In this document: in pieces, positions 1 through 64,000 of the stretch
Position numbering within the stretch: position 1 is the stretch's first letter
Layout: every line of letters starts with the position of its first letter
Translations under genes and position numbers: made by a program
The notes under the pieces: model-generated
Database searches by the model: none
Seen by the model: only the letters and a program-made list of their open reading frames with translations
What the model was told of the DNA's origin: nothing
Source of the DNA: Candidatus Magasanikiibacteriota bacterium
GTDB lineage: Bacteria > Patescibacteriota > Patescibacteriia > Magasanikbacterales > UBA922
DNA length: 64,000 nucleotides
Reading direction: 5' to 3'
NCBI GenBank assembly: GCA_903837125.1
Contig: CAILTG010000055.1
Coordinates: 2,199-66,198, forward strand

Positions 1-1601
1 GGAATTGCTCCACCTTTAATATCATCAACAAATTCAAAACCTTTACCCTGTTCTTGTGGCTCTAAACGCAACCAGCAATGACCATACTGACCACGTCCAC
101 CAGATTGCTTAATATATTTGCCTTCAGCCTCAGCACTTTGACGAATAGTTTCTTTAAAAGCTACCTGTGGAGCACCGACATTAACACCCACATTAAATTC
201 TCTTTTCATGCGATCAACAATAATTTCCAAATGCAATTCTCCCATACCAGAAATAATGGTTTGCATAGTTTCATCATCAGTACGAATTCGAAATGATGGA
301 TCTTCTTCTGCTAATTTCTGCAAAGCCATACCCATTTTTTCTTGGTCAACTTTGGTTTGAGGCTCAACAGCAATATGAATAACCGGTTCGGGAAAAACAA
401 TTTTTTCTAATAACACTGGAAATTTTTCATCACACAAAGTATCACCAGTGGTAGTGGCTTTAAGTCCAATAGCCGCAGCAATTTCTCCAGAGTAAACATC
501 AGTTACATCTTCGCGATGATTGGCGTGTAATCGCACAATGCGACCAATTCTTTCTTTTTCACCATTAGAAGAATTTAAAATATAAGAACCAGCGGATAAA
601 TGACCAGAATAAATGCGGAAAAAAGTTAAACGGCCCACAAATGGATCAGTGGCCACTTTAAAAGCATAGCCCACAAATGGTGCTTCATCGTTTACTTTTA
701 CTTCAATTTTCTTTTCATCTTCATCTGGATCCTGTCCAAACAAAGTTGGCTTGTCTAAAGGTGATGGCAAATATGCTACCACTCCGTCGAGTGCCAATTG
801 TACACCAATATTTCCCAAAGCTGAACCACAAAATACCGGATAAATTTCATCTTTTAAAACCAAAACGCGAATGGCTTTTTTAATTTCTTCAATACTCAAT
901 TCTGTACCGTTTAAATATTTATTCATTAAATCATCACTGGCCTCGGCCACTTTTTCCACCAACTGCGCACGATATTTTTCCACTTCTTCTTTCAGGTCTC
1001 CTGGTATTTCAATTTCCACAATATTTATACCATGATCACCTTCAAATTTAAAAGCTTTTCGTTCAATTAAATCAATAATACCGGAAAAAGTTCCTTCAGC
1101 CCCAATTGCCAACTGCACGGCAAAAGCTTTTCCTGACAATCTTTCTTTAATAGAATCTAAACTCATGTAAAAATCCGCGCCAACTTTATCCATTTTATTA
1201 ACAAAACAAATTCTCGGTACGCGATATTTATCAGCCTGATGCCAAACAGTTTCTGATTGTGGTTCCACACCTTGTGAACCATCAAACAAAGCTACTGCTC
1301 CATCTAATACACGAAGAGAGCGCTCCACTTCTACAGTAAAATCCACATGACCTGGAGTATCAATAATATTAATACGATGGTCTTTCCAAAAACAAGTGGT
1401 AGCTGCTGAAGTAATAGTAATACCACGCTCTTTTTCTTGTTCCATCCAATCCATTTCAGCCGCACCTTCATGCACTTCACCAATTTTATGTTTTTTACCA
1501 GTATAAAAAAGCACCCGCTCGGTAAAAGTAGTTTTACCAGCATCAATATGGGCCATAATGCCAATATTTCTGGTTTTATCTAAAGTATATTCTCGAGGCA
1601 T
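1..1601 (-). CDS. fusA: Elongation factor G, N-terminal ~533 aa; the 3' end runs off the window start
   Basis: Manual reverse translation from ATG (cat at 1599-1601) gives [36 protein letters not shown]...[22 protein letters not shown]...[18 protein letters not shown]. The GTPase G1-G3 motifs are canonical for EF-G. It sits downstream of rpsL-rpsG in the conserved str operon order. The ORF track missed it because it is truncated by the window edge. Confidence 0.9.
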
Positions 1602-1671
1602 AAATGTTGGTTATAAAGTTAAAAGTTTATAAAGTAATAAAGTTGGCAATAGTCCATTGACTAGAGTCAAT

Positions 1672-2148
1672 TTATGCCCTTCGAGCAAAGTGAGCAAAAG
1701 CTTTATTAGCTTCGGCCATGCGGTGCACATCTTCTCTCTTTTTTAAAGACGCACCAGTGCCTGCTAAGACATCACTCATTTCAGCTAATAACTTTTCGGC
1801 CATAGTTTTTTCTTTCCGAGATTGAGCCGCAATAATAATCCAGCGAAAAGCCAAAGCATTCTGGCGATCAGAAGTTACTGGCATTGGCACCTGATAATTG
1901 GCACCACCTACACGCACTGAACGTACTTCTACTTGTGGTTTTACTGTATTCATTACTTTTTCAAAACCTTTAAGAGCATCCTCTTTATTTTTTTCTTGTA
2001 ATTTTTGCATAGCAGAATAAACGATTTTTTGCGCCACAGTTTTTTTACCACGTTTCATTACAGTGTTAATAAATTTAGCTACCAACACGCTGTGATATTT
2101 TGGATCTGGGGCAATTACCCGTTTTACTGCACTTTTTCCTCTTGGCAT
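1672..2148 (-). CDS. rpsG: 30S ribosomal protein S7
   Basis: 158 aa, MPRGKSAVKRVIAPDPKYHSVLVAKFINTVMKRGKK..., a typical S7. It lies between rpsL and fusA. Confidence 0.95.
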   Translation of the reverse strand: MPRGKSAVKRVIAPDPKYHSVLVAKFINTVMKRGKKTVAQKIVYSAMQKLQEKNKEDALKGFEKVMNTVKPQVEVRSVRVGGANYQVPMPVTSDRQNALAFRWIIIAAQSRKEKTMAEKLLAEMSDVLAGTGASLKKREDVHRMAEANKAFAHFARRA

Positions 2149-2227
2149 ACAACAGTAAGTTAAAAGTTATAAAGTTATAAAGTAAAAAGTTGACTATAAT
2201 CTATTGACTATTTGTTATAATCCAAGA

Positions 2228-2668
2228 TTACTTTGCTGCAACTTTTGCACCGGCTTTTGGTCTCTTGGCTCCGTATACTGAACGACCTTTTCTACGGTTA
2301 GCTACTCCTTGAGTATCATAAACACCACGAACAATATGATAACGTACACCTGGTAAATCTTTTACTTTGCCACCACGGATTAGTACGATTGAATGTTCCT
2401 GTAAATTATGTCCTTCACCTGGAATATAAGCAATTACTTCCACGCCATTTGATAATCTAACCTTGGCTACTTTACGCAAAGCAGAGTTTGGTTTTTTTGG
2501 TGTAGTGGTATAAACCTTGGTACACACTCCGCGCTTAAATGGCGCACCACGTCTTAATTCAGTTTTCTTCCTATGCAAACTGTCATAGGTAAACTGCAAG
2601 GCTGGAGCCTTGGATTTCTTTTTGGCCATGTATCTGCCCTTGCGCAGAAGTTGATTCATTGTTGGCAT
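2228..2668 (-). CDS. rpsL: 30S ribosomal protein S12
   Basis: 146 aa, [12 protein letters not shown]...[65 protein letters not shown], a canonical S12. Confidence 0.95.
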
Positions 2669-2818
2669 AACTTTGAATTAATTACTTAAATTATAAATTA
2701 AAAAATTGCCCTTTAGGGACAACGAATGAATAACTAAAAATAGTTTTCAAACGTTTACCCAATGGGTACATTCACCTTTATCTGTCATGACGACAGAGGT
2801 TACTACGTAAGTGGCGAT

Positions 2819-2847
2819 ATGATAAACTATTTAAGAAGGGTTGTCAA
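2819..2847 (-). promoter_or_regulatory. Putative sigma70 promoter of the rpsL-rpsG-fusA operon (-35 TTGACA, 17-nt spacer, -10 TATCAT on the minus strand)
   Basis: Plus-strand tgtcaa at 2842-2847 and atgata at 2819-2824 read as TTGACA-N17-TATCAT on the minus strand, about 150 nt upstream of the rpsL ATG. The leader contains the inverted repeat tctgtcatgacgacaga (2781-2797). Confidence 0.4.
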
Positions 2848-2883
2848 GGGGATGTATATTTTTATATGTATTTTGTATTGTGT

Positions 2884-3504
2884 TTAGAAGTAGCCCACTC
2901 CTCCTGTAAACAACCTATATAAAAAAATAATGACCGGAGTAATAATTTGAAAACCAAAAAAAATAAAAAATAATAAAATTACAAAACCATAACGATTTAA
3001 AAATTCGGCTACGCGGTATTGGGAATTTGGCAGTAAGGCAAATAGTAATTTAGAACCATCTAAGGGTGGAATGGGCACTAAATTAAATACTGCCAAGAGC
3101 ACATTGGCATAAACTATAATTGATAAAAATATTACCAAAGTAGAATCAACTGGCAAAAAACGCATGAATATTCCAAAGGCCAGAGCCAAAATAATATTGG
3201 CTGCCGGGCCAGCCAAACCCACAGCTACTGACCCCCATTTTTGATTTTTAAGATTATAAGGGTTGTAAGGCACAGGCTTAGCATAAGCAAACAAAAAACT
3301 CCCGCCAGAAATAAAAAATAAAAATAAAGGCATTAAAATAGTACCCCATAAATCAATATGTGGGATAGGGTTCATAGTCAACCGCCCGGCATAACGCGCA
3401 GTGGGGTCACCCAGCTGATCCGCCATCCAACCATGAGCATATTCATGCAAGATGGATGAGGGAATGATAATAAGAAAGAAAAATAAGAGAGGAAGATACT
3501 GCAT
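2884..3504 (-). CDS. Site-2 protease family (peptidase M50) integral membrane zinc metalloprotease
   Basis: 206 aa, multi-TM. It has the HExxH motif (LHEYAHGW) and the conserved S2P NxxPxxxLDG motif (NLVPIPPLDGSKLL). Confidence 0.65.
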   Translation of the reverse strand: MQYLPLLFFFLIIIPSSILHEYAHGWMADQLGDPTARYAGRLTMNPIPHIDLWGTILMPLFLFFISGGSFLFAYAKPVPYNPYNLKNQKWGSVAVGLAGPAANIILALAFGIFMRFLPVDSTLVIFLSIIVYANVLLAVFNLVPIPPLDGSKLLFALLPNSQYRVAEFLNRYGFVILLFFIFFGFQIITPVIIFLYRLFTGGVGYF

Positions 3505-3510
3505 AAAAAA

Positions 3511-3616
3511 ATTTCTAATTTACTAATTTCTAATTCACCTAATAAAATGCTAAATGCTAATTATTATTTTAATATTTAGAATTTTATTAGTAAATTTGGT
3601 GAATTAGGTGAATTGG
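3511..3616. repeat. Intergenic palindromic element, copy A (aattcacctaataaaat ... attttattag..ttaggtgaattaggtgaatt)
   Basis: This is a long imperfect hairpin whose arms contain TAATTCACCTAAT and its reverse complement TTAGGTGAATT (direct duplicate). A second, roughly 80% similar copy lies at 7897-8000. Confidence 0.55.
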
Positions 3617-3634
3617 TAATTTGTAAGTTTGTTC

Positions 3635-3664
3635 TTGACAAAACAACGCCTTATAGGTTATACT
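3635..3664 (+). promoter_or_regulatory. Putative promoter of rpmB (TTGACA, 18-nt spacer, TATACT)
   Basis: TTGACA at 3635-3640 and TATACT at 3659-3664, about 40 nt upstream of the rpmB ATG. Confidence 0.35.
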
Positions 3665-3705
3665 CTTTTCACTATTCATTCTATCATATCTAATAAAAAA
3701 ACTCT

Positions 3706-3870
3706 ATGTCAAGAATTTGCACTGTTTGCAATAAAGGCAGTAAACGAGCGGCCTACCGTTCACACGCCAAAAATAAAGTATTAAAGCGTCAAATGCCAAA
3801 TTTGCAACTTTCCAACGGAAAACTAGTATGCACCAGATGCATTAGAAGTCAGGCTAAAAAATCCGCTTAA
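3706..3870 (+). CDS. rpmB: 50S ribosomal protein L28 (54 aa; below the ORF-track length cutoff)
   Basis: Manual translation gives MSRICTVCNKGSKRAAYRSHAKNKVLKRQMPNLQLSNGKLVCTRCIRSQAKKSA. The L28 signature MSRxCxVCxKG...SH(A/S)xNKxxKRxxxPNLQ is present, and an intrinsic terminator follows immediately. Confidence 0.85.
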   Translation: MSRICTVCNKGSKRAAYRSHAKNKVLKRQMPNLQLSNGKLVCTRCIRSQAKKSA

Positions 3871-3871
3871 A

Positions 3872-3906
3872 TAAAAAACTCGCCATTTCTAAGGCGAGTT
3901 TTTTAA
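3872..3906. terminator. Bidirectional intrinsic terminator between rpmB (+) and the 842-aa gene (-)
   Basis: Hairpin ACTCGCC-atttctaa-GGCGAGT followed by TTTTTT on plus and preceded by an A-run (a T-run on minus). Confidence 0.6.
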
Positions 3907-3920
3907 AACATATTTATCTA

Positions 3921-6449
3921 TTATTTTATAATAATTCCTGTAGTACAAATTCCACCGTTTTCTTGAATGCCAATAATATCTACTAGAGCACCAGTCTGTA
4001 TGGCAGTCTGCAACAATTGCTCTAAATTGACAACTCTTTGATCACAAGTAGTGATACCAGTGATACTGCCCTTAGTTAAGGCCAAATAGTTTGTAAAACT
4101 ACCATAACCATCACCGTCAGCATACTTTTTTACAACTCCTGAAAATCCTTCTGGTGTGCCTGTTAAAGGAACAACTACAGACAGACTTTCTACACAAATA
4201 CCACCATTGGTTTTTGTACCGCTTACTTCCACCTTCAAACCAGTTTTGATGGTAGTATTAATAAAATTTTTGAGATACAAAATGTTTTTATTACAAACAT
4301 CTAAACCAACTTGCACGCCCTTATCTAACTCTATGTAAGTTGAAAAACTACCATAACCGCCATCAGCAAATTCTCCCAAGTATCCACTATAAGTTTCTGT
4401 TACAGATTGCACCACAGCTTCAACAATAAAATTTTGACTATCTCCATAAACTTTATTGTTCACACCAACACGAATGAAATATTTTCCAGGAGCTATGTCT
4501 GTCCCAGGAGTCCAATTTGCCGTTCCTTTAAATAAAGCTGGTACGGTATAGATAGTTTTAACAAAATTTCCCTCTGAGGTATAAAGATCAAGTTTTCCCT
4601 CCTGATTATCCAAACCTTGCAAATCAATTACTTGCCATTTTACCAGATACTCAGTTCCTTGAGTAATTTTTACACCTTCAAAAGGAGCAATAACTTGGAC
4701 TGCATGGCCATCTGATGCCACCACATTAAAATTTTGACTATCTCCATAAACTTTACTATTCACACCAATGCGAATAAAATATTTTCCAGATGGTATATCT
4801 GTTCCAACATTCCAATAGCACGTTCCTTTAGTTAGATTTGGTACAGTGTAAACAGTTTTAACAAAATTCCCCTCTGAAGTATAAAGATCAAATTTACCTT
4901 CTTGATTATCAAGACCCTGTAAATCTACAATTTTCCATTGTATAAGATAATGGTCTCCTGGTTTAATTTGTTCACCTGAATTTGGGGTAATTACTTGAAT
5001 AGCCGAACCAGGTAAGTAATCTTTTATTACCTGAAAATTTAAAGTCACTCTATTATTTCCTTTAAATAATTCTGGAGCGTAATCCTCATAATCAGCAAAT
5101 AAAGTAACAACATATTCTCCTGCCCCTCGGCTAGGAGTAAAAATAAAACTCATGGAACAACTTTGTTGAACTTTTATAACTGAATCATTCCGACAGGTAT
5201 CATCCAAAGGTGCTGTTGCCCGAAAAACAGCTTCACCAGCATATTTTAATTCCATACCAAATGTATGTTTGGCTTCATAATCTTTGGTACCATTATTTCT
5301 AACATTAAACTTAATGGTTACCTCTTCTCCTGGTTTAAAATTTAATTTGCTAAGAACAGCATTCTCAATAACTAAATCAGGAAGATTTTGTATAAGTGAA
5401 TTCTCAATCACAAATACATCACTATACCAATACAACCCTTCACCATTTTTATCAAGATCAATTCTTAATTTCCAAGTGCCTGGCAAAATATTTTTAACAT
5501 CCCAAAACACCTGATTTTGTGTTATATCGCTAGCAGTAAACAAATCCATGGCTTTTTTGCCTGAAGGATACCAAACGCTTATATAACCTGGAGTTCCTGC
5601 GGGAATATTTTCAACATTCCACATTATTTTATATTGAGTACCAACCTTAAGTCGAGTGTTAAAATCAAGATTAGCAAAAACAATTTTTTTATTTCCTTGA
5701 TTTTCTTTATTATTATCAACCTCATTTTTAACAGCCACTTCATTAATCTGGCTTACAGTTTGCTGCTGCACATTTTTTACCATTAATTCTGTAGATTCAA
5801 CCTGACTAACAACTTTTTTAATTTCAGATTCATTAACCGGTAAATTTTGGTCCAACAAACCCTGAAGAACACTATTATAGGTTTCCAAAGAACTTTGAAT
5901 TTTATCTAGAAGTGCATAAACTGATTCCGTATCACCCATTTTTTCTAAATTTTTTGTGGCACTAGCAACCTTAGCAGTTTGTTTCATAACTTGGTTTTCT
6001 GTATCTTTAACCAGTTCACTACTTAAACTTCCTGTTTTGGCAACAACTTGTTGCATTTCTTTAAGACGCAGATTCAGTCTTTCCGCTTCCCAATTTGCTT
6101 TTTCTTTAGTTGAAAATATTAAGGCTGATTTTATTTCTTCAGAAACATTAACCTTTATTGGATAAAGCATGTCTCCTGGCAAAGCACCTTGAGCAGCCCA
6201 AACTGTGCCGCTACCAGCTCCAAAAATAATAACTAAAATCAACATTGCATAAGCAAATTTTCTATTAATTGAGAAAAATGAAAACTGAAATAATGAAGGG
6301 GGTTTTTCTTTTTCCATATTTTTATCTTTAAGAGGATTGGCGTTCAGGTAATCCAAAACTACACCATCCATAATGTTTTTCTCCTCCTCTGTTAAGTAAA
6401 CAGAATTTTTAATTTTTTGTATTTTCTCCGGAGTACTCATACTGAACAA
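3921..6449 (-). CDS. Putative anti-sigma factor. It has a short cytoplasmic N-terminus, a single TM helix and a large extracytoplasmic region with a duplicated ~97-aa beta-rich (Ig-like) domain and C-terminal Gly/Cys repeats
   Basis: 842 aa. The TM segment is FAYAMLILVIIFGAGSGTVWAA at about aa 65-90. It overlaps the 3' end of the upstream ECF sigma gene by 41 nt. There is an internal near-identical duplication (DNA 4441-4500 versus 4733-4790; protein ...VIDLQGLDNQEGK(L/F)DLYTSEGNFVKT(I/V)YTVP... twice). Confidence 0.5.
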   Translation of the reverse strand: MFSMSTPEKIQKIKNSVYLTEEEKNIMDGVVLDYLNANPLKDKNMEKEKPPSLFQFSFFSINRKFAYAMLILVIIFGAGSGTVWAAQGALPGDMLYPIKVNVSEEIKSALIFSTKEKANWEAERLNLRLKEMQQVVAKTGSLSSELVKDTENQVMKQTAKVASATKNLEKMGDTESVYALLDKIQSSLETYNSVLQGLLDQNLPVNESEIKKVVSQVESTELMVKNVQQQTVSQINEVAVKNEVDNNKENQGNKKIVFANLDFNTRLKVGTQYKIMWNVENIPAGTPGYISVWYPSGKKAMDLFTASDITQNQVFWDVKNILPGTWKLRIDLDKNGEGLYWYSDVFVIENSLIQNLPDLVIENAVLSKLNFKPGEEVTIKFNVRNNGTKDYEAKHTFGMELKYAGEAVFRATAPLDDTCRNDSVIKVQQSCSMSFIFTPSRGAGEYVVTLFADYEDYAPELFKGNNRVTLNFQVIKDYLPGSAIQVITPNSGEQIKPGDHYLIQWKIVDLQGLDNQEGKFDLYTSEGNFVKTVYTVPNLTKGTCYWNVGTDIPSGKYFIRIGVNSKVYGDSQNFNVVASDGHAVQVIAPFEGVKITQGTEYLVKWQVIDLQGLDNQEGKLDLYTSEGNFVKTIYTVPALFKGTANWTPGTDIAPGKYFIRVGVNNKVYGDSQNFIVEAVVQSVTETYSGYLGEFADGGYGSFSTYIELDKGVQVGLDVCNKNILYLKNFINTTIKTGLKVEVSGTKTNGGICVESLSVVVPLTGTPEGFSGVVKKYADGDGYGSFTNYLALTKGSITGITTCDQRVVNLEQLLQTAIQTGALVDIIGIQENGGICTTGIIIK

Positions 6450-6939
6450 AATTTACTTTTAATTTTTTTAATCCTCTATGCAGATTCACTGCTACATAAT
6501 TTTCTGATTCGCCAACAATAAAAGCTATATCTTTTATTGGTAAATCTTCAATTAATCTCAATTGGATTAATTCTCTATATTTCTCATCCAAACCTTCAAT
6601 TTCCTGCTTTACAGCCATAACATCAAGATAATCTTGTTTGTTACACTGTTTTTTATCAACCAGATCAAAACCAGCTTTCATCATTTTTTCCAATGAATCT
6701 GCACTTTTTTTCTTACTATTGTCTACAATCAGGTGATAGGCAGTTTTATATAGAAAAGCTCTTGGCTGTTCTATTTCTTTTCCATCTACCAGATATTTCC
6801 AGGCCCTCATAAATGTTTCCTGGGCCATTTCTCTGGCTTTTTCTCTGTCATACACCCGAAAAAAACAATAGCGAAAAATCTCATCCGAGTACTCATTATA
6901 GGCGTCTATAAATTGTTCTTTTTTTTGTTCCGCGGTCAC
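6409..6939 (-). CDS. ECF-type RNA polymerase sigma-70 family factor; the start is uncertain
   Basis: Sigma region 2 (FIDAYNEYSDEIFRYCFFRVYDREKAREMAQETFMRAWKYL) and region 4 (LDEKYRELIQLRLIEDLPIKDIAFIVGESENYVAVNLHRGLKKLK) are present. The ORF track extends to 7038 through a hydrophobic, non-sigma-like N-terminus with no in-frame ATG nearer. A GTG at 6939 (VTAEQKKEQ...) is the most plausible start. Confidence 0.7.
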   Translation of the reverse strand: MTAEQKKEQFIDAYNEYSDEIFRYCFFRVYDREKAREMAQETFMRAWKYLVDGKEIEQPRAFLYKTAYHLIVDNSKKKSADSLEKMMKAGFDLVDKKQCNKQDYLDVMAVKQEIEGLDEKYRELIQLRLIEDLPIKDIAFIVGESENYVAVNLHRGLKKLKVNFVQYEYSGENTKN

Positions 6940-7040
6940 ATGGTATATGACTACCTTAGAAGCTAAAACATTACACTTTATTATAAAGCAAAAGGACAAT
7001 AAAAACAATAAAATCAATATAAAAAAGTTCTTACCCAATC

Positions 7041-7069
7041 TTGAATTATTTTATCTTTATTGTTATAAT
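7041..7069 (+). promoter_or_regulatory. Possible promoter for tRNA-Pro (TTGAAT, 17-nt spacer, TATAAT)
   Basis: TTGAAT at 7041-7046 and TATAAT at 7064-7069. The leader to the tRNA would be about 80 nt, which is long. Confidence 0.3.
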
Positions 7070-7153
7070 CATCAAACAACGGGCTATATGTTCCATATGC
7101 CCCGTTCTCGCTCGAAAATGATAAAATGAATTTTTCATTTCAGCTCACTCAAA

Positions 7154-7226
7154 CGGGCTATAGCGCAGTTGGTAGCGCGCATGCATGGGGTGCATGAGGC
7201 CGTGAGTTCAAGTCTCACTAGCCCGA
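7154..7226 (+). tRNA. tRNA-Pro (anticodon GGG)
   Basis: A 73-nt cloverleaf folded by hand: acceptor CGGGCTA/TAGCCCG, D stem GCGC/GCGC, anticodon stem CATGC/GCATG with loop ATGGGGT (G37 after GGG), T stem GTGAG/CTCAC with loop TTCAAGT, discriminator A. CCA is not encoded. Confidence 0.8.
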
Positions 7227-7233
7227 CAAAACA

Positions 7234-7262
7234 AAAGATCCCGTTTAACCGGGATCTTTTTT
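7234..7262 (+). terminator. Intrinsic terminator after tRNA-Pro
   Basis: AAAGATCCCG-tttaac-CGGGATCTTT stem-loop followed by a T-run. Confidence 0.6.
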
Positions 7263-7353
7263 AGTGTTTGATAATGTTATAATTGCTAGCGAATCACAAG
7301 CGGAAACTTGTTTCCATTTGGGACGAGCGACGCAATTTCAAGCGCGTTAGCGC

Positions 7354-7740
7354 TTATATTTTCAAATCATCTACTGCACTGGTGTCTACATCATCGTTGT
7401 TCATACTAGACATACTAGATGAGTTAGACATATTTGACATACCCATACCACCAGACATACCAGGATTACTCATTCTTGGACCACGTCCGCCTATTGGTTC
7501 ATTAATTTTTAAATTAACTCGAGCATTATTTTTGGCACCCACAATTTTTAATAAAGTGCGGATAGAACGAGCGGTTTGACCTTGACGACCAATTACATAA
7601 CCCATGTCTTGAGGATTGATGTCCAATGTTAACAATACGCCTCTTTCGTCAACTGTGCGAACTACTTTTACATCGTTAGGATTGTTGACAATACCCTTAA
7701 CTATGTATTCAAGAAAATCTTGATCGCTAATATTTGCCAT
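7354..7740 (-). CDS. KH-domain RNA-binding protein (KhpA/YlqC-like) with a Met/Ser/Gly/Asn-rich low-complexity C-terminal tail
   Basis: 128 aa. It has a KH fold signature (VIGRQGQTARSIRTLLKIVGAK) and the conserved position just downstream of rpsP. The tail is ...GGRGPRMSNPGMSGGMGMSNMSNSSSMSSMNNDD. Confidence 0.7.
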   Translation of the reverse strand: MANISDQDFLEYIVKGIVNNPNDVKVVRTVDERGVLLTLDINPQDMGYVIGRQGQTARSIRTLLKIVGAKNNARVNLKINEPIGGRGPRMSNPGMSGGMGMSNMSNSSSMSSMNNDDVDTSAVDDLKI

Positions 7741-7820
7741 AACTTTACATTACATTTATAAATTAACAAGGAACTGTTCGACTCCCTAGCAATAACCAGG
7801 GCAGTTCTTGGAGTGGAATT

Positions 7821-7849
7821 ATTATATCATTATTATATTTGCCTGTCAA
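7821..7849 (-). promoter_or_regulatory. Perfect consensus sigma70 promoter (TTGACA-N17-TATAAT, minus strand) upstream of the KH-domain gene
   Basis: Plus-strand tgtcaa at 7844-7849 and attata at 7821-7826 read as TTGACA-17nt-TATAAT on minus, about 80 nt upstream of the ATG at 7740. The leader contains an imperfect hairpin (7768-7812). Confidence 0.5.
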
Positions 7850-7896
7850 CCCACTGTTTGTTAACATCTAAAAATTAATTATGCCAACAATATTTT

Positions 7897-8000
7897 GTGA
7901 ATTCTTAATTCACCTAATTATCTAATTCACCTAATAAAATGACAAATTCCAATTATTTTTATTTAAAATTTTATTAGAAATTAGGTGAATTAGGTGAATT
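7897..8000. repeat. Intergenic palindromic element, copy B (same family as 3511-3616)
   Basis: cttaattcacctaattatctaattcacctaataaaatg ... aattttattagaaattaggtgaattaggtgaatt. It lies between the rpsP terminator and the KH-gene promoter. Confidence 0.55.
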
Positions 8001-8012
8001 GAAAATTTTAAA

Positions 8013-8036
8013 ATCCGCCTCTTCGGCGGATTTTTT
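8013..8036. terminator. Bidirectional intrinsic terminator immediately after the rpsP stop
   Basis: ATCCGCC-tcttc-GGCGGAT, with TTTTTT on plus and a T-rich run on minus. Confidence 0.6.
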
Positions 8037-8363
8037 CTATACTTTTGGAGCTGCGGCTGCTTTCTTTTTATCCATTTTTATTTTTCTTCTGCCAGTAATG
8101 GAAACTACTTTCTTTTTCTTACCCTCAATCATTTTATTTTCTATCAGTAAATTATTTACTGTTTCCGACATCTGTGCGCCCACCGACAACCAATATTTTA
8201 TGCGATCAACCTTAAACTGGACTACTTTTGGTTTCGTGGTAGGGTTATAAAAACCCAAATTTTCCAAAGCACCATACTGAGTATCATGACGCTTATCAGA
8301 AACAATTAAGCGATAAGAAGGCTGTTTTATTTTACCCATTCTTTGTAAACGAAGTATTAACAT
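8037..8363 (-). CDS. rpsP: 30S ribosomal protein S16
   Basis: 108 aa, MLILRLQRMGKIKQPSYRLIVSDKRHDTQYGALENLGFYNP..., a typical S16 N-terminus with a Lys-rich tail. Confidence 0.9.
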   Translation of the reverse strand: MLILRLQRMGKIKQPSYRLIVSDKRHDTQYGALENLGFYNPTTKPKVVQFKVDRIKYWLSVGAQMSETVNNLLIENKMIEGKKKKVVSITGRRKIKMDKKKAAAAPKV

Positions 8364-8603
8364 AACAGTTTAACAATTTAACCTGCCTACCGGAAAGGCA
8401 GGCAATTTAGCAATTATTTTTCTCTTTCTCTGCCCAAAACGGGAATTAGGAGAATAATCTTGACGGATTGGCGATATTATAGACAATCAGCAAATTTTTG
8501 TCAAGAATCACTAAACCTAACACGAATCTACATTAATTCAATTAATTGTTTGGATTACTTTTTAATGTTATTATAATCATACTAAATATAAGTAATAAAA
8601 CTT

Positions 8604-9284
8604 ATGAAAAAATATATCTATTTAATCTTGCTTCTACCAATAACTTTTTTAATGGGCTGCCAAAAAATAAACCCTTTAACTACCTCTACACCAATTACCA
8701 CTAACACCACAACCATGACTGATTTCGAAAATGAAACCATTCCTGAAAACAAAAAACAAACACCAACTGGAATAAAACAAGAAGTACCTCTAAACAACAC
8801 CTTACTTTACAAAGGATCTTGGTTTGATATTAAATATCCAAAAAACTTTACTCCGAGCCCTACAGAGCCACTACAAAATGAAGGTGACAACCAAAAAATT
8901 CTAGCCATTAGAACTAACGAAGCTTATTTTACTGCCCCCGACAAAGCAGTAGAATTTTTTGTCTTTTCACCTATTTGGGGTGGTAATCCAATTAATTATT
9001 TGCAAATTACCTCTGATGAGGAATTAGTGAGTGAAAAAACTTCTATGAGTGGACCAGACTCTAATAAAAAAATTATTAAATGGGTTACTTTAAAAGCCAA
9101 AGATAACACCTATTACCGTTCCTATGTATCTATAAAACAAAGAGACACCAGCAACACTTCTATTGATGATGAACCCGGTCTTCATTATGTTTTTGGCATT
9201 AAATACCAAAACCAAGAGACTTATCAAAAATATAAAAAAGCCTTTGAAGATTTCAAAAGCTCTTTGGTACAGTACGCTGATTAA
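8604..9284 (+). CDS. Putative lipoprotein of unknown function
   Basis: 226 aa. It has a signal peptide with lipobox LMGC and a Thr-rich linker (TTSTPITTNTTTMT). No recognisable catalytic motif. A candidate promoter TTGGAT-16-TATAAT lies at 8550-8577. Confidence 0.5.
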   Translation: MKKYIYLILLLPITFLMGCQKINPLTTSTPITTNTTTMTDFENETIPENKKQTPTGIKQEVPLNNTLLYKGSWFDIKYPKNFTPSPTEPLQNEGDNQKILAIRTNEAYFTAPDKAVEFFVFSPIWGGNPINYLQITSDEELVSEKTSMSGPDSNKKIIKWVTLKAKDNTYYRSYVSIKQRDTSNTSIDDEPGLHYVFGIKYQNQETYQKYKKAFEDFKSSLVQYAD

Positions 9285-9330
9285 GCTAAAAATTAAATAT
9301 TAGAAATTTAAAAAATTCTTACCTACATAT

Positions 9331-12300
9331 CTAACTCTTAACCTCTTCACTAATTTTTTCAGCCTCACCTAATTTTACACTCAATAAATGGCTCACACCT
9401 TCTCCACCCATAGTTACCCCATACAAAGCATCAGCCGCATGCATGGTGGCATTATTATGAGTGATTAAGATAAATTGCGATTGCATGGCTAATTCTTGTA
9501 ATATTTTTGTAAACCGAATAGTATTGGTTTCATCAAGTGCTGCTTCCACTTCATCCAACACCACAAATGGTGAAGGATTCGTATGTAAAATTGCACAGAC
9601 CAAAGCAATAGAGGTCATCGTACGTTCACCGCCAGAAAGCATTTGAACATTTTTTATTTTCTTACCTGGTGGATTGGCAATTACATCAATTCCCATTAGC
9701 ATTTCTTGTTTTTTCTTTGGTTTTCCTTCACCAACTTCTTCAATCGCTATATCATTTGCAACACTTTGAACATCTCCAACATCTAAAACATTTTCTTCAT
9801 TTTCAATTTCCACCTCACCATACAATTCCACTAAATCAGCTTTTCCACCCTCAAATAAAATTGCAAAATAACGAGAAAATTCCTTGCGGATTTGCTTGAA
9901 GGCCTTATCACGAGTTTTTTTCATTATTTCATCTAATTCACCAATCATGGTTTCCAAATCTTCAATCGCCTTTTTTAAATCTGTTAATTGGGTAATTAAA
10001 AAGTCATGCCGTTCTTTGGTTACTTTATATTCTTCCACCACTTCTTCTTCAATTCCACCAATTAAAGACAATTGATATTTTAATTTTTGAATCTGCTGCT
10101 GAACCTCTGATAATTTATCAATAGCAACTTCCGGAACCTGACGACCAACCAGTGAGGACAAAGCTTCATGCATTTCCTGAAACACTTCGCCACCCAAATC
10201 TTCCTGCTTAGTAGAAAGTTTAGCCACTTCAATTTGTTTAATATTTTTTTGATCAACAATTAAATTTAACTTTTTCTGCTCGTCCTGCATGGCTTCCTGC
10301 AAAGCAAAAATACGCTGCTTTTTATTTTCTTCTTCCTGATTAAAATCATGAATTTTTTTCTCTGCTTGCGTTGATTTCTTTTCAATTTTTTCTAATTCCT
10401 TGTCCAAGTTTTCTTTTTGAATGGTTAAATCTTTCATGGCCAAATCATACTGGTCTGGACTCATGGAATAAAGCGACAACTCTTGTTCTAAAGCAGCCAC
10501 TTCTTTATCTGATTCCTGCTTTTGGCGTCCCAACAAATCAGCATGACTCGTGGCAATCTGAGCTTCTGCTTGCAAACTTCGCAAATTTTCTTGAGCTTTT
10601 TCATAAGTAATTTCTGATTGATCCAACTCTTTGCGCAATTCAGCCGCCTTTTCTTCTCCATTAAGCAACCCTTCCTGAACTAAATATGGCGCATTGCCCT
10701 GGGCAAAGCTTAAACCACGTTGTTTTTCAGCTCGACGATAGCCACCTTTCATACTACCCGAAACTTCCAAAATATCCCCCGCCAAAGTTACCATGCGCAC
10801 CCGACCAATGCCAATTTCCCGCGCCACTTCTATACTATCTACAATTAAAGTATTACCTAAAACATAAGAAAAAATATCGGCAAATTTACTATCAAATTTA
10901 ACTAATTCAACCGCCAAACCATGCACACCCTGACGATTTTTTAATTCAGCAATATCATTGGATAACATGCGTGGTTTAATTTTGCTCAGCGGTAAAAATG
11001 TAGCCACACCCAATTGATGCTCACGTAAATATTCTATGGCATTTTGAGCGGTACGGTCATGATCTACCACAATAGAAGACAAATTACCGCCAGCCGCAAT
11101 ATCTAGCGCCAACTGATATTTTTCAGCCACTTCGCCCAATTGAGCTACTGCTCCATAGATATTCCCCAATCTTTGTCGTTCTTCCAAAATTGCCTGTACT
11201 GCTTTTAAGCCTGTAAATTGAAAAAATGACTGTTCACTTTTTACCTGAGCCAACCGCTGTTCTAAATTAGCTAATTTACCACGCAATTCTGTTCGTGCCA
11301 CCAAAAGCTCCTCAATTTTCTGTTTTTGTTTAATAATATTATCTCCACTTTGATCGGCCATTTCTTCTGCTCGCGTTAATTCGGAAGTTAATTTGATTTG
11401 TTCTTTTTTTAAATCTTCAATTTTGTTTTGCAACCAACCAACATTTTGTTTACCAACTTTAGAATATTCAGCCTGCAATTTTCCGGATAATACTGCTTTT
11501 TCACGCTCCAAACGATTCTTTTCTTTTTGAATTTCTTGATAGGCGGCTTGTAAATTTTCAAAAATCCCCTGCCGTGATTCTTCTTTAGCTAAACCAGCCA
11601 ATTCCTCCTGCACGACTGTTAAATTTCTATTGACGGTTAAATATTCTAAATTAATTTTTTCCAATTCTAAACTAAGCTCATCCAATTGAGTTTGGTTATA
11701 ATTATATAATGTAGAATAATATTGTTCTTGAAATTCTCGCAGTTTTAATTCCACATCCTGACGCTGTTCCAATTTTTTTACTTGACGCGATAAAGTGCGG
11801 AGTCGCGGCTCCACTTCTTGCAACAACAATTCTGCTTGGTTAATGTTTTCTTTGGTGCGGTGAAGTTTTAAAGCTGCCTGGTGCCGTTTTATTTGAAATT
11901 CTTTAATACCAGTGGCTTCATCAAAAAAATCTTTTCGTTCTTGTGGGGTTTGCAGTAATAACCGGTCAATCATGCCCTGGCCAATAACACTGTACGACCC
12001 TTGGCCAAATTGAGCTTTAGCAAGCAATATTTGTAAATCAAGTAAACGAACTTCATTGCCATTCAAAATGTATTCACTTTCGCCCGAACGATAATAACGA
12101 CGAGTAATCACAATATCTTCATAATCCAAATTCAATCGATGGTCGGAATTATCCAAAGTCATAGTCACTGCCACCATGCCCATTTGGCCTTTGGCTTCAC
12201 TGCCAGAAAAAATAATATCCTCACCTTTTTTGCCACGCAAAGTTTTCATGCTCTGCTCCCCCATTACCCAACGAATAGCATCAGAAATATTACTTTTACC

Positions 12301-12423
12301 ACTGCCATTGGGACCAACCACTGCAGTTACAGAATTTTTCTTTTCTTTCGGTGGCAAAAAATCCAAAACAGTCTTTTGGGCAAAAGATTTAAAGCCATGA
12401 AGTTCAAGCGATTTAAGATACAT
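9331..12423 (-). CDS. smc: Chromosome partition protein SMC
   Basis: It has an N-terminal Walker A (GPNGSGKSNISDAIRWVMG), long coiled coils, a hinge, and the C-terminal ABC signature LSGGERTMTSIALVCAI plus Walker B VLDEVEAALD. The start is trimmed to MYLKSLELHGFKSF (ATG at 12421-12423), since the ORF track's extra 24 codons are non-homologous. Confidence 0.85.
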   Translation of the reverse strand: MYLKSLELHGFKSFAQKTVLDFLPPKEKKNSVTAVVGPNGSGKSNISDAIRWVMGEQSMKTLRGKKGEDIIFSGSEAKGQMGMVAVTMTLDNSDHRLNLDYEDIVITRRYYRSGESEYILNGNEVRLLDLQILLAKAQFGQGSYSVIGQGMIDRLLLQTPQERKDFFDEATGIKEFQIKRHQAALKLHRTKENINQAELLLQEVEPRLRTLSRQVKKLEQRQDVELKLREFQEQYYSTLYNYNQTQLDELSLELEKINLEYLTVNRNLTVVQEELAGLAKEESRQGIFENLQAAYQEIQKEKNRLEREKAVLSGKLQAEYSKVGKQNVGWLQNKIEDLKKEQIKLTSELTRAEEMADQSGDNIIKQKQKIEELLVARTELRGKLANLEQRLAQVKSEQSFFQFTGLKAVQAILEERQRLGNIYGAVAQLGEVAEKYQLALDIAAGGNLSSIVVDHDRTAQNAIEYLREHQLGVATFLPLSKIKPRMLSNDIAELKNRQGVHGLAVELVKFDSKFADIFSYVLGNTLIVDSIEVAREIGIGRVRMVTLAGDILEVSGSMKGGYRRAEKQRGLSFAQGNAPYLVQEGLLNGEEKAAELRKELDQSEITYEKAQENLRSLQAEAQIATSHADLLGRQKQESDKEVAALEQELSLYSMSPDQYDLAMKDLTIQKENLDKELEKIEKKSTQAEKKIHDFNQEEENKKQRIFALQEAMQDEQKKLNLIVDQKNIKQIEVAKLSTKQEDLGGEVFQEMHEALSSLVGRQVPEVAIDKLSEVQQQIQKLKYQLSLIGGIEEEVVEEYKVTKERHDFLITQLTDLKKAIEDLETMIGELDEIMKKTRDKAFKQIRKEFSRYFAILFEGGKADLVELYGEVEIENEENVLDVGDVQSVANDIAIEEVGEGKPKKKQEMLMGIDVIANPPGKKIKNVQMLSGGERTMTSIALVCAILHTNPSPFVVLDEVEAALDETNTIRFTKILQELAMQSQFILITHNNATMHAADALYGVTMGGEGVSHLLSVKLGEAEKISEEVKS

Positions 12424-12436
12424 AATTATGGCTAAT

Positions 12437-12477
12437 ATTATATCACCCTTGACATTTTTCATCAACTGAATTACAAT
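12437..12477. promoter_or_regulatory. Overlapping divergent promoters for smc (minus) and nrnA (plus)
   Basis: On minus, TTGATG-17-TATAAT (plus coordinates 12460-12465 and 12437-12442). On plus, TTGACA at 12449-12454, 17 nt, then TACAAT at 12472-12477. Confidence 0.4.
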
Positions 12478-12532
12478 GGTCTGTTCCTTAAACAAAATTC
12501 AAGATACATGGAATAACATACAAATTGTAATT

Positions 12533-13510
12533 ATGGAGCGTATTTCTAAACAAATCTACAACGAAATAATGAAGGCTAAAAATATCCTAATCGTCCCCCA
12601 TCAAAATCCTGATGGCGATGCCCTGGGTTCGGTTTCTTCGTTAGCTCACTACTTCAACCGTATTAACAAACCATATACGGTTTTTTGTGTTACCCCCATG
12701 CCTATAAATTTAACTATTTATCCGCACTTAATCCACCCTTCTTCAGCTGAGGCTATCTGGCAAGATAAATCATTTGACGTAATTATTGTCATGGATTCAG
12801 GAGATTTGAAATACGCCGGAATAGATAAACATGTGGCGAAATTGGAGCATGAACCAATAATTATTAATATTGACCACCATGCTACCAATCAAAAATTTGG
12901 CCATTATAATTTGGTAATGCCTTCGGCTTCTTCGGCCAGTGAAATAATTTACTATTTTTTTAAAAAAAATAACATTGAAATTGATAAAAAAATGGCCTCG
13001 GCCATTATGCTAGGATTAATTACTGATACGGAAAACTTTACCAATCCTGGCACCACGGTTTCTTCATTTACAGTGGCTTCTGACTTAATAAAAAAAGGCG
13101 CTAATTTTAATTTGCTCAAAAGTTTATTCTTAAAAAACAAAACCATTCCCGCGCTTAAACTTTGGGGTACAGTGCTTTCCCGTTTAGAAAAAAATCAAGT
13201 TTTAGATATTGTTTACACTTATATAACACAAGAAGATTTAATTTTAAACCAAGCCAGTGAAACTGAAATAGAAGGCATTACCAATTTTTTAAATAATTTA
13301 AATGAAGGCCGTGGTGCCTTAATTTTGAAGCAGCTAGAACCAGGAAAAATAAAAGGCAGCTTTCGTACCACCCGCGATGATTTTGATGTTTCGGCTATAG
13401 CCAAAATCTTGGGTGGCGGCGGACACAGAAAAGCGGCAGGGTTTACCATACCCGGTACCATAGAAGAAGCACTTAACAAAATCTGGGAAGAAATAAAAAG
13501 AACGGCCTAA
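12533..13510 (+). CDS. nrnA: DHH/DHHA1 family phosphoesterase (NrnA-like oligoribonuclease/pAp phosphatase)
   Basis: It has the DHH motifs (HQNPDGDALGS; IINIDHH) and the DHHA1 GGGH motif (GGGGHRKAAGF). The start is taken at MERISKQIYNEIMKAKNILIV (ATG 12533), because the ORF-track start at 12476 lies inside the promoter. Confidence 0.75.
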   Translation: MERISKQIYNEIMKAKNILIVPHQNPDGDALGSVSSLAHYFNRINKPYTVFCVTPMPINLTIYPHLIHPSSAEAIWQDKSFDVIIVMDSGDLKYAGIDKHVAKLEHEPIIINIDHHATNQKFGHYNLVMPSASSASEIIYYFFKKNNIEIDKKMASAIMLGLITDTENFTNPGTTVSSFTVASDLIKKGANFNLLKSLFLKNKTIPALKLWGTVLSRLEKNQVLDIVYTYITQEDLILNQASETEIEGITNFLNNLNEGRGALILKQLEPGKIKGSFRTTRDDFDVSAIAKILGGGGHRKAAGFTIPGTIEEALNKIWEEIKRTA

Positions 13511-13520
13511 GCCGTTCTTT

Positions 13521-16500
13521 TTATTTATACAAAACTTCATCTTTAAAAGCCTTCAACATAACAATCAATGTTTGCCTCTCCTGGTAAGAAATATCTTCAA
13601 CTTTAAATTGAGCGTTATCGGCTTTATTTGTCCCCTCTTGTTTGGCTTGGTCAGAATACATTTCACTTAAAAATCTAAGTTTATAAGACATACTTAACAA
13701 CTGTTCACAAATATCAGCCTCATGCTCTGTTAAAACATTATTTTCCATTAAGAAATTTATTTTCCCAACCAAGCTTGCTGGCACTTCTTTTCCTTTGGCT
13801 CTATCTATTTTTCCCTCAGCAATTCCTGAAAATATTAAATAATCAACTTTCATCATAATAGAACGTTGCAAAGAAAATTTTATTCTCTCCATCATTTTTC
13901 CAGTAGAAACATCTTGATACAATTTTTCAAATTGATCTACATAAGCTTCTTTTCCGGGTTTACCAATTTCCAAATCTTTTTGAATAAACAATGGCAAAAT
14001 AGCCACTCTTTCATCATCTTTAAACAACAATTCTTTTGCTTTATCAGTTACACGTTGACCATCGGCAAAAAAAGGTTCTAAATCTATAACTGCAGTTGGC
14101 TCAACTGTTTGTTTACCAGTCCCATCGGCTTTAACTTTTAGTTGGTCTATTGCCGACAAAAATACCAAAGGTTTTTCATCTTTATTAGCCTTTCCAGCAT
14201 CAGCAATAACTTTTTTATCTGCCATTAAATCATTAATAATTACCTTTAAATAATTATTAACAAAATCCTCTAATTTTGATAGGAATTGTATTTTACCTTC
14301 TTCCTCAATAACTGTATCATCTACCAAAAGGTTATAGTCAATATCAGAACCCAAAGCTAATTCAACTCGTCCACCACTACCAGCGATAGCAGGAATAATA
14401 ATTTTTTTAAATTTTTCTAATAAATTAGGATCAAAAACATTACCACTCTCGGCAATAACCCAAGCATCAGCCCATAATCTTTTCATTAATTGTTTTTTTT
14501 GTTCAGTAAACAATTGAGCAATTTCTTGTAAACGCACCGTGATTAATTCAGATGAAGCTACTCTAATTTTTTCTTTTTCATCTGATCCTTTTGAATCCAC
14601 ACTTCCTGAAGAAATTTTAGTAAATAATGCTCTTAACTTTGACTCACTAAAAGGATCAACCAGATGTGCCAAAGCATTAATATATTTTTTAGCTTCCTGC
14701 TTAAAGACTTTCATTTCTTCATCATTTAATTCAACAAATTTTTTACCAAACAAAACATATGGTAATTGATGCTCAAAAAAATTGGTAATAAAATAATTTT
14801 CTTGCAATTCACGATCTAAACCAGAAACTTCAAATGAAGCACTTTCTCCTTTATTTACTTTACGATAAACTCTGTTAGTACCTTCAAAAATATCTTTCAC
14901 AGCCTTAAGCTTTATTTTACTTCTAGTACGACTTCTAATAAATTCCATTATCTCTTCAAAACTACTATCACGATACCATTCTAATGCAGCTTTTTCTTCA
15001 CTTTCCTTACCTTTTTCACTAGGCAATGGTCCTTTATTTAAATCATTACTACTCAAAAATGAAACTAAAACTACCAAATCTTCCTTTGATTCGCCACTTT
15101 GAATCGCCGCGACTGCTTTATCAATAACCATTCTATGCTTAGGACCTAAACCATCACTTTTATAATATTTATAAACACCATTAATTACTTCTCTAGGATA
15201 ACCTAACTTAGACAAACGATTATAAAACATTTTTAATTCATCAAATTCTTGTGGACTAAGCAACATCTTTCCTTCGGCATCCATAACATTAATATATCCA
15301 CCCCAAGTGGCAATATCCTTTTTTACATTATCAATAACCGATTGATTAGAAACTTTAATTACCACACCTGTAATCTCTGAACTCGGAATACCATCCAATA
15401 CCAACTCATGATCTTCACCAATTACCCCAGAATGCTTCGGTGGCCTTTTTTTACCACTTTCACTTTGTCGATAATTTGAATAGACAATGTGAATATCGCC
15501 ATATCCGTCAATATAATTTTTTAATTTTTTTAATCGATCCGAAAAATCAGGAGAATTATTTACGACTGTTACGCGTGACACGTCTGTACCCAGTAATCCA
15601 GAACCATCTCTTTTAGTATCTGGACCTAACAATTCTCCTGGTAAATTACCTGCTTCCAAAATAAGAGCCAAAGATTGCGACTTAGCCCCATGAGTAATTG
15701 CGGCAGTTTTATCCTCACAAGAAAGTAATAATTCTGCTGACGATTTTCCGGCCATCAAATCTTCATAAATTTGTCTATTTCTTTTATCGGCTTCAGCTAA
15801 AATTCTCTCAATTTCTTCAATTTTGCTTGTTTCGCCTTTTCTTCTTAAATTTCTTATTTCTCTTTCATTACCAGAAAACCGTACTACTTCTTGCACATCG
15901 GCTTGAACAATATCCCTTAATTTTCTTTTGAACTCGTCAGAAGTTGATGAGGCTCTTGTACTTTCAACCAATTCTTTATCAAAACATTCTTCTAAATTAT
16001 ACATGTCCAAAAATAACAAACGCTTTTCTGATTCAGAAACATCTGAAGAATCAAACATTCTTTTAATTTCTTGCAATTTTTTTGACATTTCAACCCGCAC
16101 AACTGAAAGAGGTAATTTTTTTTCAGCCAGCTGATTATAAAATTCAAACAACTTATTTATAATCAACCCTTTCATTACTCCCAATTTTTTTGGATCATGA
16201 AAAGTTCTGGCCACAGTAGGATTGAATTGTATAAACAATTCAATTAAACTATTCCTAGCTTTATTTAAAAGTTCTGACTCTTCTTGACTAATCTCTCCTT
16301 GATTCTTTTTCTGGTCCAACTCATCAATTTTTTTACCAATTAAAGTAAAAACTGCTTCACTAAAAACCAATCCTAATTTTAAAAATTTATTAAAATTGTC
16401 AACTAAACTTCCAAAATTATCTTTTAAACTTAAAAGATAACCATTAGAAAGTTCAGTAAAATTTATACCTTTAATTTCTACTTGTGAAAATTTTCTTAAC

Positions 16501-19013
16501 AAATCATAATCATTGGAGCCAATTATTGAAGCTAACAATTCATCCCGTCTTTCTGGATAATCTTCCGATACTAGGTGAATTAAATGCTTTAAATCATCAA
16601 CCCTAAATTTAGAATAATCAGTATTTTTTATCATTCTATCTACAGCCTTTTGTCTTTGTTCTGGTGTAGACTCAATATACCGTCCCCATACCGGTCTTCC
16701 TTCCCCTGTTTCTGAATCTGCTTCCATTCTGGCTAAATAACGGTCAAGTAATGCCAGTACTATTTTTGGGCCACCAATTGTTACAATTGCTTCCGATAAT
16801 TCTTCAATTTTTTCTTTGCTAACTTTATGCTTACCTAAAAATTCTAACCACCGAAGACCAGTAAATTGGTTCATTGACATTAGTTCATCAAGAGCTGCAG
16901 AGGCCTTTTCTCTAAGAATTGCTTCTAAAAGATCATCAAAAAACATATCTAGAGTATCACTCCTATACATAAAACCATTACTAACAAACTCAAGCAGTTG
17001 TTTAGCATGCCCAATTTTTAATAATTTTACTGCTAAACCATACACTTCAGGATCATCCAACTTTTTACCACTATTTATTAACTTAAAAAAATAATTTGAT
17101 AAAATATCCGGACTTCCTTTTTGCAATAAAACTTCTTCAATTTTTTGAAATCTCTGTTCCTTTGGTATCTTTAAAGGATCTAAACCTGTTAATTCTCTAT
17201 AAAATCTCAATTCCGCAATTTCTGCCTGAGATAGTATTCTACCTTCCTCAGAAGCTCCAATTCCATCAAAATATTCTATTCTATCATTGATTTGACTAAT
17301 CAAATTATAATTACGATCAACTAAAAAATAATCACCAAATATCTTATTGATACTTGATTCGGGCAACATTTTTCCCTCAATTACTGAACCTAACAGTATA
17401 GTTATTTCTCTTTCATAATCATCAGCCCTTGTTACATAACCGCAGACTATATTACTTTCTTTACCAACTTTTATTAATAAATCACTAATCCAATCTACAA
17501 AAATACCCTGCATTCTTTCTTTTCTTAATTGCGGATATTTGTTTGGATTTGAAAAATATTGTAAAAATATTTTTACGTCTTCTGCTATGTTGCCAGGATG
17601 TATTTCTCTTGATAATTGACCACTCAATACTTCGTAGGTTTGCTCGACAGTATAATCAAACAATTCTGGATTGGTAGCCATTACCAAAAAATTACTCGTA
17701 CTTTCTTTACATTTAACCAAAAAATTATCAACTTTTTCATCTGGAACCGGCTCATTGGGTGAAAGTCGCGAACTTCTTTGTTCTAAAGTTTTAACACCTA
17801 ATTTCAATTCTTCTTTTGTTAACTTAATAAAATTTAGAAATCCTCTAAGCTGATAATCAGATGTTACACTTAACAAAAGCCTTCTTCTACCGCTTTCATC
17901 TAATTTATCAATTAAATCTTGAAAAAGATTAGCATTATTAATAATATTTTCCGGATTTAGTTTTAAACAAGATTCAAAAAAAGTTTTTCTTTCTTCTTCT
18001 GAAAATAATTCGCTATTCAATCCATTTTCTGCATAACGCCTATCAAAACTATTGTCTACCGGTAAATAAGCCACAAAATCTCTTTTCATTGGATCATCTT
18101 TTAACTTATCAAACCAGACTCTAGCTTCTTGTGATAGTCGATTACGGTTGGAATGATTTGACCAGGTAGTTCCACGATAATTTGTAATATAGGGGGTGAC
18201 TAACAAATCTACATGCGAATTTAATTTATTTCCCAAATCATTATAAATTTCCCCCCATAAATTTCTCGATTCCTCACTACCATTTTCAATTCCGCCTGCC
18301 TGTTCTTTCTTTTTTAGTTCCAATTCTACCAAACGATCTTTAAACTTGTGTATTTCCACAGCCACCCAAATACAAGAATTAAAACCGCGTGCATTTGCAG
18401 GAAAATATTTCCAAATAGCCAACACTTGGTCTAAATCTTCCGCTGTAGGATTTTCCTTTTCAGCAAATGAATGAATATATTTTTCCATCAAAGTTGACAA
18501 CTCATTCAAAAAATAACCCCATTTATCTTCATCAGCCTTATTAGCACCAATATAATCCTTCACAATTGTTTCTAATTCTGCAATATTAGGCTTATCCTTT
18601 TTTCCGTCAAATTTTGATAATTTTCGTACCCGTCCCCTTAATTCTTTAATAACTACCGGACTGTCTTCTCTATCAAATTCTTTTCTTCTTTTTTCAATCT
18701 TTGCTTCTCTCATCAAAATAATTGGTTTTTTTAAAATTTTTAACAATTTTTCCATCATAGTTATTCTTACTTGAACAGCTTCTCTTCTTAAATCTGTAAG
18801 TTCTGCAATCTCCTGTGCCAATTCTGGGTCTGTCCCGATATCATCCATAACTTCAACAACGACTGCTTCAATAGCAGTAATTTCAGCATCAACCTTATGA
18901 GTTAATTCTTCTACCTTCAAATCACCATCTTCTACCGTTGGAGCGGTTTCTGAAGTACCAATTTGAACTTGTTCACTCAAATTTTTAGGTAATTTTTCGT
19001 CTTTACCAGGCAT
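13521..19013 (-). CDS. Giant 1830-aa protein of unknown function with a C-terminal GlnD/GlnE-(DUF294)-type nucleotidyltransferase motif
   Basis: A single uninterrupted ORF. Around aa 1535 it reads IIIPAIAGSGGRVELALGSDIDYNLLVDD (DNA about 14370-14440), matching the hG[GS]x9-13Dh[DE]h Pol-beta-superfamily NTase signature of GlnD/GlnE/DUF294 (GGYGRxELxxxSDIDL). No other domain was recognisable by eye. Confidence 0.65.
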   Translation of the reverse strand: MPGKDEKLPKNLSEQVQIGTSETAPTVEDGDLKVEELTHKVDAEITAIEAVVVEVMDDIGTDPELAQEIAELTDLRREAVQVRITMMEKLLKILKKPIILMREAKIEKRRKEFDREDSPVVIKELRGRVRKLSKFDGKKDKPNIAELETIVKDYIGANKADEDKWGYFLNELSTLMEKYIHSFAEKENPTAEDLDQVLAIWKYFPANARGFNSCIWVAVEIHKFKDRLVELELKKKEQAGGIENGSEESRNLWGEIYNDLGNKLNSHVDLLVTPYITNYRGTTWSNHSNRNRLSQEARVWFDKLKDDPMKRDFVAYLPVDNSFDRRYAENGLNSELFSEEERKTFFESCLKLNPENIINNANLFQDLIDKLDESGRRRLLLSVTSDYQLRGFLNFIKLTKEELKLGVKTLEQRSSRLSPNEPVPDEKVDNFLVKCKESTSNFLVMATNPELFDYTVEQTYEVLSGQLSREIHPGNIAEDVKIFLQYFSNPNKYPQLRKERMQGIFVDWISDLLIKVGKESNIVCGYVTRADDYEREITILLGSVIEGKMLPESSINKIFGDYFLVDRNYNLISQINDRIEYFDGIGASEEGRILSQAEIAELRFYRELTGLDPLKIPKEQRFQKIEEVLLQKGSPDILSNYFFKLINSGKKLDDPEVYGLAVKLLKIGHAKQLLEFVSNGFMYRSDTLDMFFDDLLEAILREKASAALDELMSMNQFTGLRWLEFLGKHKVSKEKIEELSEAIVTIGGPKIVLALLDRYLARMEADSETGEGRPVWGRYIESTPEQRQKAVDRMIKNTDYSKFRVDDLKHLIHLVSEDYPERRDELLASIIGSNDYDLLRKFSQVEIKGINFTELSNGYLLSLKDNFGSLVDNFNKFLKLGLVFSEAVFTLIGKKIDELDQKKNQGEISQEESELLNKARNSLIELFIQFNPTVARTFHDPKKLGVMKGLIINKLFEFYNQLAEKKLPLSVVRVEMSKKLQEIKRMFDSSDVSESEKRLLFLDMYNLEECFDKELVESTRASSTSDEFKRKLRDIVQADVQEVVRFSGNEREIRNLRRKGETSKIEEIERILAEADKRNRQIYEDLMAGKSSAELLLSCEDKTAAITHGAKSQSLALILEAGNLPGELLGPDTKRDGSGLLGTDVSRVTVVNNSPDFSDRLKKLKNYIDGYGDIHIVYSNYRQSESGKKRPPKHSGVIGEDHELVLDGIPSSEITGVVIKVSNQSVIDNVKKDIATWGGYINVMDAEGKMLLSPQEFDELKMFYNRLSKLGYPREVINGVYKYYKSDGLGPKHRMVIDKAVAAIQSGESKEDLVVLVSFLSSNDLNKGPLPSEKGKESEEKAALEWYRDSSFEEIMEFIRSRTRSKIKLKAVKDIFEGTNRVYRKVNKGESASFEVSGLDRELQENYFITNFFEHQLPYVLFGKKFVELNDEEMKVFKQEAKKYINALAHLVDPFSESKLRALFTKISSGSVDSKGSDEKEKIRVASSELITVRLQEIAQLFTEQKKQLMKRLWADAWVIAESGNVFDPNLLEKFKKIIIPAIAGSGGRVELALGSDIDYNLLVDDTVIEEEGKIQFLSKLEDFVNNYLKVIINDLMADKKVIADAGKANKDEKPLVFLSAIDQLKVKADGTGKQTVEPTAVIDLEPFFADGQRVTDKAKELLFKDDERVAILPLFIQKDLEIGKPGKEAYVDQFEKLYQDVSTGKMMERIKFSLQRSIMMKVDYLIFSGIAEGKIDRAKGKEVPASLVGKINFLMENNVLTEHEADICEQLLSMSYKLRFLSEMYSDQAKQEGTNKADNAQFKVEDISYQERQTLIVMLKAFKDEVLYK

Positions 19014-19017
19014 AAAA

Positions 19018-19197
19018 TTACTTTAAATCAATAATCTTTTTTAATACTTGTAATTGTAAAAGTAAACTTTTTTTATCATGGTAACGCTTTAAAATTTCTA
19101 ACTGTTTCTTTCTAATTTTGGTAATTTCCAAATCAAACCATTTTTCAAGGTCTTGAATCTTTTTTATCTGTTCTGGAGTAAGTTTCTTTTTAGCCAT
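19018..19197 (-). CDS. Small 59-aa coiled-coil-like protein translationally coupled to the giant gene (4-nt gap)
   Basis: MAKKKLTPEQIKKIQDLEKWFDLEITKIRKKQLEILKRYHDKKSLLLQLQVLKKIIDLK. Its stop TAA sits 4 nt before the giant-gene ATG. An extended -10 (TGcTAAAAT, plus coordinates 19208-19216) lies about 10 nt upstream, which would make it near-leaderless. It is below the ORF-track cutoff. Confidence 0.35.
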   Translation of the reverse strand: MAKKKLTPEQIKKIQDLEKWFDLEITKIRKKQLEILKRYHDKKSLLLQLQVLKKIIDLK

Positions 19198-19388
19198 AAC
19201 TGCTTATATTTTAGCAAAAAATAGGAAAAAAATAAAGAGGATAGACTAAACTTATAAATTAACTAAAATTGACAAACAGACATTTACACAGGTTGAAAAA
19301 AAATACATATTAAGGTAAAATTAAGACTAAAGTAAATTAATTTACAAAACCTTAATCTCAGCCCTAATTCCTAATAATTACCAAAAAT

Positions 19389-20003
19389 ATGAACAACTCC
19401 AAAAACAACCAAACAGAGCCATCTTCTCAATACCTTATTCCCACAGTAATTGAAAAAACCAGTAATGGCGAAAGGGCTTATGACATATATTCTCGTCTAC
19501 TAAAAGACCGAATAATTTTCTTAGGCAGTGCCATTGACGATGGTGTAGCCAATACCGTAATCGCCCAACTATTATTTTTGGCCAACCAAAATCCAGATGA
19601 AGATATTAAATTGTATATAAATTCTCCTGGTGGATCAGTTAGTGCCGGCCTGGCGATTTATGATACTATGCAATTTATTAAACCCGATGTTTCTACCATT
19701 TGTGTAGGCATGGCGGCTTCCATGGCTTCAGTATTATTGGCAGCCGGAGCCAAAGGCAAAAGATTTTGTTTACCAAATTCTGAAGTAATGATTCATCAAA
19801 TTATGGGCGGCATGGAAGGCCAGGCTTCAGACATTAAAATTCATGCCGAAAGAATTCTCAAACTCAAAACTAGATTAAATGAAATTTTAGTTAAGCATAC
19901 CGGCCAAACTTTGGATAAAATAGACAAAGATACTGACCGCGATTATTTTATGGATGCCAAAGAGGCAGTGAAGTATGGACTGGTAGATAAAATGATTGAG
20001 TAA
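19389..20003 (+). CDS. clpP: ATP-dependent Clp protease proteolytic subunit
   Basis: 204 aa. It has the catalytic Ser motif ([14 protein letters not shown]), His (MIHQ) and a canonical ClpP fold sequence ([24 protein letters not shown]). Confidence 0.9.
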
Positions 20004-20014
20004 ACAAAATTATA

Positions 20015-20052
20015 AAAAAATCCCCAAGCTTTTTAGCCGGGGGATTTTTTAA
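20015..20052. terminator. Bidirectional intrinsic terminator between clpP (+) and the 2466-aa gene (-)
   Basis: AAAAAATCCCC-loop-GGGGGATTTTTT, with A- and T-runs on both sides. Confidence 0.6.
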
Positions 20053-20060
20053 TTGTTATT

Positions 20061-23000
20061 TCAACCTAGCAGCTCTTTTAAACCCAATAAATCCAAATTT
20101 ATTAATTTTTCTTTATTAATTTTCCCTAAAGTAACCAAACCTCTTTCTTTTAATTCAACATCATCAATTTCACCAGCTAATAATCTTTTGGCAACATTTT
20201 CATCAAGCGTAACCATTTCTTCCATCACTGTTCTTGATAGATTATCCAAGTGATCGGCCGCGGTAACAGTTGCCTTCAGTAAATATCTGAACTGCGAGTC
20301 CATCTTTTCCCCACTTTCTTCTAAAAGAGCATAAAGTATTTTATTGGCTTTATCTTTGGTTGAAACATCACTCCCAATGATTTCTTGGATTTTCCCTTCA
20401 TCCCAACTAACACTAGCATATTTTTTTACCAATTCAGAAATTTTTAGCAAACATTTTTCCGGACGAAGTTGCAATCCAAACAAACTGGTTAAAAAATCTC
20501 TAAAATCTTCCGCGCCATCATATTCACCTTCATACTTTTTCTTGAGATGATTAGGCATTGATTCGGACTTAGAGCATCCCACACTTCCCAGATCAATAAA
20601 GGTTGCTTTTGGTTTTAATAAAGGCACCACATCTAAATAAAAATTACCGGAATGCAAATCGGCATGAAAAATTCCACCCGTAGTAACTTCCCTCAAAAAT
20701 TCCAAACCCAATTCGGATTGAAGTTTTCCCACATCTAGATCTAAAATTCTTTTTTCAATGTCCTGCAATCGTTCTTTCCCATAAAGTTCAGCCAACCTTT
20801 TGCCAATCTCTTTAATTTTTTCAACATCACTTTCTTCAACTGCTCTTTGAAATTCCTGAATTTCTTTCAACGAAAGACCATGCACAAATTCTTCAACCAT
20901 TAGACCAATATCTTCATCTTCTTCTGAACCTGGATAACTTACTTCATTAATCTGTAACGGAGCGGTAACTCCCAAAAAAACAGTTTCAGTACTGCCGGAT
21001 TTAAATGACAATTCTAAAGTTGCCTCCCGTTGTTTCAAAGATTCTCCCATTTTCCTTTGATTTTCGGCCTCATTAACAAAAGACAATTCATCAATAACCA
21101 ATCTTTCAATTTCATCCAAAAGATAACTAGGAACATTAAACTTTTTTGACTCCAAAACAGCAACAATTTTGCGCAAAACTTCCATGTCAGCGACAAAATT
21201 CTTATCAATGTTTGGTTGTTTGCCCTTTATAGCTACTATTTGATTGTCTTCGGTAAGCCCCTTGGCCACTTCCTTAATAGAAGCACTACCAACAATCTCT
21301 CCTATTTGTCTTATCATCCCTTCATCGCCATGCACCAATCCCGCTGATTCAGCATAGGCCAATAATCCTCGTTTGGAAAATGGTTTGGTTTTATCTTTAA
21401 GACCGGATAGTTCTCTCCTAATTTTTTCCGGTAAAAGCCCTGGCTGTTCCGACAATACTTGTCCTGCTTTTATCCCCACAACACCAATCTGTTCCAACAA
21501 AAGCTTAATAATTTCTCCAGCGCTCATTTCCTTTCCCTCTTTTTTGGTTGCGCCGACTGCTTCAACAATATTCACCATGAGCTCTGCTCGACGAGCCGGT
21601 TCTTTCTGTTGAACAAAAAGTTCTCTAAAAATTGTTTCCAAAAGTTCTTTACCGCGTTGATTGGTTTCATGTTCTTCAGGCAGACTATCATCTATTCTCT
21701 GCTCTTTAAAAATAGATTTAAAAACATTATCAACAGTGTGTCTAATTAAATCATTTTCCCTTTCCCACATTTTCCAAGGATAAATATTCTCTACATCTTC
21801 GTCGCTGGCATCATCAGCAAGAGAAGTATCACCTCCCTTTGCCTCCATCACTCCATTTTGTCCCAATAATAAATCATATAATAAATGGCGCCGTTCGTTA
21901 GGAGTCATTTCCCACAAAACGTTTGCTCTTTCTTCCAATGATATTCCAGTCTGTTCAACTGAAAATTTTTCCGCAAAAGGTTGTTTTCCACCCAGCATCC
22001 AAATTAAATAATCGCTTCTCTCAATGGGATTTAATCCTGCTATATAAAACCTAAATTTTTCAATTGATGAAAATTGTCTCCCAACCATTTTTGATTCATC
22101 TCCTTTAGGCCATTTTACTTCCTCAGAATAGCGCATCATCCAAACTTGTCTGATTTGATCGGGGGTCTGAGCCAAATCCATTCCGATTGACTCTAAAACA
22201 TAATCCTTTTCCCAGGTTGGTTCTTCATATAATGAATTTATCCGATGCAAATACTCATCAAAAGTTCCTGGATCCTTTTTTATATTTTCTTGAAGTTCTG
22301 GCCACAGCGCTATTCTTTCCACTTCCATTAATAATCTTCTCAAAACCGGCTTCGCATCTGGACTAATTTTTTCAGACATGGCTTGTTCTATTTTGTGACG
22401 GATTAAATAAGCCTGTTCTTTTGGCAATTTTTCTAAGGCCTTAACGACATTCTCAACCTTAAATATTCTATATTTCTTTAAAAAGGAGATGTCTTTATAC
22501 AAAGGAAAATGTTCCAAAACTTCATCTAAATCAATATCTGTTTTATTCAATTGCACCCCCAATTTTTCAAGCAAATCTGCCCCTAAAGTAGTTTCTAAAA
22601 TCTGCCAAATTTCCACTGCCAATTGATTTTTAATAAATACATCTCTTAAAGGATGGCGGTCAGGCAGATCTTCTAAAACCCGTACCGACAATTTTTCTGT
22701 GTCTGCTAAATTTTCGGCTTCATCCAAAGCCTTTGTATGCCAATCCATTAAAGGTTGTGAAACCCATCTGAGACGATAAACTGGTCCAATTTCTAACCGA
22801 CTTTTTTCGTTTTCTACCACCTGATCTGAAAAAACCATTACTTCGCTCTCTTTCGCTAGAGTTAATGATCCCAGTCTTTCTTCTGAACTAGTAGATAACA
22901 AATTATACCTTTGCAAAAGTCTACTTTGAAGTTCTGAAAATTCTCTAGCCTTATCATAAGTTGTGTTAATTTTCTTTTTTCTTACTTTATTCACCTTTAC

Positions 23001-26000
23001 GTCATATTCAGTTTGACGTAAATCAAATTTTCCTCTCTCTTGTATCGTGTACTTTCCACTTTGTACATTTACAAGATGTGCTACGTCGTAAATAATAATT
23101 CCTCGATCAGACAAACTTAAAACTCCTCCATCATTTTGAAGATTTTCAGCGTTTAAGTCTGTGTCTGCCACTTTAAATTCTATCCTTTCCTCGCACGGCA
23201 ACCTAACCACTACAGTTAAGGATCCTTTGCCATTCATGGTATGTGCGAAACTCTCTGGGTTTAAAATCTCCACATCCTCTTGCTGTAAGGCTGCCACAAA
23301 AAATTCCTTTTTTTTCTTCCAGCTTTTTTCTGTCTGCTTAGCATTTTCAATCTGGCTGGAAATTTGATTCCTTTCTGAGCCTTCATGAGCAAAACTAGTA
23401 AAATGCTTCGCCCATTCTTCAATCTCTTCTAGTGTTTGAACACCTAAAAATTGCATTTTTTTATCCAAAATAAATTCTTTAAAAAAGCCCGGTTGCATTT
23501 TTTTTATTTCTTCCAAATTACCACGATCTTCCACCACTCGTTTCAACTCACTGCGAAATTTAGGCAGATCTTGTCGAAATTTTCCCATCTTTTCAGCATT
23601 TGGTTTATCAGAGCCTACTAAAGTTTCAATATTCTTAACAATAAATTCAGTGGCATCACCATTCCAGACATCTTGCATAAATAACTGCCAAGAAAAACCC
23701 GTAAACTGTAAATCTATATTATCACGTTTATAAATTCGACTGAGAAAAAAGGCATACTCTTCATATAAATGTTTAGGAAAATTCTCTCTCTCAATAATTT
23801 TTTTAGGTTTTTTTCTATCTCTATTATCTATCCTTTCAACATCAACCCCTAGCCCGGCAGGATTCAGCTGTATCCATTCCCAATGACTCATTTGTTCATC
23901 TAATTTTTTAAATCCCTCTATCTGCGACCAATCCTCTCTATAAACAACAGACAACTTTCTCCAAAATTCTATAAAAGTAGAATAGAATTTTTCTTTATTT
24001 TTTGGGTGAATATCGTCAGTAAACTGTGTAAAAGAAACAAAATTACCCAAACACAAAGCTTTTATTTTAAGAAAAAAATAATCACCTTCAGAATATTTGC
24101 CTTGATATTTTTTAACAAAAAAATCCTTCAATTCTTTAACTCCTGGCCTTGATATTTTTTCTAAATATTTTAAAACATTTTCAGCTGAAGTAAATGGCTG
24201 CCCAGTTTTATCTCGATAACTTAAAGCCGAATCTTTCGGCCGATGATGTAACCAAACACTACCATCGCTAAAACAAGTAGCTTCGTTCTCTGTTTCTTTA
24301 TAAATTTTATCCTGGTCTGAATTACCATCCAGCCCTCTTACCAATTCAATTCTTTCAAGAACATCCTCAAGCGTATATGAAGATTTTAAAACTTGCCATA
24401 GTAACTTAGAAATGTCTCCTGCATACTCTCCTTGTTTGCCAATCTCTAAAAATCCCGTTTGCATTACCTTGGCCCCCTCATCTACTAAGTGGGAAATATT
24501 GTGTATAGCTGTGGTGCCGTAGTCATTTGTTTGAAAATTACGTTCTTCTTTAAAAAAATTTTGCAAGGTTCTATCAGTAAGCAGTCCCTCACTGTAGGCC
24601 ACTTCAATATAACCACGCACCTGCTCAACAAAATTTAAAACTTTCCCAGCCAGAGCTTTTAACTTTGTTTCTTTAAACTTTCTTTTTAAATCTTTGCTTT
24701 GCAATCCAAAAAAAATAGCTAATTTAGAGGCGATGTCTGTTTCTAAAATATGACTAGTATAAACTCTTTCAGCCGCCTGCTCTGAACCGACTTGTTCTGT
24801 TTTATCAACAATTTTTTTACCATACTCAAGCCACAAACGTTCTTCAGTTGCTGCCAAATGAGTATCAGATACCCGCAAGCAGGCACTATTTTGATTTCTG
24901 GTTTTTCCTCCTGATAATTGAAAACCATAAAGATATTTTTCATTTAATTTCACATCACAGTCTTCGGAAAGACCAAGATCTAACTGGATACCGGGGGGCG
25001 CTGTTGGATCAAGTTCAAAACGACGTAAATATTCAATTTGAGTGTTATATTCTTCATCATCTTTAGCTTCTAACCCGAAAGCTATTACAGACAAAATTTC
25101 ATAGTGAAGTTTATTTTGTCTATTTCTAAAAATACAGGAACCATCTGTAGAGAACACTTTATGTAAATTTTTACACTCCAAAATTTGATTCACCTCATTT
25201 AAAAATTTAATATCAACTTTATCCAATTGTCTAAATATAAGCAATCGACCATTTTCTTCATCTATATTGTTATAAAGATGACTAAGTACAAACCTTAAGG
25301 CTTTATCTGAAATATTTTCTAAACCTTCATGTTTTAAAAATTCTCTATAACTCATTACGGTCTTTTCCTCCAATGTTTTTGAAAATTCTCTTACTAGTGG
25401 AGGTTGATCAGTTGATTTTTTTGACCAACTATCAAATTCTAAATTTACATAATATTTTGTTGTGGCATACACAGTCTTACCAACTATTTTTGAAATTTCT
25501 TCCTCTATCTCCACCTCTTCTAGGGGCGATTCTTCTTCCCTTCTTTTGTGTACCCGGCCAGCTAAAGGTAAACTGTCAAGAATAGCCAATTTTGCAGCTT
25601 CGGCTCTTGGTTTTATTATTTTCTTTTTTATTTTACTTTTTACCAACTTACTTGTTTCAACAGCTAATATATTGTTATTGTACTGATTCCTTGTTTCAAG
25701 ATGCAAAAATTCAAAAAATATCTTCTTTAAACAAAACAACTTATCAGCTCTTCCCAGAGGCGCACCTTGATAATAACGTTTGGAAATTAAATCCCAAAAA
25801 TCACTTGTGTATTCATCTTCTTTCAACCAATCTTCAAAATCTTCTGAATTCAGTTCTCTACTTTCTAAATCATTCTTAGCCACCATTTCTTTTCTCTGTT
25901 CTTTTTCTCCAAGTATTATTTTACTATTTACTTCCATTTTTTTTATTTCGTCCGGAGTATTGGCCCAAAGCACTCTCTGTTCAATTGTCAATTCTTCATC

Positions 26001-27461
26001 TGAAACCTGACCCATGGGTTGTTTAACCATTTTATACTCAGCCTCACTCCAAACTTCTCCCTGGAGATTTGGGTAAGACAAACCAACCTGCAACTCCTCC
26101 CCTTTTTCTGTGGCTGCTTGTTTTTGTTTTTCAGCTATTTTCAAAGCTAAAAGAAAACTATGTAATTTTTCTAAAAAAAGTTTTCGGTAACCCATTGTTC
26201 CATGAGCAAATTCCTGAACCCTAAATTCCTCTTGCAAAACTCTGGAACCACCACTTTCTAAACTTCTCTGGCCTTCAACAGTAAGATAATATTGATACCC
26301 ATTTAATTCTGCCATTATTTCTAATAATTCTGGAACTGTTTTGTCAGAGAATTCACTTCCTCTGGCTTCTGGTTTTTTATCTTTCTCTCTTATTGTAACC
26401 AAAGCCTCCTTAACTTTATCTGGAAAAGGACTCATTTTCCTAGCCGCATTTGGCAATGGCAAATCTGTTGAATTAAATAACTTTTCTAATTCAACTATTC
26501 TGCTTGCAGTGGGCGGATGCGAAGATCCAAAAATAATACCCAAACTAGAGCCGTCACTTTTCCCGAAATGATGAAACGCTTCTATTAAACCTCTTGGGTT
26601 ATAGCCACTAGCATCGGCAATTTTCATTCCCTCGGCATCAGCATCATATTCCAGTCGTTGACTCTCTTCAGGACTTTTATCCTCTTTAAAATATTTTGGC
26701 TGTAAAAGGTGAGAAAATTCATGAGCTAAAACACCGGCCAACTCATCTATGGTGTCCATATTATTCACCAAACCCAAGTTAATAAAAATTGGCAGTTCAA
26801 TTTCCTCTTTACTACCAGATTGTAAATAATCTTTTAACAAAACACCGCTATCATTTCTCAAAACAAAAGCATTTATTGAACGATCCTTGGTTAAGTGCAC
26901 TAAGGGCATTAAATTTTTTAACCCGGCGGCCCTAAATAAATTTTGAACAATATTTTGTAAACAGCTTCTTACTTCTTTAAAAGCACACAATAATTCTTTG
27001 CTCTCCACAGGATGAGAACCTTCGGACAATTCTGAGCTATAATCTTCAGACTTTACGCAATAGTCACGAATAGGGTTGCGGGTTTCATCTACCAATTTTG
27101 CTCTTGCTTCTTTAAATTTTTCCAATCTTTCAGATTTTTTACCGGACAAAGTTAAGTCCCTATCTAAACTATCGTGTAATTTTTTTACAGCCCCTGCTTC
27201 TACAGCCGATAGTTGTTCTTTAATTTCTGCTAATCTTTCCAAATCAACATATTCTGTGCCTTTCACACGAATAACGCAGGTAGCAAAAACGCCACTCTTT
27301 GTTGACAAAGCATCACAGATTTTCCTTAAATTTGGATCACTAATATTCATCCGAACTAAAAAAGTATCCAAATCTTTTTTTAGATACAAAACTGTTCCTT
27401 TTTTGCGCCTCTCCCATTCTTTCCCTCTTTCGGCGCGTCTATGTGTATAGTCCATATACAA
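20061..27461 (-). CDS. Giant 2466-aa multidomain protein with an N-terminal M48-type HExxH zinc metallopeptidase module and a C-terminal UbiB/ABC1-like atypical protein kinase module
   Basis: At aa about 235-330: LAGVLAHEFSHLLQ ... QRLEYDADAEGMKIADASGYNPRGLIEAF (the M48/BepA-like HExxH plus ExxAD..G...GY(D/N)P pattern). At aa about 2150-2400: LKDKTKPFS...IGEIVGSASIKEVAKG...QIVAIKGKQPNI... and GIFHADLHSGNFYLD...IDLGSVG (UbiB signatures FHADPHPGN and DFG; DNA 20641-20690). No TM helix is apparent. Confidence 0.65.
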   Translation of the reverse strand: MYMDYTHRRAERGKEWERRKKGTVLYLKKDLDTFLVRMNISDPNLRKICDALSTKSGVFATCVIRVKGTEYVDLERLAEIKEQLSAVEAGAVKKLHDSLDRDLTLSGKKSERLEKFKEARAKLVDETRNPIRDYCVKSEDYSSELSEGSHPVESKELLCAFKEVRSCLQNIVQNLFRAAGLKNLMPLVHLTKDRSINAFVLRNDSGVLLKDYLQSGSKEEIELPIFINLGLVNNMDTIDELAGVLAHEFSHLLQPKYFKEDKSPEESQRLEYDADAEGMKIADASGYNPRGLIEAFHHFGKSDGSSLGIIFGSSHPPTASRIVELEKLFNSTDLPLPNAARKMSPFPDKVKEALVTIREKDKKPEARGSEFSDKTVPELLEIMAELNGYQYYLTVEGQRSLESGGSRVLQEEFRVQEFAHGTMGYRKLFLEKLHSFLLALKIAEKQKQAATEKGEELQVGLSYPNLQGEVWSEAEYKMVKQPMGQVSDEELTIEQRVLWANTPDEIKKMEVNSKIILGEKEQRKEMVAKNDLESRELNSEDFEDWLKEDEYTSDFWDLISKRYYQGAPLGRADKLFCLKKIFFEFLHLETRNQYNNNILAVETSKLVKSKIKKKIIKPRAEAAKLAILDSLPLAGRVHKRREEESPLEEVEIEEEISKIVGKTVYATTKYYVNLEFDSWSKKSTDQPPLVREFSKTLEEKTVMSYREFLKHEGLENISDKALRFVLSHLYNNIDEENGRLLIFRQLDKVDIKFLNEVNQILECKNLHKVFSTDGSCIFRNRQNKLHYEILSVIAFGLEAKDDEEYNTQIEYLRRFELDPTAPPGIQLDLGLSEDCDVKLNEKYLYGFQLSGGKTRNQNSACLRVSDTHLAATEERLWLEYGKKIVDKTEQVGSEQAAERVYTSHILETDIASKLAIFFGLQSKDLKRKFKETKLKALAGKVLNFVEQVRGYIEVAYSEGLLTDRTLQNFFKEERNFQTNDYGTTAIHNISHLVDEGAKVMQTGFLEIGKQGEYAGDISKLLWQVLKSSYTLEDVLERIELVRGLDGNSDQDKIYKETENEATCFSDGSVWLHHRPKDSALSYRDKTGQPFTSAENVLKYLEKISRPGVKELKDFFVKKYQGKYSEGDYFFLKIKALCLGNFVSFTQFTDDIHPKNKEKFYSTFIEFWRKLSVVYREDWSQIEGFKKLDEQMSHWEWIQLNPAGLGVDVERIDNRDRKKPKKIIERENFPKHLYEEYAFFLSRIYKRDNIDLQFTGFSWQLFMQDVWNGDATEFIVKNIETLVGSDKPNAEKMGKFRQDLPKFRSELKRVVEDRGNLEEIKKMQPGFFKEFILDKKMQFLGVQTLEEIEEWAKHFTSFAHEGSERNQISSQIENAKQTEKSWKKKKEFFVAALQQEDVEILNPESFAHTMNGKGSLTVVVRLPCEERIEFKVADTDLNAENLQNDGGVLSLSDRGIIIYDVAHLVNVQSGKYTIQERGKFDLRQTEYDVKVNKVRKKKINTTYDKAREFSELQSRLLQRYNLLSTSSEERLGSLTLAKESEVMVFSDQVVENEKSRLEIGPVYRLRWVSQPLMDWHTKALDEAENLADTEKLSVRVLEDLPDRHPLRDVFIKNQLAVEIWQILETTLGADLLEKLGVQLNKTDIDLDEVLEHFPLYKDISFLKKYRIFKVENVVKALEKLPKEQAYLIRHKIEQAMSEKISPDAKPVLRRLLMEVERIALWPELQENIKKDPGTFDEYLHRINSLYEEPTWEKDYVLESIGMDLAQTPDQIRQVWMMRYSEEVKWPKGDESKMVGRQFSSIEKFRFYIAGLNPIERSDYLIWMLGGKQPFAEKFSVEQTGISLEERANVLWEMTPNERRHLLYDLLLGQNGVMEAKGGDTSLADDASDEDVENIYPWKMWERENDLIRHTVDNVFKSIFKEQRIDDSLPEEHETNQRGKELLETIFRELFVQQKEPARRAELMVNIVEAVGATKKEGKEMSAGEIIKLLLEQIGVVGIKAGQVLSEQPGLLPEKIRRELSGLKDKTKPFSKRGLLAYAESAGLVHGDEGMIRQIGEIVGSASIKEVAKGLTEDNQIVAIKGKQPNIDKNFVADMEVLRKIVAVLESKKFNVPSYLLDEIERLVIDELSFVNEAENQRKMGESLKQREATLELSFKSGSTETVFLGVTAPLQINEVSYPGSEEDEDIGLMVEEFVHGLSLKEIQEFQRAVEESDVEKIKEIGKRLAELYGKERLQDIEKRILDLDVGKLQSELGLEFLREVTTGGIFHADLHSGNFYLDVVPLLKPKATFIDLGSVGCSKSESMPNHLKKKYEGEYDGAEDFRDFLTSLFGLQLRPEKCLLKISELVKKYASVSWDEGKIQEIIGSDVSTKDKANKILYALLEESGEKMDSQFRYLLKATVTAADHLDNLSRTVMEEMVTLDENVAKRLLAGEIDDVELKERGLVTLGKINKEKLINLDLLGLKELLG

Positions 27462-27553
27462 ACTTTATTAGACTATAATATGATAAGCATATAATCACGT
27501 CGAGTTTCGCAAAAAACAAAACCAACATTTTATTTTTTGACTCAACTCTAGCG

Positions 27554-27582
27554 ATTATAGCACATTTTAGCCTTTTTGTCAA
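27554..27582 (-). promoter_or_regulatory. Perfect consensus sigma70 promoter (TTGACA-N17-TATAAT) for the 2466-aa gene
   Basis: Plus-strand tgtcaa at 27577-27582 and attata at 27554-27559, with an exact 17-nt spacer, about 90 nt upstream of the ATG at 27461. Confidence 0.55.
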
Positions 27583-27605
27583 CTCAAATTTTGGCTAATT
27601 TAAAA

Positions 27606-27650
27606 CAAAAAAAACAAACCCCGTCTCGCTTTAACGAAATCGGGGTTTTT
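27606..27650. terminator. Intrinsic terminator (bidirectional) ending the candidate sRNA
   Basis: CCCCG-tctcgctttaacgaaat-CGGGG flanked by an A-run (27601-27618) and a T-run (27646-27650). Confidence 0.6.
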
Positions 27651-27887
27651 GATTTTGAAGAGGGAATTATCCCCCAATACTGCATCCAAGAAGGTGTGTT
27701 GTAGGAAAAGACGAGCCGAAGCCTGTACTGCCCTATCACACACCTCCATGCTTGTCGTGGATACAGAAAGATGCCTGTTTTGATGAATATTGAGCGATAA
27801 AACCAGCACTTATTCTGAATCCAACTTCTTATTTTTTAAAATGAATGATTGAATGACTAAATGATTGATAACTTACCTGCTTATAGG
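27651..27887 (-). ncRNA. Candidate structured sRNA (about 280 nt including the terminator), class unknown
   Basis: A transcript is predicted from the perfect promoter at 27894-27922 to the terminator at 27606-27650. It has no credible ORF. It is visibly GC-richer than the surroundings and has long-range complementarity (GGTGTGTG...CACACACC, TAGG...CCTA, GC-UUCG-GC). It matched no RNase P, tmRNA, SRP or 6S consensus by eye. Confidence 0.35.
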
Positions 27888-27893
27888 CAACAG

Positions 27894-27922
27894 AGGATTA
27901 TATCACACACAGATCATTCTGT
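27894..27922 (-). promoter_or_regulatory. Perfect consensus sigma70 promoter (TTGACA-N17-TATAAT) driving the candidate sRNA
   Basis: Plus-strand tgtcaa at 27917-27922 and attata at 27894-27899, with an exact 17-nt spacer. It lies between the VanW-gene terminator and the GC-rich region. Confidence 0.5.
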
Positions 27923-27933
27923 CAAGGAGGATA

Positions 27934-27970
27934 TGGGGATAAATAAAAAATTTCGCTCTATTAAGCGAAA
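27934..27970 (-). terminator. Intrinsic terminator of the VanW-family gene
   Basis: A perfect 10-bp stem AAATTTCGCT-ctatta-AGCGAAATTT followed on the minus strand by TTTTTTATTTAT. Confidence 0.55.
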
Positions 27971-28015
27971 TTTTATAATTTTAAATCTTTCAATCATCTA
28001 ATCATTCGCCACTCC

Positions 28016-29956
28016 TCACTCCACTGTCGCTGGTACATCCACAGCAGTTTCTAAAGTACTGGTACTTGCCAGCACCTCTACTCCCACCAAACAAATTTTT
28101 GGCAGAGCCCGATAATGACTTTCAAAAACCCGATCTTCTTTTTGGCCATTAGCTAAAATACGAGTGTAAGTAAAAGAAGTATCCGCCCCTCTAAAAGCAT
28201 TCTGACATTGTCTTTTTCCTGGAGCAATTTTATCTGTTTCTACATCTTTAGGATCACCCACTGAATACCACTTTAACACTACCGGATGAGTATAACTCCC
28301 CTGCCGGCCATCACTAGTACCCCACAAAGTAAATTCCAGTTCCTGTTTTTTAACATTCATAAAAGTTTGCAAAAGCAAATAATTACCAGTATCATTCAAA
28401 AATTTAAAATCAGGAGCTGGATCATAAACAGTGGCATCAGTACCAGGATTATGATTAAAAGCGTCATTATAATGAGAAACCACCAAAGAATGATTTCTGC
28501 GTTCGGTAATAGTCATACCAGAATTCATAGCCATCCGAAACAAAGTAGTGCCAATCTGACAAAGACCACCGCCAATTTCTGCTTTCATTTCATCTCCTTT
28601 AATTACCAACTCCGGAAAATAACCACCCTCTAAAGTAAATGGAGCGGTATATTTTAAAGTAGAGAATTCTTCACCTGGTTTTATTAAAATACCATTCAAT
28701 TTATTAATAGCATTTTTTATATTTTTAATACGATTATTAGGACTGTTGGAATAATCAGAATAACCCACACCTAACATTTCTTTAACACCTAAATTATTAA
28801 CATCACCGGTTTTTATGTTTGGCTCAACTTGAACCACAGCAATAGTTATCGCCTTGGTTAAACCCTGATCATGCCAAGTACGGTCAATAACCGCCTGATT
28901 AATTAAATTATAAGTTGTCTCTACATCTACCGTTAATCCAGGACGAGAACCTAAAAATTCCACCACCTTACCATTTTCATCCATTTTAAATTTAGCATCC
29001 AAAGGTGAAACATCTATATCTGCGGCAGTTATTTTCTTTAAAAAAGCCACCACTGAGTCTTTAGCTAAACCTATAACAAAATCATTATTGGTGGTTTTTT
29101 GTACATTCAACCAACTTTTTATTTGATCCAAATTAATGAGCCAACCATATTCTCTTCTGGTTTCTGGATTAGTATATTGCAAATGTAAATCACCGGCCAA
29201 AAAAACCTGAGGCAATCTTTTTTCAAGAGCCAACACATCATTCTCTAGCACATCGGGAATTTTTTCTTGTCTACCTATTTCCAAATTGATTGCTTCCAGC
29301 TCCGACCAGTTATTCCCCACCTGGCTGCTAATATTTTGATAATCAAAAATTACCCCTGGGGAAGAAGAAACTATTTTATAATTCAAAGGATTGATAGACT
29401 GAACTGAGAGCGAAGCATTTTGGGGAGGAATTTCTTCACTAATTAAATTTTCTTTTATGGCCTCAACCAGTCTAACTTCATCCACTTTAACAGTTTGCAA
29501 CTTCACCTGTTCTTTATTAAAAAGCAAAGAAAGTAAATTAAGTGTTTGAGAAAAAAAATCATTACTTTTTTTATAATTTAATAAAAGAGGTACTTCTTTT
29601 TCAATATCCAAACTCACCAAATCCACTGAATCGCCTTGGGTGGTAATAACTGGATAAATAGTAAAACTCTTTTTTTTGCCATTGACCTCATAATTAAAAT
29701 GCAGACCTTCATTAACTAATTTATTATCCATTTTCTGCAAAAAACCTTTTAAATCCCCAGCAGTCAAGCCGCCAATACCAATTTCACCCAAATAAACATT
29801 GGGAAATACTTTATTTTTAAAAGTATAAGCATAAACCGAAAAGCCAGAAAACAATAAAATAACCACCAAAAAAAATACCCCCACAACAAAAAAAATACGG
29901 GGCCGATAAAACCTTATTTTAACCTCCTTAAAAAAATTGGCTACTTTTTCTTTCAT
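28016..29956 (-). CDS. VanW-family protein with an N-terminal membrane anchor
   Basis: 646 aa. It has an N-terminal TM helix (IFFVVGVFFLVVILLFSGFSVYAY) and a VanW-domain signature GGGLCQIGTTLFRMAMNSGMTITERRNH (compare G-G-V-C-Q-x-S-T-T-L). Confidence 0.55.
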   Translation of the reverse strand: MKEKVANFFKEVKIRFYRPRIFFVVGVFFLVVILLFSGFSVYAYTFKNKVFPNVYLGEIGIGGLTAGDLKGFLQKMDNKLVNEGLHFNYEVNGKKKSFTIYPVITTQGDSVDLVSLDIEKEVPLLLNYKKSNDFFSQTLNLLSLLFNKEQVKLQTVKVDEVRLVEAIKENLISEEIPPQNASLSVQSINPLNYKIVSSSPGVIFDYQNISSQVGNNWSELEAINLEIGRQEKIPDVLENDVLALEKRLPQVFLAGDLHLQYTNPETRREYGWLINLDQIKSWLNVQKTTNNDFVIGLAKDSVVAFLKKITAADIDVSPLDAKFKMDENGKVVEFLGSRPGLTVDVETTYNLINQAVIDRTWHDQGLTKAITIAVVQVEPNIKTGDVNNLGVKEMLGVGYSDYSNSPNNRIKNIKNAINKLNGILIKPGEEFSTLKYTAPFTLEGGYFPELVIKGDEMKAEIGGGLCQIGTTLFRMAMNSGMTITERRNHSLVVSHYNDAFNHNPGTDATVYDPAPDFKFLNDTGNYLLLQTFMNVKKQELEFTLWGTSDGRQGSYTHPVVLKWYSVGDPKDVETDKIAPGKRQCQNAFRGADTSFTYTRILANGQKEDRVFESHYRALPKICLVGVEVLASTSTLETAVDVPATVE

Positions 29957-29958
29957 AA

Positions 29959-30414
29959 TTAATCTTCCACCACCACCACTGGTATCTTGGTGTCCACTTT
30001 ACGTTTAGGAATTCTAATAGTTAAAACCCCATTTTTATATTCAGCTAAAGAAGAATCACCTTTAACTTCTACTGGCAAAACAATAGTGCGGGAAAATTTA
30101 CCCCAAAAGCATTCTTGATGAAAAAATTCAATTCCCGAATAATTAAATAAAGGCGAAGCACGCAGGCCACGAATAGTTAATAATTCATTATGAATATATA
30201 TTTCAATTTTTGAAGTTTCCGCTCCGGCCATGGTGGAAACTACTAAAACTTCTTTCTCAATTTGGGCCACATCCACACTCAATTGACCTTCGTGGTGATC
30301 CTCATGCCACTCGGCTGGCAATTCTTGATGCCTTAAAGTAGCACCCACGGTTTGTGGTGCATCAGTAATTGATTCCAAAATCATCTCAAATACAGGTACA
30401 GGGTTATTTGACAT
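29959..30414 (-). CDS. Hsp20/alpha-crystallin family small heat-shock protein
   Basis: 151 aa. It has the alpha-crystallin domain ending in AEYKNGVLTIRIPK (compare GVLTITLPK). It sits 2 nt downstream of the VanW gene. Confidence 0.8.
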   Translation of the reverse strand: MSNNPVPVFEMILESITDAPQTVGATLRHQELPAEWHEDHHEGQLSVDVAQIEKEVLVVSTMAGAETSKIEIYIHNELLTIRGLRASPLFNYSGIEFFHQECFWGKFSRTIVLPVEVKGDSSLAEYKNGVLTIRIPKRKVDTKIPVVVVED

Positions 30415-30491
30415 ACGAAAATATTATAACATAAAAAAACCAAAATTAAAACACCTAGAAGGTGTTTTAATTTTTGATAAATGATTTACCT

Positions 30492-31907
30492 TTATTGGCA
30501 TAACCCTTGCATACATGAAGTTCCACCAGGACATTTGGTATCTGCTTGACAAGGAGGTTGGCAACTATTTACAAAAGTTGGACTACATCCATAACTATCA
30601 TTTTGACAATACCAAATAGCGCTGCCAAGACTGCATTTTTTTGTCCCAGGAAAAGCATAAGTACAAACGTTATTTCTACAGAGATAATTTTCAACATCTC
30701 CACAGTCAAAAGACGTGTTGCAAGATTTACCCGTCTCGGCTCCATATTTTTGAGCACAAAAACTACCAAGAACATTACAATACAATTTTTCATTTCCACA
30801 ATCCGAGTCTTTTGTGCATTCGCCAGTGCTCTTACACTCACCATATTTTGTACCACACCATTGACCAGCCTTACAGCCCCAGGTATTGGCTCCGCTGCCA
30901 CAGACTTCGATATCTCCTCCGTTGGAAATACTAGTGCATAAATTATTAGTGCAAGTTAAACCCTTAGAAGCACAATCGTCACTGCTGTTACAACCAGATC
31001 CAAGTTTTGGCCCACAGTACCCATTTAAACAGCGTTGATCTGTGGCACAATTGCTATTGGTAGTACAATCTGGAGTATTTTTACATTCACCATATTTTAA
31101 ACCACACCATTGACCAGCCTTACAGCCCCAGGTATTGGCTCCGCTGCCACAGACTTCGGTGTCAACAATGGGTTTACTAACACATAGATTACTAGTACAA
31201 GTTAAGCTCTTAGAAGCACAATCGTCACTGCTGTTACAACTAGATCCAAGCTTAGGTCCACAATATCCGTTTAAACAACGTTGATCTGTGGCACAATTGC
31301 TATTGGTAGTACAATCAGGAGTATTTTTACACTCACCATATTTTAAACCGCACCATTGACCGGCCTTACAACCCCAGGTATTGGCTCCGCTGCCACAGAC
31401 TTCGGTGTCAACAATGGGTTTACTAACACATAGATTACTAGTACAAGTTAAGCTCTTAGAAGCACAATCATCACTGCTGTTACAACTTGATCCAAGCTTA
31501 GGTCCACAGTATCCGTTTAAACAACGTTGATCTGTGGCACAATTACTGTTGCTAGTACAATCTGGAGTATTTTTACATTCACCATATTTTAAACCACACC
31601 ATTGACCAGCTTTGCAACCCCAGGTATTGGCTCCGCTGCCACAGACTTCCGTGTCAGTGCCTGGCCCCTTTACACATTCATTATTTTTACATATTAAAAA
31701 TCCTTTTTCACCACAATCTTGGTCTGAAGTACATTTAGAAATTGTTGAAGCTGTTGTAGTTGTTGAAGCTGTTGAAACTATTGGAGTTGTGGTGGTGTTG
31801 GTATTATTCTCTGTGTTGGTTGGTAAATTATTACAAGAAGCACCAAGCAAAAGAAGTGAACCACTCAACAATAAAATTGTATAAATAAATGCTCGATGTA
31901 TATTCAT
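30492..31907 (-). CDS. Secreted cysteine-rich repeat protein (4 x ~82-aa Cys-rich modules)
   Basis: 471 aa. It has a signal peptide and a Thr-rich linker, then four near-identical modules ...VCGSGANTWGCKAGQWCGLKYGECKNTPDCTTNSNCATDQRCLNGYCGPKLGSSCNSSDDCASKSLTCTSNLCVSKPIVDTE... The overlapping plus/minus ORFs in the track are spurious. Confidence 0.6.
   Translation of the reverse strand: MNIHRAFIYTILLLSGSLLLLGASCNNLPTNTENNTNTTTTPIVSTASTTTTASTISKCTSDQDCGEKGFLICKNNECVKGPGTDTEVCGSGANTWGCKAGQWCGLKYGECKNTPDCTSNSNCATDQRCLNGYCGPKLGSSCNSSDDCASKSLTCTSNLCVSKPIVDTEVCGSGANTWGCKAGQWCGLKYGECKNTPDCTTNSNCATDQRCLNGYCGPKLGSSCNSSDDCASKSLTCTSNLCVSKPIVDTEVCGSGANTWGCKAGQWCGLKYGECKNTPDCTTNSNCATDQRCLNGYCGPKLGSGCNSSDDCASKGLTCTNNLCTSISNGGDIEVCGSGANTWGCKAGQWCGTKYGECKSTGECTKDSDCGNEKLYCNVLGSFCAQKYGAETGKSCNTSFDCGDVENYLCRNNVCTYAFPGTKKCSLGSAIWYCQNDSYGCSPTFVNSCQPPCQADTKCPGGTSCMQGLCQ
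30640..31700. repeat. Tandem DNA repeat, period ~246-249 bp, 4 copies, inside the Cys-rich gene
   Basis: The string aggtattggctccgctgccacagacttcg recurs at 30881, 31130, 31376 and 31622. The units are near-identical at nucleotide level. Confidence 0.8.
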
Positions 31908-32075
31908 AGATTTAATATTGCATAATTAAAATTCTAAAATGAATTATACCACAAATATTAAAAAAAACAAGATATTGTGCACTCACCTTGCGGTAAGTCC
32001 GTGACAAATTTAATACGCTTGGATTGAAACGAAAAAGTGGCAGAGAACTTACAATTTTGAATTATCAAAAAATTC

Positions 32076-32834
32076 TTAATCAATTTTTTTTAATGAACTC
32101 AATGACCAACTAAAGATAACTACCATTAATACAAACATGATCACAAAGCCCGCCACAACTTCCCAACTTTGCCAGTTGCCGGCAAACAGTGCCCGCGAGG
32201 CATTGACTGCATACGAAAAAGGATTGAATTTGGCGGTATCCTGAATCCAGAGTGGCGCCAGCGCTAGTGGCAAGATAATGCCTGACAAAAGTGACAACGG
32301 CAAAGTGATCATATTGAGGGTAGGCGCCAGAGGATCTTCAATCTTGTAAATTAGGGCAAAAGAATACGAGGTGGAAGCCATGGTAATAGAAACAAAAGCA
32401 TATAGTAATAGTGACAGCAAAAACCCGCCCAGATTGACAGTCAGACCAAAAGGAATAGCCACCAAGGTAATCAAAATACATTGCACATCTAGAATGACAG
32501 CATCCCGCAAGACTCTGCCCCAAAGAATTGCTGAACGAGAAACTGGCGTGACCAAAAATCTTTCAATCACCCCAGACCGAATATCATCTATCAAATTGAA
32601 ACCCACAAAAGCTGAACCAAACAGCGCCATCATCACCAGGAGCCCTGGAATAAAAATTTGCACGGTCTTGCCAGCCGGCAGTCCTGGCACTCCCCCAAGA
32701 TTATTTAAGAGAGGCATGAATAAAAATAAATATAAGAGTGGCTGGAACAAACTAACAAAAATAAAAACTGGACTCCGTAAAGTTTGCCGTAAATTCCGGA
32801 TAAACATCAATTTTGTTTCCCTTAGTAATTTCAT
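32076..32834 (-). CDS. ABC-2 family transporter permease
   Basis: 252 aa with 6 predicted TM helices. It lies immediately downstream (2-nt gap) of the ABC ATPase gene. Confidence 0.75.
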   Translation of the reverse strand: MKLLRETKLMFIRNLRQTLRSPVFIFVSLFQPLLYLFLFMPLLNNLGGVPGLPAGKTVQIFIPGLLVMMALFGSAFVGFNLIDDIRSGVIERFLVTPVSRSAILWGRVLRDAVILDVQCILITLVAIPFGLTVNLGGFLLSLLLYAFVSITMASTSYSFALIYKIEDPLAPTLNMITLPLSLLSGIILPLALAPLWIQDTAKFNPFSYAVNASRALFAGNWQSWEVVAGFVIMFVLMVVIFSWSLSSLKKID

Positions 32835-32836
32835 AT

Positions 32837-33817
32837 TTATATTTTATCTTCCCGAAGTGAGCGTCCGGTATATTTAAGAAAAACATCATCCAAACTTGGT
32901 TTTGATAAAGTGATATTTTGCGCGGTCAAATGATTAGCGTCAAGCAAACGCAAAGCTTCGGGTAAAATTTGATCGCCATTTTTTATATATAACCGAACTT
33001 CATTGCCTTCAGTATTTACTTTTTCTGGCTGAAATTTTGCTAATAATAAATTTTTGGATTTAAGGGCTATTTCCTGATCGCTAAAACCAAAAACAATGAT
33101 GTCAGCGCCAATGCTATTTTTTAATTCAAGTGGCGTTCCTTCAATAATAATCTGACCATTATCAATAATGGCGATCGTGTCGCAAAGTTTGTCAGCTTCA
33201 TCCATGTAATGAGTCGTGAGAAAAATGGTGACGCCGTCGGCTTTTAATTTTTTTATTTCTTCCCACATATACACCCGACTTTGCGGATCAAGCCCAGTGG
33301 TTGGTTCGTCTAGGAGGAGTAACTGCGGCCGGTGAGTCATGCCGAGCGCCACATCCAACCGGCGCTTTTGTCCACCGGAATAAGTCGCGGCCGGCCGGCC
33401 AGCAAAAGAAACCATTTGAAAACGTTTGACCAATTCTTCGGCTTGTTTTTTGGCAAGGTCATCGGTCAAGCCATAAAGCTGGGCTTGCAGAATTAAATTT
33501 TCATAACCAGTCGCACCAGCGTCAGTTCCTCCTGCCTGACTGACATAACCGATATTTTTTCTTATTTGAATTTGTTCAGTTTTCAAATCAAAACCAGCGA
33601 TAGTGACTTCGCCGCTGGTTGGCAATAATAATGTTGAGAGCATTTTTTGCGTGGTAGATTTACCAGCCCCGTTCGGACCCAAAAAACCAAAAATTTCGCC
33701 TTTTTTAATCGCTAAATTAACGCCTTTGACAGCTTTCACTTCTTCTTGTTTGCCTTTGACTTTGGAAACAAAGGTTTTCTTAAGATTGTGAGTTTCAATA
33801 ACAAATTGCGAGGACAT
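32837..33817 (-). CDS. ABC transporter ATP-binding protein (DrrA/NatA-like exporter ATPase)
   Basis: Walker A GPNGAGKSTT, ABC signature YSGGQKRRL, Walker B LLLLDEPTTGLD, H-loop TTHYMDEA. Confidence 0.85.
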   Translation of the reverse strand: MSSQFVIETHNLKKTFVSKVKGKQEEVKAVKGVNLAIKKGEIFGFLGPNGAGKSTTQKMLSTLLLPTSGEVTIAGFDLKTEQIQIRKNIGYVSQAGGTDAGATGYENLILQAQLYGLTDDLAKKQAEELVKRFQMVSFAGRPAATYSGGQKRRLDVALGMTHRPQLLLLDEPTTGLDPQSRVYMWEEIKKLKADGVTIFLTTHYMDEADKLCDTIAIIDNGQIIIEGTPLELKNSIGADIIVFGFSDQEIALKSKNLLLAKFQPEKVNTEGNEVRLYIKNGDQILPEALRLLDANHLTAQNITLSKPSLDDVFLKYTGRSLREDKI

Positions 33818-33832
33818 ATAAAGAAATTAAAT

Positions 33833-33920
33833 TGGCGGAGAGGGCGGGATTCGAACCCGCGAGGGGTTGCCCCCTGCAGCTTTAGCAAAGCTGGACGATA
33901 GACCGCTCTGACACCTCTCC
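33833..33920 (-). tRNA. tRNA-Ser (anticodon GCT), CCA encoded
   Basis: Acceptor GGAGAGG/CCTCTCC, anticodon stem CAGCT/AGCTG with loop TTGCTAA, a long variable arm (CAGGGGGCAACCCCTC), T arm GCGGG-TTCGAAT-CCCGC, and 3' GCCA. Confidence 0.85.
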
Positions 33921-34007
33921 ATTTACAACATACAAAATACACATAATAAAATACAAAATACATAAAAAAATTGTATATTACTCCATGTACATTGTATTTC
34001 ATTTTTG

Positions 34008-34094
34008 CGGAGAGAGTGGGATTTGAACCCACGGAGGACTTTCATCCTCAACAGTTTTCAAGACTGTCGCCTTAAACCACTCAGCCATCTCTCC
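34008..34094 (-). tRNA. tRNA-Ser (anticodon TGA)
   Basis: Acceptor GGAGAGA/TCTCTCC, anticodon stem ACAGT/ACTGT with loop CTTGAAA, long variable arm, T arm GTGGG-TTCAAAT-CCCAC. Confidence 0.85.
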
Positions 34095-34237
34095 ATACGG
34101 AGTTGAAAGTTATAAAGTTATTGAGTTATAAAGTAACAAGATAAAAAATTATCATTTTTTAAACTTTATAACTTTACAAACTTTTAACTTTAAAACTTTA
34201 TAAAGTGTAACACTTTTTATGGTCTTTGTCTAGAGGA

Positions 34238-36382
34238 TTAGTTGGTGTATTTTAAATGATTAATTACTGCCCTAATCTCGCCATAACTTACCTCTTCGCC
34301 CAGGACCTCTTTTAAAGGAGTCAATAAATAGTGACCGTATTTTTTAATGGCAGAAACAATTTGGGGAATTTTGTCTTCTGAAACAAGTTCAGTTACTTTT
34401 AACTTGCCGCTCTGGATGTAAAAAGCCAGATGACTTTCAATGGTTGCCGGACTTAACCCACGAATTGTGGCAATTTCCAAAATTGTTTTTTTATCTTTAA
34501 AAAGATTATAAGAAATAATTTTAGTATCAGTTTCTACTACACGTTCTGCTTTGGTACGGCGCTCACGCTTAGGAATTTTTTCGGAAATTCTGGAGGCTAA
34601 TTGGTGCTTTGTACAATAGGTAGTAACAACTTTAAGAAAAGGTTGTCCATATTTGGCAAGTTTAACCTCACCAAAACCGGAAATCTTTTTAATATCTTCC
34701 TCAGTTTGCGGTAAATAAGTTGCCAATTCCAGTAAGGTGGCATCGGAAAAAATAATATATGAAGGAACATTTTCTTGTCGCGCCCAATTGTTGCGAACAA
34801 TCTTAAGTTCATTAAATAATTCTTTTTCATAAGGCTTTTCGGAAAAAGAAATTTCTTTTTTAGAAATAGTTTTAACTAGAAAAACTGACTCTTTTCCTTG
34901 AAGTACTGCTGGACTTTTCTCCGTTAGAGCTAAAATAGGATATTCGCTGCCTGTCTGTTTTAAATACCCCAGCGAAATTAAATCTTGAAAATATCTAAAC
35001 CAGTCATCTTTGGAAATATCACCACCAATACCATAAGTTGTTAAATTTTTATGTACCTCTTTTATTTTCTCTGATTTAGAACCGCGTAAAAAATCAATCA
35101 CATAAGTGAGACCAAATCGACTCTCCAATCTGGCAACAGCTGAAAGAGCTTTTTGGGCAATAATAGTGCCATCAAATTTTTCACGGCTACTAAGACAGCT
35201 ATCACAACTTCCGCAAACATCAGGCGCTTCTTCGCCAAAATAATTAAGTATGGTTTTACGACGGCAAGTGTTGGACTCGCATAATGAGGCCATTTGGGAA
35301 AGTTTACGGAGCATAATGCGTGATTGTTCCGGATTACCTTCCACCATGGCAAACTTTTTAAGTTTAATAACATCACCGCCACTATAATATAAAATCGCCT
35401 CGCTCTTTAGTCCATCACGTCCCGCCCGGCCGGTTTCTTGATAATAACTTTCAATATTTTTAGGCAAGTCAGCATGAATCACAAAACGCACATTAGATTT
35501 ATTAATCCCCATGCCAAAAGCAATGGTGGCCACAATAATTTTAACTTCATCTTTGACAAATAGATCTTGATTTTTTTTACGACATTCATTGGTTAAGCCG
35601 GCGTGGTAAGGCACAGCCGAAAAACCGTCGTGTGTAAGTTTTTGAGCCAAGGTTTCGGTTGAATTACGGGATAATACATAAATAATTCCTGAATCATCGT
35701 GGTGTGTTTCAAGATAAGTCGTTAATTCATCATACATTCCGCGCTTGGGTAAAATATTATAATGAATATTGGGCCGATTGAAACTAGAAATAAAAACTCG
35801 TGCTTGATTAAGCTGTAATTTATTTAAAATATCATCACGAGTAAGTTTGTCTGCAGTCGCAGTTAGGGCAACAATCGGCACAGCAGGAAATTCTTTTTTA
35901 AGAGATGAAAGCATTCGGTACTCTGGACGGAAATCATGGCCCCAATGAGAAATACAATGAGCTTCATCAATGGCAAACAAAGCCACTCTTAAACTTTTTA
36001 AAAAAAACATAAACTGTTCGTTGTTGTTAAACAACCGCTCTGGAGCAATATAAAGCAGTTTAAGTTCACCGCGTTTAAGTTCATTATAAACCTCAGAAGA
36101 CTCTTCTGAACTTAAAGAAGAATTTAAATAAGAGGCTTTAATTCCGTTTATTCGCAATGCATCAACTTGGTCTTTCATTAGGGCAATTAAAGGTGAAATA
36201 ACCACAGTTAAGCCAGGAAATATCAACGCTGGTATTTGATAACAAAGAGACTTGCCTCCACCGGTTGGCATTAACACAAAAGCATCCTGCTGTCGCAAAA
36301 TGGTATTGATAATTTCTTCCTGATTAAAGCGAAATGACTGATAACCAAACTTGTCTTTAAGAATTTGTATTGGTGTGAACAT
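34238..36382 (-). CDS. recQ: ATP-dependent DNA helicase RecQ (with C-terminal extension)
   Basis: Helicase motifs I (LMPTGGGKSLCYQIPA), II (DEAH: AIDEAHCISHWGHDFRPEY) and the rest. It has the RecQ Zn-binding Cys cluster (CRRKTILNYFGEE...CGSCDSC), plus a winged-helix domain and an extra C-terminal domain. Confidence 0.85.
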   Translation of the reverse strand: MFTPIQILKDKFGYQSFRFNQEEIINTILRQQDAFVLMPTGGGKSLCYQIPALIFPGLTVVISPLIALMKDQVDALRINGIKASYLNSSLSSEESSEVYNELKRGELKLLYIAPERLFNNNEQFMFFLKSLRVALFAIDEAHCISHWGHDFRPEYRMLSSLKKEFPAVPIVALTATADKLTRDDILNKLQLNQARVFISSFNRPNIHYNILPKRGMYDELTTYLETHHDDSGIIYVLSRNSTETLAQKLTHDGFSAVPYHAGLTNECRKKNQDLFVKDEVKIIVATIAFGMGINKSNVRFVIHADLPKNIESYYQETGRAGRDGLKSEAILYYSGGDVIKLKKFAMVEGNPEQSRIMLRKLSQMASLCESNTCRRKTILNYFGEEAPDVCGSCDSCLSSREKFDGTIIAQKALSAVARLESRFGLTYVIDFLRGSKSEKIKEVHKNLTTYGIGGDISKDDWFRYFQDLISLGYLKQTGSEYPILALTEKSPAVLQGKESVFLVKTISKKEISFSEKPYEKELFNELKIVRNNWARQENVPSYIIFSDATLLELATYLPQTEEDIKKISGFGEVKLAKYGQPFLKVVTTYCTKHQLASRISEKIPKRERRTKAERVVETDTKIISYNLFKDKKTILEIATIRGLSPATIESHLAFYIQSGKLKVTELVSEDKIPQIVSAIKKYGHYLLTPLKEVLGEEVSYGEIRAVINHLKYTN

Positions 36383-36468
36383 TTAAAAAATGATTAAAAT
36401 TTTAAAAATGATAAAGCTACAACCATTCTACCATCAAAGCAAATATTTAAAAAGAACCTATAGTGAGG

Positions 36469-36497
36469 TTGACTTGACACATCAAATATAGTAAAAT
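36469..36497 (+). promoter_or_regulatory. Promoter for the plus-strand tRNA (TTGACT-N17-TAAAAT)
   Basis: TTGACT at 36469-36474, a 17-nt spacer, TAAAAT at 36492-36497. The tRNA begins 15 nt downstream. Confidence 0.4.
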
Positions 36498-36511
36498 ATT
36501 TTTAACATATT

Positions 36512-36598
36512 GGAGAGATGGCCGAGTGGTTTAAGGCAGCAGTTTACTAAACTGCCGTCCCTTCACAGGGACCGAGGGTTCGAATCCCTCCCTCTCCG
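36512..36598 (+). tRNA. Class II (long-variable-arm) tRNA-Ser-like gene with an atypical anticodon loop TTACTAA (anticodon ACT by standard numbering)
   Basis: The body is near-identical at the 5' end to tRNA-Ser(TGA): GGAGAGATGGCCGAGTGGTTTAAGGC. The anticodon stem is GCAGT/ACTGC. The loop TTACTAA is the Ser(GCT) loop with G34 changed to A. It has a long variable arm and T arm GAGGG-TTCGAAT-CCCTC. Confidence 0.65.
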
Positions 36599-36602
36599 CA
36601 TA

Positions 36603-36640
36603 ACAAAATATACCAGATTTATCTGGTATATTTTGTTGTA
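36603..36640 (+). terminator. Perfect 15-bp hairpin after the tRNA (terminator-like)
   Basis: AACAAAATATACCAG-atttat-CTGGTATATTTTGTT followed by a T-rich run. Confidence 0.5.
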
Positions 36641-36724
36641 ATTATCTTAATAGCATTCAATCCCAAAACAGAAAAAATACTCAAAAAACCTACTCAATTT
36701 CGGACAAAAGCTAAAATTTTAAAT

Positions 36725-36753
36725 TTGCTAAAAACAAAATCAGGAGATATAAT
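36725..36753 (+). promoter_or_regulatory. Promoter TTGCTA-N17-TATAAT for the 455-aa gene
   Basis: TTGCTA at 36725-36730 and TATAAT at 36748-36753. It lies inside the ORF-track's N-terminal extension, so the true start is downstream. Confidence 0.4.
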
Positions 36754-36808
36754 ATTAAGTACCAATTTTACAAATCTACAATATTTTTATTCAACTGATT
36801 ATATCTAT

Positions 36809-38176
36809 ATGAGAGAAGGAAGTCGTCATGAAAAAGGACCTGAACGGCAAAAAAGAAAATCACCTGTTTCAGAAAATATAGTTAAAAACCATCCAAAAGG
36901 AAATAGCGGCTTTTTAAAAAGAAACCTTCTTAGAGGTAGCTTAGCTTTAATTTTAGGAACAGGAGCCGTGGCAGGATATGAACGATTTACAGGAGGAGAA
37001 GGAGAAGAAGAAGAAACGCCCAAAATTATACTTGATGATTACCCAAAACCTACACCAAATCCTGCTTTCGCAGAAATATCTCCCAAACGAGAAATAGAAA
37101 AAGTGGAACCAGTCGCAGCAATAAAACTTATTTTAACCGAGTACAACTCCTGGTTGGATAATCTTAACGTAGACGACATTCCGAATATAGATGGCATAGC
37201 AAAATTTGTTGAAATTTATAATCAATACATAAAATATTTAAAAACTGATAAACCATTAGCTCAACTTTCACTCAAGGAATTTAACAAAACCGGCAATCCT
37301 GATAAATTTTTCCAACAATTAGAACCAATAAAAAAACTTCTAGAAAAAAACGGGTATTACTTTCGAGCTACACCCACCCTCGGTCAGTGGAAAGGAGAAG
37401 AATTAAATTTCATGATGGTACTAACTGGTAAAATACAAAGCCAGGAACAAAAAACAATTGAACGCCGAGGGAAAAAAGCCAAATATCAACATATTATTGT
37501 GGTAATCCCTCCTGGTGAAACAGAGGAAAATTACCGAAGTGCGCCATCATGGGCCACGGCTTTGACCTATAATGAAAATGGGGGGACCACTGTTATGCAA
37601 AATGAAGCTGGTTATGCTAAATCAGCTGAAATAATCTACAGTACCTTAAAAAGAAACCCCCAAACACTAAAAGAGCAAGCAGTACACGCTGCATTTAGTT
37701 GCTATGACAAAGGCGACCGTGCGAGTACCACTCAGGCTATTAAAGAAGTATTAATGTCCACCTCTCTTTCACATGAGGAGCAACATGTCCTTGACGGACA
37801 TGGAGAAGACACTCTTATGACTCAAGAAACCATGCCAAAATACATGATAATTGAATTGCGAGGCATTTTAGCGCCACTAACTGGGCCAAACCCAAGAGCG
37901 GCTTTAGAAAACATCTTCAACTGGTCCATAGCTCAAGAAGCAACTAGACGTTCAATAGGAGAAATGACGCTTGCTGTTCTCAAAGATCTAGCCATGAAAG
38001 AACCAATTAAAATATTTTCTGAAAATGACGATCAAATCCGATTATTGGGCGAGAAAGCCCTGCAAATTTCGGATCTTTATTTTCACCGCGTAATTGAACA
38101 AAATAAACCGATAACAGATGTAGAAAGTGAAAATGAATATGGTGATCTTCTTGATAAACTAAAAGATAAATTATGA
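36809..38176 (+). CDS. Hypothetical membrane-anchored/secreted protein (455 aa from ATG 36809)
   Basis: MREGSRHEKGPERQKRK... followed by one hydrophobic segment (LLRGSLALILGTGAVAGY). No known motif. Its stop overlaps the next gene's start in ATGA (translational coupling). Confidence 0.5.
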   Translation: MREGSRHEKGPERQKRKSPVSENIVKNHPKGNSGFLKRNLLRGSLALILGTGAVAGYERFTGGEGEEEETPKIILDDYPKPTPNPAFAEISPKREIEKVEPVAAIKLILTEYNSWLDNLNVDDIPNIDGIAKFVEIYNQYIKYLKTDKPLAQLSLKEFNKTGNPDKFFQQLEPIKKLLEKNGYYFRATPTLGQWKGEELNFMMVLTGKIQSQEQKTIERRGKKAKYQHIIVVIPPGETEENYRSAPSWATALTYNENGGTTVMQNEAGYAKSAEIIYSTLKRNPQTLKEQAVHAAFSCYDKGDRASTTQAIKEVLMSTSLSHEEQHVLDGHGEDTLMTQETMPKYMIIELRGILAPLTGPNPRAALENIFNWSIAQEATRRSIGEMTLAVLKDLAMKEPIKIFSENDDQIRLLGEKALQISDLYFHRVIEQNKPITDVESENEYGDLLDKLKDKL

Positions 38177-39750
38177 AACGTCTTCTCCCAATTCTCATCT
38201 TAATCCTTAGTTTTGCCAGCATTATTTTTATTCTAAGCCATACTTTGGATCCTGACTCTGGCTGGCACTTACGTTTTGGTCAAGCTGCCATTCAAGGCCA
38301 TTTTTCTTATACTGATACTTACACCTACACTTTTTTTGGCCAAAATTGGGTCAATCATGAATGGGGTGGCGATATATTGTTTTGGTTAATTTACAGCCAC
38401 TTTGGTTATGTAGGACTTATGATATTGACCGGAGTAGCCGTGTGGTTGTCACTATTTTTAATTCAATATTTATTTCAAAAAAGAATTACCATTATTTTTG
38501 CGCTGGTTCATTTAAGCTCAGTCTGGATTTTGTTACGTTTTTACTCCGTGAGAATAACCATGATGGCTATAATCTTCCCAGTTTTATTAATTATTATTTT
38601 GGAAAAAATTCAAGTACGACCTAAGATTATTTGGCTAACTTTACCACTTTTTTGGTTATGGTCAATTATGCACGGCAGTTGGATTTTAGGTTACATAATC
38701 ATCAATATTTATCTTTTTGCCAACCTCGGCCTAATACTTATCAATCGTTATTTTCCGCGTTGGCCTTATCTTAAAGATTATTGGCAAACTAAAATTATTA
38801 AACAAATTATTTTAGTACAAATTTTTTCAGCAATATTAATCTGTCTTAATCCTTATGGGCCAAAACTATGGCTGGAAATAATTAATTATTTTTCGCAAAG
38901 TTATTTTAAACAATTTACTTTAGAATGGATACCAAGCTATACCTACCCTGTTTACATCATACCTTTAATCACCGCCACCCTTGCCGCAGTAATTATTTTA
39001 GTAAATTTTAAAAATAAAAAAATATCTCTGCCACAACTCCTCTTATTTTTTGCTTTTTTCTACGCTGCTTGGGAATACCGACGCAATAACACTTATCTGG
39101 TCATTATCTGCGCGCCCATTCTTACTCTTTGTCTGGAAAATGGCTGGGCCACAATCAAAAAAACCTTATTTAAAAATAACTTGCGAACTAACAATCTTAT
39201 TTTGTATCCTGCCGGCTTGTTGGCTATTTTATTTATTATTTTGTTAATTGCTCAAACTAGTTTTGCCAGTGATAAATTTATTGATGCCCGCGTTCTTTCA
39301 CAATCCACCTACCCTTTGGCTGCTGTAAATTTTTTACAACAACAACTTGGCGACAAACCAACAAATATTTTTAATGAATTTGGCTGGGGTGGCTACTTAA
39401 TTTGGCGCCTACCACAAGCTAAAGTGTATTTTGACGGACGAGGCACGGCTACTTGGACGTACCCAGGCACTAATGAACCAATGCTCAAACATTATCGTGA
39501 ACTTAAATTTTTGCCCGGAGGATTAGCTGAGATTGAAAAAAGCCCAGCCGAATGGATAATTCTAGAAAGAAGCTATTCCGGATATTCCACCACACCAGAC
39601 ACTTTCAACCGCCTGATGTTTGGGGAAGATAATTTACAAAAAGTTTTGGACAATTCTGCCCCACCTCTGATAGTTGATTTGGAAAAAAGTTCTAATTGGA
39701 AAAAAGTTTACGAGGATTATCTAGCCACGATTTGGCAACGAAAATCGTAA
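38173..39750 (+). CDS. Polytopic integral membrane protein (10 or more predicted TM helices plus a C-terminal soluble domain), possibly a GT-C-type glycosyltransferase
   Basis: 525 aa and highly hydrophobic with aromatic-rich loops. The GT-C assignment rests on topology only. Confidence 0.45.
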   Translation: MKRLLPILILILSFASIIFILSHTLDPDSGWHLRFGQAAIQGHFSYTDTYTYTFFGQNWVNHEWGGDILFWLIYSHFGYVGLMILTGVAVWLSLFLIQYLFQKRITIIFALVHLSSVWILLRFYSVRITMMAIIFPVLLIIILEKIQVRPKIIWLTLPLFWLWSIMHGSWILGYIIINIYLFANLGLILINRYFPRWPYLKDYWQTKIIKQIILVQIFSAILICLNPYGPKLWLEIINYFSQSYFKQFTLEWIPSYTYPVYIIPLITATLAAVIILVNFKNKKISLPQLLLFFAFFYAAWEYRRNNTYLVIICAPILTLCLENGWATIKKTLFKNNLRTNNLILYPAGLLAILFIILLIAQTSFASDKFIDARVLSQSTYPLAAVNFLQQQLGDKPTNIFNEFGWGGYLIWRLPQAKVYFDGRGTATWTYPGTNEPMLKHYRELKFLPGGLAEIEKSPAEWIILERSYSGYSTTPDTFNRLMFGEDNLQKVLDNSAPPLIVDLEKSSNWKKVYEDYLATIWQRKS

Positions 39751-39797
39751 AATACAAAAAATGTTGTATTTTTTTATGTGTATATTGTATCTTGTTT

Positions 39798-40499
39798 CTA
39801 CATTCCTCTCGCCAAAGTAAAACCAACCACTTCTCTCACGCCCGCTAGCCGCAAAACTTTGGCACACTCATTCATGGTGCTACCGGTAGTAAAAACATCA
39901 TCCACTAAAATTATTTTTTTACCAGCTAATAATTTATTCTCTAACAATTCAAAAGCACCCGCCACATTTTTTATTCTGGCTTCGCGACTTAATTTTGCCT
40001 GTTGATGAGTATAAACAATCCTTTTTAAAACTAAAGCTACCGGAAGTTTAAGCTCGTGCCCCAACTGACGAGCGATAATCTCTGCTTGATTAAAACCTCG
40101 TTCAGCATAACGCCGAGCATGCAAGGGCACGGGTACGATTAAATCCATATTTTTTAATAACTCACTATTTTTTCCAACAAAAATCTTTATTAAATCTTCA
40201 AAAACTAATTTTAACTCCTCTAAATAATTATATTTAAAATCAGTAATAATTTTACCAGCTAATAAATTTTCGCTGTACGGTAATAGGGAAATCTGCGCGG
40301 AGAGTGGAGAAAATCTAGAACACGAATCACAACAAACTCCTCCAACCACTCGCCGCCTACAACGCGGACAACAAAAGACCCCCACGGGGTCTATTTTTTT
40401 AAAACATTTTGTACAAACCAATTTGCCCTCTTCACTACAACCCAAACAATAAACAGGAAAAATACAATCTTTTATTTCTGCTATCAACCTTTTTAGCAT
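39798..40499 (-). CDS. comF: ComF/GntX family protein (double zinc ribbon plus phosphoribosyltransferase domain)
   Basis: N-terminal Cys clusters (CLGCSEEGKLVCTKC ... CCPRCRRR...CCDSC) and a PRTase motif KKIILVDDVFTTGSTMNE. Confidence 0.7.
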   Translation of the reverse strand: MLKRLIAEIKDCIFPVYCLGCSEEGKLVCTKCFKKIDPVGVFCCPRCRRRVVGGVCCDSCSRFSPLSAQISLLPYSENLLAGKIITDFKYNYLEELKLVFEDLIKIFVGKNSELLKNMDLIVPVPLHARRYAERGFNQAEIIARQLGHELKLPVALVLKRIVYTHQQAKLSREARIKNVAGAFELLENKLLAGKKIILVDDVFTTGSTMNECAKVLRLAGVREVVGFTLARGM

Positions 40500-40505
40500 A
40501 AATTC

Positions 40506-40600
40506 TCAATTTACAATTTACAATTTTCAATGAATTTACAATTTTCAATTACCAATTAGTGTATTGAAAATTTATTGTAAATTGAAAATTGATTATTGTA
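40506..40600. repeat. Intergenic array of direct and inverted copies of TTACAATTTTCAAT, including a 26-bp segment identical to 63122-63147
   Basis: tcaatttacaatttacaattttcaat-gaatttacaattttcaattacc ... attgaaaatttattgtaaattgaaaattgattattgtaaa. Confidence 0.7.
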
Positions 40601-40608
40601 AATTTTTT

Positions 40609-41187
40609 TTACTTGTTCCAATAAAATCCACTAACTTTCCAATCTGCTCCGGCACGAACCAATTCTACTCTACCAGATCTATAGTAAGTCTGGCTTGAAG
40701 TAGCAGTTTCATCAATTATTTGTGTATCCACCAAAACTGTAGCTTTCTCAGTTTCAAAACTTGTTACTGAACTGGATATTACTTTGGTTTCTCGACCCTG
40801 ATAAACAGAATTTTGCGGCACAGCTTGGGTTTTAAGCCACTTAACCACCTCGGGTGTAGCCATTAGTAATACGTCAGCTAAATGAGCATTATTGTTTTGA
40901 TTGGAATAACTGCCAAACCGTTCTACAAAAATTTGGGCCACCTGTTTGGCATAAAGTTCGTCTGGTGCAGTTCTGGTTGGAACAATAGGTTGAATTGGCC
41001 CCTGATTTTGATTAACAGCTTGTTGGGTAGCACCTGTTTCCTGTTGTTCTACTTTATTTCCAATAGTAGGAATATTTAATTTAATAATTCCCGGCTTAAA
41101 AACAAACAAATATAATAATAGTGAAACTATAATTAAACCGGCTACAATTCCTGTTCCTAAAAAAATTCGTTTTCTTAAATCCAACAT
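40609..41187 (-). CDS. Bitopic membrane protein (N-terminal TM plus extracytoplasmic domain), possibly a VirB8/TcpC-like T4SS component
   Basis: 192 aa. It has a TM helix IFLGTGIVAGLIIVSLLLYLFVF. The soluble domain is of a size and hydrophobic-core pattern compatible with an NTF2-like fold, and its position is last in the T4SS-like operon. The assignment is tentative. Confidence 0.35.
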   Translation of the reverse strand: MLDLRKRIFLGTGIVAGLIIVSLLLYLFVFKPGIIKLNIPTIGNKVEQQETGATQQAVNQNQGPIQPIVPTRTAPDELYAKQVAQIFVERFGSYSNQNNNAHLADVLLMATPEVVKWLKTQAVPQNSVYQGRETKVISSSVTSFETEKATVLVDTQIIDETATSSQTYYRSGRVELVRAGADWKVSGFYWNK

Positions 41188-41210
41188 ACAATTAACACTT
41201 AAACGATAAG

Positions 41211-43103
41211 TTATGTTTCACTTTTCGGTTCAGCTCCTCCCATTTGTTCTTCATATTCTTTCTTAGCTTTTTCTATATCTAATAACTGTTGAGGATTAGT
41301 AGTAACTAATTGATCTTCAGTATAAGAGGCTACCACCTTGATGGCGGCATGTTTTAAACCGGCAAAGAAAATCCCCTCGCCCACTGCAGTTTCCAGTAAT
41401 AAATACTTCTCTCCTTCAGTCAACATAAAAGTTTTCTGTACCATTTCAATAGCCGCCGGCGACTGACGTAGGAGTAATTGCAAAGCAGAATTAGTAACAA
41501 TTGCCTGGCCGTATTGAGAACGTAAAAAATCATTCACGTCTTGGGTGATCGTGGTTACTCCCAAATAATACTTGCGACAACGTTTTACCAAAGCATAAAT
41601 AAATTTGGCACTATCTTCATTGGTCATTAGCCACCAGGCCTCATCAATAATCATAATTCTCTTTTTTCTTTCACTACGCACCACATTCCAAATATAATTA
41701 ACTAAAGTATAAATAGCCATGGGCCGCAATTCATCTTCTAAATCACGCACCGAAAACACCACCAATTGATTACTCATGTTGACATTGGTAGGTGAATTAA
41801 ACAGCCCTGAGAAAGTACCAATGGTAAATTTGCTTAATTTTAAAACCAAATTTTCTGCCCCCTGCATTCCTTCCAAAACTTCTTGCAAATCCTGCATAAT
41901 CGGCGCCTCTACTGTCGTTAAATCAGCATTGGCAGTAATATCTTTTTTAGCAAAAGTTTCCAACAAGGCCTTGTCCATAAGTGAATCTTCTTGAGAGGTA
42001 AGCGTGTTGAACATGATTCTAATTAACCCTTTTAAAGTAATTACGGCACTTCTAATAATATCCTCGGTGGATACTTGCTGGCCAACTGGACGAGGCAAAT
42101 CAAAAGGATTTACTTTTGATTCTGAAGCCAAAGAAATATTAACATAAGTGCCGCCCACTGCTTCACAAAGATGCAAATATTCCATTTCCGGATCAATAAT
42201 AATAATATCAGTGCCCATCATTAAAGTACGTAAAACTTCTAATTTAACGGCATACGATTTTCCCGAACCAGCCGTGGCAAACACCACCATATTGGCATTT
42301 TGTAAAGAAAAACGATCAAATAAAATAAGACTATTATTGTGGCGATTAATACCATATAATACTCCATCATCACTAGTCAATTCTGAAGAAATAAAAGGAA
42401 AAGAAGAAGCAATAGGCGAAGAATTCATGTTGAAAGAAACCGTAAGTTCATCAATACCAAGTGGCAGAGTTGAATTAAAACCCTGTTCAGCCTGAAATAA
42501 AACATGCTTACTATAAATTAATTTACTGCCAAAAATATTTTCCACATCTTCGGTTATTTTATTCAATTCTTCTAAATTCTTGGAATATAAAGTTACATAA
42601 AAAGAAAATTGAAAAAAATGTTCTACCCCTTGGGTTAAATCATCGCGCAGTTGTTCAATATCTCTGAGGGCTGTTTCACGTAAAGGATCACGAGCCGCGC
42701 CTTTTTCAGTATCTGAACTAATTTGAGCTTCTAGCGCTCCTACTTTTTTCTTTAACTGTTTGAGAATTATTTCAGCATTTACCGGATAAAAAAACATGGA
42801 AATATCCATGGTAATATTTAAATTCAAAATCGGCGAACTCCAACCAACGGCAATATACCGAGGATAAGTTATTACATAAATGGTCCGCAAAAAAATATCT
42901 CCCAATTGAATATAATTTGATTCAACTCTAAAAGCCGAAGGAGCAATCAAATCCTTAATAGCCACCGTGCCTTCCCGATAAAGCTGCTCTTCTTTTAAAG
43001 TAGTTATTTCCTCTTCTATTTTTTTATTTCGCAACCTATCCTCTGCTACCTGTCCGGCCAAAGCACCACGGGCTTTTTTAATTGTAGCTGGCTTAAAAGC
43101 CAT
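41211..43103 (-). CDS. VirB4/TraE-family type IV secretion ATPase (Gram-positive-size variant)
   Basis: 630 aa. Walker A VVFATAGSGKSYAV, NPFDL motif (SKVNPFDLP), Walker B RIMIIDEAWWLM, and C-terminal GVTTITQDVNDF, which are the hallmarks of VirB4/CagE/TraE AAA_10 ATPases. Confidence 0.7.
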   Translation of the reverse strand: MAFKPATIKKARGALAGQVAEDRLRNKKIEEEITTLKEEQLYREGTVAIKDLIAPSAFRVESNYIQLGDIFLRTIYVITYPRYIAVGWSSPILNLNITMDISMFFYPVNAEIILKQLKKKVGALEAQISSDTEKGAARDPLRETALRDIEQLRDDLTQGVEHFFQFSFYVTLYSKNLEELNKITEDVENIFGSKLIYSKHVLFQAEQGFNSTLPLGIDELTVSFNMNSSPIASSFPFISSELTSDDGVLYGINRHNNSLILFDRFSLQNANMVVFATAGSGKSYAVKLEVLRTLMMGTDIIIIDPEMEYLHLCEAVGGTYVNISLASESKVNPFDLPRPVGQQVSTEDIIRSAVITLKGLIRIMFNTLTSQEDSLMDKALLETFAKKDITANADLTTVEAPIMQDLQEVLEGMQGAENLVLKLSKFTIGTFSGLFNSPTNVNMSNQLVVFSVRDLEDELRPMAIYTLVNYIWNVVRSERKKRIMIIDEAWWLMTNEDSAKFIYALVKRCRKYYLGVTTITQDVNDFLRSQYGQAIVTNSALQLLLRQSPAAIEMVQKTFMLTEGEKYLLLETAVGEGIFFAGLKHAAIKVVASYTEDQLVTTNPQQLLDIEKAKKEYEEQMGGAEPKSET

Positions 43104-43132
43104 AATTGTACTAACTAAACATTAATAAATAA

Positions 43133-43831
43133 CTATTCATAATTATTTTCAATCTGCAATTGTTCAACTGCTCCCAGTCCTTCAGAAAAAGAAATATCAG
43201 GATTATAAGTTGCATAATATAATTCTATCAAAGCCTGGGTGCCTAACTCGGCAATTTCCAAACCCACACTCTGTAAACCACCAGCTACCTGCCGCACTCG
43301 GCTATCTAAATCCCCTTTTCTCTGTTTAAATCTTTCTTCTTTTAATCGAACAGTTAAGGCTGGTTTTATTACTTCTTTAAACCGCGCCCAAAAACTTTTT
43401 TTACGGTTGGACATGGGATCATAAGGAATAATCACATAAAATCTTTTAGTAACAATTTGACCCATTTCTACCAATTGTTCCACAAATGAACGATAATCGG
43501 CAATCTGAATCCTTAACAATTCATTACTTTGACTTTTTTCTGTTTCAAGTAATCGATCAAGATAAGGTTTTATTTGCAAACGCCGAGACTGAATTTGTAT
43601 CTGCAACGGAAAATCAATGCTGTTTAAAAAACCAACGTAAGCAGAAATCAGGGCCTCTTGTTCATCATCGGATTTTAAAGAAAAATTGATGCTAGAGACC
43701 ATTAAAACCGACCGCAAAGTGCCATCTTTTAAAATCACCACTCCATCTTTTATTTCCGCAATCGGCAGATAAGTTTGGGTGGCAGGTTTACTAGCAATTT
43801 TCTTTTGTGCCTTCTTAGACTTCATAAACAA
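43133..43831 (-). CDS. Hypothetical protein (232 aa) encoded immediately upstream of the VirB4-like ATPase
   Basis: No motif was recognised. There is a 29-nt gap to the ATPase gene and it is out of frame with it. Confidence 0.45.
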   Translation of the reverse strand: MFMKSKKAQKKIASKPATQTYLPIAEIKDGVVILKDGTLRSVLMVSSINFSLKSDDEQEALISAYVGFLNSIDFPLQIQIQSRRLQIKPYLDRLLETEKSQSNELLRIQIADYRSFVEQLVEMGQIVTKRFYVIIPYDPMSNRKKSFWARFKEVIKPALTVRLKEERFKQRKGDLDSRVRQVAGGLQSVGLEIAELGTQALIELYYATYNPDISFSEGLGAVEQLQIENNYE

Positions 43832-43845
43832 ATACCATTATACCA

Positions 43846-44271
43846 TTAATCTTCCGGTTTATAAAACCCACCAGTATTTACTATTAGCGCCAAATCGCGC
43901 ACATGCTCTGACTTCACTTTTTTTCTAATCTCTTTTTCCGGAATTTTTTCAACCTCCAGATTTCTAAAATAATCTAATTCTTCTTTACTATAAAACTTAC
44001 GCCAAATACGCAAAGAAGGCTTTCGTACTGTTTGTAAAATATTCAATAAAAAATAATGGAATAACTGACCATTCACTTTAACAAAAGAAAAAACTAAGGC
44101 CAAACTGCCAACTATCACTAAAACAGTAATGAATAAACTAAAATCCGCATATTTATAAGCCAAAAAAATTAATAAGCTAGCAGATAATAATATCAAAAAC
44201 TGCCGGGTGGTAATTGGCCCAAATATTTTATCTTCCACATCAATAAATTGAGGAACAACAAACTGTTGCAT
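43846..44271 (-). CDS. PrgI/TcpE-like (VirB3-like) small two-TM protein
   Basis: 141 aa. It reads IDVEDKIFGPITTRQFLILL followed by two hydrophobic helices, which resembles PrgI-family proteins of Gram-positive-type T4SS loci. It is adjacent to the VirB4-like gene. Confidence 0.5.
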   Translation of the reverse strand: MQQFVVPQFIDVEDKIFGPITTRQFLILLSASLLIFLAYKYADFSLFITVLVIVGSLALVFSFVKVNGQLFHYFLLNILQTVRKPSLRIWRKFYSKEELDYFRNLEVEKIPEKEIRKKVKSEHVRDLALIVNTGGFYKPED

Positions 44272-44275
44272 ATTT

Positions 44276-45364
44276 TCAATTGTTAAGTTGGCTGTTCACC
44301 TCTACCAGTGCGGTAAACTCAGTGGTTTTCATTTGACTACCCTGACCATTATTAGCATCCAATAAACTGGCTATTTTGGTTTTCTTTTCTAAAGCCTCTC
44401 TAATCACTCCTTGGTACTGTTTATAAAGAGGACTAACCTGCCAAGCATTAAGTGCTTCAAAAAATAACAAATATGACTCTTTTTTAAAAACAGCAAATTT
44501 GTCAGCCAAAATTTTACCTGCTTGAGATGGCTTATTACTCAAACGCCGAAAATCTGTTAAAGAAAACATTTTTAATTCTTCAATTGGCCCTACACTTCTT
44601 TTTTCAACCACCGGAGCAATCACATCATGAATTATTGGTCTGGCGGCTTGGCTGTTTATTAAAACTGTCTGATTTGGGGGTATCTCCTGGCTCTGCAATG
44701 ATTCATTAACCAAGTGGTCAAGTGGTTTAGTGGTTGGGTGGTAAGGTGGTAAGGTGCTTGAATGGTTCAGTGATTGAGTGTTCAAATTTTTAATCGCCTC
44801 AAGCAACTGTTTAGCCTGATCCTGGCTCCAACCTAAACCGCCAGAATTTTCCAACTTAAGACAATATTCAATTACTTGATCATCCGTACGCACATCTTTT
44901 AAACGCGAAACCACTAAAGGACGAAGTCGTGAAAGTTGTTTATCAGTAACCGGAAATTTTATTTTTTTCATTATTCCACTAAATTCATCTTCTTTATTAC
45001 TTGGCAAAGACTCCAAATCAAAATCAGTTTCCTCCACTTTTTCTTCCAATGGTGACACCTGGTCGCCCTCTGTCCATTGTTTTATATTCGGCAAAATTTG
45101 ATCTTTCGATCTTTCGATCTTTCGATCTTTCGCCACAGCCATCGCCGCCGCTTCATCAATAAAAATATCAGTCACCGGCGTACTGGTAGCCAAAGCTTGA
45201 CTCTGCGTCTCCATTGGCAGTGCCTCAATCGGTGCTTTTGCATTCAGTTGCTCAGGTGTTGAGGTGCTCAAGTTTTCTTTATATTTTTTAAACTCATCCA
45301 TAGTCATACGAACCGACGTACCGTCGGCTTTTTTGACAAGGATAGTTGGTAATGATAAAACCAT
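44276..45364 (-). CDS. Hypothetical protein (362 aa) containing an in-frame 9-bp x4 tandem repeat
   Basis: No known motif. DNA 45100-45135 is (gatctttcg)x4, encoding ...KDRKIERSKD... Confidence 0.45.
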   Translation of the reverse strand: MVLSLPTILVKKADGTSVRMTMDEFKKYKENLSTSTPEQLNAKAPIEALPMETQSQALATSTPVTDIFIDEAAAMAVAKDRKIERSKDQILPNIKQWTEGDQVSPLEEKVEETDFDLESLPSNKEDEFSGIMKKIKFPVTDKQLSRLRPLVVSRLKDVRTDDQVIEYCLKLENSGGLGWSQDQAKQLLEAIKNLNTQSLNHSSTLPPYHPTTKPLDHLVNESLQSQEIPPNQTVLINSQAARPIIHDVIAPVVEKRSVGPIEELKMFSLTDFRRLSNKPSQAGKILADKFAVFKKESYLLFFEALNAWQVSPLYKQYQGVIREALEKKTKIASLLDANNGQGSQMKTTEFTALVEVNSQLNN

Positions 45365-45373
45365 AAAATATTA

Positions 45374-46885
45374 TTATACAAATTTCTGATTTGGTCTGGT
45401 AGTATTCAACTTCCATTGATTATCTTTTTCTGAATAATAAATCAAAGGTCCATATTCTGGAGAAAATAATTCCTCATACAATTGACTCAAAACTAAAATA
45501 CCAGAAAAATAAGGATCTTCCTGCCAATCAGGTAAATCCATAAAGGCACAAATCAATTCCACGCGCAAAGCAAATGGACGATTAACAATTTTAAAATAAG
45601 TTTTAATATTTTCAGCAGACTCTTCATCTATTTCACCGCTAATTATTTTTTGCCAATCAAAATTCGCATCCTTTTTTAACATTTCACCCAAAATATGATG
45701 AAAATCTATTAAGTCACAGTCACGCAAATGCAAATATAAATTTAAAACACCCAATAATTTTGGCTCCAGACTTATTGGCCAACTATTCTTGGCAATCTCC
45801 GCTTTTACATAATTTTCCTGATTTGCTATTTCTAATTCATTGTTGCTTCCGGCCAAATAAGCACCAATAAATTGACCAATTGTTAGACTATCATCACCAT
45901 TCTCTTGAAAATACACAACCTCTTGGTTGGCCAACAAGCTCTCGGCCAGGGTGGCTGATTGTACCAAATATTCATCCAAAAATCTCTGATCTACTAAAAT
46001 ATTAATTAACACGCTTCGCCAAGGCGCGTTTAAGCAAAAACCTGTCCAAAAATATTTTTCAATTAAAGTTTTTCTTTCTTCAACAATAAAATCCGGAAAG
46101 CCTTTTAAAATTAAAAATACTAAACCAATAATAAATAAATAATAATCAAATTCCTGGTGCAGTTCTTTATTAAAGTTTAACTTTAATAAAAAAGACTTAG
46201 CCCAAACCTGTAGATCTGCTTCATTGCCATAAAAAGACTGACCTAAAAATCTAAGTAACGATTGCCAATCAGGTACCTGGCCATTTTTTATTTCCTCTTC
46301 TAATTCCTGCACCGTATATCTGTGCTCAGTTTGATAAAAAAGTAACAAAGAACCAACCAACAAAAATTGCTTCTGCAAATAATTATAAGAAATAAAGATT
46401 GATTTTAATGTTTCTTCAACTTTTATTGCTGTTTCTACATCCAAAACAACTAATCTAGCAACGAGTTCTTTTACAGCCTCTGTTTCCCAACCAAGGCTTG
46501 CTAATAATTTACTCCAATTTATCTCATTCGCTTCAATAATATCAGCAGTTGCGCTTTTTGGCCAAATATTTTGCAATGAATTTAAATCTAACAAAAGATT
46601 ATTCAACATTTCATTATCTATAGTATCTACACCCATTACCAAAAAAGCAATTTCAAGATCTTTACCCACTTTTTTAATACTAAATTCATCATTAACATCT
46701 TCCACTAAAAACGACAAACCGCGCCAAAAAGAATTGTATGTCCAATTACGGCCAAAAATATTTTTAGACAGTTCCGAAATATTGGACAAGACCAAAAATT
46801 TTTTGTCCCACCATTCTTCTGGATTGTTAACTATATTTTGATACATAACCAATTTATTTCTGACCGGATTAATAAAATATAACAA
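45374..46885 (-). CDS. Hypothetical protein (503 aa), likely cytoplasmic
   Basis: A long uninterrupted ORF packed 9 nt from its downstream neighbour. No recognisable motif. Confidence 0.45.
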   Translation of the reverse strand: MLYFINPVRNKLVMYQNIVNNPEEWWDKKFLVLSNISELSKNIFGRNWTYNSFWRGLSFLVEDVNDEFSIKKVGKDLEIAFLVMGVDTIDNEMLNNLLLDLNSLQNIWPKSATADIIEANEINWSKLLASLGWETEAVKELVARLVVLDVETAIKVEETLKSIFISYNYLQKQFLLVGSLLLFYQTEHRYTVQELEEEIKNGQVPDWQSLLRFLGQSFYGNEADLQVWAKSFLLKLNFNKELHQEFDYYLFIIGLVFLILKGFPDFIVEERKTLIEKYFWTGFCLNAPWRSVLINILVDQRFLDEYLVQSATLAESLLANQEVVYFQENGDDSLTIGQFIGAYLAGSNNELEIANQENYVKAEIAKNSWPISLEPKLLGVLNLYLHLRDCDLIDFHHILGEMLKKDANFDWQKIISGEIDEESAENIKTYFKIVNRPFALRVELICAFMDLPDWQEDPYFSGILVLSQLYEELFSPEYGPLIYYSEKDNQWKLNTTRPNQKFV

Positions 46886-46910
46886 AATTACGATGTGAAA
46901 AAATCTTTAT

Positions 46911-49900
46911 TTACGGCCTTGTCCTACCACTTCTTCTAGGGGTACCACCACTCGGTGCCACCACTGGTACTGCTCCCGTACCAGCTGTTCCAGTAGTTGG
47001 TGCTGGAGTAGGAGTTGTCGGTTTTGGTGGTTTCTCTGTCGCGCTTTCTTGGGCTTGCGACAGCTTATTAGTTATTTCAGCAATATTTAAATCCAACACG
47101 CCTTTAGTTTTCTCTCTATGCTTTTCTATAAATTCAATAAGATCATAAACATCCTTAATCTCTTGCTCATCTCCATTTTCATCAGTATACGCATTATTGG
47201 CCATACCTCTTATGGCTGCGTTAAAACCACCTTTTAATGAAGACCGGGAACCTAGTACAGCCATAAAGGCTGGGCCGACTGCTGAAAGTGCAACTGCCAT
47301 ATTGTCGGCGGCATGTGCCAAAGTCAATTTCATTGCTTCTTTTTCTCTATCAACTGCACTCAATTTCTTATCTTTTAATGAATCAAAATATTTTTTATAA
47401 AGCTTTGATTTTTTACCGCCAATCACTGCTCTACCGCTAGCATTTATTTCCGCCTTTTCACCAGGCGTCAAAAAGCCAGCCAAAAGATCACCTTCACGGC
47501 CATGATGCCCTTCCATAATACGTTCAGTATTGGCGCCACTATATGACTCACGTAAGGTGTCAATATTTTTCATTTCCATTCTAAACGTGCCATCATCTTC
47601 ATCATATTGGCCATTACTATGACACATAATTCTTCTCATTCTTTCGTTCACAGGGATCTTGCGCCAATCTGCTGTAATAAACGCCAAGGCATTTTTGGCA
47701 GTCTGGCCTCTAAACATTCCTTCATCCATATCATAATAAGTATGCCCGCCATCATCTAAATGCCCATCTGCCAAAGCCAAATTTTTGGCATCAGCCAGCA
47801 TTTGATTGGCTTCAGTATGGCTTTTCATTTTTGTTTTAAATTTATCCATGGCCCCTGATGAGGATTTTGCACCAACCAAAAAAGTTCTAGCAAAAGAAGA
47901 TAATTCATTTTGAGCACGATCAGTTGTAAAACCTAATTTAGTAGCCAAACCTGCCAAAGGACCGATTAATTTACCAGTTAATGCATCTATAGAACTCTGC
48001 AATACTCCTCCGGTTAATTCCTGCCCTGCACCTACACCTAAAGCATCACGAACTTGATCGCCTAAATTAACGCCAGAAGCAGTATAGCCCATGCCAGTAC
48101 TATCCATATGACTTAACACTGCACTTTCACTTGTTAACAATTCAAGATCTCCAGCATTGCCTATTAACCTATGCAATTGATTGGTTCTTTCATTATCAGA
48201 CTTGTTATCATAAATCAATTTGCTCCCTTCCATATGACCCCAACCCAAGGTGTCCACAAATACTTTTTCCAACATTTGACCTCTTTCGGCTTCTTCACCG
48301 CGCAAACCACCAGCTTTGGAGGCTTTCACTTGATTACCAATTCTTCCCAATAAATCATCAGACCAGCCTTGTTTGGTTAAATAAGTAATACTCGCCATAA
48401 GCATGGCTTCTTGATCACGGCCTAAAGTTTCGCCTTTTTCTTTGGCGGTTAATAACTTGGTCATATCGCCAAACGCCATGCCCACAGCTTGTTCTCTTTC
48501 TATACCATTATAATCTTCCATTTTTTTCTTAATTAAAGATTTAAAAGCCGTGGCCGGTACATGGTGACCATATCTTTCAAAACTGTATTGATCATCGGCT
48601 TCGTCGGTTAATTCTTGCTTGGCAATGCCAGAATGTTCAGCATAATATTTTGATTCAATAGCGCTTCTAGCCTGAAGAGCACCAGCAGATTTACCCAAAG
48701 TTTTTCGAATATCTTCTAATCGGCGCAATTCTGCTTTTGACTGTGCCTGATTTACATTATTTTTTGTGGCAACAGCACCAGCCAATTTGCCTTTTTCCTC
48801 ATTAATTTGTTTAGCATTTTCTTCCTTAGCTTTTAAATCGGTTAAACCAGCACTAAAAATATGCTGTAAATCGGCTTGTTTTATTTTATCAATAAATTTA
48901 TCGGCAGCCTCGGTAAAAATTTTATAAACTTCTTCTTGTTCAAAAAACCCTCTCGGCCCAGCTAAGCCTAAGGCTTTTTCTTTCATTTGGGTTTCAGCAG
49001 ATTTAACACCAGCTTCTTCACTGGCTAATTCCAATTGTGACCTAATTTGTTGCGCCATGCCAGACTGTATTCCAGGCGATTTCTTGCCAGCAAATTTTGG
49101 AACCAATTCAGCTCTTAACGCAGAAATCTTTTGTGCAATTTGAGCTTCAGCCATTCCAGGGTTTTGTCTAATTAAAGCAGTGCGCAATCCTTGTTCGCCA
49201 TTTTCCACATAAACTTTTTTTAGATCTGCATCTTCTCTTCTTGCCTTAGCTGCAGCATACTCCGGCGATTTTTCGTCTGCTTCTAACTTTTTTCTGGCAG
49301 TCAATTTATCATCAACTTTTTTTAAATCTATTTTTTTTGCTGGAATAATAGGATCATTTTCTATGGCTAATGTAGCTCTTCCGCGTAAGTCGTCATTTGT
49401 TGTAGCATTTAATTCGTCTTCTTCTTTCATTTTAGCTTCGGCAATGGCTATTGCTTTTTCAGCATCAATCAAAACCCGTGGTTTTTCCACTTTTCCTGTT
49501 CCTTCTTCAACTGCTTTTAAAGCTGTAGTTGCTGCTGCCATTTCAGTTTCAATCCCTGCCCTTTTAGCCCCAGGTCTTTTCATCTCTTCTTCCAAAGCAT
49601 GTACTGCCCTACTTTTTGCTAAAATATCTTCTTTCCAGGCCTTATAACCGGAATTAGGATCAATCATAACGCCTTTTTTTACGGTTTCTGCCGCGGCGAT
49701 TTCATCTTGAATCGTTTTTCTTACACCAACATGTCTTTCTTTTTCTGTTTGTAAATCTGGTTCTACTACATCGTAATGCACTTTACTTAAAGCATCAATT
49801 TCAGTCGCCAAAGCACCTCTATTTCCTTCTAAGTTTTTAACTTCAGTTGATTTAGCATCTTCATCAATTTGTCCTTCAATTTCTTCTTTTTGTGCCAATT

Positions 49901-52532
49901 CATCTCTGCCTTCTTGTCTGTTTAGTCTTTTTCTTTTGTTAATTACAGTATCTTTTTCAATTTGTGCGGTTTTGGTAGTGGTTTCTGCAGCTGTTACTCT
50001 GGCCACCAAATCTTCACTAATTTTATAGTATTTAGTAGTGGCTGTATCCTTAGCCCCTTTTGCTTCCTGTTCACTCGCCTTCTTCTCCTCTTCTGCCTGA
50101 ATCACCCGAACATAAGGATTCACATTTGCCAACTGTGCTAATTCATAATGAGCTGCTTCTTTGGCCTGTGGAGTAGTGGCCTGATCAATTTTTAATCTTA
50201 CTTTTTCCAAAGCTTTTTTGGCCTCATCAAAATTAACTGTTAATTCAGCATTTTTTAGAGCTTCAACAATGGCTTTGGCGCCTGCTTCTTCTTGTTGGGC
50301 TGTGGCAATCCGCGCTACATATCCAGCACCAGAAGTTGTTTGACCCATAAAGGCCTTGGCTTTCTGGCTTTCGGCCTCATGTTCGGCTTTGGCAGCATCA
50401 AAATCCCACTTAATTTTCTGGCCTCTAATATTGGCGGCCAAACCTTCACGGTCGGCGCGAGATAAATTCATTGGCTTCCCATTTTTGTCTAACCTTACCG
50501 GAAGATCAACTTTATTTCTGGTAACATCCTGAGCTAATTGTTCAACCACATCACCTTCACGTTTAGCAAGCTTCTTACCCTCTGAAGTATTTACAGCGAA
50601 GTCGCTGTTACCAAGCCTGGCCCTGCCGGCATTCTCCTGTTTTAATAAATCATCCAAGGCTTCCTTCTTTTGGGATTCAGTCATTCCTGTATTATCTTCA
50701 ATAGCTTTTACTGCCAGTCTATTTTCCGCACTGCTATTCCGTAAAGCATTCACATCTGCCAATTCGCCATATTTTGCCCGATTGCCGCCTTGACCTAAAA
50801 AGCCTTTATAAGCCTCGGCTTTATCCGCGTTCAAATCCGTAAAACGCACTTCTAACAATGACAAAGCTTCTCTGTCAGCCTTGCCCTTCTCTGTCTCTTC
50901 TCTTCTTTGTTGTGAAATTTTACTTCTAGCCTCAACTTGATCATGAGCAGATTCAGCAGCATATTTATGTTCGCCAGAAGCTGCTGCGCCTCTGCCAAGC
51001 GCCACGCGGGCAATGCCACCTTTATCATAAGCCCACTGGCCAATTTGATCCCTATAGGTTAAATTTTCTCCACGACGCATGGTTTTTTTAGTATCTTCTG
51101 TTCGCAATTTATTTTCCTTTTCTGTATCTTCCAATATTTTCTCTCTCCTCAACCTGCCATAACTTCCGAGCAAAGGGAATTTACGCAAAACCGGAGTAGT
51201 GGCGCGCATGGTATTTATGCGCTTGCCCATAATTTTTGCCGTATCCGTAATAGGTGAAAAAAATCGTTTGGCTCCTCCCGCCAAGGCAGCCTTACCAAGA
51301 GAAGTAGCTTCACTCTTGACTTTTCCTCCCAAAAACCTAGCTGTAGCAAAACCAGTAGCAAAAGCCAAAACTCCTGTACCAATTTTTACTCCCTGAGAAA
51401 CCATACTACCACCTATCACACCCATTTCCTGAACTTTTTGCAGACCGACCAATAAAAAGGCCACGGCTATAAAAAAACTAGCCATGTTTTCCCAACTACT
51501 TACTTCCGCCAAAGTGGCAGCCTGTTTAAGTGGCCCTGTACCGCCTGTAGAATCACTAAAATTAGCATTTAAACCATATTTTGTTTCTGAAGCGGCATCC
51601 ATTTGAAAAGCCGTTGGCATACCTTTCTTCATATCAGTAGCCGCATCGCCCGCGCCCATGGTGGCAAAAGTAAGCCAGAGGAAAAAAACCATTACTGGTG
51701 CCACCAGCACATGTTTACCAAATTGTTTCCACCACTCCTGCGCATATTGCTGAGTTTGAGGAAGCACTTGAGCAATAAACGCTATAGGCGATAAAATTAT
51801 TAAAACCCACAGTACCACTACTCTAATCAACATCACCACCATATAAGTACCCATGGTTACCAAAGTTACCACAGCAAAAAAACAAGAAGCCGCCACTGCC
51901 ATAAATATTTGAGCCGTTATACTTCCTTCTGCACCTGTTAAGGTGCCACCAGCAGTGGCCATCTTCAACATGGCATCCATGTGAAATAGTGAAATAAGAT
52001 TACCACCAGCAGTGGCAGCTACAGCATTTAAAAAAGTAATAGTGAAAACATGTGCAATATCTATAACCAAACCACAAATTAAATTACTAAAATTAATAAA
52101 CACGGCTGCGAAGACAAACTTAACCAAAGTTTTTTTCCATTCATATTGTTCAATACCTAAAATTGTGCCAATGGCAATAGCCAACAAGACCACCACAAAA
52201 AACATATTAGCCACGTCACGCACCATGGCCCAACCAAGCAACACTACTGGCGAATCTATAAAGCCGTTATAACCAGCTGCTTGAATAAAAAATCTTAAAG
52301 CAAAAATCGCCAGCTGAATGCAGAGCTGAGCAATCCAAAGCATTAAAGCAATAGTGGCATCCACCAAATATTCAGCACCAGTACTTACTAATTCCACTGC
52401 TTTAACATTTGGCGCCAAAACCAACCAACCTAAAACCAACACTGCCGTCAACACCAAAGACCACTGCCAACCCTTTTTGGTTTGAGGGAGAAGAGTTTTG
52501 AATAATCTTTTAATTTTTACTTTAACACTCAT
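46911..52532 (-). CDS. Giant (1873 aa) VirB6/TrbL-like polytopic membrane protein with a ~1400-aa hydrophilic, coiled-coil-rich C-terminal extension ending in a Pro/Thr-rich basic tail
   Basis: The N-terminal ~420 aa contain a signal/TM segment plus at least 6 further TM helices in a VirB6/TrbL-like arrangement. The remainder is Ala/Lys/Glu-rich with many predicted coiled coils. The tail is PPKPTTPTPAPTTGTAGTGAVPVVAPSGGTPRRSGRTRP. Confidence 0.5.
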   Translation of the reverse strand: MSVKVKIKRLFKTLLPQTKKGWQWSLVLTAVLVLGWLVLAPNVKAVELVSTGAEYLVDATIALMLWIAQLCIQLAIFALRFFIQAAGYNGFIDSPVVLLGWAMVRDVANMFFVVVLLAIAIGTILGIEQYEWKKTLVKFVFAAVFINFSNLICGLVIDIAHVFTITFLNAVAATAGGNLISLFHMDAMLKMATAGGTLTGAEGSITAQIFMAVAASCFFAVVTLVTMGTYMVVMLIRVVVLWVLIILSPIAFIAQVLPQTQQYAQEWWKQFGKHVLVAPVMVFFLWLTFATMGAGDAATDMKKGMPTAFQMDAASETKYGLNANFSDSTGGTGPLKQAATLAEVSSWENMASFFIAVAFLLVGLQKVQEMGVIGGSMVSQGVKIGTGVLAFATGFATARFLGGKVKSEATSLGKAALAGGAKRFFSPITDTAKIMGKRINTMRATTPVLRKFPLLGSYGRLRREKILEDTEKENKLRTEDTKKTMRRGENLTYRDQIGQWAYDKGGIARVALGRGAAASGEHKYAAESAHDQVEARSKISQQRREETEKGKADREALSLLEVRFTDLNADKAEAYKGFLGQGGNRAKYGELADVNALRNSSAENRLAVKAIEDNTGMTESQKKEALDDLLKQENAGRARLGNSDFAVNTSEGKKLAKREGDVVEQLAQDVTRNKVDLPVRLDKNGKPMNLSRADREGLAANIRGQKIKWDFDAAKAEHEAESQKAKAFMGQTTSGAGYVARIATAQQEEAGAKAIVEALKNAELTVNFDEAKKALEKVRLKIDQATTPQAKEAAHYELAQLANVNPYVRVIQAEEEKKASEQEAKGAKDTATTKYYKISEDLVARVTAAETTTKTAQIEKDTVINKRKRLNRQEGRDELAQKEEIEGQIDEDAKSTEVKNLEGNRGALATEIDALSKVHYDVVEPDLQTEKERHVGVRKTIQDEIAAAETVKKGVMIDPNSGYKAWKEDILAKSRAVHALEEEMKRPGAKRAGIETEMAAATTALKAVEEGTGKVEKPRVLIDAEKAIAIAEAKMKEEDELNATTNDDLRGRATLAIENDPIIPAKKIDLKKVDDKLTARKKLEADEKSPEYAAAKARREDADLKKVYVENGEQGLRTALIRQNPGMAEAQIAQKISALRAELVPKFAGKKSPGIQSGMAQQIRSQLELASEEAGVKSAETQMKEKALGLAGPRGFFEQEEVYKIFTEAADKFIDKIKQADLQHIFSAGLTDLKAKEENAKQINEEKGKLAGAVATKNNVNQAQSKAELRRLEDIRKTLGKSAGALQARSAIESKYYAEHSGIAKQELTDEADDQYSFERYGHHVPATAFKSLIKKKMEDYNGIEREQAVGMAFGDMTKLLTAKEKGETLGRDQEAMLMASITYLTKQGWSDDLLGRIGNQVKASKAGGLRGEEAERGQMLEKVFVDTLGWGHMEGSKLIYDNKSDNERTNQLHRLIGNAGDLELLTSESAVLSHMDSTGMGYTASGVNLGDQVRDALGVGAGQELTGGVLQSSIDALTGKLIGPLAGLATKLGFTTDRAQNELSSFARTFLVGAKSSSGAMDKFKTKMKSHTEANQMLADAKNLALADGHLDDGGHTYYDMDEGMFRGQTAKNALAFITADWRKIPVNERMRRIMCHSNGQYDEDDGTFRMEMKNIDTLRESYSGANTERIMEGHHGREGDLLAGFLTPGEKAEINASGRAVIGGKKSKLYKKYFDSLKDKKLSAVDREKEAMKLTLAHAADNMAVALSAVGPAFMAVLGSRSSLKGGFNAAIRGMANNAYTDENGDEQEIKDVYDLIEFIEKHREKTKGVLDLNIAEITNKLSQAQESATEKPPKPTTPTPAPTTGTAGTGAVPVVAPSGGTPRRSGRTRP

Positions 52533-52580
52533 GCTATTTATTATCTGCTATTTGTTAATTATTATTTGCATTATACCACA

Positions 52581-55500
52581 CTATTTCTTCTTCTCATTTG
52601 GTATCACAATAATCTTTGATTGAAAATAAGTCCAGGCGTTAATTTTTGTTGGATCACAATTTTTACTACTATCATCGCCATAACAGCCTTTAGGATCATT
52701 ACAATTACACCAACCCCAGTTGTCCATTAGTTGAACTTTGGGTTGAAAAACACACACCATAATCGCTGAAGGACTTTTTTCCCGTATGATCTTTTTCTGA
52801 TCCTCATCTAAACTATTAACAGGGGTGGTAGCAGTTTGATTATCACAAGCATAACCATGTTCAATTTTGAAATAATTTGCTCGGCAAGTGCGCATAATAT
52901 CACCAAAACTCTGGAGAGTATCATTAGGTAAACGACCACAAGTCGCAGCTGCGTCTATCCCCAAGCAATCTGAATTATCATTACAAGTTATTTGTTTGTC
53001 TTTATTACCAACCAAGCAGTGTTTTACCGTAAAATTACCACCATCATCATTTGATTCACAAATTGGCTTATTATTAAAGTAATAACCACTAATTCCTTGA
53101 CCATAAATTGGCAGATCATCACCCCAATCTATCATTAGTCTACGTAAAGGCATGCGGTTTTCATCAGCAAAACCATAAAATTCCACCATGGCGTTATAAG
53201 TGCCTATTCCTACTAAATTATCCGCATCAGTTAAGCCATTTTTATTTAAATCCTCTTCAAAAACATTGGTATCACCAGCATAATGAGCCCCAGGTAAACC
53301 ATTATTTTTATTTACTGTAAAAGTATTCGGCATCCAAGGAGTACATTTAACGGCCACCCCAGAAGTATTACTACTAGGTAAACAATTAACTAAATTAAGT
53401 GAATAAATTTGCGGCGGTAAAAGCTTGGCGAAAACACCAGAATTACTAGCAGCAACATCCACATCGCCACCACTGACAAGCTTTAATGTATTATCATTAC
53501 GTTTAACCACATAATATTCTTTAGCAAATAACTGGTGAAGTATTTCTCGGCCGTTAACACCGTTTAGAGTACCAAGGCCGGTGATTACATTATAGTAAGG
53601 ACTGGCAGTATTATCAGCCGCACTGGTAACTGTTTGGCCGTTAGCATCTAATATTGGAACCATTAAACCGGAACAACCTAAATAATAACTTGCTGCCACG
53701 TTAATTAAGCTGTCAGTTGCCCATAAAATTTGACTGCAAACAAATGGATAACCTGCTGCTGCCGGATCCATAAAATTATAATCAATAATTGAATCCTGGT
53801 TATGTACTAAATCAGAACCCTTCAAACTTAAATTACCAAACGGACGGCTGACACTGGTGTTATTTAACAATGTAGTAGTGGCAGCACCAGCTAATTTTAA
53901 AGTCAAAACATCTGCAGCATTTTTCCACACTCTATTAGTCCAGGCTTTGTTGGAAACAGGAATGCCAGAATAACTAATTGGTTGGTTTTCATTATAAACT
54001 TGCACATATTCTGTACAACGAGGATACAAATCGGCGATTACGCCGAGGTAAGGGTAAAGAACATGATTAAGCGCGTGGAGATTATTATTTGTAAGACTAT
54101 TAACAGGATTAGAAAACGTTCCACCTTCGCTTCTGGAAAATAGAGCTTTACCTCTATTCATTTTAGCTAAAGCAATAAAATTATTATTAAGCTTGGCACT
54201 CCAACCACTGTTGAAGTAGGAAGGATTGCTACAACCAAAACCCGCATAACAATTAAAAGCAATATTATCATATACCTGGTCTTTGTAACCACTCTCAAAA
54301 GTTGAAAGATCTAAATTATTATCTGAATCAAATTTGAATAAAGTGGCGCGATAAAAACCGTTAAGACTCCCCTCATACGCAGATGCAGTCTGTACACCAC
54401 AGTCTTTGCCAGGGTCAAGTCCGCTAGGTAGATTATTATATTTATTGGCAGTATCCACCGCTAATCCTGAATCTGTAGATTCTATATTTGGACATTCCAA
54501 TTCATTACTAATAATACTACCAAATCTATCTGAATTTATTGAACTTGGATTACCTTCATATTGGTCGTTATCATCAACCACTACACCAATCACCAAATGA
54601 TTATCATTCTTATTTTTTGCATAAAATGCCACAGCAGTAACGTTCCTTGGAGTTTCTGGAGTGGTGTGTATATTTAAATGAGCTGAACTAAAATCTAAAA
54701 GAAAAGTATAAGTAACATAACTCCAATTTGGAGAACGACGGTCAATACTATTTGGTTCAGGAGGGTTTAAATAAAGTGAACGCAAACGATCCACATCAAT
54801 TTTTACATTATCTATTAGAGCAAAACTTCTATCACTACCAGTAAAGCGTGTACCCTTATAAGAATAGGGAGCCAAATATAATGCCTTAAGATCTTTTTCA
54901 TTAACTTTTTTTGTAGCAACATACGGCTTTGAAGCTACCCCAGTAAAATCATTAAAATAAGAATCACCAAAGCCCATTAAATTAGTAGGGGCACAACTAC
55001 CACTACTACTACAGGTTACAGTCTCTTTCTCACTCCACTTCACTGGATCATGCGCCAACAGCACTTGAGCCGTGGGGCTAATTTTTAGCCAGGAGTAGGT
55101 TTGGAGGTAGGTGTAGAAAGTATTACTTTTGTCGCTAGAGTTGACTTTCTTTGAAAAAGAATCAGCACTTAGATTATTATTACACCAACCCAAAACAGAT
55201 TTTGTATAATCCTCTTGGGGATCACCATATTGAAAAGTACTCGTGTCATTACAAATTTGCTCTGTAAATGGGTTAATCATCCAAAAAAAGTTATCTTTAT
55301 CAAACATCGAAATAAAATGACCTTTAGTATTTTTATCAGTACAATCAAGTGCAGAATTGACATTTGAATCCTGAAAAATTGAAGGAACAAAACACTTATT
55401 CAAATAATCATAAGCCAAATTAGCATAAGCTTCCACTTCTGGAGATGGGTCATTTAAAAAATTTGCTTTAGGATCAAAAGAGTTTTTTTTGCTAAATTCC

Positions 55501-58500
55501 TCTGACCATTCCTTATTAGGATCATATTTTGAAGGATCAAAAGCACGTAAACTTCGCTGTGTTCTAAAAGCTAAATATTGAACAAAAGCATTATCAGCTG
55601 GTTCAAAAAAATGGTTCGGCTGTCCAAAACATTCTGTCTTTATATTTTCCACCCATTCATAACACACACCAGGAGTACCAGTATATGCTAAACAAGTTAT
55701 GTACTGTTGTCTTACAGGAATAGGTTCAACCTTGCACCATTCAAACCGCCCCGCTACTGATGAATTATTATCATATTTAGAAGGATTTTCTCTTGGTGGA
55801 AAATAACTCTCTATCAAACCATTCCCTTTTCCATCCTTTTCCATTTTCTGATTAATATCAGAAAAATTTTCATATATTGGTGTAAGTAATCCATATAGGT
55901 TTACCATTCCAAAATTTTTCCAATAACTCTTTTCATAACTGAGCGGCGCCGTAGAATTGGTGCAGTATACTTCTCCAATACTAGGATTGGCATCTATACC
56001 AGTAGTATAGCCAAGATTGGGATTGCCATTTATATTGTCGGCAGTACCGCCAGCTAAATCTAGTGGAAGCCAGGTGAGACAAGGAAAAATTATTTTGCCA
56101 GTGCTGTCTGTGCCCAACGGATGGCTTAGATCATTTTCTAAACAATAACCAGTTGTTCCTTTATATTTATCTATGGAAGACTCTTGCGCGCAAACACCAT
56201 TGGTATTATCACCACTATTACAGTCAGTATCTACTAAACAAGCAAAACCATCTTTATTTCCACCAGTACAAATACCCTGAGGCCTTACATCAAAAGGATT
56301 TTTTAAAGTTGAATTATCAGGCCAGTAATCAGGCAATACTCCTTTGTAATTAATTTTTTCATATTGGCAAGAACAGTCTACATTGGCTTGACAAACATTT
56401 ACTCCTTTATAATCATTTTTTATATTAGTAAATTCTGCGCGCCAACCCCCCTTATCTGGTGTATTCTTAAACCATTTTTTTCCATTTTCTACGCCATTTT
56501 TAGCATCATTAACTTTGGAATCTACCACCAAAGATTCAGGAAAAGGTGAAGTGGCTTCAGGATGAGATTTACAAATACTCTTGGACCAAGCAGAACTAAC
56601 CACCGCTTTTTCAACACCAGTATTTATATCAACTATACCAACATCAGCAAATGGACCATCTAATGGATAAATACAACTTCCGTTATAACAACGGCCGCCG
56701 TTATCTATGCCACAAATACCTTTAATAGAATTACCTGAACTATCTATACAATTGGCATTATTGGAATCTGAATGAACTAAATAAAGTTTATTACTTGAAG
56801 GAAAACTAACTGCCCGATCAGTTGCCAAATTATAGCGATTCAACAGCGAATAACCAGAATAATCTGGTTCAGCCCAGCCCACCGCGCGCCCTACATAAAA
56901 GGCTTCATCCAACAAATTATTATTTGTGGTGGGGAGAAAATTATTGCAATAACCGTCTGGGGTAGTTTGATTGCACAAACCAAAATCTGAACAATATTTA
57001 ATGGTTTTACCAGTTTCGGTTTGCAAATCAAAAGAAGTACGGCAAGACAGCCATTCAGAACATTCACGATCACGCCTTACTTTTAACAATAAATTAGTGT
57101 CAAGCTGGCCAGTGGTTACCGGAGGAACTGGTAAAAACCGCTCTGGCTTGGTAGCGGCCGAGTTGGCATAAGTAGCCCCACTATTATAAATTTTATTGGG
57201 ATCCTCAGTGCGGTTAAACAAAACGCAGCCCCTAGTTTCGCCCACTTTATTATTACAACCATTTATTTGATCTGACGCTTGGTCTACTAAATCTTGGCTA
57301 TAAATTACATAGTAAGGCTTACCAGTGGGATCTTGTGCAGAAGTAGCCACCGTGTCCAAGAGCTCGGTACAAGCATTATTGGCTTCGTCACATTCCCCTA
57401 CATTGCCTTTATAACTACTAGTATTACCATTAGACCAAATACCGTTTTCAATATTATTTTGCAAATAATTATCATAACAAGGAACCGGATTTGTTTTCTG
57501 ACAAGAATTCCCTTGGCCACAGTCATCATCAACGCGACATAATTGGGCAGAACCAGAACTGCAATAGCCTATATCTTTCTTAAACCAACCATAAGCTTGT
57601 GTTGGATTAATTGGATCATGTTGTTTGTAATAGCAAAGACTGTTGCCGGTTTGTAAAGGATCTTTGAAATAAAAAGTATTGGCTCCATAAGTATAACCGC
57701 TGCAACCAAGCAAACCACTGCGGCATAAAGTTCCTTTAATTCCAGTAGTATCATTGGTTAAATAATTAGCCGGATTATTTTTATAATACACGTCAGAAAA
57801 TTGATAAGAAGTGGTATCAGAATTCGGCAAAATATGATTTTCCTGACCAAATTTTTGACAACCCAATTCAGCTTGCGTGCAAGTGAGTGGTGTACTGCTG
57901 GCTAAATTATAAGTGGTTAAGAAAATTGGTGTATGATCAGAAGTATCTGCGGGAATAACTATGGTGGAAGTAACTACATATAATTCACCAGTATCGGTTG
58001 AAGTGGTTGGCTCGGTGTGACCACCAGAATGAAATGAATTAAAATGTATAATACCCTTGGTGTGATCAAAAGCAGGATTGATAGTATAATAATCTGGAAC
58101 ACTCACTGGAGCTTGTGTGTAACCAGTAGGACTTACTAAACCCTGGACAAAACAACGATCTTCTCCAGGTAAAACTGTACAACCATAGGTTCCATTATCA
58201 CCCACAGTAAATGAACACTTGGGAGTTGTAGAAGTAAGCCTGCATTCAGCATTATAAAGCTGTATTTGTTGATCTAGTGGATTACCAGAAATACGGTTAT
58301 GCGAATCATAAACCGCGGTACAACCCACTGCCTCAGGCCGACACATTTTAGCAAAACCAGTTAAATTTGCTTCAACATTCTGTTTATTAATAGCAGAATT
58401 TACCACATCAATATAAGCTTTACAACCCAAAGCCTTGCCTGGATAAGGAGTTTTAGCATTACCTAAATCTTCATCAGTGGTGCCAAAACAAGCGCCCGGA

Positions 58501-61500
58501 GCATCAGCCCAAAATGTTTCCCCAGTAGATAATTGAATTAATGATTTCCAGCTATCTTTAATTAAATAAATATTGCCTGGAACTTCGGTCAGCCGTACAT
58601 TATCAATATAATATGAGCCGCCTACTCCTGGAGAACTAACTAGACCAAAATATAACTGAGCAGGAGTGGTGCTGGCACCGGTAAACTCCACTGGCCCAAA
58701 ATGATAATTTTGCCATTCACTGCCAATGGTGACTGAAAGCGGTGTTTGTGCTTCTTGATTGTAAGTAAATGCTCCTACTTTATCAGTAGCTTGTTTAAAA
58801 TAAATCTCAATATTTTGTGAAGTGCCGCGCGCCCAAAAAGACAATTCATACCAGCCCTGATTATTTAAACTCCCGGCCGGCAATTGCCGATTTACATCAT
58901 CTTTTATTTCCAAAGAATGTCCACCCGCGTAAATTGATTCTGGAGATAGAGTTACTCCTGACCACAGACTTAAAGAACTAGTGGTTTCAAAATCGTCAAT
59001 CTCAAAAACATTTCTAGGACTGTTACCATTATTACCTTTATAAGCACGACAACCATTAAACTCTGCTAAATTATCAGCTGGACCATTACAGGACAATGAC
59101 TCACCAGGCCGAGAAATTGTCCAATAAATACAAGTACTGCTGGCATATTGTCCACCATTATAGCAACGCTGACAAGTATTATTGGCACGATCCCAATAGC
59201 CTTGTTCATCCGCGCAAGAGGGAGAAACAAAATCAATTCTACTTTCCTTTAAAAGAGAATCCGAATATAAATGAGCAGCTGTTTTGCGCAAAGGATGGCA
59301 AGCTGGGTCAACGGTTACTGTTTCACTTAATAAGCGATAAAAAACTTCGCCATTACTATTATAAAGTGCCCGACAATTTGGGGCATCATCAGATAAACTA
59401 GAATAAAGCTGATTATTATAAGCAAGAGCATTGCAAATATAATTATTATTAATCATTTTTTCCGGACTATAATCCACATAAGCTGGTGAACCTAAAGGAA
59501 ATCCTGACCAGATAGTGCTGTTAACTTCGGCTTTAATTAATAATAATTTGTCTGCGTTTATTTTAAGCATTTTGTGAGTGCGCAACACATAGCCTTCTTG
59601 TTTGGAACCTTCCCAAGAATAAAAAGTTCCTTCATTACTGCCAGTTGGCCTTTCACAATAACGCAATTGACTATAATATTCCAAACCTTCACCACCAGCC
59701 GCGGCAGCATCAATATTTGTGAACTCATCACAACCAACAAACTCTTTACTGCAAATCTGTTTACCCTGTACCATATTGGTTTGCGCAACAATAGGCACAA
59801 AATAAAGCGGAAATTTTTGTGGTTCAAAATCAGTGCTTTCTTGTTTAAAAGTATTATAACCAACGCAATTGGCAGCACACTTATTAATATCTTCAGCTAC
59901 TCCAGGAATCATTTGTCCACCATCTTTTGGCTGATAGGCCAGACAACCAACTTCTTCTGGTAAACAGGCGCGAGAAAAATTATCACAACGAGGTTCAGTC
60001 GGAAGTAAAGCTAATTCAGGTTTGGTTTGCGGCCAAACAATTTCTTTATTCGCAGAACGAGGATCAATATTATAACACCCCAAATAATCCGGAGCTTTTT
60101 TAATATAAACCAAAGCGCCAGTATCATAATTATTTACATAAGCACCATCACCATCTAAAATCGCCGGATAAAAAGAACTACAGCCATCATTGGCAGCATC
60201 ACATATATTATTATCTGCTATAAAATTTTTATTAAAATATGATACTTGATTCCGACCAGCAAGCTGGTAATTCAAACCTTGCACTTTTGAACTGGGCAGC
60301 CAACTATCACCCACTTGCTCTTGGCTGTAAGCAGTACAACCAACATCATTGGCTGTGCACTGGCCATAATCTACAGTACGTGATAAATAACTGGGAGTAG
60401 TTCCATCAATAGCAGTATAAGTTTTACAAGTATTATAATAACTTGGACAAGTAGGAGCGTCTAAACGCCAAATATTACCTTCTTTTAAGCAATAACTATG
60501 ATAACCACCCAGACAACCGCCTTTATTATCCTCTTTTATACAAGTAGACAAATCCGCGCATTCGGTTTGTCTAGTACCCAAACCAGAACTTTGTGTCCTT
60601 TCGCCAATCACCGCTGATTCGCAAACAGCCTCAGGCGATTTTAACAGCCAATTAGGATCAATTAAATGACAATACTGATATACCGGGTCGCTACTTATTT
60701 CTACTTTACCATTAACATAATAACAATTATCATAATTATCAACCACTGTTTTCAAAGTCCAAGCCGCCAAATTATGGGGGTCAGCTTTGAAAGCTGCCAA
60801 CTCAAAACCTAAAGGAATAATTCTAGCTTTTCTTAATTTTTGTAAATTAGAATAACAATAGCCGCGACTATAACAATTTTTGTCAGTATTATCCGACACT
60901 CTACTGGGAGAAATTAAAGGCCAATCAGCATGCAATAAATCCTCTTTTTTATCCATGGCTTGTCTAATAGTCATTGCCGCCGCCCCATTGCTGCCACGGT
61001 TTACTGCTGTAGCAAAAGGCAAATCCATTACACAATTATCAGGATCATTTGAGCTGAGGTCACAGCTAGAAAACTTGGTAACAATTCCATAATCAATAAA
61101 ACTTTTATTAGGCACGGCCGTATAAAAGAAACTAAAAGCATTAGCCACTGCTTGCTGTGTTTGCGCCACATACTCACTGGTGTAAGAATTGAGCACTGGG
61201 GCTTGTTCGCCTGCTCCACTGCCACTACTATCAAACAACCCTTTGCTTAAAAGTTTATTTAACAATTGGCTTACCAAAGTGTTAAGAAAAACCGAACCGG
61301 CCATAGGCAATATCTGAGCTGACGCAGCCCCATAAATTCCGGCTATTTGTTGATTGCTTTCTTTGCCCTTTTCTTTGGCAGTCAAAGCTGTAGATTCTGT
61401 TTTAATTATATCGCCAGGGGTTTTTATATTACCGGAAATAAGATCAGTTAACGGCTTAAAACCCGCAGCTTCTAAACGTTGGCTAGTGGCGCCAGCTACT

Positions 61501-62243
61501 TCAGTGGCTTGCAAACGATCTATCTGAGCCTGAGCACCTAAAGCCAAACTAAAATCATCATTAGAAGTTTTTATGGAATTAGCCAACAATTGATCAGCAA
61601 ACTTTGAACCATCAGCCCCATATTTTTGTTGCATGCCAGTAGTCCAAGCACCCTGCATTTGCTGAAAAGTACAATCTGGTTGCGGACCGTTTTCATTATT
61701 TGTACCATTTCCACTGCCATTTTTAGAAGGTTGTTTATACTTCTGCCTTAAACCAACCTGTAAAAAAGCTTGCAATTTTAAATCCGGAGTTTGACACATG
61801 TCTAAGCCAAATGGCTTGCCTAACTGGTTAATTAGGGAAGCCGCGCTATTTTCCGCAATACCCACAATATAACTGGAAAAATTTTGCTTAAAAGCCAAAG
61901 CACCCTGGCCGTGACCACCGGTAGAGATAAACATGGCTAAATCATAAGATACTTTACGAGCCACATAAGAAGCCATATTTACTAAACCACCCAAAGCTGC
62001 GGTTAACAAAGTACTTTTTACAGTATCAGCGGTAGATTTGGCAGCGATTAATGTTTGTGTTCCTGTGTCCTTCGTCGGCATTCCCGGTGTTGCTGCCGCA
62101 GTTGCTGCCGCAGCCGCCATAGCCGCTGCCTCCTCCTGTGCTTGAACCGTTTGAGTATTAAAAATAAAACCAAAAAGTTCTACAAATACAAAAAACATTA
62201 TGAAAATTTTCAAAAATACTTTTTGGCCTTTAAGGTTGTACAT
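52581..62243 (-). CDS. Giant (3220 aa) secreted cysteine-rich surface protein, a putative adhesin or apparatus-associated protein
   Basis: It has an N-terminal signal peptide (IFIMFFVFVELFGFIFNTQTVQAQ) followed by Ala-rich and Gly/Asn/Ser/Thr/Cys-rich sequence throughout, with very many Cys residues and no TM beyond the signal. It is a single ORF of 9.66 kb. Confidence 0.55.
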   Translation of the reverse strand: MYNLKGQKVFLKIFIMFFVFVELFGFIFNTQTVQAQEEAAAMAAAAATAAATPGMPTKDTGTQTLIAAKSTADTVKSTLLTAALGGLVNMASYVARKVSYDLAMFISTGGHGQGALAFKQNFSSYIVGIAENSAASLINQLGKPFGLDMCQTPDLKLQAFLQVGLRQKYKQPSKNGSGNGTNNENGPQPDCTFQQMQGAWTTGMQQKYGADGSKFADQLLANSIKTSNDDFSLALGAQAQIDRLQATEVAGATSQRLEAAGFKPLTDLISGNIKTPGDIIKTESTALTAKEKGKESNQQIAGIYGAASAQILPMAGSVFLNTLVSQLLNKLLSKGLFDSSGSGAGEQAPVLNSYTSEYVAQTQQAVANAFSFFYTAVPNKSFIDYGIVTKFSSCDLSSNDPDNCVMDLPFATAVNRGSNGAAAMTIRQAMDKKEDLLHADWPLISPSRVSDNTDKNCYSRGYCYSNLQKLRKARIIPLGFELAAFKADPHNLAAWTLKTVVDNYDNCYYVNGKVEISSDPVYQYCHLIDPNWLLKSPEAVCESAVIGERTQSSGLGTRQTECADLSTCIKEDNKGGCLGGYHSYCLKEGNIWRLDAPTCPSYYNTCKTYTAIDGTTPSYLSRTVDYGQCTANDVGCTAYSQEQVGDSWLPSSKVQGLNYQLAGRNQVSYFNKNFIADNNICDAANDGCSSFYPAILDGDGAYVNNYDTGALVYIKKAPDYLGCYNIDPRSANKEIVWPQTKPELALLPTEPRCDNFSRACLPEEVGCLAYQPKDGGQMIPGVAEDINKCAANCVGYNTFKQESTDFEPQKFPLYFVPIVAQTNMVQGKQICSKEFVGCDEFTNIDAAAAGGEGLEYYSQLRYCERPTGSNEGTFYSWEGSKQEGYVLRTHKMLKINADKLLLIKAEVNSTIWSGFPLGSPAYVDYSPEKMINNNYICNALAYNNQLYSSLSDDAPNCRALYNSNGEVFYRLLSETVTVDPACHPLRKTAAHLYSDSLLKESRIDFVSPSCADEQGYWDRANNTCQRCYNGGQYASSTCIYWTISRPGESLSCNGPADNLAEFNGCRAYKGNNGNSPRNVFEIDDFETTSSLSLWSGVTLSPESIYAGGHSLEIKDDVNRQLPAGSLNNQGWYELSFWARGTSQNIEIYFKQATDKVGAFTYNQEAQTPLSVTIGSEWQNYHFGPVEFTGASTTPAQLYFGLVSSPGVGGSYYIDNVRLTEVPGNIYLIKDSWKSLIQLSTGETFWADAPGACFGTTDEDLGNAKTPYPGKALGCKAYIDVVNSAINKQNVEANLTGFAKMCRPEAVGCTAVYDSHNRISGNPLDQQIQLYNAECRLTSTTPKCSFTVGDNGTYGCTVLPGEDRCFVQGLVSPTGYTQAPVSVPDYYTINPAFDHTKGIIHFNSFHSGGHTEPTTSTDTGELYVVTSTIVIPADTSDHTPIFLTTYNLASSTPLTCTQAELGCQKFGQENHILPNSDTTSYQFSDVYYKNNPANYLTNDTTGIKGTLCRSGLLGCSGYTYGANTFYFKDPLQTGNSLCYYKQHDPINPTQAYGWFKKDIGYCSSGSAQLCRVDDDCGQGNSCQKTNPVPCYDNYLQNNIENGIWSNGNTSSYKGNVGECDEANNACTELLDTVATSAQDPTGKPYYVIYSQDLVDQASDQINGCNNKVGETRGCVLFNRTEDPNKIYNSGATYANSAATKPERFLPVPPVTTGQLDTNLLLKVRRDRECSEWLSCRTSFDLQTETGKTIKYCSDFGLCNQTTPDGYCNNFLPTTNNNLLDEAFYVGRAVGWAEPDYSGYSLLNRYNLATDRAVSFPSSNKLYLVHSDSNNANCIDSSGNSIKGICGIDNGGRCYNGSCIYPLDGPFADVGIVDINTGVEKAVVSSAWSKSICKSHPEATSPFPESLVVDSKVNDAKNGVENGKKWFKNTPDKGGWRAEFTNIKNDYKGVNVCQANVDCSCQYEKINYKGVLPDYWPDNSTLKNPFDVRPQGICTGGNKDGFACLVDTDCNSGDNTNGVCAQESSIDKYKGTTGYCLENDLSHPLGTDSTGKIIFPCLTWLPLDLAGGTADNINGNPNLGYTTGIDANPSIGEVYCTNSTAPLSYEKSYWKNFGMVNLYGLLTPIYENFSDINQKMEKDGKGNGLIESYFPPRENPSKYDNNSSVAGRFEWCKVEPIPVRQQYITCLAYTGTPGVCYEWVENIKTECFGQPNHFFEPADNAFVQYLAFRTQRSLRAFDPSKYDPNKEWSEEFSKKNSFDPKANFLNDPSPEVEAYANLAYDYLNKCFVPSIFQDSNVNSALDCTDKNTKGHFISMFDKDNFFWMINPFTEQICNDTSTFQYGDPQEDYTKSVLGWCNNNLSADSFSKKVNSSDKSNTFYTYLQTYSWLKISPTAQVLLAHDPVKWSEKETVTCSSSGSCAPTNLMGFGDSYFNDFTGVASKPYVATKKVNEKDLKALYLAPYSYKGTRFTGSDRSFALIDNVKIDVDRLRSLYLNPPEPNSIDRRSPNWSYVTYTFLLDFSSAHLNIHTTPETPRNVTAVAFYAKNKNDNHLVIGVVVDDNDQYEGNPSSINSDRFGSIISNELECPNIESTDSGLAVDTANKYNNLPSGLDPGKDCGVQTASAYEGSLNGFYRATLFKFDSDNNLDLSTFESGYKDQVYDNIAFNCYAGFGCSNPSYFNSGWSAKLNNNFIALAKMNRGKALFSRSEGGTFSNPVNSLTNNNLHALNHVLYPYLGVIADLYPRCTEYVQVYNENQPISYSGIPVSNKAWTNRVWKNAADVLTLKLAGAATTTLLNNTSVSRPFGNLSLKGSDLVHNQDSIIDYNFMDPAAAGYPFVCSQILWATDSLINVAASYYLGCSGLMVPILDANGQTVTSAADNTASPYYNVITGLGTLNGVNGREILHQLFAKEYYVVKRNDNTLKLVSGGDVDVAASNSGVFAKLLPPQIYSLNLVNCLPSSNTSGVAVKCTPWMPNTFTVNKNNGLPGAHYAGDTNVFEEDLNKNGLTDADNLVGIGTYNAMVEFYGFADENRMPLRRLMIDWGDDLPIYGQGISGYYFNNKPICESNDDGGNFTVKHCLVGNKDKQITCNDNSDCLGIDAAATCGRLPNDTLQSFGDIMRTCRANYFKIEHGYACDNQTATTPVNSLDEDQKKIIREKSPSAIMVCVFQPKVQLMDNWGWCNCNDPKGCYGDDSSKNCDPTKINAWTYFQSKIIVIPNEKKK

Positions 62244-62272
62244 AAATAAAACCTGATTTTATTTTGGCAAAA

Positions 62273-63025
62273 TTATTTTTTGGTGGTGGAAACTATTCCC
62301 AACACTTTGGCCGCACCTTCATCACTTAAATCTAAATTATTATTTGAACCAGCAGTTGTACTAGTACTGGATTCTTGCAATAACTGAGTAATCATTTGCA
62401 TTAAAGACTGATCGTCAATTTTAGAAAGTGTGTCAGTGGCAATTTTACCGGTGGCCAAGAGCATTTCCCGCACAGTTTTAGGATCTTGTAAATCTTGTTT
62501 AAATCCAGAAAAAGCTCCATTATCATTTGTGGCCACAGTTTGATTAATAATATCCTGTGCTGTGGCTACGTTGGCCAAAGGACTACCCATATCAATAATA
62601 GTGGAAGAAGGAGAAGCAGTGGAAGAAAGTACGCCTTCTGAACCTGGATACTGCGCTCCAGCTGTACAATTTTGATTATTTGCCGCACATAAGGGATTTA
62701 AATTTTTAGCAATTTTTTCTTTATCAGACATATTATCTGAAGCAGTGGACCATAAATAAGGGCTGGTATGATAAACATAAATTTCATCATAATCGGTCAA
62801 GCCATCATGATCAGTGTCAATATATTTTAACCGTAAAACAGGATCAGTAACTGAAGGAGATAATTGGCTGTCTAAAAGTGGTTTATAAGCAAAAGGACCA
62901 TAAACACGATTACGTATTTGAAGTAATCCCAAACCCACGGCTAAAATACCAAAAATCAGCAACAAAACAAAGCCTGTTTTCTGCTGTCCAGTTAAAGCCT
63001 TTCGCCTTAGATCGTTTTGATCCAT
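62273..63025 (-). CDS. Membrane-anchored protein (250 aa) with a thrombospondin-type-3-like Ca-binding motif; first gene of the operon
   Basis: TM helix GFVLLLIFGILAVGLGLLQI. The motif DTDHDGLTDYDE matches DxDxDGxxDxxE. Confidence 0.45.
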   Translation of the reverse strand: MDQNDLRRKALTGQQKTGFVLLLIFGILAVGLGLLQIRNRVYGPFAYKPLLDSQLSPSVTDPVLRLKYIDTDHDGLTDYDEIYVYHTSPYLWSTASDNMSDKEKIAKNLNPLCAANNQNCTAGAQYPGSEGVLSSTASPSSTIIDMGSPLANVATAQDIINQTVATNDNGAFSGFKQDLQDPKTVREMLLATGKIATDTLSKIDDQSLMQMITQLLQESSTSTTAGSNNNLDLSDEGAAKVLGIVSTTKK

Positions 63026-63048
63026 AAGCTATATTTGCTAATGCGCAT

Positions 63049-63057
63049 ATTATAGCA
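63049..63057 (-). promoter_or_regulatory. Extended -10 promoter (TGcTATAAT) for the nine-gene operon
   Basis: Minus-strand TGCTATAAT (plus coordinates 63049-63057) lies 24 nt upstream of the ATG at 63025. It is embedded in the inverted repeat ATTTGCTA...TAGCAAAT. Confidence 0.35.
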
Positions 63058-63121
63058 AATTTTTAACAACTTAACAACAAAGAGTGGATAAGTCCACCAC
63101 AGCTGAGGCTGTGGTTAATTT

Positions 63122-63160
63122 TCAATTTACAATTTACAATTTTCAATCAATTTTCAATGA
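63122..63160. repeat. Second copy of the TTACAATTTTCAAT-type repeat (26 bp identical to 40506-40531)
   Basis: tcaatttacaatttacaattttcaat-caattttcaatgacc, immediately after a hairpin CCACAGC-tgag-GCTGTGG (63097-63116) that likely terminates ksgA. Confidence 0.7.
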
Positions 63161-63172
63161 CCAAACTACCAA

Positions 63173-64000
63173 TTATATTCCCAGTTTCTCTATTATTTTC
63201 TTCCACTGTTCCACATTCAACTCTTCGGCCCTAATTTTTTCATTTCCAGTCACTTCTAATAACACTTTTTTAACACTTTCTCCATTTATTTTTAATCCTT
63301 TGGACAAATTACCCCATAATTGTTTACGTTTTTGCGCAAATCCCAACTTTACCACCCGAAAAAAATCCCCGCCCCTGCCAAGGGGAGGATTAAAGAGGGA
63401 TTTCGTCAAATCAATATGTAAAATCGCCGAATCAACCTTCGGTTCTGGCCAAAAATTTCCTTTGGTTACAATATCCACAATTTTCGGCTCTCCATAATAT
63501 TGAACTGAAACTGCCAAAAGAGACATGTCACCGGGCTTAGCGCAAATTCTCTCCGCGACTTCTTTCTGCACCATAATAGTGATTGATTCGGGTTTGTTTT
63601 CTAATTCTAATAAAGTTCTTAAAATTTGAGAAGTAATTTGATAGGGAATATTGGCCACGACTTTAAAATTGGAAATTGGAAATTGGAAATTGGAAATTTG
63701 GGCAAGTGCATTGCCCCAGACTATTTCTATATTATCATTTATCATTTTATCATTTATTTTTTTGGTTTTTAAAATATCATTCCAATAATCTTCTAATTTT
63801 CTTTCTATCTCCAATCCAATCACTCTCCCCGCCCGCTCCGCCAAAGCAAAGGTTAAAATCCCAAACCCAGAGCCAATTTCTATTACCGTGTCATTTTTAT
63901 TTATATTTGCTACCTCAATAATTTTTTTTATTGGATACTCTTGAATTAAAAAATTCTGACCGTACTTTTTTGATGGTGTTAAATTATATTGCTGACAAAG
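63173..64000 (-). CDS. rsmA: 16S rRNA (adenine1518/1519-N6)-dimethyltransferase RsmA/KsgA; the N-terminus runs off the window end
   Basis: The reverse translation continues past the ORF-track Met: ...KKYGQNFLIQEY...VIEIGSGFGILTFALAERAGRVIGLEIE...VVANIPYQITSQILRTLLE, which gives the KsgA SAM-binding and NIPY motifs. Confidence 0.85.
   Translation of the reverse strand, partial: LCQQYNLTPSKKYGQNFLIQEYPIKKIIEVANINKNDTVIEIGSGFGILTFALAERAGRVIGLEIERKLEDYWNDILKTKKINDKMINDNIEIVWGNALAQISNFQFPISNFKVVANIPYQITSQILRTLLELENKPESITIMVQKEVAERICAKPGDMSLLAVSVQYYGEPKIVDIVTKGNFWPEPKVDSAILHIDLTKSLFNPPLGRGGDFFRVVKLGFAQKRKQLWGNLSKGLKINGESVKKVLLEVTGNEKIRAEELNVEQWKKIIEKLGI

Follow-up and report, generated by a model that had tools for sequence, protein, structure and literature searches.

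A conserved His-core, fused to the T4SS VirB6 protein in some genomes and split off in others, is the main new result of our analysis of the window (the whole 64,000-nucleotide stretch of DNA examined). As it is either fused to VirB6 or encoded separately directly downstream, the His-core domain is a separable T4SS accessory module and a partner of VirB6. In the window, it lies in an extended VirB6-like T4SS subunit of 1873 aa with 243 homologs, of which the named ones are from Candidatus Magasanikbacteria. The ORF list shows a single uninterrupted frame over the span given in the earlier note, 46911–52532, on the minus strand (all features below are on this strand). The protein is modular, with a VirB6-like domain followed by a basic juxtamembrane segment, a linker, a globular domain, and a disordered Pro/Thr tail. 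Misassembly or artefactual gene fusion is ruled out, because 21 independent species-representative genomes share the same architecture.

The His-core in fused and free-standing forms

The C-terminal module opens with a helical lead-in (residues 1151–1329; 48546–49082), for which AF2 gives long helices (H45-106 and H110-171 in module numbering) at low to moderate confidence, with pLDDT values of 34–80. The lead-in is followed by a conserved globular domain (residues ~1330–1830; 47043–48545), which AF2 models as an alpha/beta fold with pLDDT ~90 and pTM 0.75. In alignment A2, the C-terminal module shows a mean column identity of 32% and sharp motifs, those of the globular domain being GVEREQAV, YLTKQAWSDDLL, GHLDDGGHTxYDMD, and DWRK..LKxHS..MDEDxGT. 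Searches of Pfam, PDB sequences, PDB folds, and BFVD gave zero matches for the globular domain. Pfam scans of the module and of all 22 members of A2 returned only scattered single-member matches (E > 0.003). Foldseek comparisons of the module with the PDB (best probability 0.21, TM ≤ 0.15) and with BFVD (TM ≤ 0.22, to tape-measure, tail, and pilot proteins with long helices) were rejected as helix-driven noise. Likewise, no relative emerged from PDB sequence searches, run with the full-length protein and with profiles A1 (N-domain) and A2 (C-module), TSG-6 and ribosome recycling factor being chance matches with E > 0.01. Among 1.84 billion cluster representatives, just 139 matched the module, and the same search found no His-core motifs outside the Magasanikbacteria-like family.

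Within the globular domain, the His-core (residues 1562–1811; 47100–47849) is homologous to free-standing soluble proteins of ~650 aa, with which it aligns over 237 columns (hhalign 98%, E = 1.9e-13). This core of ~250 residues carries the pattern H-x-[DE]-[DN]-G-G-H ... K ... H-x6-E ... R. Across 31 sequences, His1591, Gly1596, His1597, Lys1625, His1638, and Arg1679 (H1591, G1596, H1597, K1625, H1638, R1679) are invariant in both the fused and free-standing forms, and E1645 is kept in 94%. The free-standing proteins, 633–714 aa long and devoid of TM helices and signal peptides, match the His-core only, and their genes directly follow module-less VirB6 genes in loci L006 and L009. A profile search with this free-standing family (A3) recovered its own members only, so that the family has no link to annotated proteins.

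Lengths and architectures were counted in 64 complete orthologs from species-representative genomes. The His-core is fused in 21 and split in 4, and the other 39 carry long extensions, for which a His-core could be detected neither in the protein itself nor next to it; the module is therefore non-obligatory. Ortholog lengths range from 945 to 2108 aa with a median of 1330, and 4 of the 64 reach at least 1873 aa. The view in the earlier note that the extension is exceptionally long does not survive this comparison, nor that with Anaplasma VirB6-4, which reaches 4,322–9,935 aa.

The VirB6-like membrane domain and the T4SS gene cluster

The first ~400 residues form a conserved VirB6-like channel/platform domain. 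This N-terminal polytopic membrane domain (residues 1–400; 51333–52532) is kept in all of the 120 homologs listed, at 42–49% identity. Hydropathy places ~8 hydrophobic segments at residues ~22–400 and zero beyond, in agreement with the multi-TM N-terminus described earlier. The first hydrophobic helix (residues 22–42; 52407–52469) is preceded by a basic N-terminus and followed by a family-conserved P-A-x-A motif; judged from these sequence features, it is probably a cleavable signal peptide or signal anchor.

Pfam and NCBIfam scans of the full-length protein gave nothing useful, and only with the isolated N-domain did a weak TrbL match emerge. PF04610 (TrbL) covers residues 113–304 (51621–52196; profile positions 6–190 of 215) with 17 bits and E = 0.005, below the gathering cutoff of 25.9, whereas homolog P0025, which matches the N-domain of the query with E = 1.5e-109, scores 27.4 bits over the same region and passes the cutoff. 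TrbL is matched by 9 of 35 family members (best E = 2.2e-6), and other families by none. Precomputed annotations carry TrbL and TrbL_3 (PF19590) matches on many homologs; TrbL_3 was absent from all Pfam scans made here, of query and homologs alike. The AF2 model of the domain is all-helical and of moderate confidence only (pLDDT 71, pTM 0.63). Its top seven Foldseek matches in the PDB are all R388 VirB5/VirB6 stalk chains (probability 0.63–1.0), the best three at a probability of 0.99–1.0 and E = 6e-3. The fold similarity to R388 VirB6 comes with low TM-scores (0.27–0.41), an rmsd of ~10 A, and ~12% identity, and the chain is presumed to be TrwI/VirB6 from its length.

The gene encoding this protein heads a cluster read in one direction. 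It is followed by two conserved operon partners, one of 503 aa with one hydrophobic segment (45374–46885), which has an ortholog in the same position in locus L003 (29% identity, E = 2e-39) and no Pfam or NCBIfam match, and a soluble one of 362 aa (44276–45364) with orthologs in L003, L006, and L009. Next come a small PrgI/VirB3-like membrane protein of 141 aa (43846–44271; PF12666 at 33.7 bits against a cutoff of 27), 70% identical to its L003 ortholog, and a TrsD/TraC-like protein of 232 aa (43133–43831; NF041427 TrsD, E = 2e-7), which is related to the N-terminal region of VirB4 and whose L003 ortholog is annotated as PF26593 TraC-like. TrsD is the most abundant T4SS component in Patescibacteria according to published work. 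The VirB4 ATPase itself, of the Gram-positive CD1110 type (630 aa; 41211–43103), scores 350.7 bits to NF045971, above the cutoff of 325, matches P-loop_TraG with E = 5e-29, and is 79% identical to its counterpart in a Candidatus Magasanikbacteria MAG. The 232-aa and 630-aa ORFs are not a split VirB4, because the shorter is a separate conserved TrsD/TraC-like gene. The last conserved gene encodes a single-pass membrane protein of 192 aa with one hydrophobic segment (40609–41187; ortholog L003_196, E = 4e-32).

The order VirB6ext, 503 aa, 362 aa, PrgI, TrsD, VirB4, 192 aa is kept in a Magasanikbacteria locus, and all four core components of the Patescibacteria T4SS (VirB4, TrsD, PrgI/VirB3, and VirB6) sit in one co-directional chromosomal cluster. 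Relaxase, VirD4, and integrase domains were not found in the scanned ORFs of the window. The cluster is flanked by housekeeping genes, including KsgA and comF, and an adjacent gene encodes a giant secreted Cys-rich protein with 110 Cys. The locus matches the published T4SS of Patescibacteria (class ABY1/Magasanikbacteria).

TrbL/VirB6 proteins are recognised by at least five hydrophobic helices, to which the ~8 segments at residues 22–400 correspond, and by joint coding with VirB3 and VirB4 homologs, here PrgI and VirB4 on the same strand 2.6–5.7 kb downstream. Could the N-domain nevertheless be an unrelated multi-pass membrane protein that looks superficially like VirB6 and lies beside T4SS genes by coincidence? 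We hold this to be very improbable. Although the query stays under the Pfam threshold, a homolog passes it, and TrbL is the only family that any of the 35 members match; although the TM-scores are low and the PDB sequence search with the family profile gave zero matches, the seven best fold matches are all stalk chains from R388. In addition, the operon with PrgI, TrsD, and VirB4 is kept in distant relatives, and virB4-adjacent VirB6 homologs are documented across Patescibacteria in PMC12102498. The VirB6/TrbL-like character that the earlier note ascribed to the N-terminus is supported by the TrbL matches, the ranking of the fold matches, and the downstream PrgI, TrsD, and VirB4 genes.

Linker, tail, and the side of the membrane

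Beyond the membrane domain, the remaining 1453 residues are hydrophilic and rich in Ala (12.9%), Lys (9.9%), and Glu (9.6%), as had been described, and this extension of ~1450 residues holds only 1 Cys. Its largest part is a hypervariable Ala/Glu/Lys-rich linker (residues ~451–1150; 49083–51182, from the coverage map, composition, and repeat search), which over most of its span is common to only ~1–12 of the 120 homologs listed, and to more toward both ends. The ~700-residue linker is largely helical with only one short heptad-periodic stretch. Compared with composition-matched shuffles, heptad periodicity reaches z = 2.8 and 6.7 in windows over residues ~933–1016 (49485–49736), and sustained periodicity was not found elsewhere in the extension, where z is mostly < 2. 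The heptad-like periodicity claimed earlier thus holds for this segment, the remainder being indistinguishable from shuffles. The proposed coiled coil of ~1400 aa has to be given up, as periodicity covers ~80 residues and the last ~500 before the tail are the globular alpha/beta domain with pLDDT ~90.

Tandem or internal repeats in the extension were not found with TRF or self-BLAST, TRF reporting just one 30-bp array in the tail, and Pfam scans of the linker gave only scattered single-member matches with E > 0.003. A single-alpha-helix (ER/K) signature was dropped, as i/i+3-4 salt bridges are modestly enriched and only in patches (z up to 3.9 at ~731–790 in the linker, 3.4 at ~1241–1300). The protein ends, as quoted in the earlier note, in a Pro/Thr-rich basic tail of 39 residues (residues 1835–1873; 46914–47030), which is also rich in Gly and disordered in AF2. 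The tail is not conserved in the family and is absent from most homologs. Because the tails of homologs vary greatly and many are acidic, the idea that this Arg-rich C-terminus is a conserved T4SS secretion signal was rejected.

The basic juxtamembrane segment (residues 398–480; 51093–51341, from charge counts) has a mean net charge of +7.7 at residues 398–460 in 35 family members, and the family-wide value at the N-terminus is +4.7. By the positive-inside rule, a segment so strongly basic that directly follows the last TM helix is expected to lie in the cytoplasm. Taken with the free-standing form, which carries no signal peptide, it favours a cytoplasmic extension as far as sequence can tell. 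The single Cys in the extension, compared with 110 in the adjacent secreted giant protein, points to the same side, and the C-terminus of classical VirB6 is cytoplasmic (cited in PMC7648143). The hypervariability of the linker speaks against this placement, since it also fits an exposed region under diversifying selection.

Such variability between relatives would be expected of the surface projection suggested in the earlier note, a reading that we consider unlikely. The extension would then exit the cytoplasm by way of the T4SS channel or beside it and form a long fibrous adhesin or contact structure on the surface, directed at the host bacterium, as has been proposed and in part shown for extended VirB6 proteins of Rickettsiales. 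The Pro/Thr-rich tail is similar to the wall-spanning linkers of Gram-positive surface proteins, but most homologs lack it. Patescibacteria are thought to depend on host contact and cannot grow epibiotically without their T4SS. The neighbouring Cys-rich secreted giant protein is a better candidate for the surface. The C-terminal extensions of Anaplasma VirB6-3 and VirB6-4 are accessible to trypsin on intact cells (PMC7648143), but the present extension has neither repeats nor sequence similarity to those of Rickettsiales, and its coiled-coil periodicity is confined to ~80 residues. Moreover, a surface location is at odds with the basic segment (+7.7 family-wide), with the zero further hydrophobic segments in the extension, and with a free-standing homolog of the domain that has no signal peptide or TM helix.

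Proposed function and comparison with known systems

We think it likely that the protein is the VirB6-type subunit of a chromosomal, conjugation-derived (MPF-FATA-like) T4SS of Patescibacteria, Magasanikbacteria/ABY1-like, with a modular, probably cytoplasmic extension whose separable His-core may bind or process substrate. In this model, the VirB6-like gene would be co-transcribed with PrgI/VirB3, TrsD, VirB4, and the three conserved genes of unknown function, and the extension would stay in the cytoplasm, where classical VirB6 also has its C-terminus. Should VirB6 form a pentamer here as it does in R388, several His-core copies would be held by their linkers below the channel, close to the VirB4/TrsD ATPase assembly. 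In this position, the His-core may bind or enzymatically process the T4SS substrate, and it could partly replace the functions of the coupling protein and relaxase, both of which are missing from the cluster. More tentatively, the His-core might be a new catalytic or ligand-binding domain dedicated to the T4SS, serving as substrate receptor, processing enzyme, or exported effector of a Patescibacteria T4SS devoid of relaxase and coupling protein.

The invariant His, Lys, Arg, and Glu residues, which suggest an active site, could also belong to cargo. The T4SS would then deliver the His-core to the host cell as an enzyme effector, cleaved off VirB6 where it is fused or translocated as a protein of its own where it is encoded downstream. 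With a conserved N-domain and variable C-terminal content, the family would be built like polymorphic toxins. The cargo reading seems to us quite unlikely. The module is present in ~40% of family members and the others have different long extensions, but where present it is well conserved (mean column identity as above, sharp motifs) rather than polymorphic, and the fold searches in the PDB and BFVD found no similarity to known toxins or effectors. The free-standing form has no Sec signal, although its gene is closely linked to those of the T4SS, and cleavage and release of extended VirB6 C-termini have been proposed in Rickettsiales (PMC7648143). Export of proteins by the Patescibacteria T4SS has been suggested in the literature. 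Against export as cargo, the protein has no conserved C-terminal tail resembling a secretion signal, and no small immunity-like gene lies downstream, the next genes being the conserved 500-/360-aa operon partners.

For the proposed tethered substrate-binding or -processing domain, the fusion/fission pattern gives testable hypotheses and a defined construct, either residues ~1330–1830 or the free-standing proteins of ~650 aa. Among T4SSs, that of Patescibacteria alone has been reported as essential for its owner to grow, and it is widespread in this large phylum, most of which is uncultivated. Relaxase and coupling protein, the defining components of conjugation, are mostly missing from its clusters, and its substrate and mechanism are unknown. 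In the present VirB6 family, the extension holds a discrete, confidently modelled domain with catalytic-looking invariant residues. If the proposal is true, a His-core dedicated to the T4SS would provide the first molecular lead to the cargo of this essential system. The channel identity and the general architecture of the locus are already published.

Classical VirB6 proteins have ~300–350 aa and no extension. VirB6-like proteins of Gram-positive elements, such as TcpH (pCW3), Orf15 (Tn916), and ConG (ICEBs1), have sizeable hydrophilic regions after the TM domain; at roughly 750–830 aa they are much shorter than the 1873 aa found here. With classical VirB6/TrwI (A. tumefaciens VirB6; R388 TrwI, PDB 7O3V, 8RT9, 8RTD), the present protein shares an all-helical polytopic domain, whose top-ranked PDB matches are the R388 stalk chains, presumably TrwI, at low TM-scores. 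The topology inferred here, N-terminus outside and C-terminus cytoplasmic, is also that of classical VirB6.

Another close system is the Patescibacteria T4SS (Quinonero-Coronel et al. 2025, PMC12102498; Wang et al. 2023, PMC10633639), which agrees with the present cluster in gene content and in the logic of gene order (VirB6, PrgI/VirB3, TrsD, VirB4). It likewise has a monoderm MPF-FATA-type VirB4 and is chromosomal and relaxase-less, with comF and KsgA nearby (class ABY1). These two papers do not describe a long modular extension, a His-core, or its fused and split occurrence; a search of the text of PMC12102498 found no discussion of VirB6 size or of a C-terminal extension, its sole mention of "C-terminal" concerning VirB1. 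No mention of VirB6 together with Magasanikbacteria was found in the literature searched.

In Anaplasma VirB6-3 and VirB6-4, too, a TrbL/VirB6 domain leads into a hydrophilic C-terminal extension that is very long (PMC7648143), and a possible N-terminal signal peptide has been discussed for these paralogs too. Tandem repeats make up the Anaplasma extensions, in arrays of up to 4,322–9,935 aa, and their surface exposure was established experimentally (PMC7648143). Rickettsiales encode VirB6 as several tandem paralogs in diderm intracellular bacteria, whereas here a single gene has no repeats and an extension with no detectable relationship in sequence. The comparison with Rickettsiales drawn in the earlier note therefore holds for the domain plan, a TrbL/VirB6 domain with a long hydrophilic extension, and fails for sequence and tandem-repeat organisation, neither of which is common to the two.

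The extended VirB6 subtype is defined by at least five hydrophobic helices and one or more large C-proximal hydrophilic domains (Alvarez-Martinez and Christie 2009, via PMC12857230), and in no case does the extra domain have a known function. The assignment to this subtype made from the first reading stands, with a VirB6-type TM domain followed by the 1453 hydrophilic residues. Compared with the subtype as described, the same helices and hydrophilic domain are found here in a monoderm CPR bacterium, and the extension contains a defined, conserved globular domain that is also found as a separate gene.

N-terminal domain and T4SS gene cluster

A single, uninterrupted ORF of 1873 aa (46911-52532, minus strand) encodes the VirB6-like query protein, in which hydropathy places about eight hydrophobic segments, every one within residues ~22-400. 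The remaining 1453 hydrophilic residues (Ala 12.9%, Lys 9.9%, Glu 9.6%, Gly 8.2%) contain only one Cys and end in a 39-residue basic tail rich in Pro, Thr and Gly, which confirms the basic descriptive picture of an earlier note (ORF, N-terminal hydrophobic segments, hydrophilic remainder and tail). The full-length query has no Pfam match; its isolated N-domain (residues ~1-400) matches TrbL/VirB6 (PF04610) alone, over profile positions 6-190 of 215, at 17 bits (E = 0.005), under the 25.9-bit gathering score. Database search found 243 relatives, several carrying a precomputed TrbL or TrbL_3 annotation. Among the 120 listed, 1031-2164 aa long, all share the N-domain (42-49% identity), and those that are named belong to Candidatus Magasanikbacteria or Patescibacteria. 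The homolog P0025 clears the TrbL threshold (27.4 bits) at the region equivalent to the query match, and TrbL is matched by 9/35 members of the N-domain alignment, other families by none. The AF2 model of residues 1-460 is all-helical (pLDDT 71, pTM 0.63). A Foldseek search of the PDB with this model gives seven top matches, each a chain of the R388 TrwJ/VirB5-TrwI/VirB6 stalk complex; for the three best, probability is 0.99-1.00 and E ~6e-3, at modest TM-scores (0.27-0.41).

The gene belongs to a tightly packed, co-directional T4SS cluster, all members located here being on the minus strand: VirB6, a 503-aa gene (45374-46885), a 362-aa gene (44276-45364), PrgI/VirB3 (PF12666 match above cutoff), a 232-aa TrsD/TraC-like gene (43133-43831), VirB4 of the Gram-positive CD1110 type (630 aa, 41211-43103; 350.7 bits, cutoff 325), a 192-aa single-pass membrane protein (40609-41187) and ComF. 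The 503-, 362- and 192-aa products, conserved operon partners without family assignment, have orthologs at matching positions in other Magasanikbacteria loci and are likely uncharacterised T4SS components. The 232-aa ORF matches VirB4 N-terminal regions; its reading as the N-terminal fragment of a split VirB4 was rejected, as it is a separate TrsD/TraC-like gene conserved next to VirB4 in Patescibacteria. Housekeeping genes (KsgA, RecQ, ClpP, SMC, ribosomal protein S7) flank the cluster, and no relaxase, VirD4 or integrase was found among the ORFs scanned in the window. L003, a locus from another Magasanikbacteria MAG, repeats the gene order with 79% (VirB4), 70% (PrgI) and 68% (TrsD) identity. 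Inside the L003 operon lie two small genes of the PDDEXK_3 and 23S_rRNA_IVP families (18446-18862 and 21615-21968), one separating PrgI from TrsD and one following VirB4; the window operon has neither.

Published Patescibacteria T4SSs comprise VirB4, TrsD, PrgI/VirB3 and VirB6; they are relatives of the monoderm class MPF-FATA and usually lack a relaxase, comF lies close by in class ABY1, and KsgA is a common neighbour (PMC12102498; PMC10633639). The window cluster resembles these systems in gene set, in nearby comF and KsgA and in that a relaxase was not found. The single organism tested needs such a system to grow as an epibiont. Because the N-domain evidence is joined by this published gene arrangement, which recurs in L003, we conclude that the query is the VirB6 subunit of a Patescibacteria T4SS. 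TrbL matches in relatives, the R388 fold matches and the gene cluster thus bear out the VirB6/TrbL identity first proposed for the N-terminus, and that the N-domain is not homologous to VirB6 at all is the least likely explanation.

Linker, C-terminal module and tail

Conservation divides the extension into three zones: linker, C-module and tail. The linker (residues ~450-1150) is hypervariable, with ~1-12 of the 120 listed homologs aligning over most of the span and more toward both ends. It contains no tandem or internal repeats, and enrichment of i/i+3-4 salt bridges is patchy. Hydrophobic residues show more heptad periodicity than composition-matched shuffles solely in windows spanning ~933-1016 (z = 2.8 and 6.7); elsewhere in the extension the periodicity is indistinguishable from that of shuffled sequence. 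With the heptad signal so confined and a large globular domain present, the extension is not the coiled coil initially described. The linker-encoding DNA (window 48001-52000) has a GC content of 0.39-0.44 against a background of ~0.35, and AT skew is strongly negative (-0.24) at 48-50 kb, within the VirB6 gene; both are probably codon-composition effects of the Ala/Glu/Lys/Gly-rich sequence, not signs of foreign origin.

About one third of the relatives have a conserved C-module (~1150/1270 to ~1810). Its 22-sequence alignment displays the sharp motifs GVEREQAV, YLTKQAWSDDLL, GHLDDGGHTxYDMD and DWRK...LKxHS...MDEDxGT, with E1345, W1390, D1392, D1393, K1583, H1591, G1596, H1597, K1625, H1638 and R1679 invariant. 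In the AF2 model built from this alignment (pLDDT 79.6, pTM 0.75), long helices of lower confidence (1151-1329) precede a compact domain (~1330-1830, pLDDT ~90), mainly helical and including several beta-hairpins, and a disordered tail follows it. The globular domain has no match in Pfam, PDB sequences, PDB folds (best probability 0.21) or BFVD, and only 139 proteins were retrieved when 1.84 billion cluster representatives were searched exhaustively with the C-module profile. In one species-representative genome (L059, 2802-8331) the VirB6 gene is divided between two overlapping ORFs (690 and 1181 aa), the C-module lying in the second; this split is a frameshift, pseudogene or assembly error. 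For many loci with Patescibacteria-type VirB6 (among L011-L090), the MAG record bears the title 'uncultured Gammaproteobacteria bacterium'; such titles are apparently placeholders or taxonomic mislabels and are not evidence of the family in Proteobacteria.

The Pro/Thr-rich basic tail is seen in only a handful of relatives (e.g. P0010, P0015, P0005), most having acidic or unrelated tails. Encoded at window 46914-47030 (minus), it is one of a minority (including P0005, P0009, P0010 and P0015) of low-complexity tails that are rich in Gly, Pro, Ser and Thr and strongly basic at the C-terminus, e.g. ...GGRGGKRRKP and ...KGPKKGKKRR; most other family tails are acidic.

The His-core module and its membrane side

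The majority of the 139 proteins are long VirB6 proteins with a C-terminal module, and a distinct subgroup of 633-714 aa matches profile positions ~360-505 only. In these free-standing proteins neither a hydrophobic segment nor a signal peptide was found, nor a Pfam match. On every contig that extends far enough, their gene directly follows that of an extended VirB6 (L006, 1490 aa; L009, 1652 aa), a protein that lacks the C-module and has only the N-domain in common with the query. In profile-profile comparison, fused module and free-standing family align over 237 columns (98% probability, E = 1.9e-13), which correspond to query residues 1562-1811, the His-core. All 31 fused and free-standing sequences have H1591, G1596, H1597, K1625, H1638 and R1679, and 94% have E1645. 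Species-representative genomes supplied 64 complete VirB6 genes: the His-core module is fused to VirB6 in 21, separately encoded just downstream in 4 and not detectable in 39, which nonetheless have a long extension. This fused or split occurrence beside VirB6 shows the module to be an accessory partner separable from it, not a structural prolongation.

Among 35 family members, net charge is +4.7 for the N-terminus ahead of the first helix and +7.7 for the 55-60 residues past the last hydrophobic helix, and internal loops are neutral to acidic. The P-A-x-A motif conserved after the first helix hints at cleavage by signal peptidase and at an N-terminus on the outside, the orientation of classical VirB6, whose C-terminus is cytoplasmic (PMC7648143). 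Cys is nearly absent from the extension, in contrast to the 110 residues in the adjacent 3220-aa protein. The latter, encoded directly upstream on the same strand across a 48-nt gap (52581-62243, minus), has a signal-peptide-like N-terminal helix and no Pfam match; it is a candidate for a giant protein that is secreted or displayed on the surface and may serve the T4SS locus as adhesin or contact factor. L003 lacks it at the corresponding place, where VirB6 is preceded by RsmB. Two further giant ORFs encode a 2466-aa protein with Peptidase_M48 and ABC1 atypical kinase domains (20061-27461, minus) and an 1830-aa protein with only a weak DUF294 nucleotidyltransferase match (13521-19013, minus).

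Because of the charge bias, the P-A-x-A motif, the free-standing homolog without export signal and the few Cys, these sequence features favour a cytoplasmic extension. This placement is not established, because the Anaplasma VirB6-3 and VirB6-4 C-terminal extensions are trypsin-accessible on intact cells (PMC7648143) and a hypervariable linker would suit an exposed region; the basic segment past the last helix, the free-standing homolog and the near-absence of Cys nevertheless speak against surface exposure, which, as put forward in the earlier note, is probably wrong or unsupported. In a proposed mechanism, the N-domain would join PrgI/VirB3 and VirB4 in a membrane channel or platform, like VirB6 of R388, and the basic segment and long helical or disordered linker would tether several His-core copies in the cytoplasm near the VirB4/TrsD assembly. 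There the invariant His3/Lys/Arg/Glu constellation may bind or process a T4SS substrate, partly compensating for the coupling protein and relaxase absent from the cluster. Alternatively, the His-core domain could be an exported effector, cleaved off or, when free-standing, translocated.

Relation to known extended VirB6 proteins

The query belongs to the recognised 'extended VirB6' subtype, the function of whose extra domains is not known (PMC12857230). Its supposedly exceptional length is not borne out: the 64 complete orthologs span 945-2108 aa (median 1330), 4 of them reaching at least 1873 aa, so that the query lies toward the long end of its family, and Anaplasma VirB6-4 lengths reach 4,322 and 9,935 aa (PMC7648143). 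Unlike Rickettsiales VirB6 extensions, to which no sequence relationship was detected, that of the query is not repetitive. The literature search found no paper connecting VirB6 with Magasanikbacteria, and in the available text of the 2025 Patescibacteria T4SS survey (PMC12102498) no treatment of VirB6 size or C-terminal extension was found. Patescibacteria T4SSs, their VirB6 homologs and the extended-VirB6 class are already published (PMC12102498; PMC10633639; PMC12857230); what appears to be new is the architecture, which combines a hypervariable linker, a conserved, fold-orphan His-core domain and a fused or split distribution.

What the first reader, a model, noticed from the sequence alone, without database searches (positions are those of the whole stretch)
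52581..62243. A 3220-aa secreted, Cys-rich giant protein embedded in the T4SS-like operon
A 9.66-kb single ORF with a signal peptide, no further TM segments and hundreds of Cys, Gly, Asn and Thr residues. It is co-oriented and tightly packed between the first operon gene and the VirB6-like giant. Its size and composition suggest a surface fibre or adhesin exported or displayed by the apparatus, the sort of protein expected to mediate attachment to a host cell.
Basis: partly seen in the sequence, partly recalled or inferred. Interest (0 to 1): 0.6.

Follow-up and report, generated by a model that had tools for sequence, protein, structure and literature searches.

The report
Giant secreted surface protein beside T4SS
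This is a real, conserved 3220-residue secreted protein of an ultra-small (Patescibacteria) bacterium, with a sugar-binding module and a swappable middle section, and it is a candidate for the missing host-attachment partner of these bacteria's type IV secretion machine, although nobody has tested its function.

Summary
The ORF is real: 52581-62243 (-), 3220 aa, an N-terminal Sec-type signal and no other hydrophobic segment. It has 110 Cys, not hundreds.

It belongs to an unannotated family of 2700-3300-aa proteins. Relatives were confirmed in 168 stretches of species-representative Magasanikbacteria/Falkowbacteria-type genomes.

Architecture:
- A conserved 2100-aa N-part: a helical domain, Cys-stapled modules with about 60 invariant Cys, and a CBM4/9-like jelly roll.
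- A fast-evolving, roughly 630-aa middle region that is an orphan in the query.
- A conserved C-terminal beta domain.

In one near-identical pair of relatives, only the middle region is replaced, with sharp boundaries and 7-fold higher dS. That points to recombination.

A small TSP3-repeat membrane protein lies immediately upstream in 56 of 56 loci. T4SS genes (VirB6-like, PrgI, TrsD, VirB4) follow, co-oriented, within 10 kb in 19 of 38 loci, including all 7 deep-branching ones.

VirB4 is 80-85% identical among relatives. The giant is at most about 40% identical.

Best reading: a Sec-exported, disulfide-rich host-contact protein that probably works with the T4SS. The fibre idea and export through the apparatus are not supported. 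Function remains inferred.

The parts
52581..62243 (-). Giant gene, 3220 aa plus stop. The mature protein is about 349 kDa with pI about 5.0.
   Evidence: The family has 85 homologues and 168 genome stretches.
62139..62243 (-). aa 1-35: Sec-type signal peptide (basic n-region, hydrophobic core aa ~9-29, VQA|Q). The family consensus is PAxAQ.
   Evidence: Hydropathy; consensus. This is an inference, because no SignalP-type tool was available.
61089..62138 (-). aa 36-385: conserved, Cys-poor (2 Cys), Ala/Gly-rich domain predicted to be all-helical. Motifs include SYFxRKxAYDxAxxxASGGKGQ, GFKxVTDxISGxxKTPA and SVFLNTLxSxLL.
   Evidence: AF2 gives helices but pLDDT is mostly below 50.
59124..61088 (-). 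aa 386-1040: conserved Cys-rich region I (33 Cys, 5.0%), with the recurrent hairpin motif C-x6-GC-x2-[YF].
   Evidence: Invariant Cys. The motif occurs 11 times against 1.5 +/- 1.2 in shuffles. AF2 is confident for about aa 390-530 and 830-1070.
58569..59123 (-). aa 1041-1225: CBM4/9-like jelly-roll (carbohydrate-binding-module fold).
   Evidence: PF02018 passes its cut-off in distant homologues at the aligned position and in 7 of 20 members of alignment A5. The PDB profile search gives laminarinase CBM 1gui, E 0.004. AF2 pLDDT is about 80-89, and Foldseek gives 8xmz, 2zex, 3jxs and 4bj0 at E 1e-6 to 1e-5, TMt 0.5-0.6. The query itself has no Pfam hit.
55944..58568 (-). aa 1226-2100: conserved Cys-rich region II (42 Cys, 4.8%).
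   Evidence: No Pfam or PDB sequence match.
54039..55943 (-). aa 2101-2735: fast-evolving middle cassette. It is an orphan in the query.
   Evidence: No homologue aligns here. There is only a self hit among 1.84 billion representative proteins. Alignability falls far faster than in the N-part. Relatives L025 and L027 show a sharply bounded divergent block with dS 0.94 against 0.135. No Pfam domain in 55 members.
52584..54038 (-). aa 2736-3220: conserved C-terminal region. Motifs include NKAWTxRVW, MPIRRVxVDWGD and DNWGWCN, and the extreme C-terminus is conserved (GxIIVxP). There is no LPXTG motif and no TM segment.
   Evidence: AF2 is confident (pLDDT 75-95) for aa ~2940-3220, which is beta-rich. 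No significant structural or sequence match.
62273..63025 (-). Invariant partner gene: a 250-aa single-pass membrane protein (TM aa ~14-39) with TSP3-type Ca-binding DxDxDG motifs. The second motif is degenerate in the window.
   Evidence: Weak TSP3_bac in Pfam. Present immediately upstream in 56 of 56 loci. Conservation pattern; TM segment.
63049..63115 (-). Likely operon start. Going downstream on the coding strand from the KsgA gene there is a terminator-like hairpin (63083-63115) and then the best promoter-like site of the region (TTGTTA-17-TGcTATAAT, 63077-63049), 24 nt before the partner gene.
   Evidence: These are consensus scans only, not proof of function.
46911..52532 (-). 1873-aa protein with a polytopic N-terminus (about 7-8 hydrophobic segments in aa 21-368) and a long charged/coiled region. 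It sits in the VirB6 position but no profile matches it.
   Evidence: Homologues follow the giant gene in 19 of 38 loci.
40609..46885 (-). Rest of the T4SS-like block: 503-aa and 362-aa proteins of unknown function, PrgI/VirB3-like (43846-44271), TrsD-like VirB4 N-domain protein (43133-43831), VirB4 ATPase (41211-43103), and a 192-aa TM protein.
   Evidence: The make-up agrees with the Patescibacteria MPF-FATA-like T4SS described in PMC12102498.

Best explanation
The gene encodes a Sec-exported, disulfide-stabilised extracellular protein of about 349 kDa. I propose it is the host-contact and recognition protein of Magasanikbacteria-type Patescibacteria.

Proposed working:
1. The signal peptide is cleaved at the conserved AxA site. 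(Inferred.)
2. The mature protein has no anchor of its own. It is held at the cell surface by the invariably co-encoded single-pass TSP3 calcium-binding membrane protein. (Inferred from 56/56 adjacency.)
3. The conserved 2100-residue N-part forms a rigid scaffold cross-linked by about 60 invariant cysteines. It carries a CBM4/9-like module that binds a glycan on the partner cell envelope. (The fold is shown; the ligand is inferred.)
4. The roughly 630-residue middle cassette evolves several-fold faster and is exchanged by recombination between close relatives. It sets partner specificity or escapes recognition. (The diversification is shown; its purpose is inferred.)
5. The gene stands at the head of the T4SS-like block in the window, in half of the relatives and in all deep-branching ones. 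It therefore probably acts with that machine, bringing or holding the T4SS at the host surface. PrgB-type adhesins play that role for monoderm conjugation systems, and no such counterpart had been detected in Patescibacteria. (Inferred.)
For: - Real, constrained gene family; dN/dS 0.05-0.44.
- Signal peptide only, with no other TM segment and no LPXTG.
- About 60 invariant Cys and a recurrent C-x6-GC-x2-[YF] motif, which implies an oxidising, extracellular location.
- CBM fold supported by four independent routes.
- Middle region: orphan, loses alignability fast, and shows a sharply bounded replaced block with 7-fold higher dS in the L025/L027 pair.
- The giant is at most about 40% identical to its nearest relative, while the VirB4 encoded 10 kb away is 80-85% identical to its relatives.
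- Partner gene present in 56 of 56 loci.
- T4SS genes co-oriented within 10 kb downstream in 19 of 38 loci and in 7 of 7 deep-branching ones. In one 'negative' genome the T4SS lies 12.7 kb away, with two more large secreted proteins in between.
- Gaps of only 29 and 48 nt, with no terminator-like site between the giant gene and the VirB6-like gene.
- Literature: the Patescibacteria T4SS is MPF-FATA-like and no adhesin was detected for it (PMC12102498). Large Cys-rich extracellular CPR proteins with strain variation have been proposed to mediate attachment (PMC4736985).
Against: - There are no experimental data of any kind.
- In 19 of 38 loci no T4SS gene lies within 10 kb. Many of these have AspRS downstream instead, so co-transcription is not required.
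- Long-range gene order (ComF, HSP20, VanW, SMC) is also conserved among these genomes. Part of the adjacency may therefore be plain collinearity.
- Whether genomes that carry the giant always carry a T4SS was not tested.
- No known adhesin domain was found.
- AF2 confidence is low for about half of tile A and three quarters of tile B.
- The query's own CBM region has no Pfam hit at E<=1.
- The recombination signal rests mainly on one close pair, with weaker support from a second.
- dN/dS is below 1 in every region.
Confidence: 0.45

Rival explanations
1. It is a general envelope protein: a surface-layer or cell-wall-associated scaffold, or a glycan-capturing factor. It works with its TSP3 partner independently of the T4SS, and the adjacency is an inherited gene order without functional coupling.
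For: - The invariant unit is KsgA, TSP3 protein, giant (56/56 and 51/53).
- The break with the T4SS block falls exactly between the giant and the VirB6-like gene in half of the loci.
- Wider collinearity is conserved.
- Sec export needs no T4SS.
- CBM modules are common in envelope and scavenging proteins.
Against: - Adjacency is kept across the deepest split of the family, where the giants are 27-33% identical. That is far more than expected by chance in genomes of roughly 1 Mb.
- Intergenic gaps are very short.
- A housekeeping envelope scaffold would not be expected to diverge to at most 40% identity while VirB4 stays at 80-85%, nor to swap a cassette.
Confidence: 0.3
2. It is a structural extracellular part of the T4SS-like machine itself, such as a stalk, tip or conduit that bridges to the host envelope, rather than a separate adhesin.
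For: - It sits directly upstream of the VirB6-like gene.
- Monoderm-type T4SSs lack known extracellular channel parts, and tubular structures are seen at a patescibacterial host interface (bioRxiv 10.64898/2026.06.21.733656).
- The N- and C-terminal domains are conserved and have no known fold match.
Against: - Core machine parts are normally the most conserved and strictly linked. This gene is the fastest-evolving of the block and is unlinked in half of the relatives.
- The family was found here only in Magasanikbacteria/Falkowbacteria-type genomes, whereas the T4SS is phylum-wide (PMC12102498).
Confidence: 0.12
3. It is a released polymorphic toxin or effector whose variable region is the active, diversifying payload.
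For: - A conserved scaffold is combined with a recombining variable block.
- The CBM-like domain resembles receptor-binding domains of binary toxins (CDTb, iota Ib).
Against: - The variable block is internal and the C-terminus is conserved.
- There is no room for an immunity gene in the 48-nt gap.
- No toxin or enzyme family was found in 55 variable regions.
- The binary-toxin matches cover only the generic jelly roll.
Confidence: 0.06
4. It is a pseudogene, a misassembly or a chance ORF.
For: None found.
Against: - A 9.66-kb uninterrupted frame in DNA of about 38% G+C.
- An identical protein is on record from a 68-kb contig.
- Full-length homologues occur in many independent assemblies.
- Selection is purifying.
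Confidence: 0.01

Closest known systems
PrgB-type surface adhesins of monoderm (MPF-FATA) conjugative T4SSs, e.g. pCF10 PrgB
   Same: It is a large Sec-exported surface protein encoded within or next to a monoderm-type T4SS gene block. The proposed role is the same: establishing cell-cell contact for the machine.
   Different: There is no sequence or domain relationship. There is no LPXTG anchor. It is about 2.5 times larger, Cys-rich, and carries a CBM-like module and a recombining cassette. Linkage to the T4SS holds in only half of the relatives. PMC12102498 reports that no PrgB-like adhesin was detected in Patescibacteria.
Large cysteine-rich extracellular proteins of CPR bacteria (Peregrinibacteria, Anantharaman et al. 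2016, PMC4736985)
   Same: Features shared with that description: more than 1000 aa, a signal peptide, predicted extracellular location, high Cys content, strain-level variation concentrated in these genes, and a proposed attachment role.
   Different: It is a different lineage. Homology between the two sets was not tested. That paper reports no partner gene, T4SS linkage, CBM module or defined variable cassette.
CBM4/CBM9/CBM16-type carbohydrate-binding modules (Pfam PF02018)
   Same: aa ~1041-1225 adopts the same jelly-roll fold, and homologues pass the Pfam threshold.
   Different: Here it is one small module in a 3220-aa protein with no glycoside hydrolase domain. The ligand is unknown, and the query sequence itself falls below Pfam detection.
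Mosaic host-recognition proteins with exchangeable specificity regions (phage tail fibres and receptor-binding proteins, type IV pilin and adhesin variable cassettes)
   Same: A conserved scaffold is combined with a sharply bounded, recombining, highly divergent block between near-identical relatives.
   Different: There is no structural or sequence similarity to viral proteins. The block is internal rather than at the tip. There is no DGR template repeat and no silent cassette in the window.

Membership tests
PrgB-like T4SS adhesin (MPF-FATA) | C-terminal LPXTG sortase motif followed by a TM segment and a basic tail | tested here: not met
   There is no LPxTG near the C-terminus. The only LP.[TSA]G match is LPMAG at aa 312, and there is no hydrophobic segment beyond aa 33.
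PrgB-like T4SS adhesin (MPF-FATA) | Recognisable adhesin domains (GbpC/antigen I/II-type polymer adhesin domain, Ig-like Csh domains) | tested here: not met
   No Pfam, NCBIfam or PDB sequence hits.
PrgB-like T4SS adhesin (MPF-FATA) | Encoded in the T4SS gene block | tested here: met
   True for the window and for 19 of 38 relatives.
Repetitive giant adhesins (RTX/BIg-repeat type: LapA, SiiE, Bap) | Long arrays of tandem Ig-like repeats and a C-terminal T1SS/RTX signal | tested here: not met
   No tandem or dispersed DNA repeats in the gene. No repeat families in Pfam. An N-terminal Sec signal is present instead.
CBM_4_9 (PF02018) domain-containing protein | Jelly-roll carbohydrate-binding module detectable by profile or fold | tested here: met
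   Homologues reach 26.8-32.8 bits against a cut-off of 25.9 at the aligned position, and 7 of 20 members of A5 match. Fold match at E about 1e-6, TMt 0.5-0.6. The query alone is below detection.
CBM_4_9 (PF02018) domain-containing protein | Actual glycan binding | not testable with these tools
   This needs recombinant protein and glycan arrays.
Large Cys-rich extracellular CPR proteins (PMC4736985) | More than 1000 aa, signal peptide, high Cys content, no cytoplasmic domains, strain variation | tested here: met
   3220 aa and 110 Cys, rising to 5% in the Cys-rich regions. Variation between close relatives is concentrated in one block.
Polymorphic toxin / CDI-type effector | Variable C-terminal toxin domain followed by a cognate immunity gene | tested here: not met
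   The variable block is internal and the C-terminus is conserved. A 48-nt gap separates it from the next gene. No toxin families were found.
DGR (diversity-generating retroelement) target protein | Variable repeat in the gene matched by a template repeat nearby, plus a reverse transcriptase | tested here: not met
   No repeat of 40 nt or more links the gene to any other part of the 64-kb window. Pfam was run on most ORFs above 100 aa and found no RT. An RT outside the window is not excluded.
Core T4SS component (VirB2/B5/B6/B8-like) | Profile or fold similarity to a known T4SS subunit, and strict linkage to virB4 | tested here: not met
   No profile or PDB match. Linkage holds in 19 of 38 loci only. 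Remote fold similarity of the low-confidence N-domain could not be assessed.

The most novel reading that the evidence does not exclude
The giant and its TSP3 membrane partner form the dedicated extracellular host-recognition module of the patescibacterial T4SS in the Magasanikbacteria/Falkowbacteria lineage. This would be a new, non-PrgB class of T4SS-associated adhesin. Its CBM docks on host envelope glycan, and its internal cassette, exchanged by recombination, sets host range. That would explain why profile searches found no adhesin for these T4SSs.
Probability: 0.3. Interest if true: 0.75.

Novelty: new variant of a known kind. Interest (0 to 1): 0.55.

Why it matters
Patescibacteria make up a large share of bacterial diversity and mostly live attached to other microbes. 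Their T4SS is essential in the one genetically tractable lineage, yet its function and its means of host contact are unknown, and no adhesin has been detected for it (PMC12102498, PMC11665869).

This finding gives a conserved, secreted giant protein that has:
- a glycan-binding fold,
- an invariant membrane partner,
- ancestral linkage to the T4SS,
- a recombining specificity-like cassette.

That makes it a concrete, testable candidate for host recognition in the uncultured Magasanikbacteria-type lineage. The cassette could also serve as a marker for tracking host range and strain turnover in metagenomes. If the T4SS link proves to be only historical, it is still a well-delimited new family of CPR surface proteins.

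Tried and rejected
1. Pfam, NCBIfam and PDB sequence searches gave nothing except the CBM. They covered the whole protein, the profiles of the N-part, the middle-conserved part and the C-part, and 55 variable regions.

2. An exhaustive HMMER search of the variable region against 1.84 billion representatives returned only the self hit.

3. Full-length homologues aligned to a C-terminal tile gave a misaligned MSA (A3), which I discarded. I rebuilt the alignment with C-terminal fragments (A6).

4. AF2 results:
   - Tile aa 31-1230 had mean pLDDT 57.8.
   - Tile aa 2021-3220 had mean pLDDT 42.5. The variable region was unpredicted, and only aa ~2940-3220 were confident.

5. Fold searches:
   - Foldseek of the C-terminal model against PDB and BFVD found nothing significant.

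6. A profile search with the N-terminal helical domain (A9) returned only 2 fragments and missed the known family. Candidate selection was probably swamped by low-complexity words. It therefore says nothing about whether this domain occurs in other architectures.

7. DGR and silent-cassette idea: no repeats link the gene to the rest of the window.

8. Fibre or repeat-adhesin idea: rejected, because there are no repeats.

9. Polymorphic-toxin idea: rejected on architecture.

10. 'VirB6-like' identity of the 1873-aa neighbour: no profile or PDB support. Only its topology and position fit.
Full report
**Observation.** The window holds one uninterrupted ORF at 52581..62243 on the minus strand: ATG start, 3220 codons, then a stop.
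- Composition is N 275, S 264, G 252, T 226 and C 110, or 3.4% Cys.
- The only strongly hydrophobic stretch lies within aa 6-33. It is followed by VQA|Q, and the family consensus at that point is PAxAQ. This fits a cleaved Sec signal peptide.
- There is no second TM segment and no LPXTG motif.
- The mature protein would be about 349 kDa and acidic.
- The gene lies 29 nt downstream of a 250-aa gene and 48 nt upstream of an 1873-aa gene, all on the same strand.
- The best promoter-like site of the region sits just before the 250-aa gene. A terminator-like hairpin separates that gene from ksgA. No terminator-like site lies between the giant gene and the next gene. These are consensus scans only.

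**The T4SS context is real.** Downstream lie a PrgI/VirB3-like protein above the Pfam cut-off, a VirB4-type ATPase (5e-29), and a 232-aa TrsD-like VirB4 N-domain protein.
- This matches the MPF-FATA-like T4SS described for Patescibacteria (PMC12102498).
- The 1873-aa neighbour has about 7-8 hydrophobic segments in its first 370 residues but matches no VirB6 profile or solved structure. 'VirB6-like' is therefore a positional guess.
- The closest VirB4 homologues are from Candidatus Magasanikbacteria.

**A conserved, unannotated family.** A search of 5.8 billion proteins gave 85 homologues of 1819-3493 aa (nearly all 2500-3300), at 26-40% identity. All are hypothetical proteins from Magasanikbacteria or Patescibacteria. 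An identical copy of the query is on record from a 68-kb contig. A scan of species-representative genomes confirmed 168 stretches.
- Homologues align to aa 1-2100 and aa 2735-3220 of the query. None aligns to aa ~2100-2735.
- The N-part carries about 60 invariant cysteines.
- A hairpin-like motif, C-x6-GC-x2-[YF], recurs 11 times against 1.5 +/- 1.2 in shuffles.
- Cys density is 5% in aa 386-1040 and 1226-2100, but about 1% in aa 36-385 and in the CBM region.
- Invariant cysteines in a signal-peptide protein imply disulfides and an extracellular location. This is an inference.

**Domains.** The query has no Pfam, NCBIfam or PDB sequence match.
- Distant homologues pass the Pfam threshold for CBM_4_9 at the position aligned to query aa ~1040-1220, as do 7 of 20 members of the N-part alignment.
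- A family profile hits the laminarinase CBM 1gui at E 0.004.
- The AF2 model of aa 31-1230 has mean pLDDT 57.8. It is confident for about aa 390-530 and 830-1070, and for a jelly roll at about aa 1075-1220. Foldseek matches that model to CBM4, CBM16 and porphyran-binding modules at E about 1e-6 and TMt 0.5-0.6, and to the receptor-binding jelly rolls of binary toxins. The search does not report which part of the model aligns; I take it to be the jelly roll because the targets are CBM modules of about 140-170 residues.
- Residues 36-385 are predicted all-helical at low confidence.
- In the model of aa 2021-3220, only aa ~2940-3220 are confident. They are beta-rich and have no significant match in PDB or BFVD.
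- The gene has no tandem or dispersed repeats. It is a non-repetitive multidomain protein, not a repeat fibre.

**The middle region diversifies, at least partly by recombination.** The query's aa 2100-2735 find only themselves among 1.84 billion representative proteins. None of 55 family members has a Pfam domain there.
- Across the family, the region ranges from 164 to 840 aa.
- Pairs that are 80-89% identical in the N-part are only about 51% identical in the middle. At 30-49% N-part identity, only 33-40% of pairs can be aligned there at all.
- In the closest pair with DNA (L025/L027), nucleotide identity is 91-99% (mostly 95-98%) over the first ~5.9 kb and 98% again after ~8.1 kb. In between it drops abruptly to 62-82%.
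- In that pair, synonymous divergence is 0.94 in the block against 0.135 in the N-part. This points to replacement by a divergent allele rather than faster point substitution.
- A second pair, L016/L039, also shows higher dS in the 3' third.
- dN/dS is below 1 everywhere (0.05-0.44), so there is no region-wide signal of positive selection.
- No DGR-type template repeat links the gene to the rest of the window.
- The whole protein also evolves fast. Its nearest relative is about 40% identical, while VirB4 from the same block is 80-85% identical to many relatives. In shared loci the figures are, for example, 34-38% against 79-81%.

**Synteny.** I examined 83 related loci.
- A homologue of the 250-aa gene lies immediately upstream in 56 of 56 loci with enough upstream DNA. 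ksgA lies before it in 51 of 53.
- That partner is a single-pass membrane protein with TSP3-type DxDxDG calcium-binding motifs and a conserved C-terminal segment.
- T4SS genes (VirB6-like, the 362-aa protein, PrgI, TrsD-like, VirB4) follow on the same strand within 10 kb in 19 of 38 loci with a full flank.
- All 7 loci of the deep-branching clade (27-33% identity) have the T4SS adjacent. Within the main clade, linked and unlinked loci are interspersed, with two coherent unlinked subclades (a rough NJ tree). The adjacency therefore looks ancestral and was lost several times.
- In one 'unlinked' genome the T4SS is 12.7 kb downstream on the same contig, with two other large secreted proteins in between. 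In many others AspRS follows the giant.
- Caveat: gene order further downstream (ComF, HSP20, VanW, SMC) is also conserved among these genomes. Part of the adjacency may reflect general collinearity.

**Interpretation.** Shown: this is a real, constrained, secreted, cysteine-rich giant protein with a CBM fold, an invariant membrane partner, a rapidly diverging and recombining internal block, and frequent, apparently ancestral, co-oriented adjacency to a T4SS block.

Inferred: it sits on the cell surface, probably held by the TSP3 partner. It binds a glycan on a partner cell, its cassette tunes specificity, and it cooperates with the T4SS as an adhesin analogue. I put 0.45 on this full statement. 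I put roughly 0.7 on the narrower claim that it is an extracellular host- or environment-interaction protein.

The main rival (0.3) is an envelope or glycan-capture protein whose T4SS adjacency is historical. A structural T4SS part (0.12) and a polymorphic toxin (0.06) fit the data less well. Pseudogene or misassembly is excluded.

**Comparison with the known.**
- Functionally, the nearest analogues are PrgB-type adhesins of monoderm conjugation systems. The defining anchor and domains are absent, so it is not a member of that family.
- It fits the loosely defined class of large Cys-rich extracellular CPR proteins proposed to mediate attachment (PMC4736985).
- The 2025 survey of Patescibacteria T4SSs detected no adhesin.
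- Recent reviews call the T4SS function in these bacteria unknown (PMC11665869).
- I found no paper describing this family, but the literature search was limited to the held library.

**Verdict.** I rate it a new variant of a known kind, with interest 0.55.

Noticed in passing
window 40501-40542 and 63117-63158: A 42-nt AT-rich direct repeat, 93% identical, with core CAATTTACAATTTACAATTTTCAAT (0 matches expected by chance). It occurs in the two intergenic regions that bracket the whole block from the TSP3 gene through the giant and T4SS genes to the 192-aa gene. One copy is just after ksgA, the other directly upstream of comF, where it also forms an inverted repeat (40508-40549 / 40563-40604). 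It could be a shared regulatory site or the remnant of element ends.
   Followed up: partly
window 30492-31907 (-): A 471-aa secreted protein made of about 4-5 tandem copies of a 246-nt (82-aa) Cys-rich unit at 80-91% DNA identity. It has no solid Pfam match. This is a second, unrelated Cys-rich extracellular protein in the window.
   Followed up: partly
window 20061-27461 (-) and 13521-19013 (-): Two further giant ORFs. One is 2466 aa, with an N-terminal M48 peptidase domain and a C-terminal ABC1 atypical-kinase domain. The other is 1830 aa, with only a weak DUF294 nucleotidyltransferase hit. Neither is related to the finding.
   Followed up: partly
window 3921-6449 (-): An 842-aa protein with DUF5667, CARDB and Kre9/KNH Ig-like domains and an internal 275-nt repeat (4423-4997). 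It is probably another surface protein.
   Followed up: no
window 34052-34095 and 36511-36554: A 44-nt inverted repeat flanks the RecQ-like gene (34238-36382). The arms look like parts of two oppositely oriented tRNA genes (GGAGAGATGGCCGAGTGGTTTAAGGC...). ARAGORN was not run.
   Followed up: no
L013 20638-29288 and L084 1-829 (contig CAZMHV010000002.1): In this relative, two additional large signal-peptide proteins lie between the giant gene and the T4SS block: one of about 1572 aa and one of 1747 aa with CBM_4_9. Neither is BLAST-related to the giant family. The region upstream of the T4SS can therefore accumulate big secreted proteins.
   Followed up: partly
L025 vs L027 (giant gene, nt ~5930-8140 of the gene): These two relatives are 91-99% identical in DNA (mostly 95-98%) across the gene and its upstream flank. 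A sharply bounded 2.2-kb block is only 62-82% identical. A second divergent patch lies about 2 kb upstream of the gene (57-61% identity, with gaps).
   Followed up: partly
window 38173-39750 (+) and 36725-38176 (+): Two plus-strand genes interrupt the otherwise minus-strand region: a 525-aa polytopic membrane protein and a 483-aa protein. Neither has a Pfam match.
   Followed up: no
(tool behaviour): A profile search with the Ala/Gly-rich N-terminal domain alignment returned only 2 fragments and missed the 85 known family members. Negative results from word-indexed searches with low-complexity queries should not be trusted.
   Followed up: no
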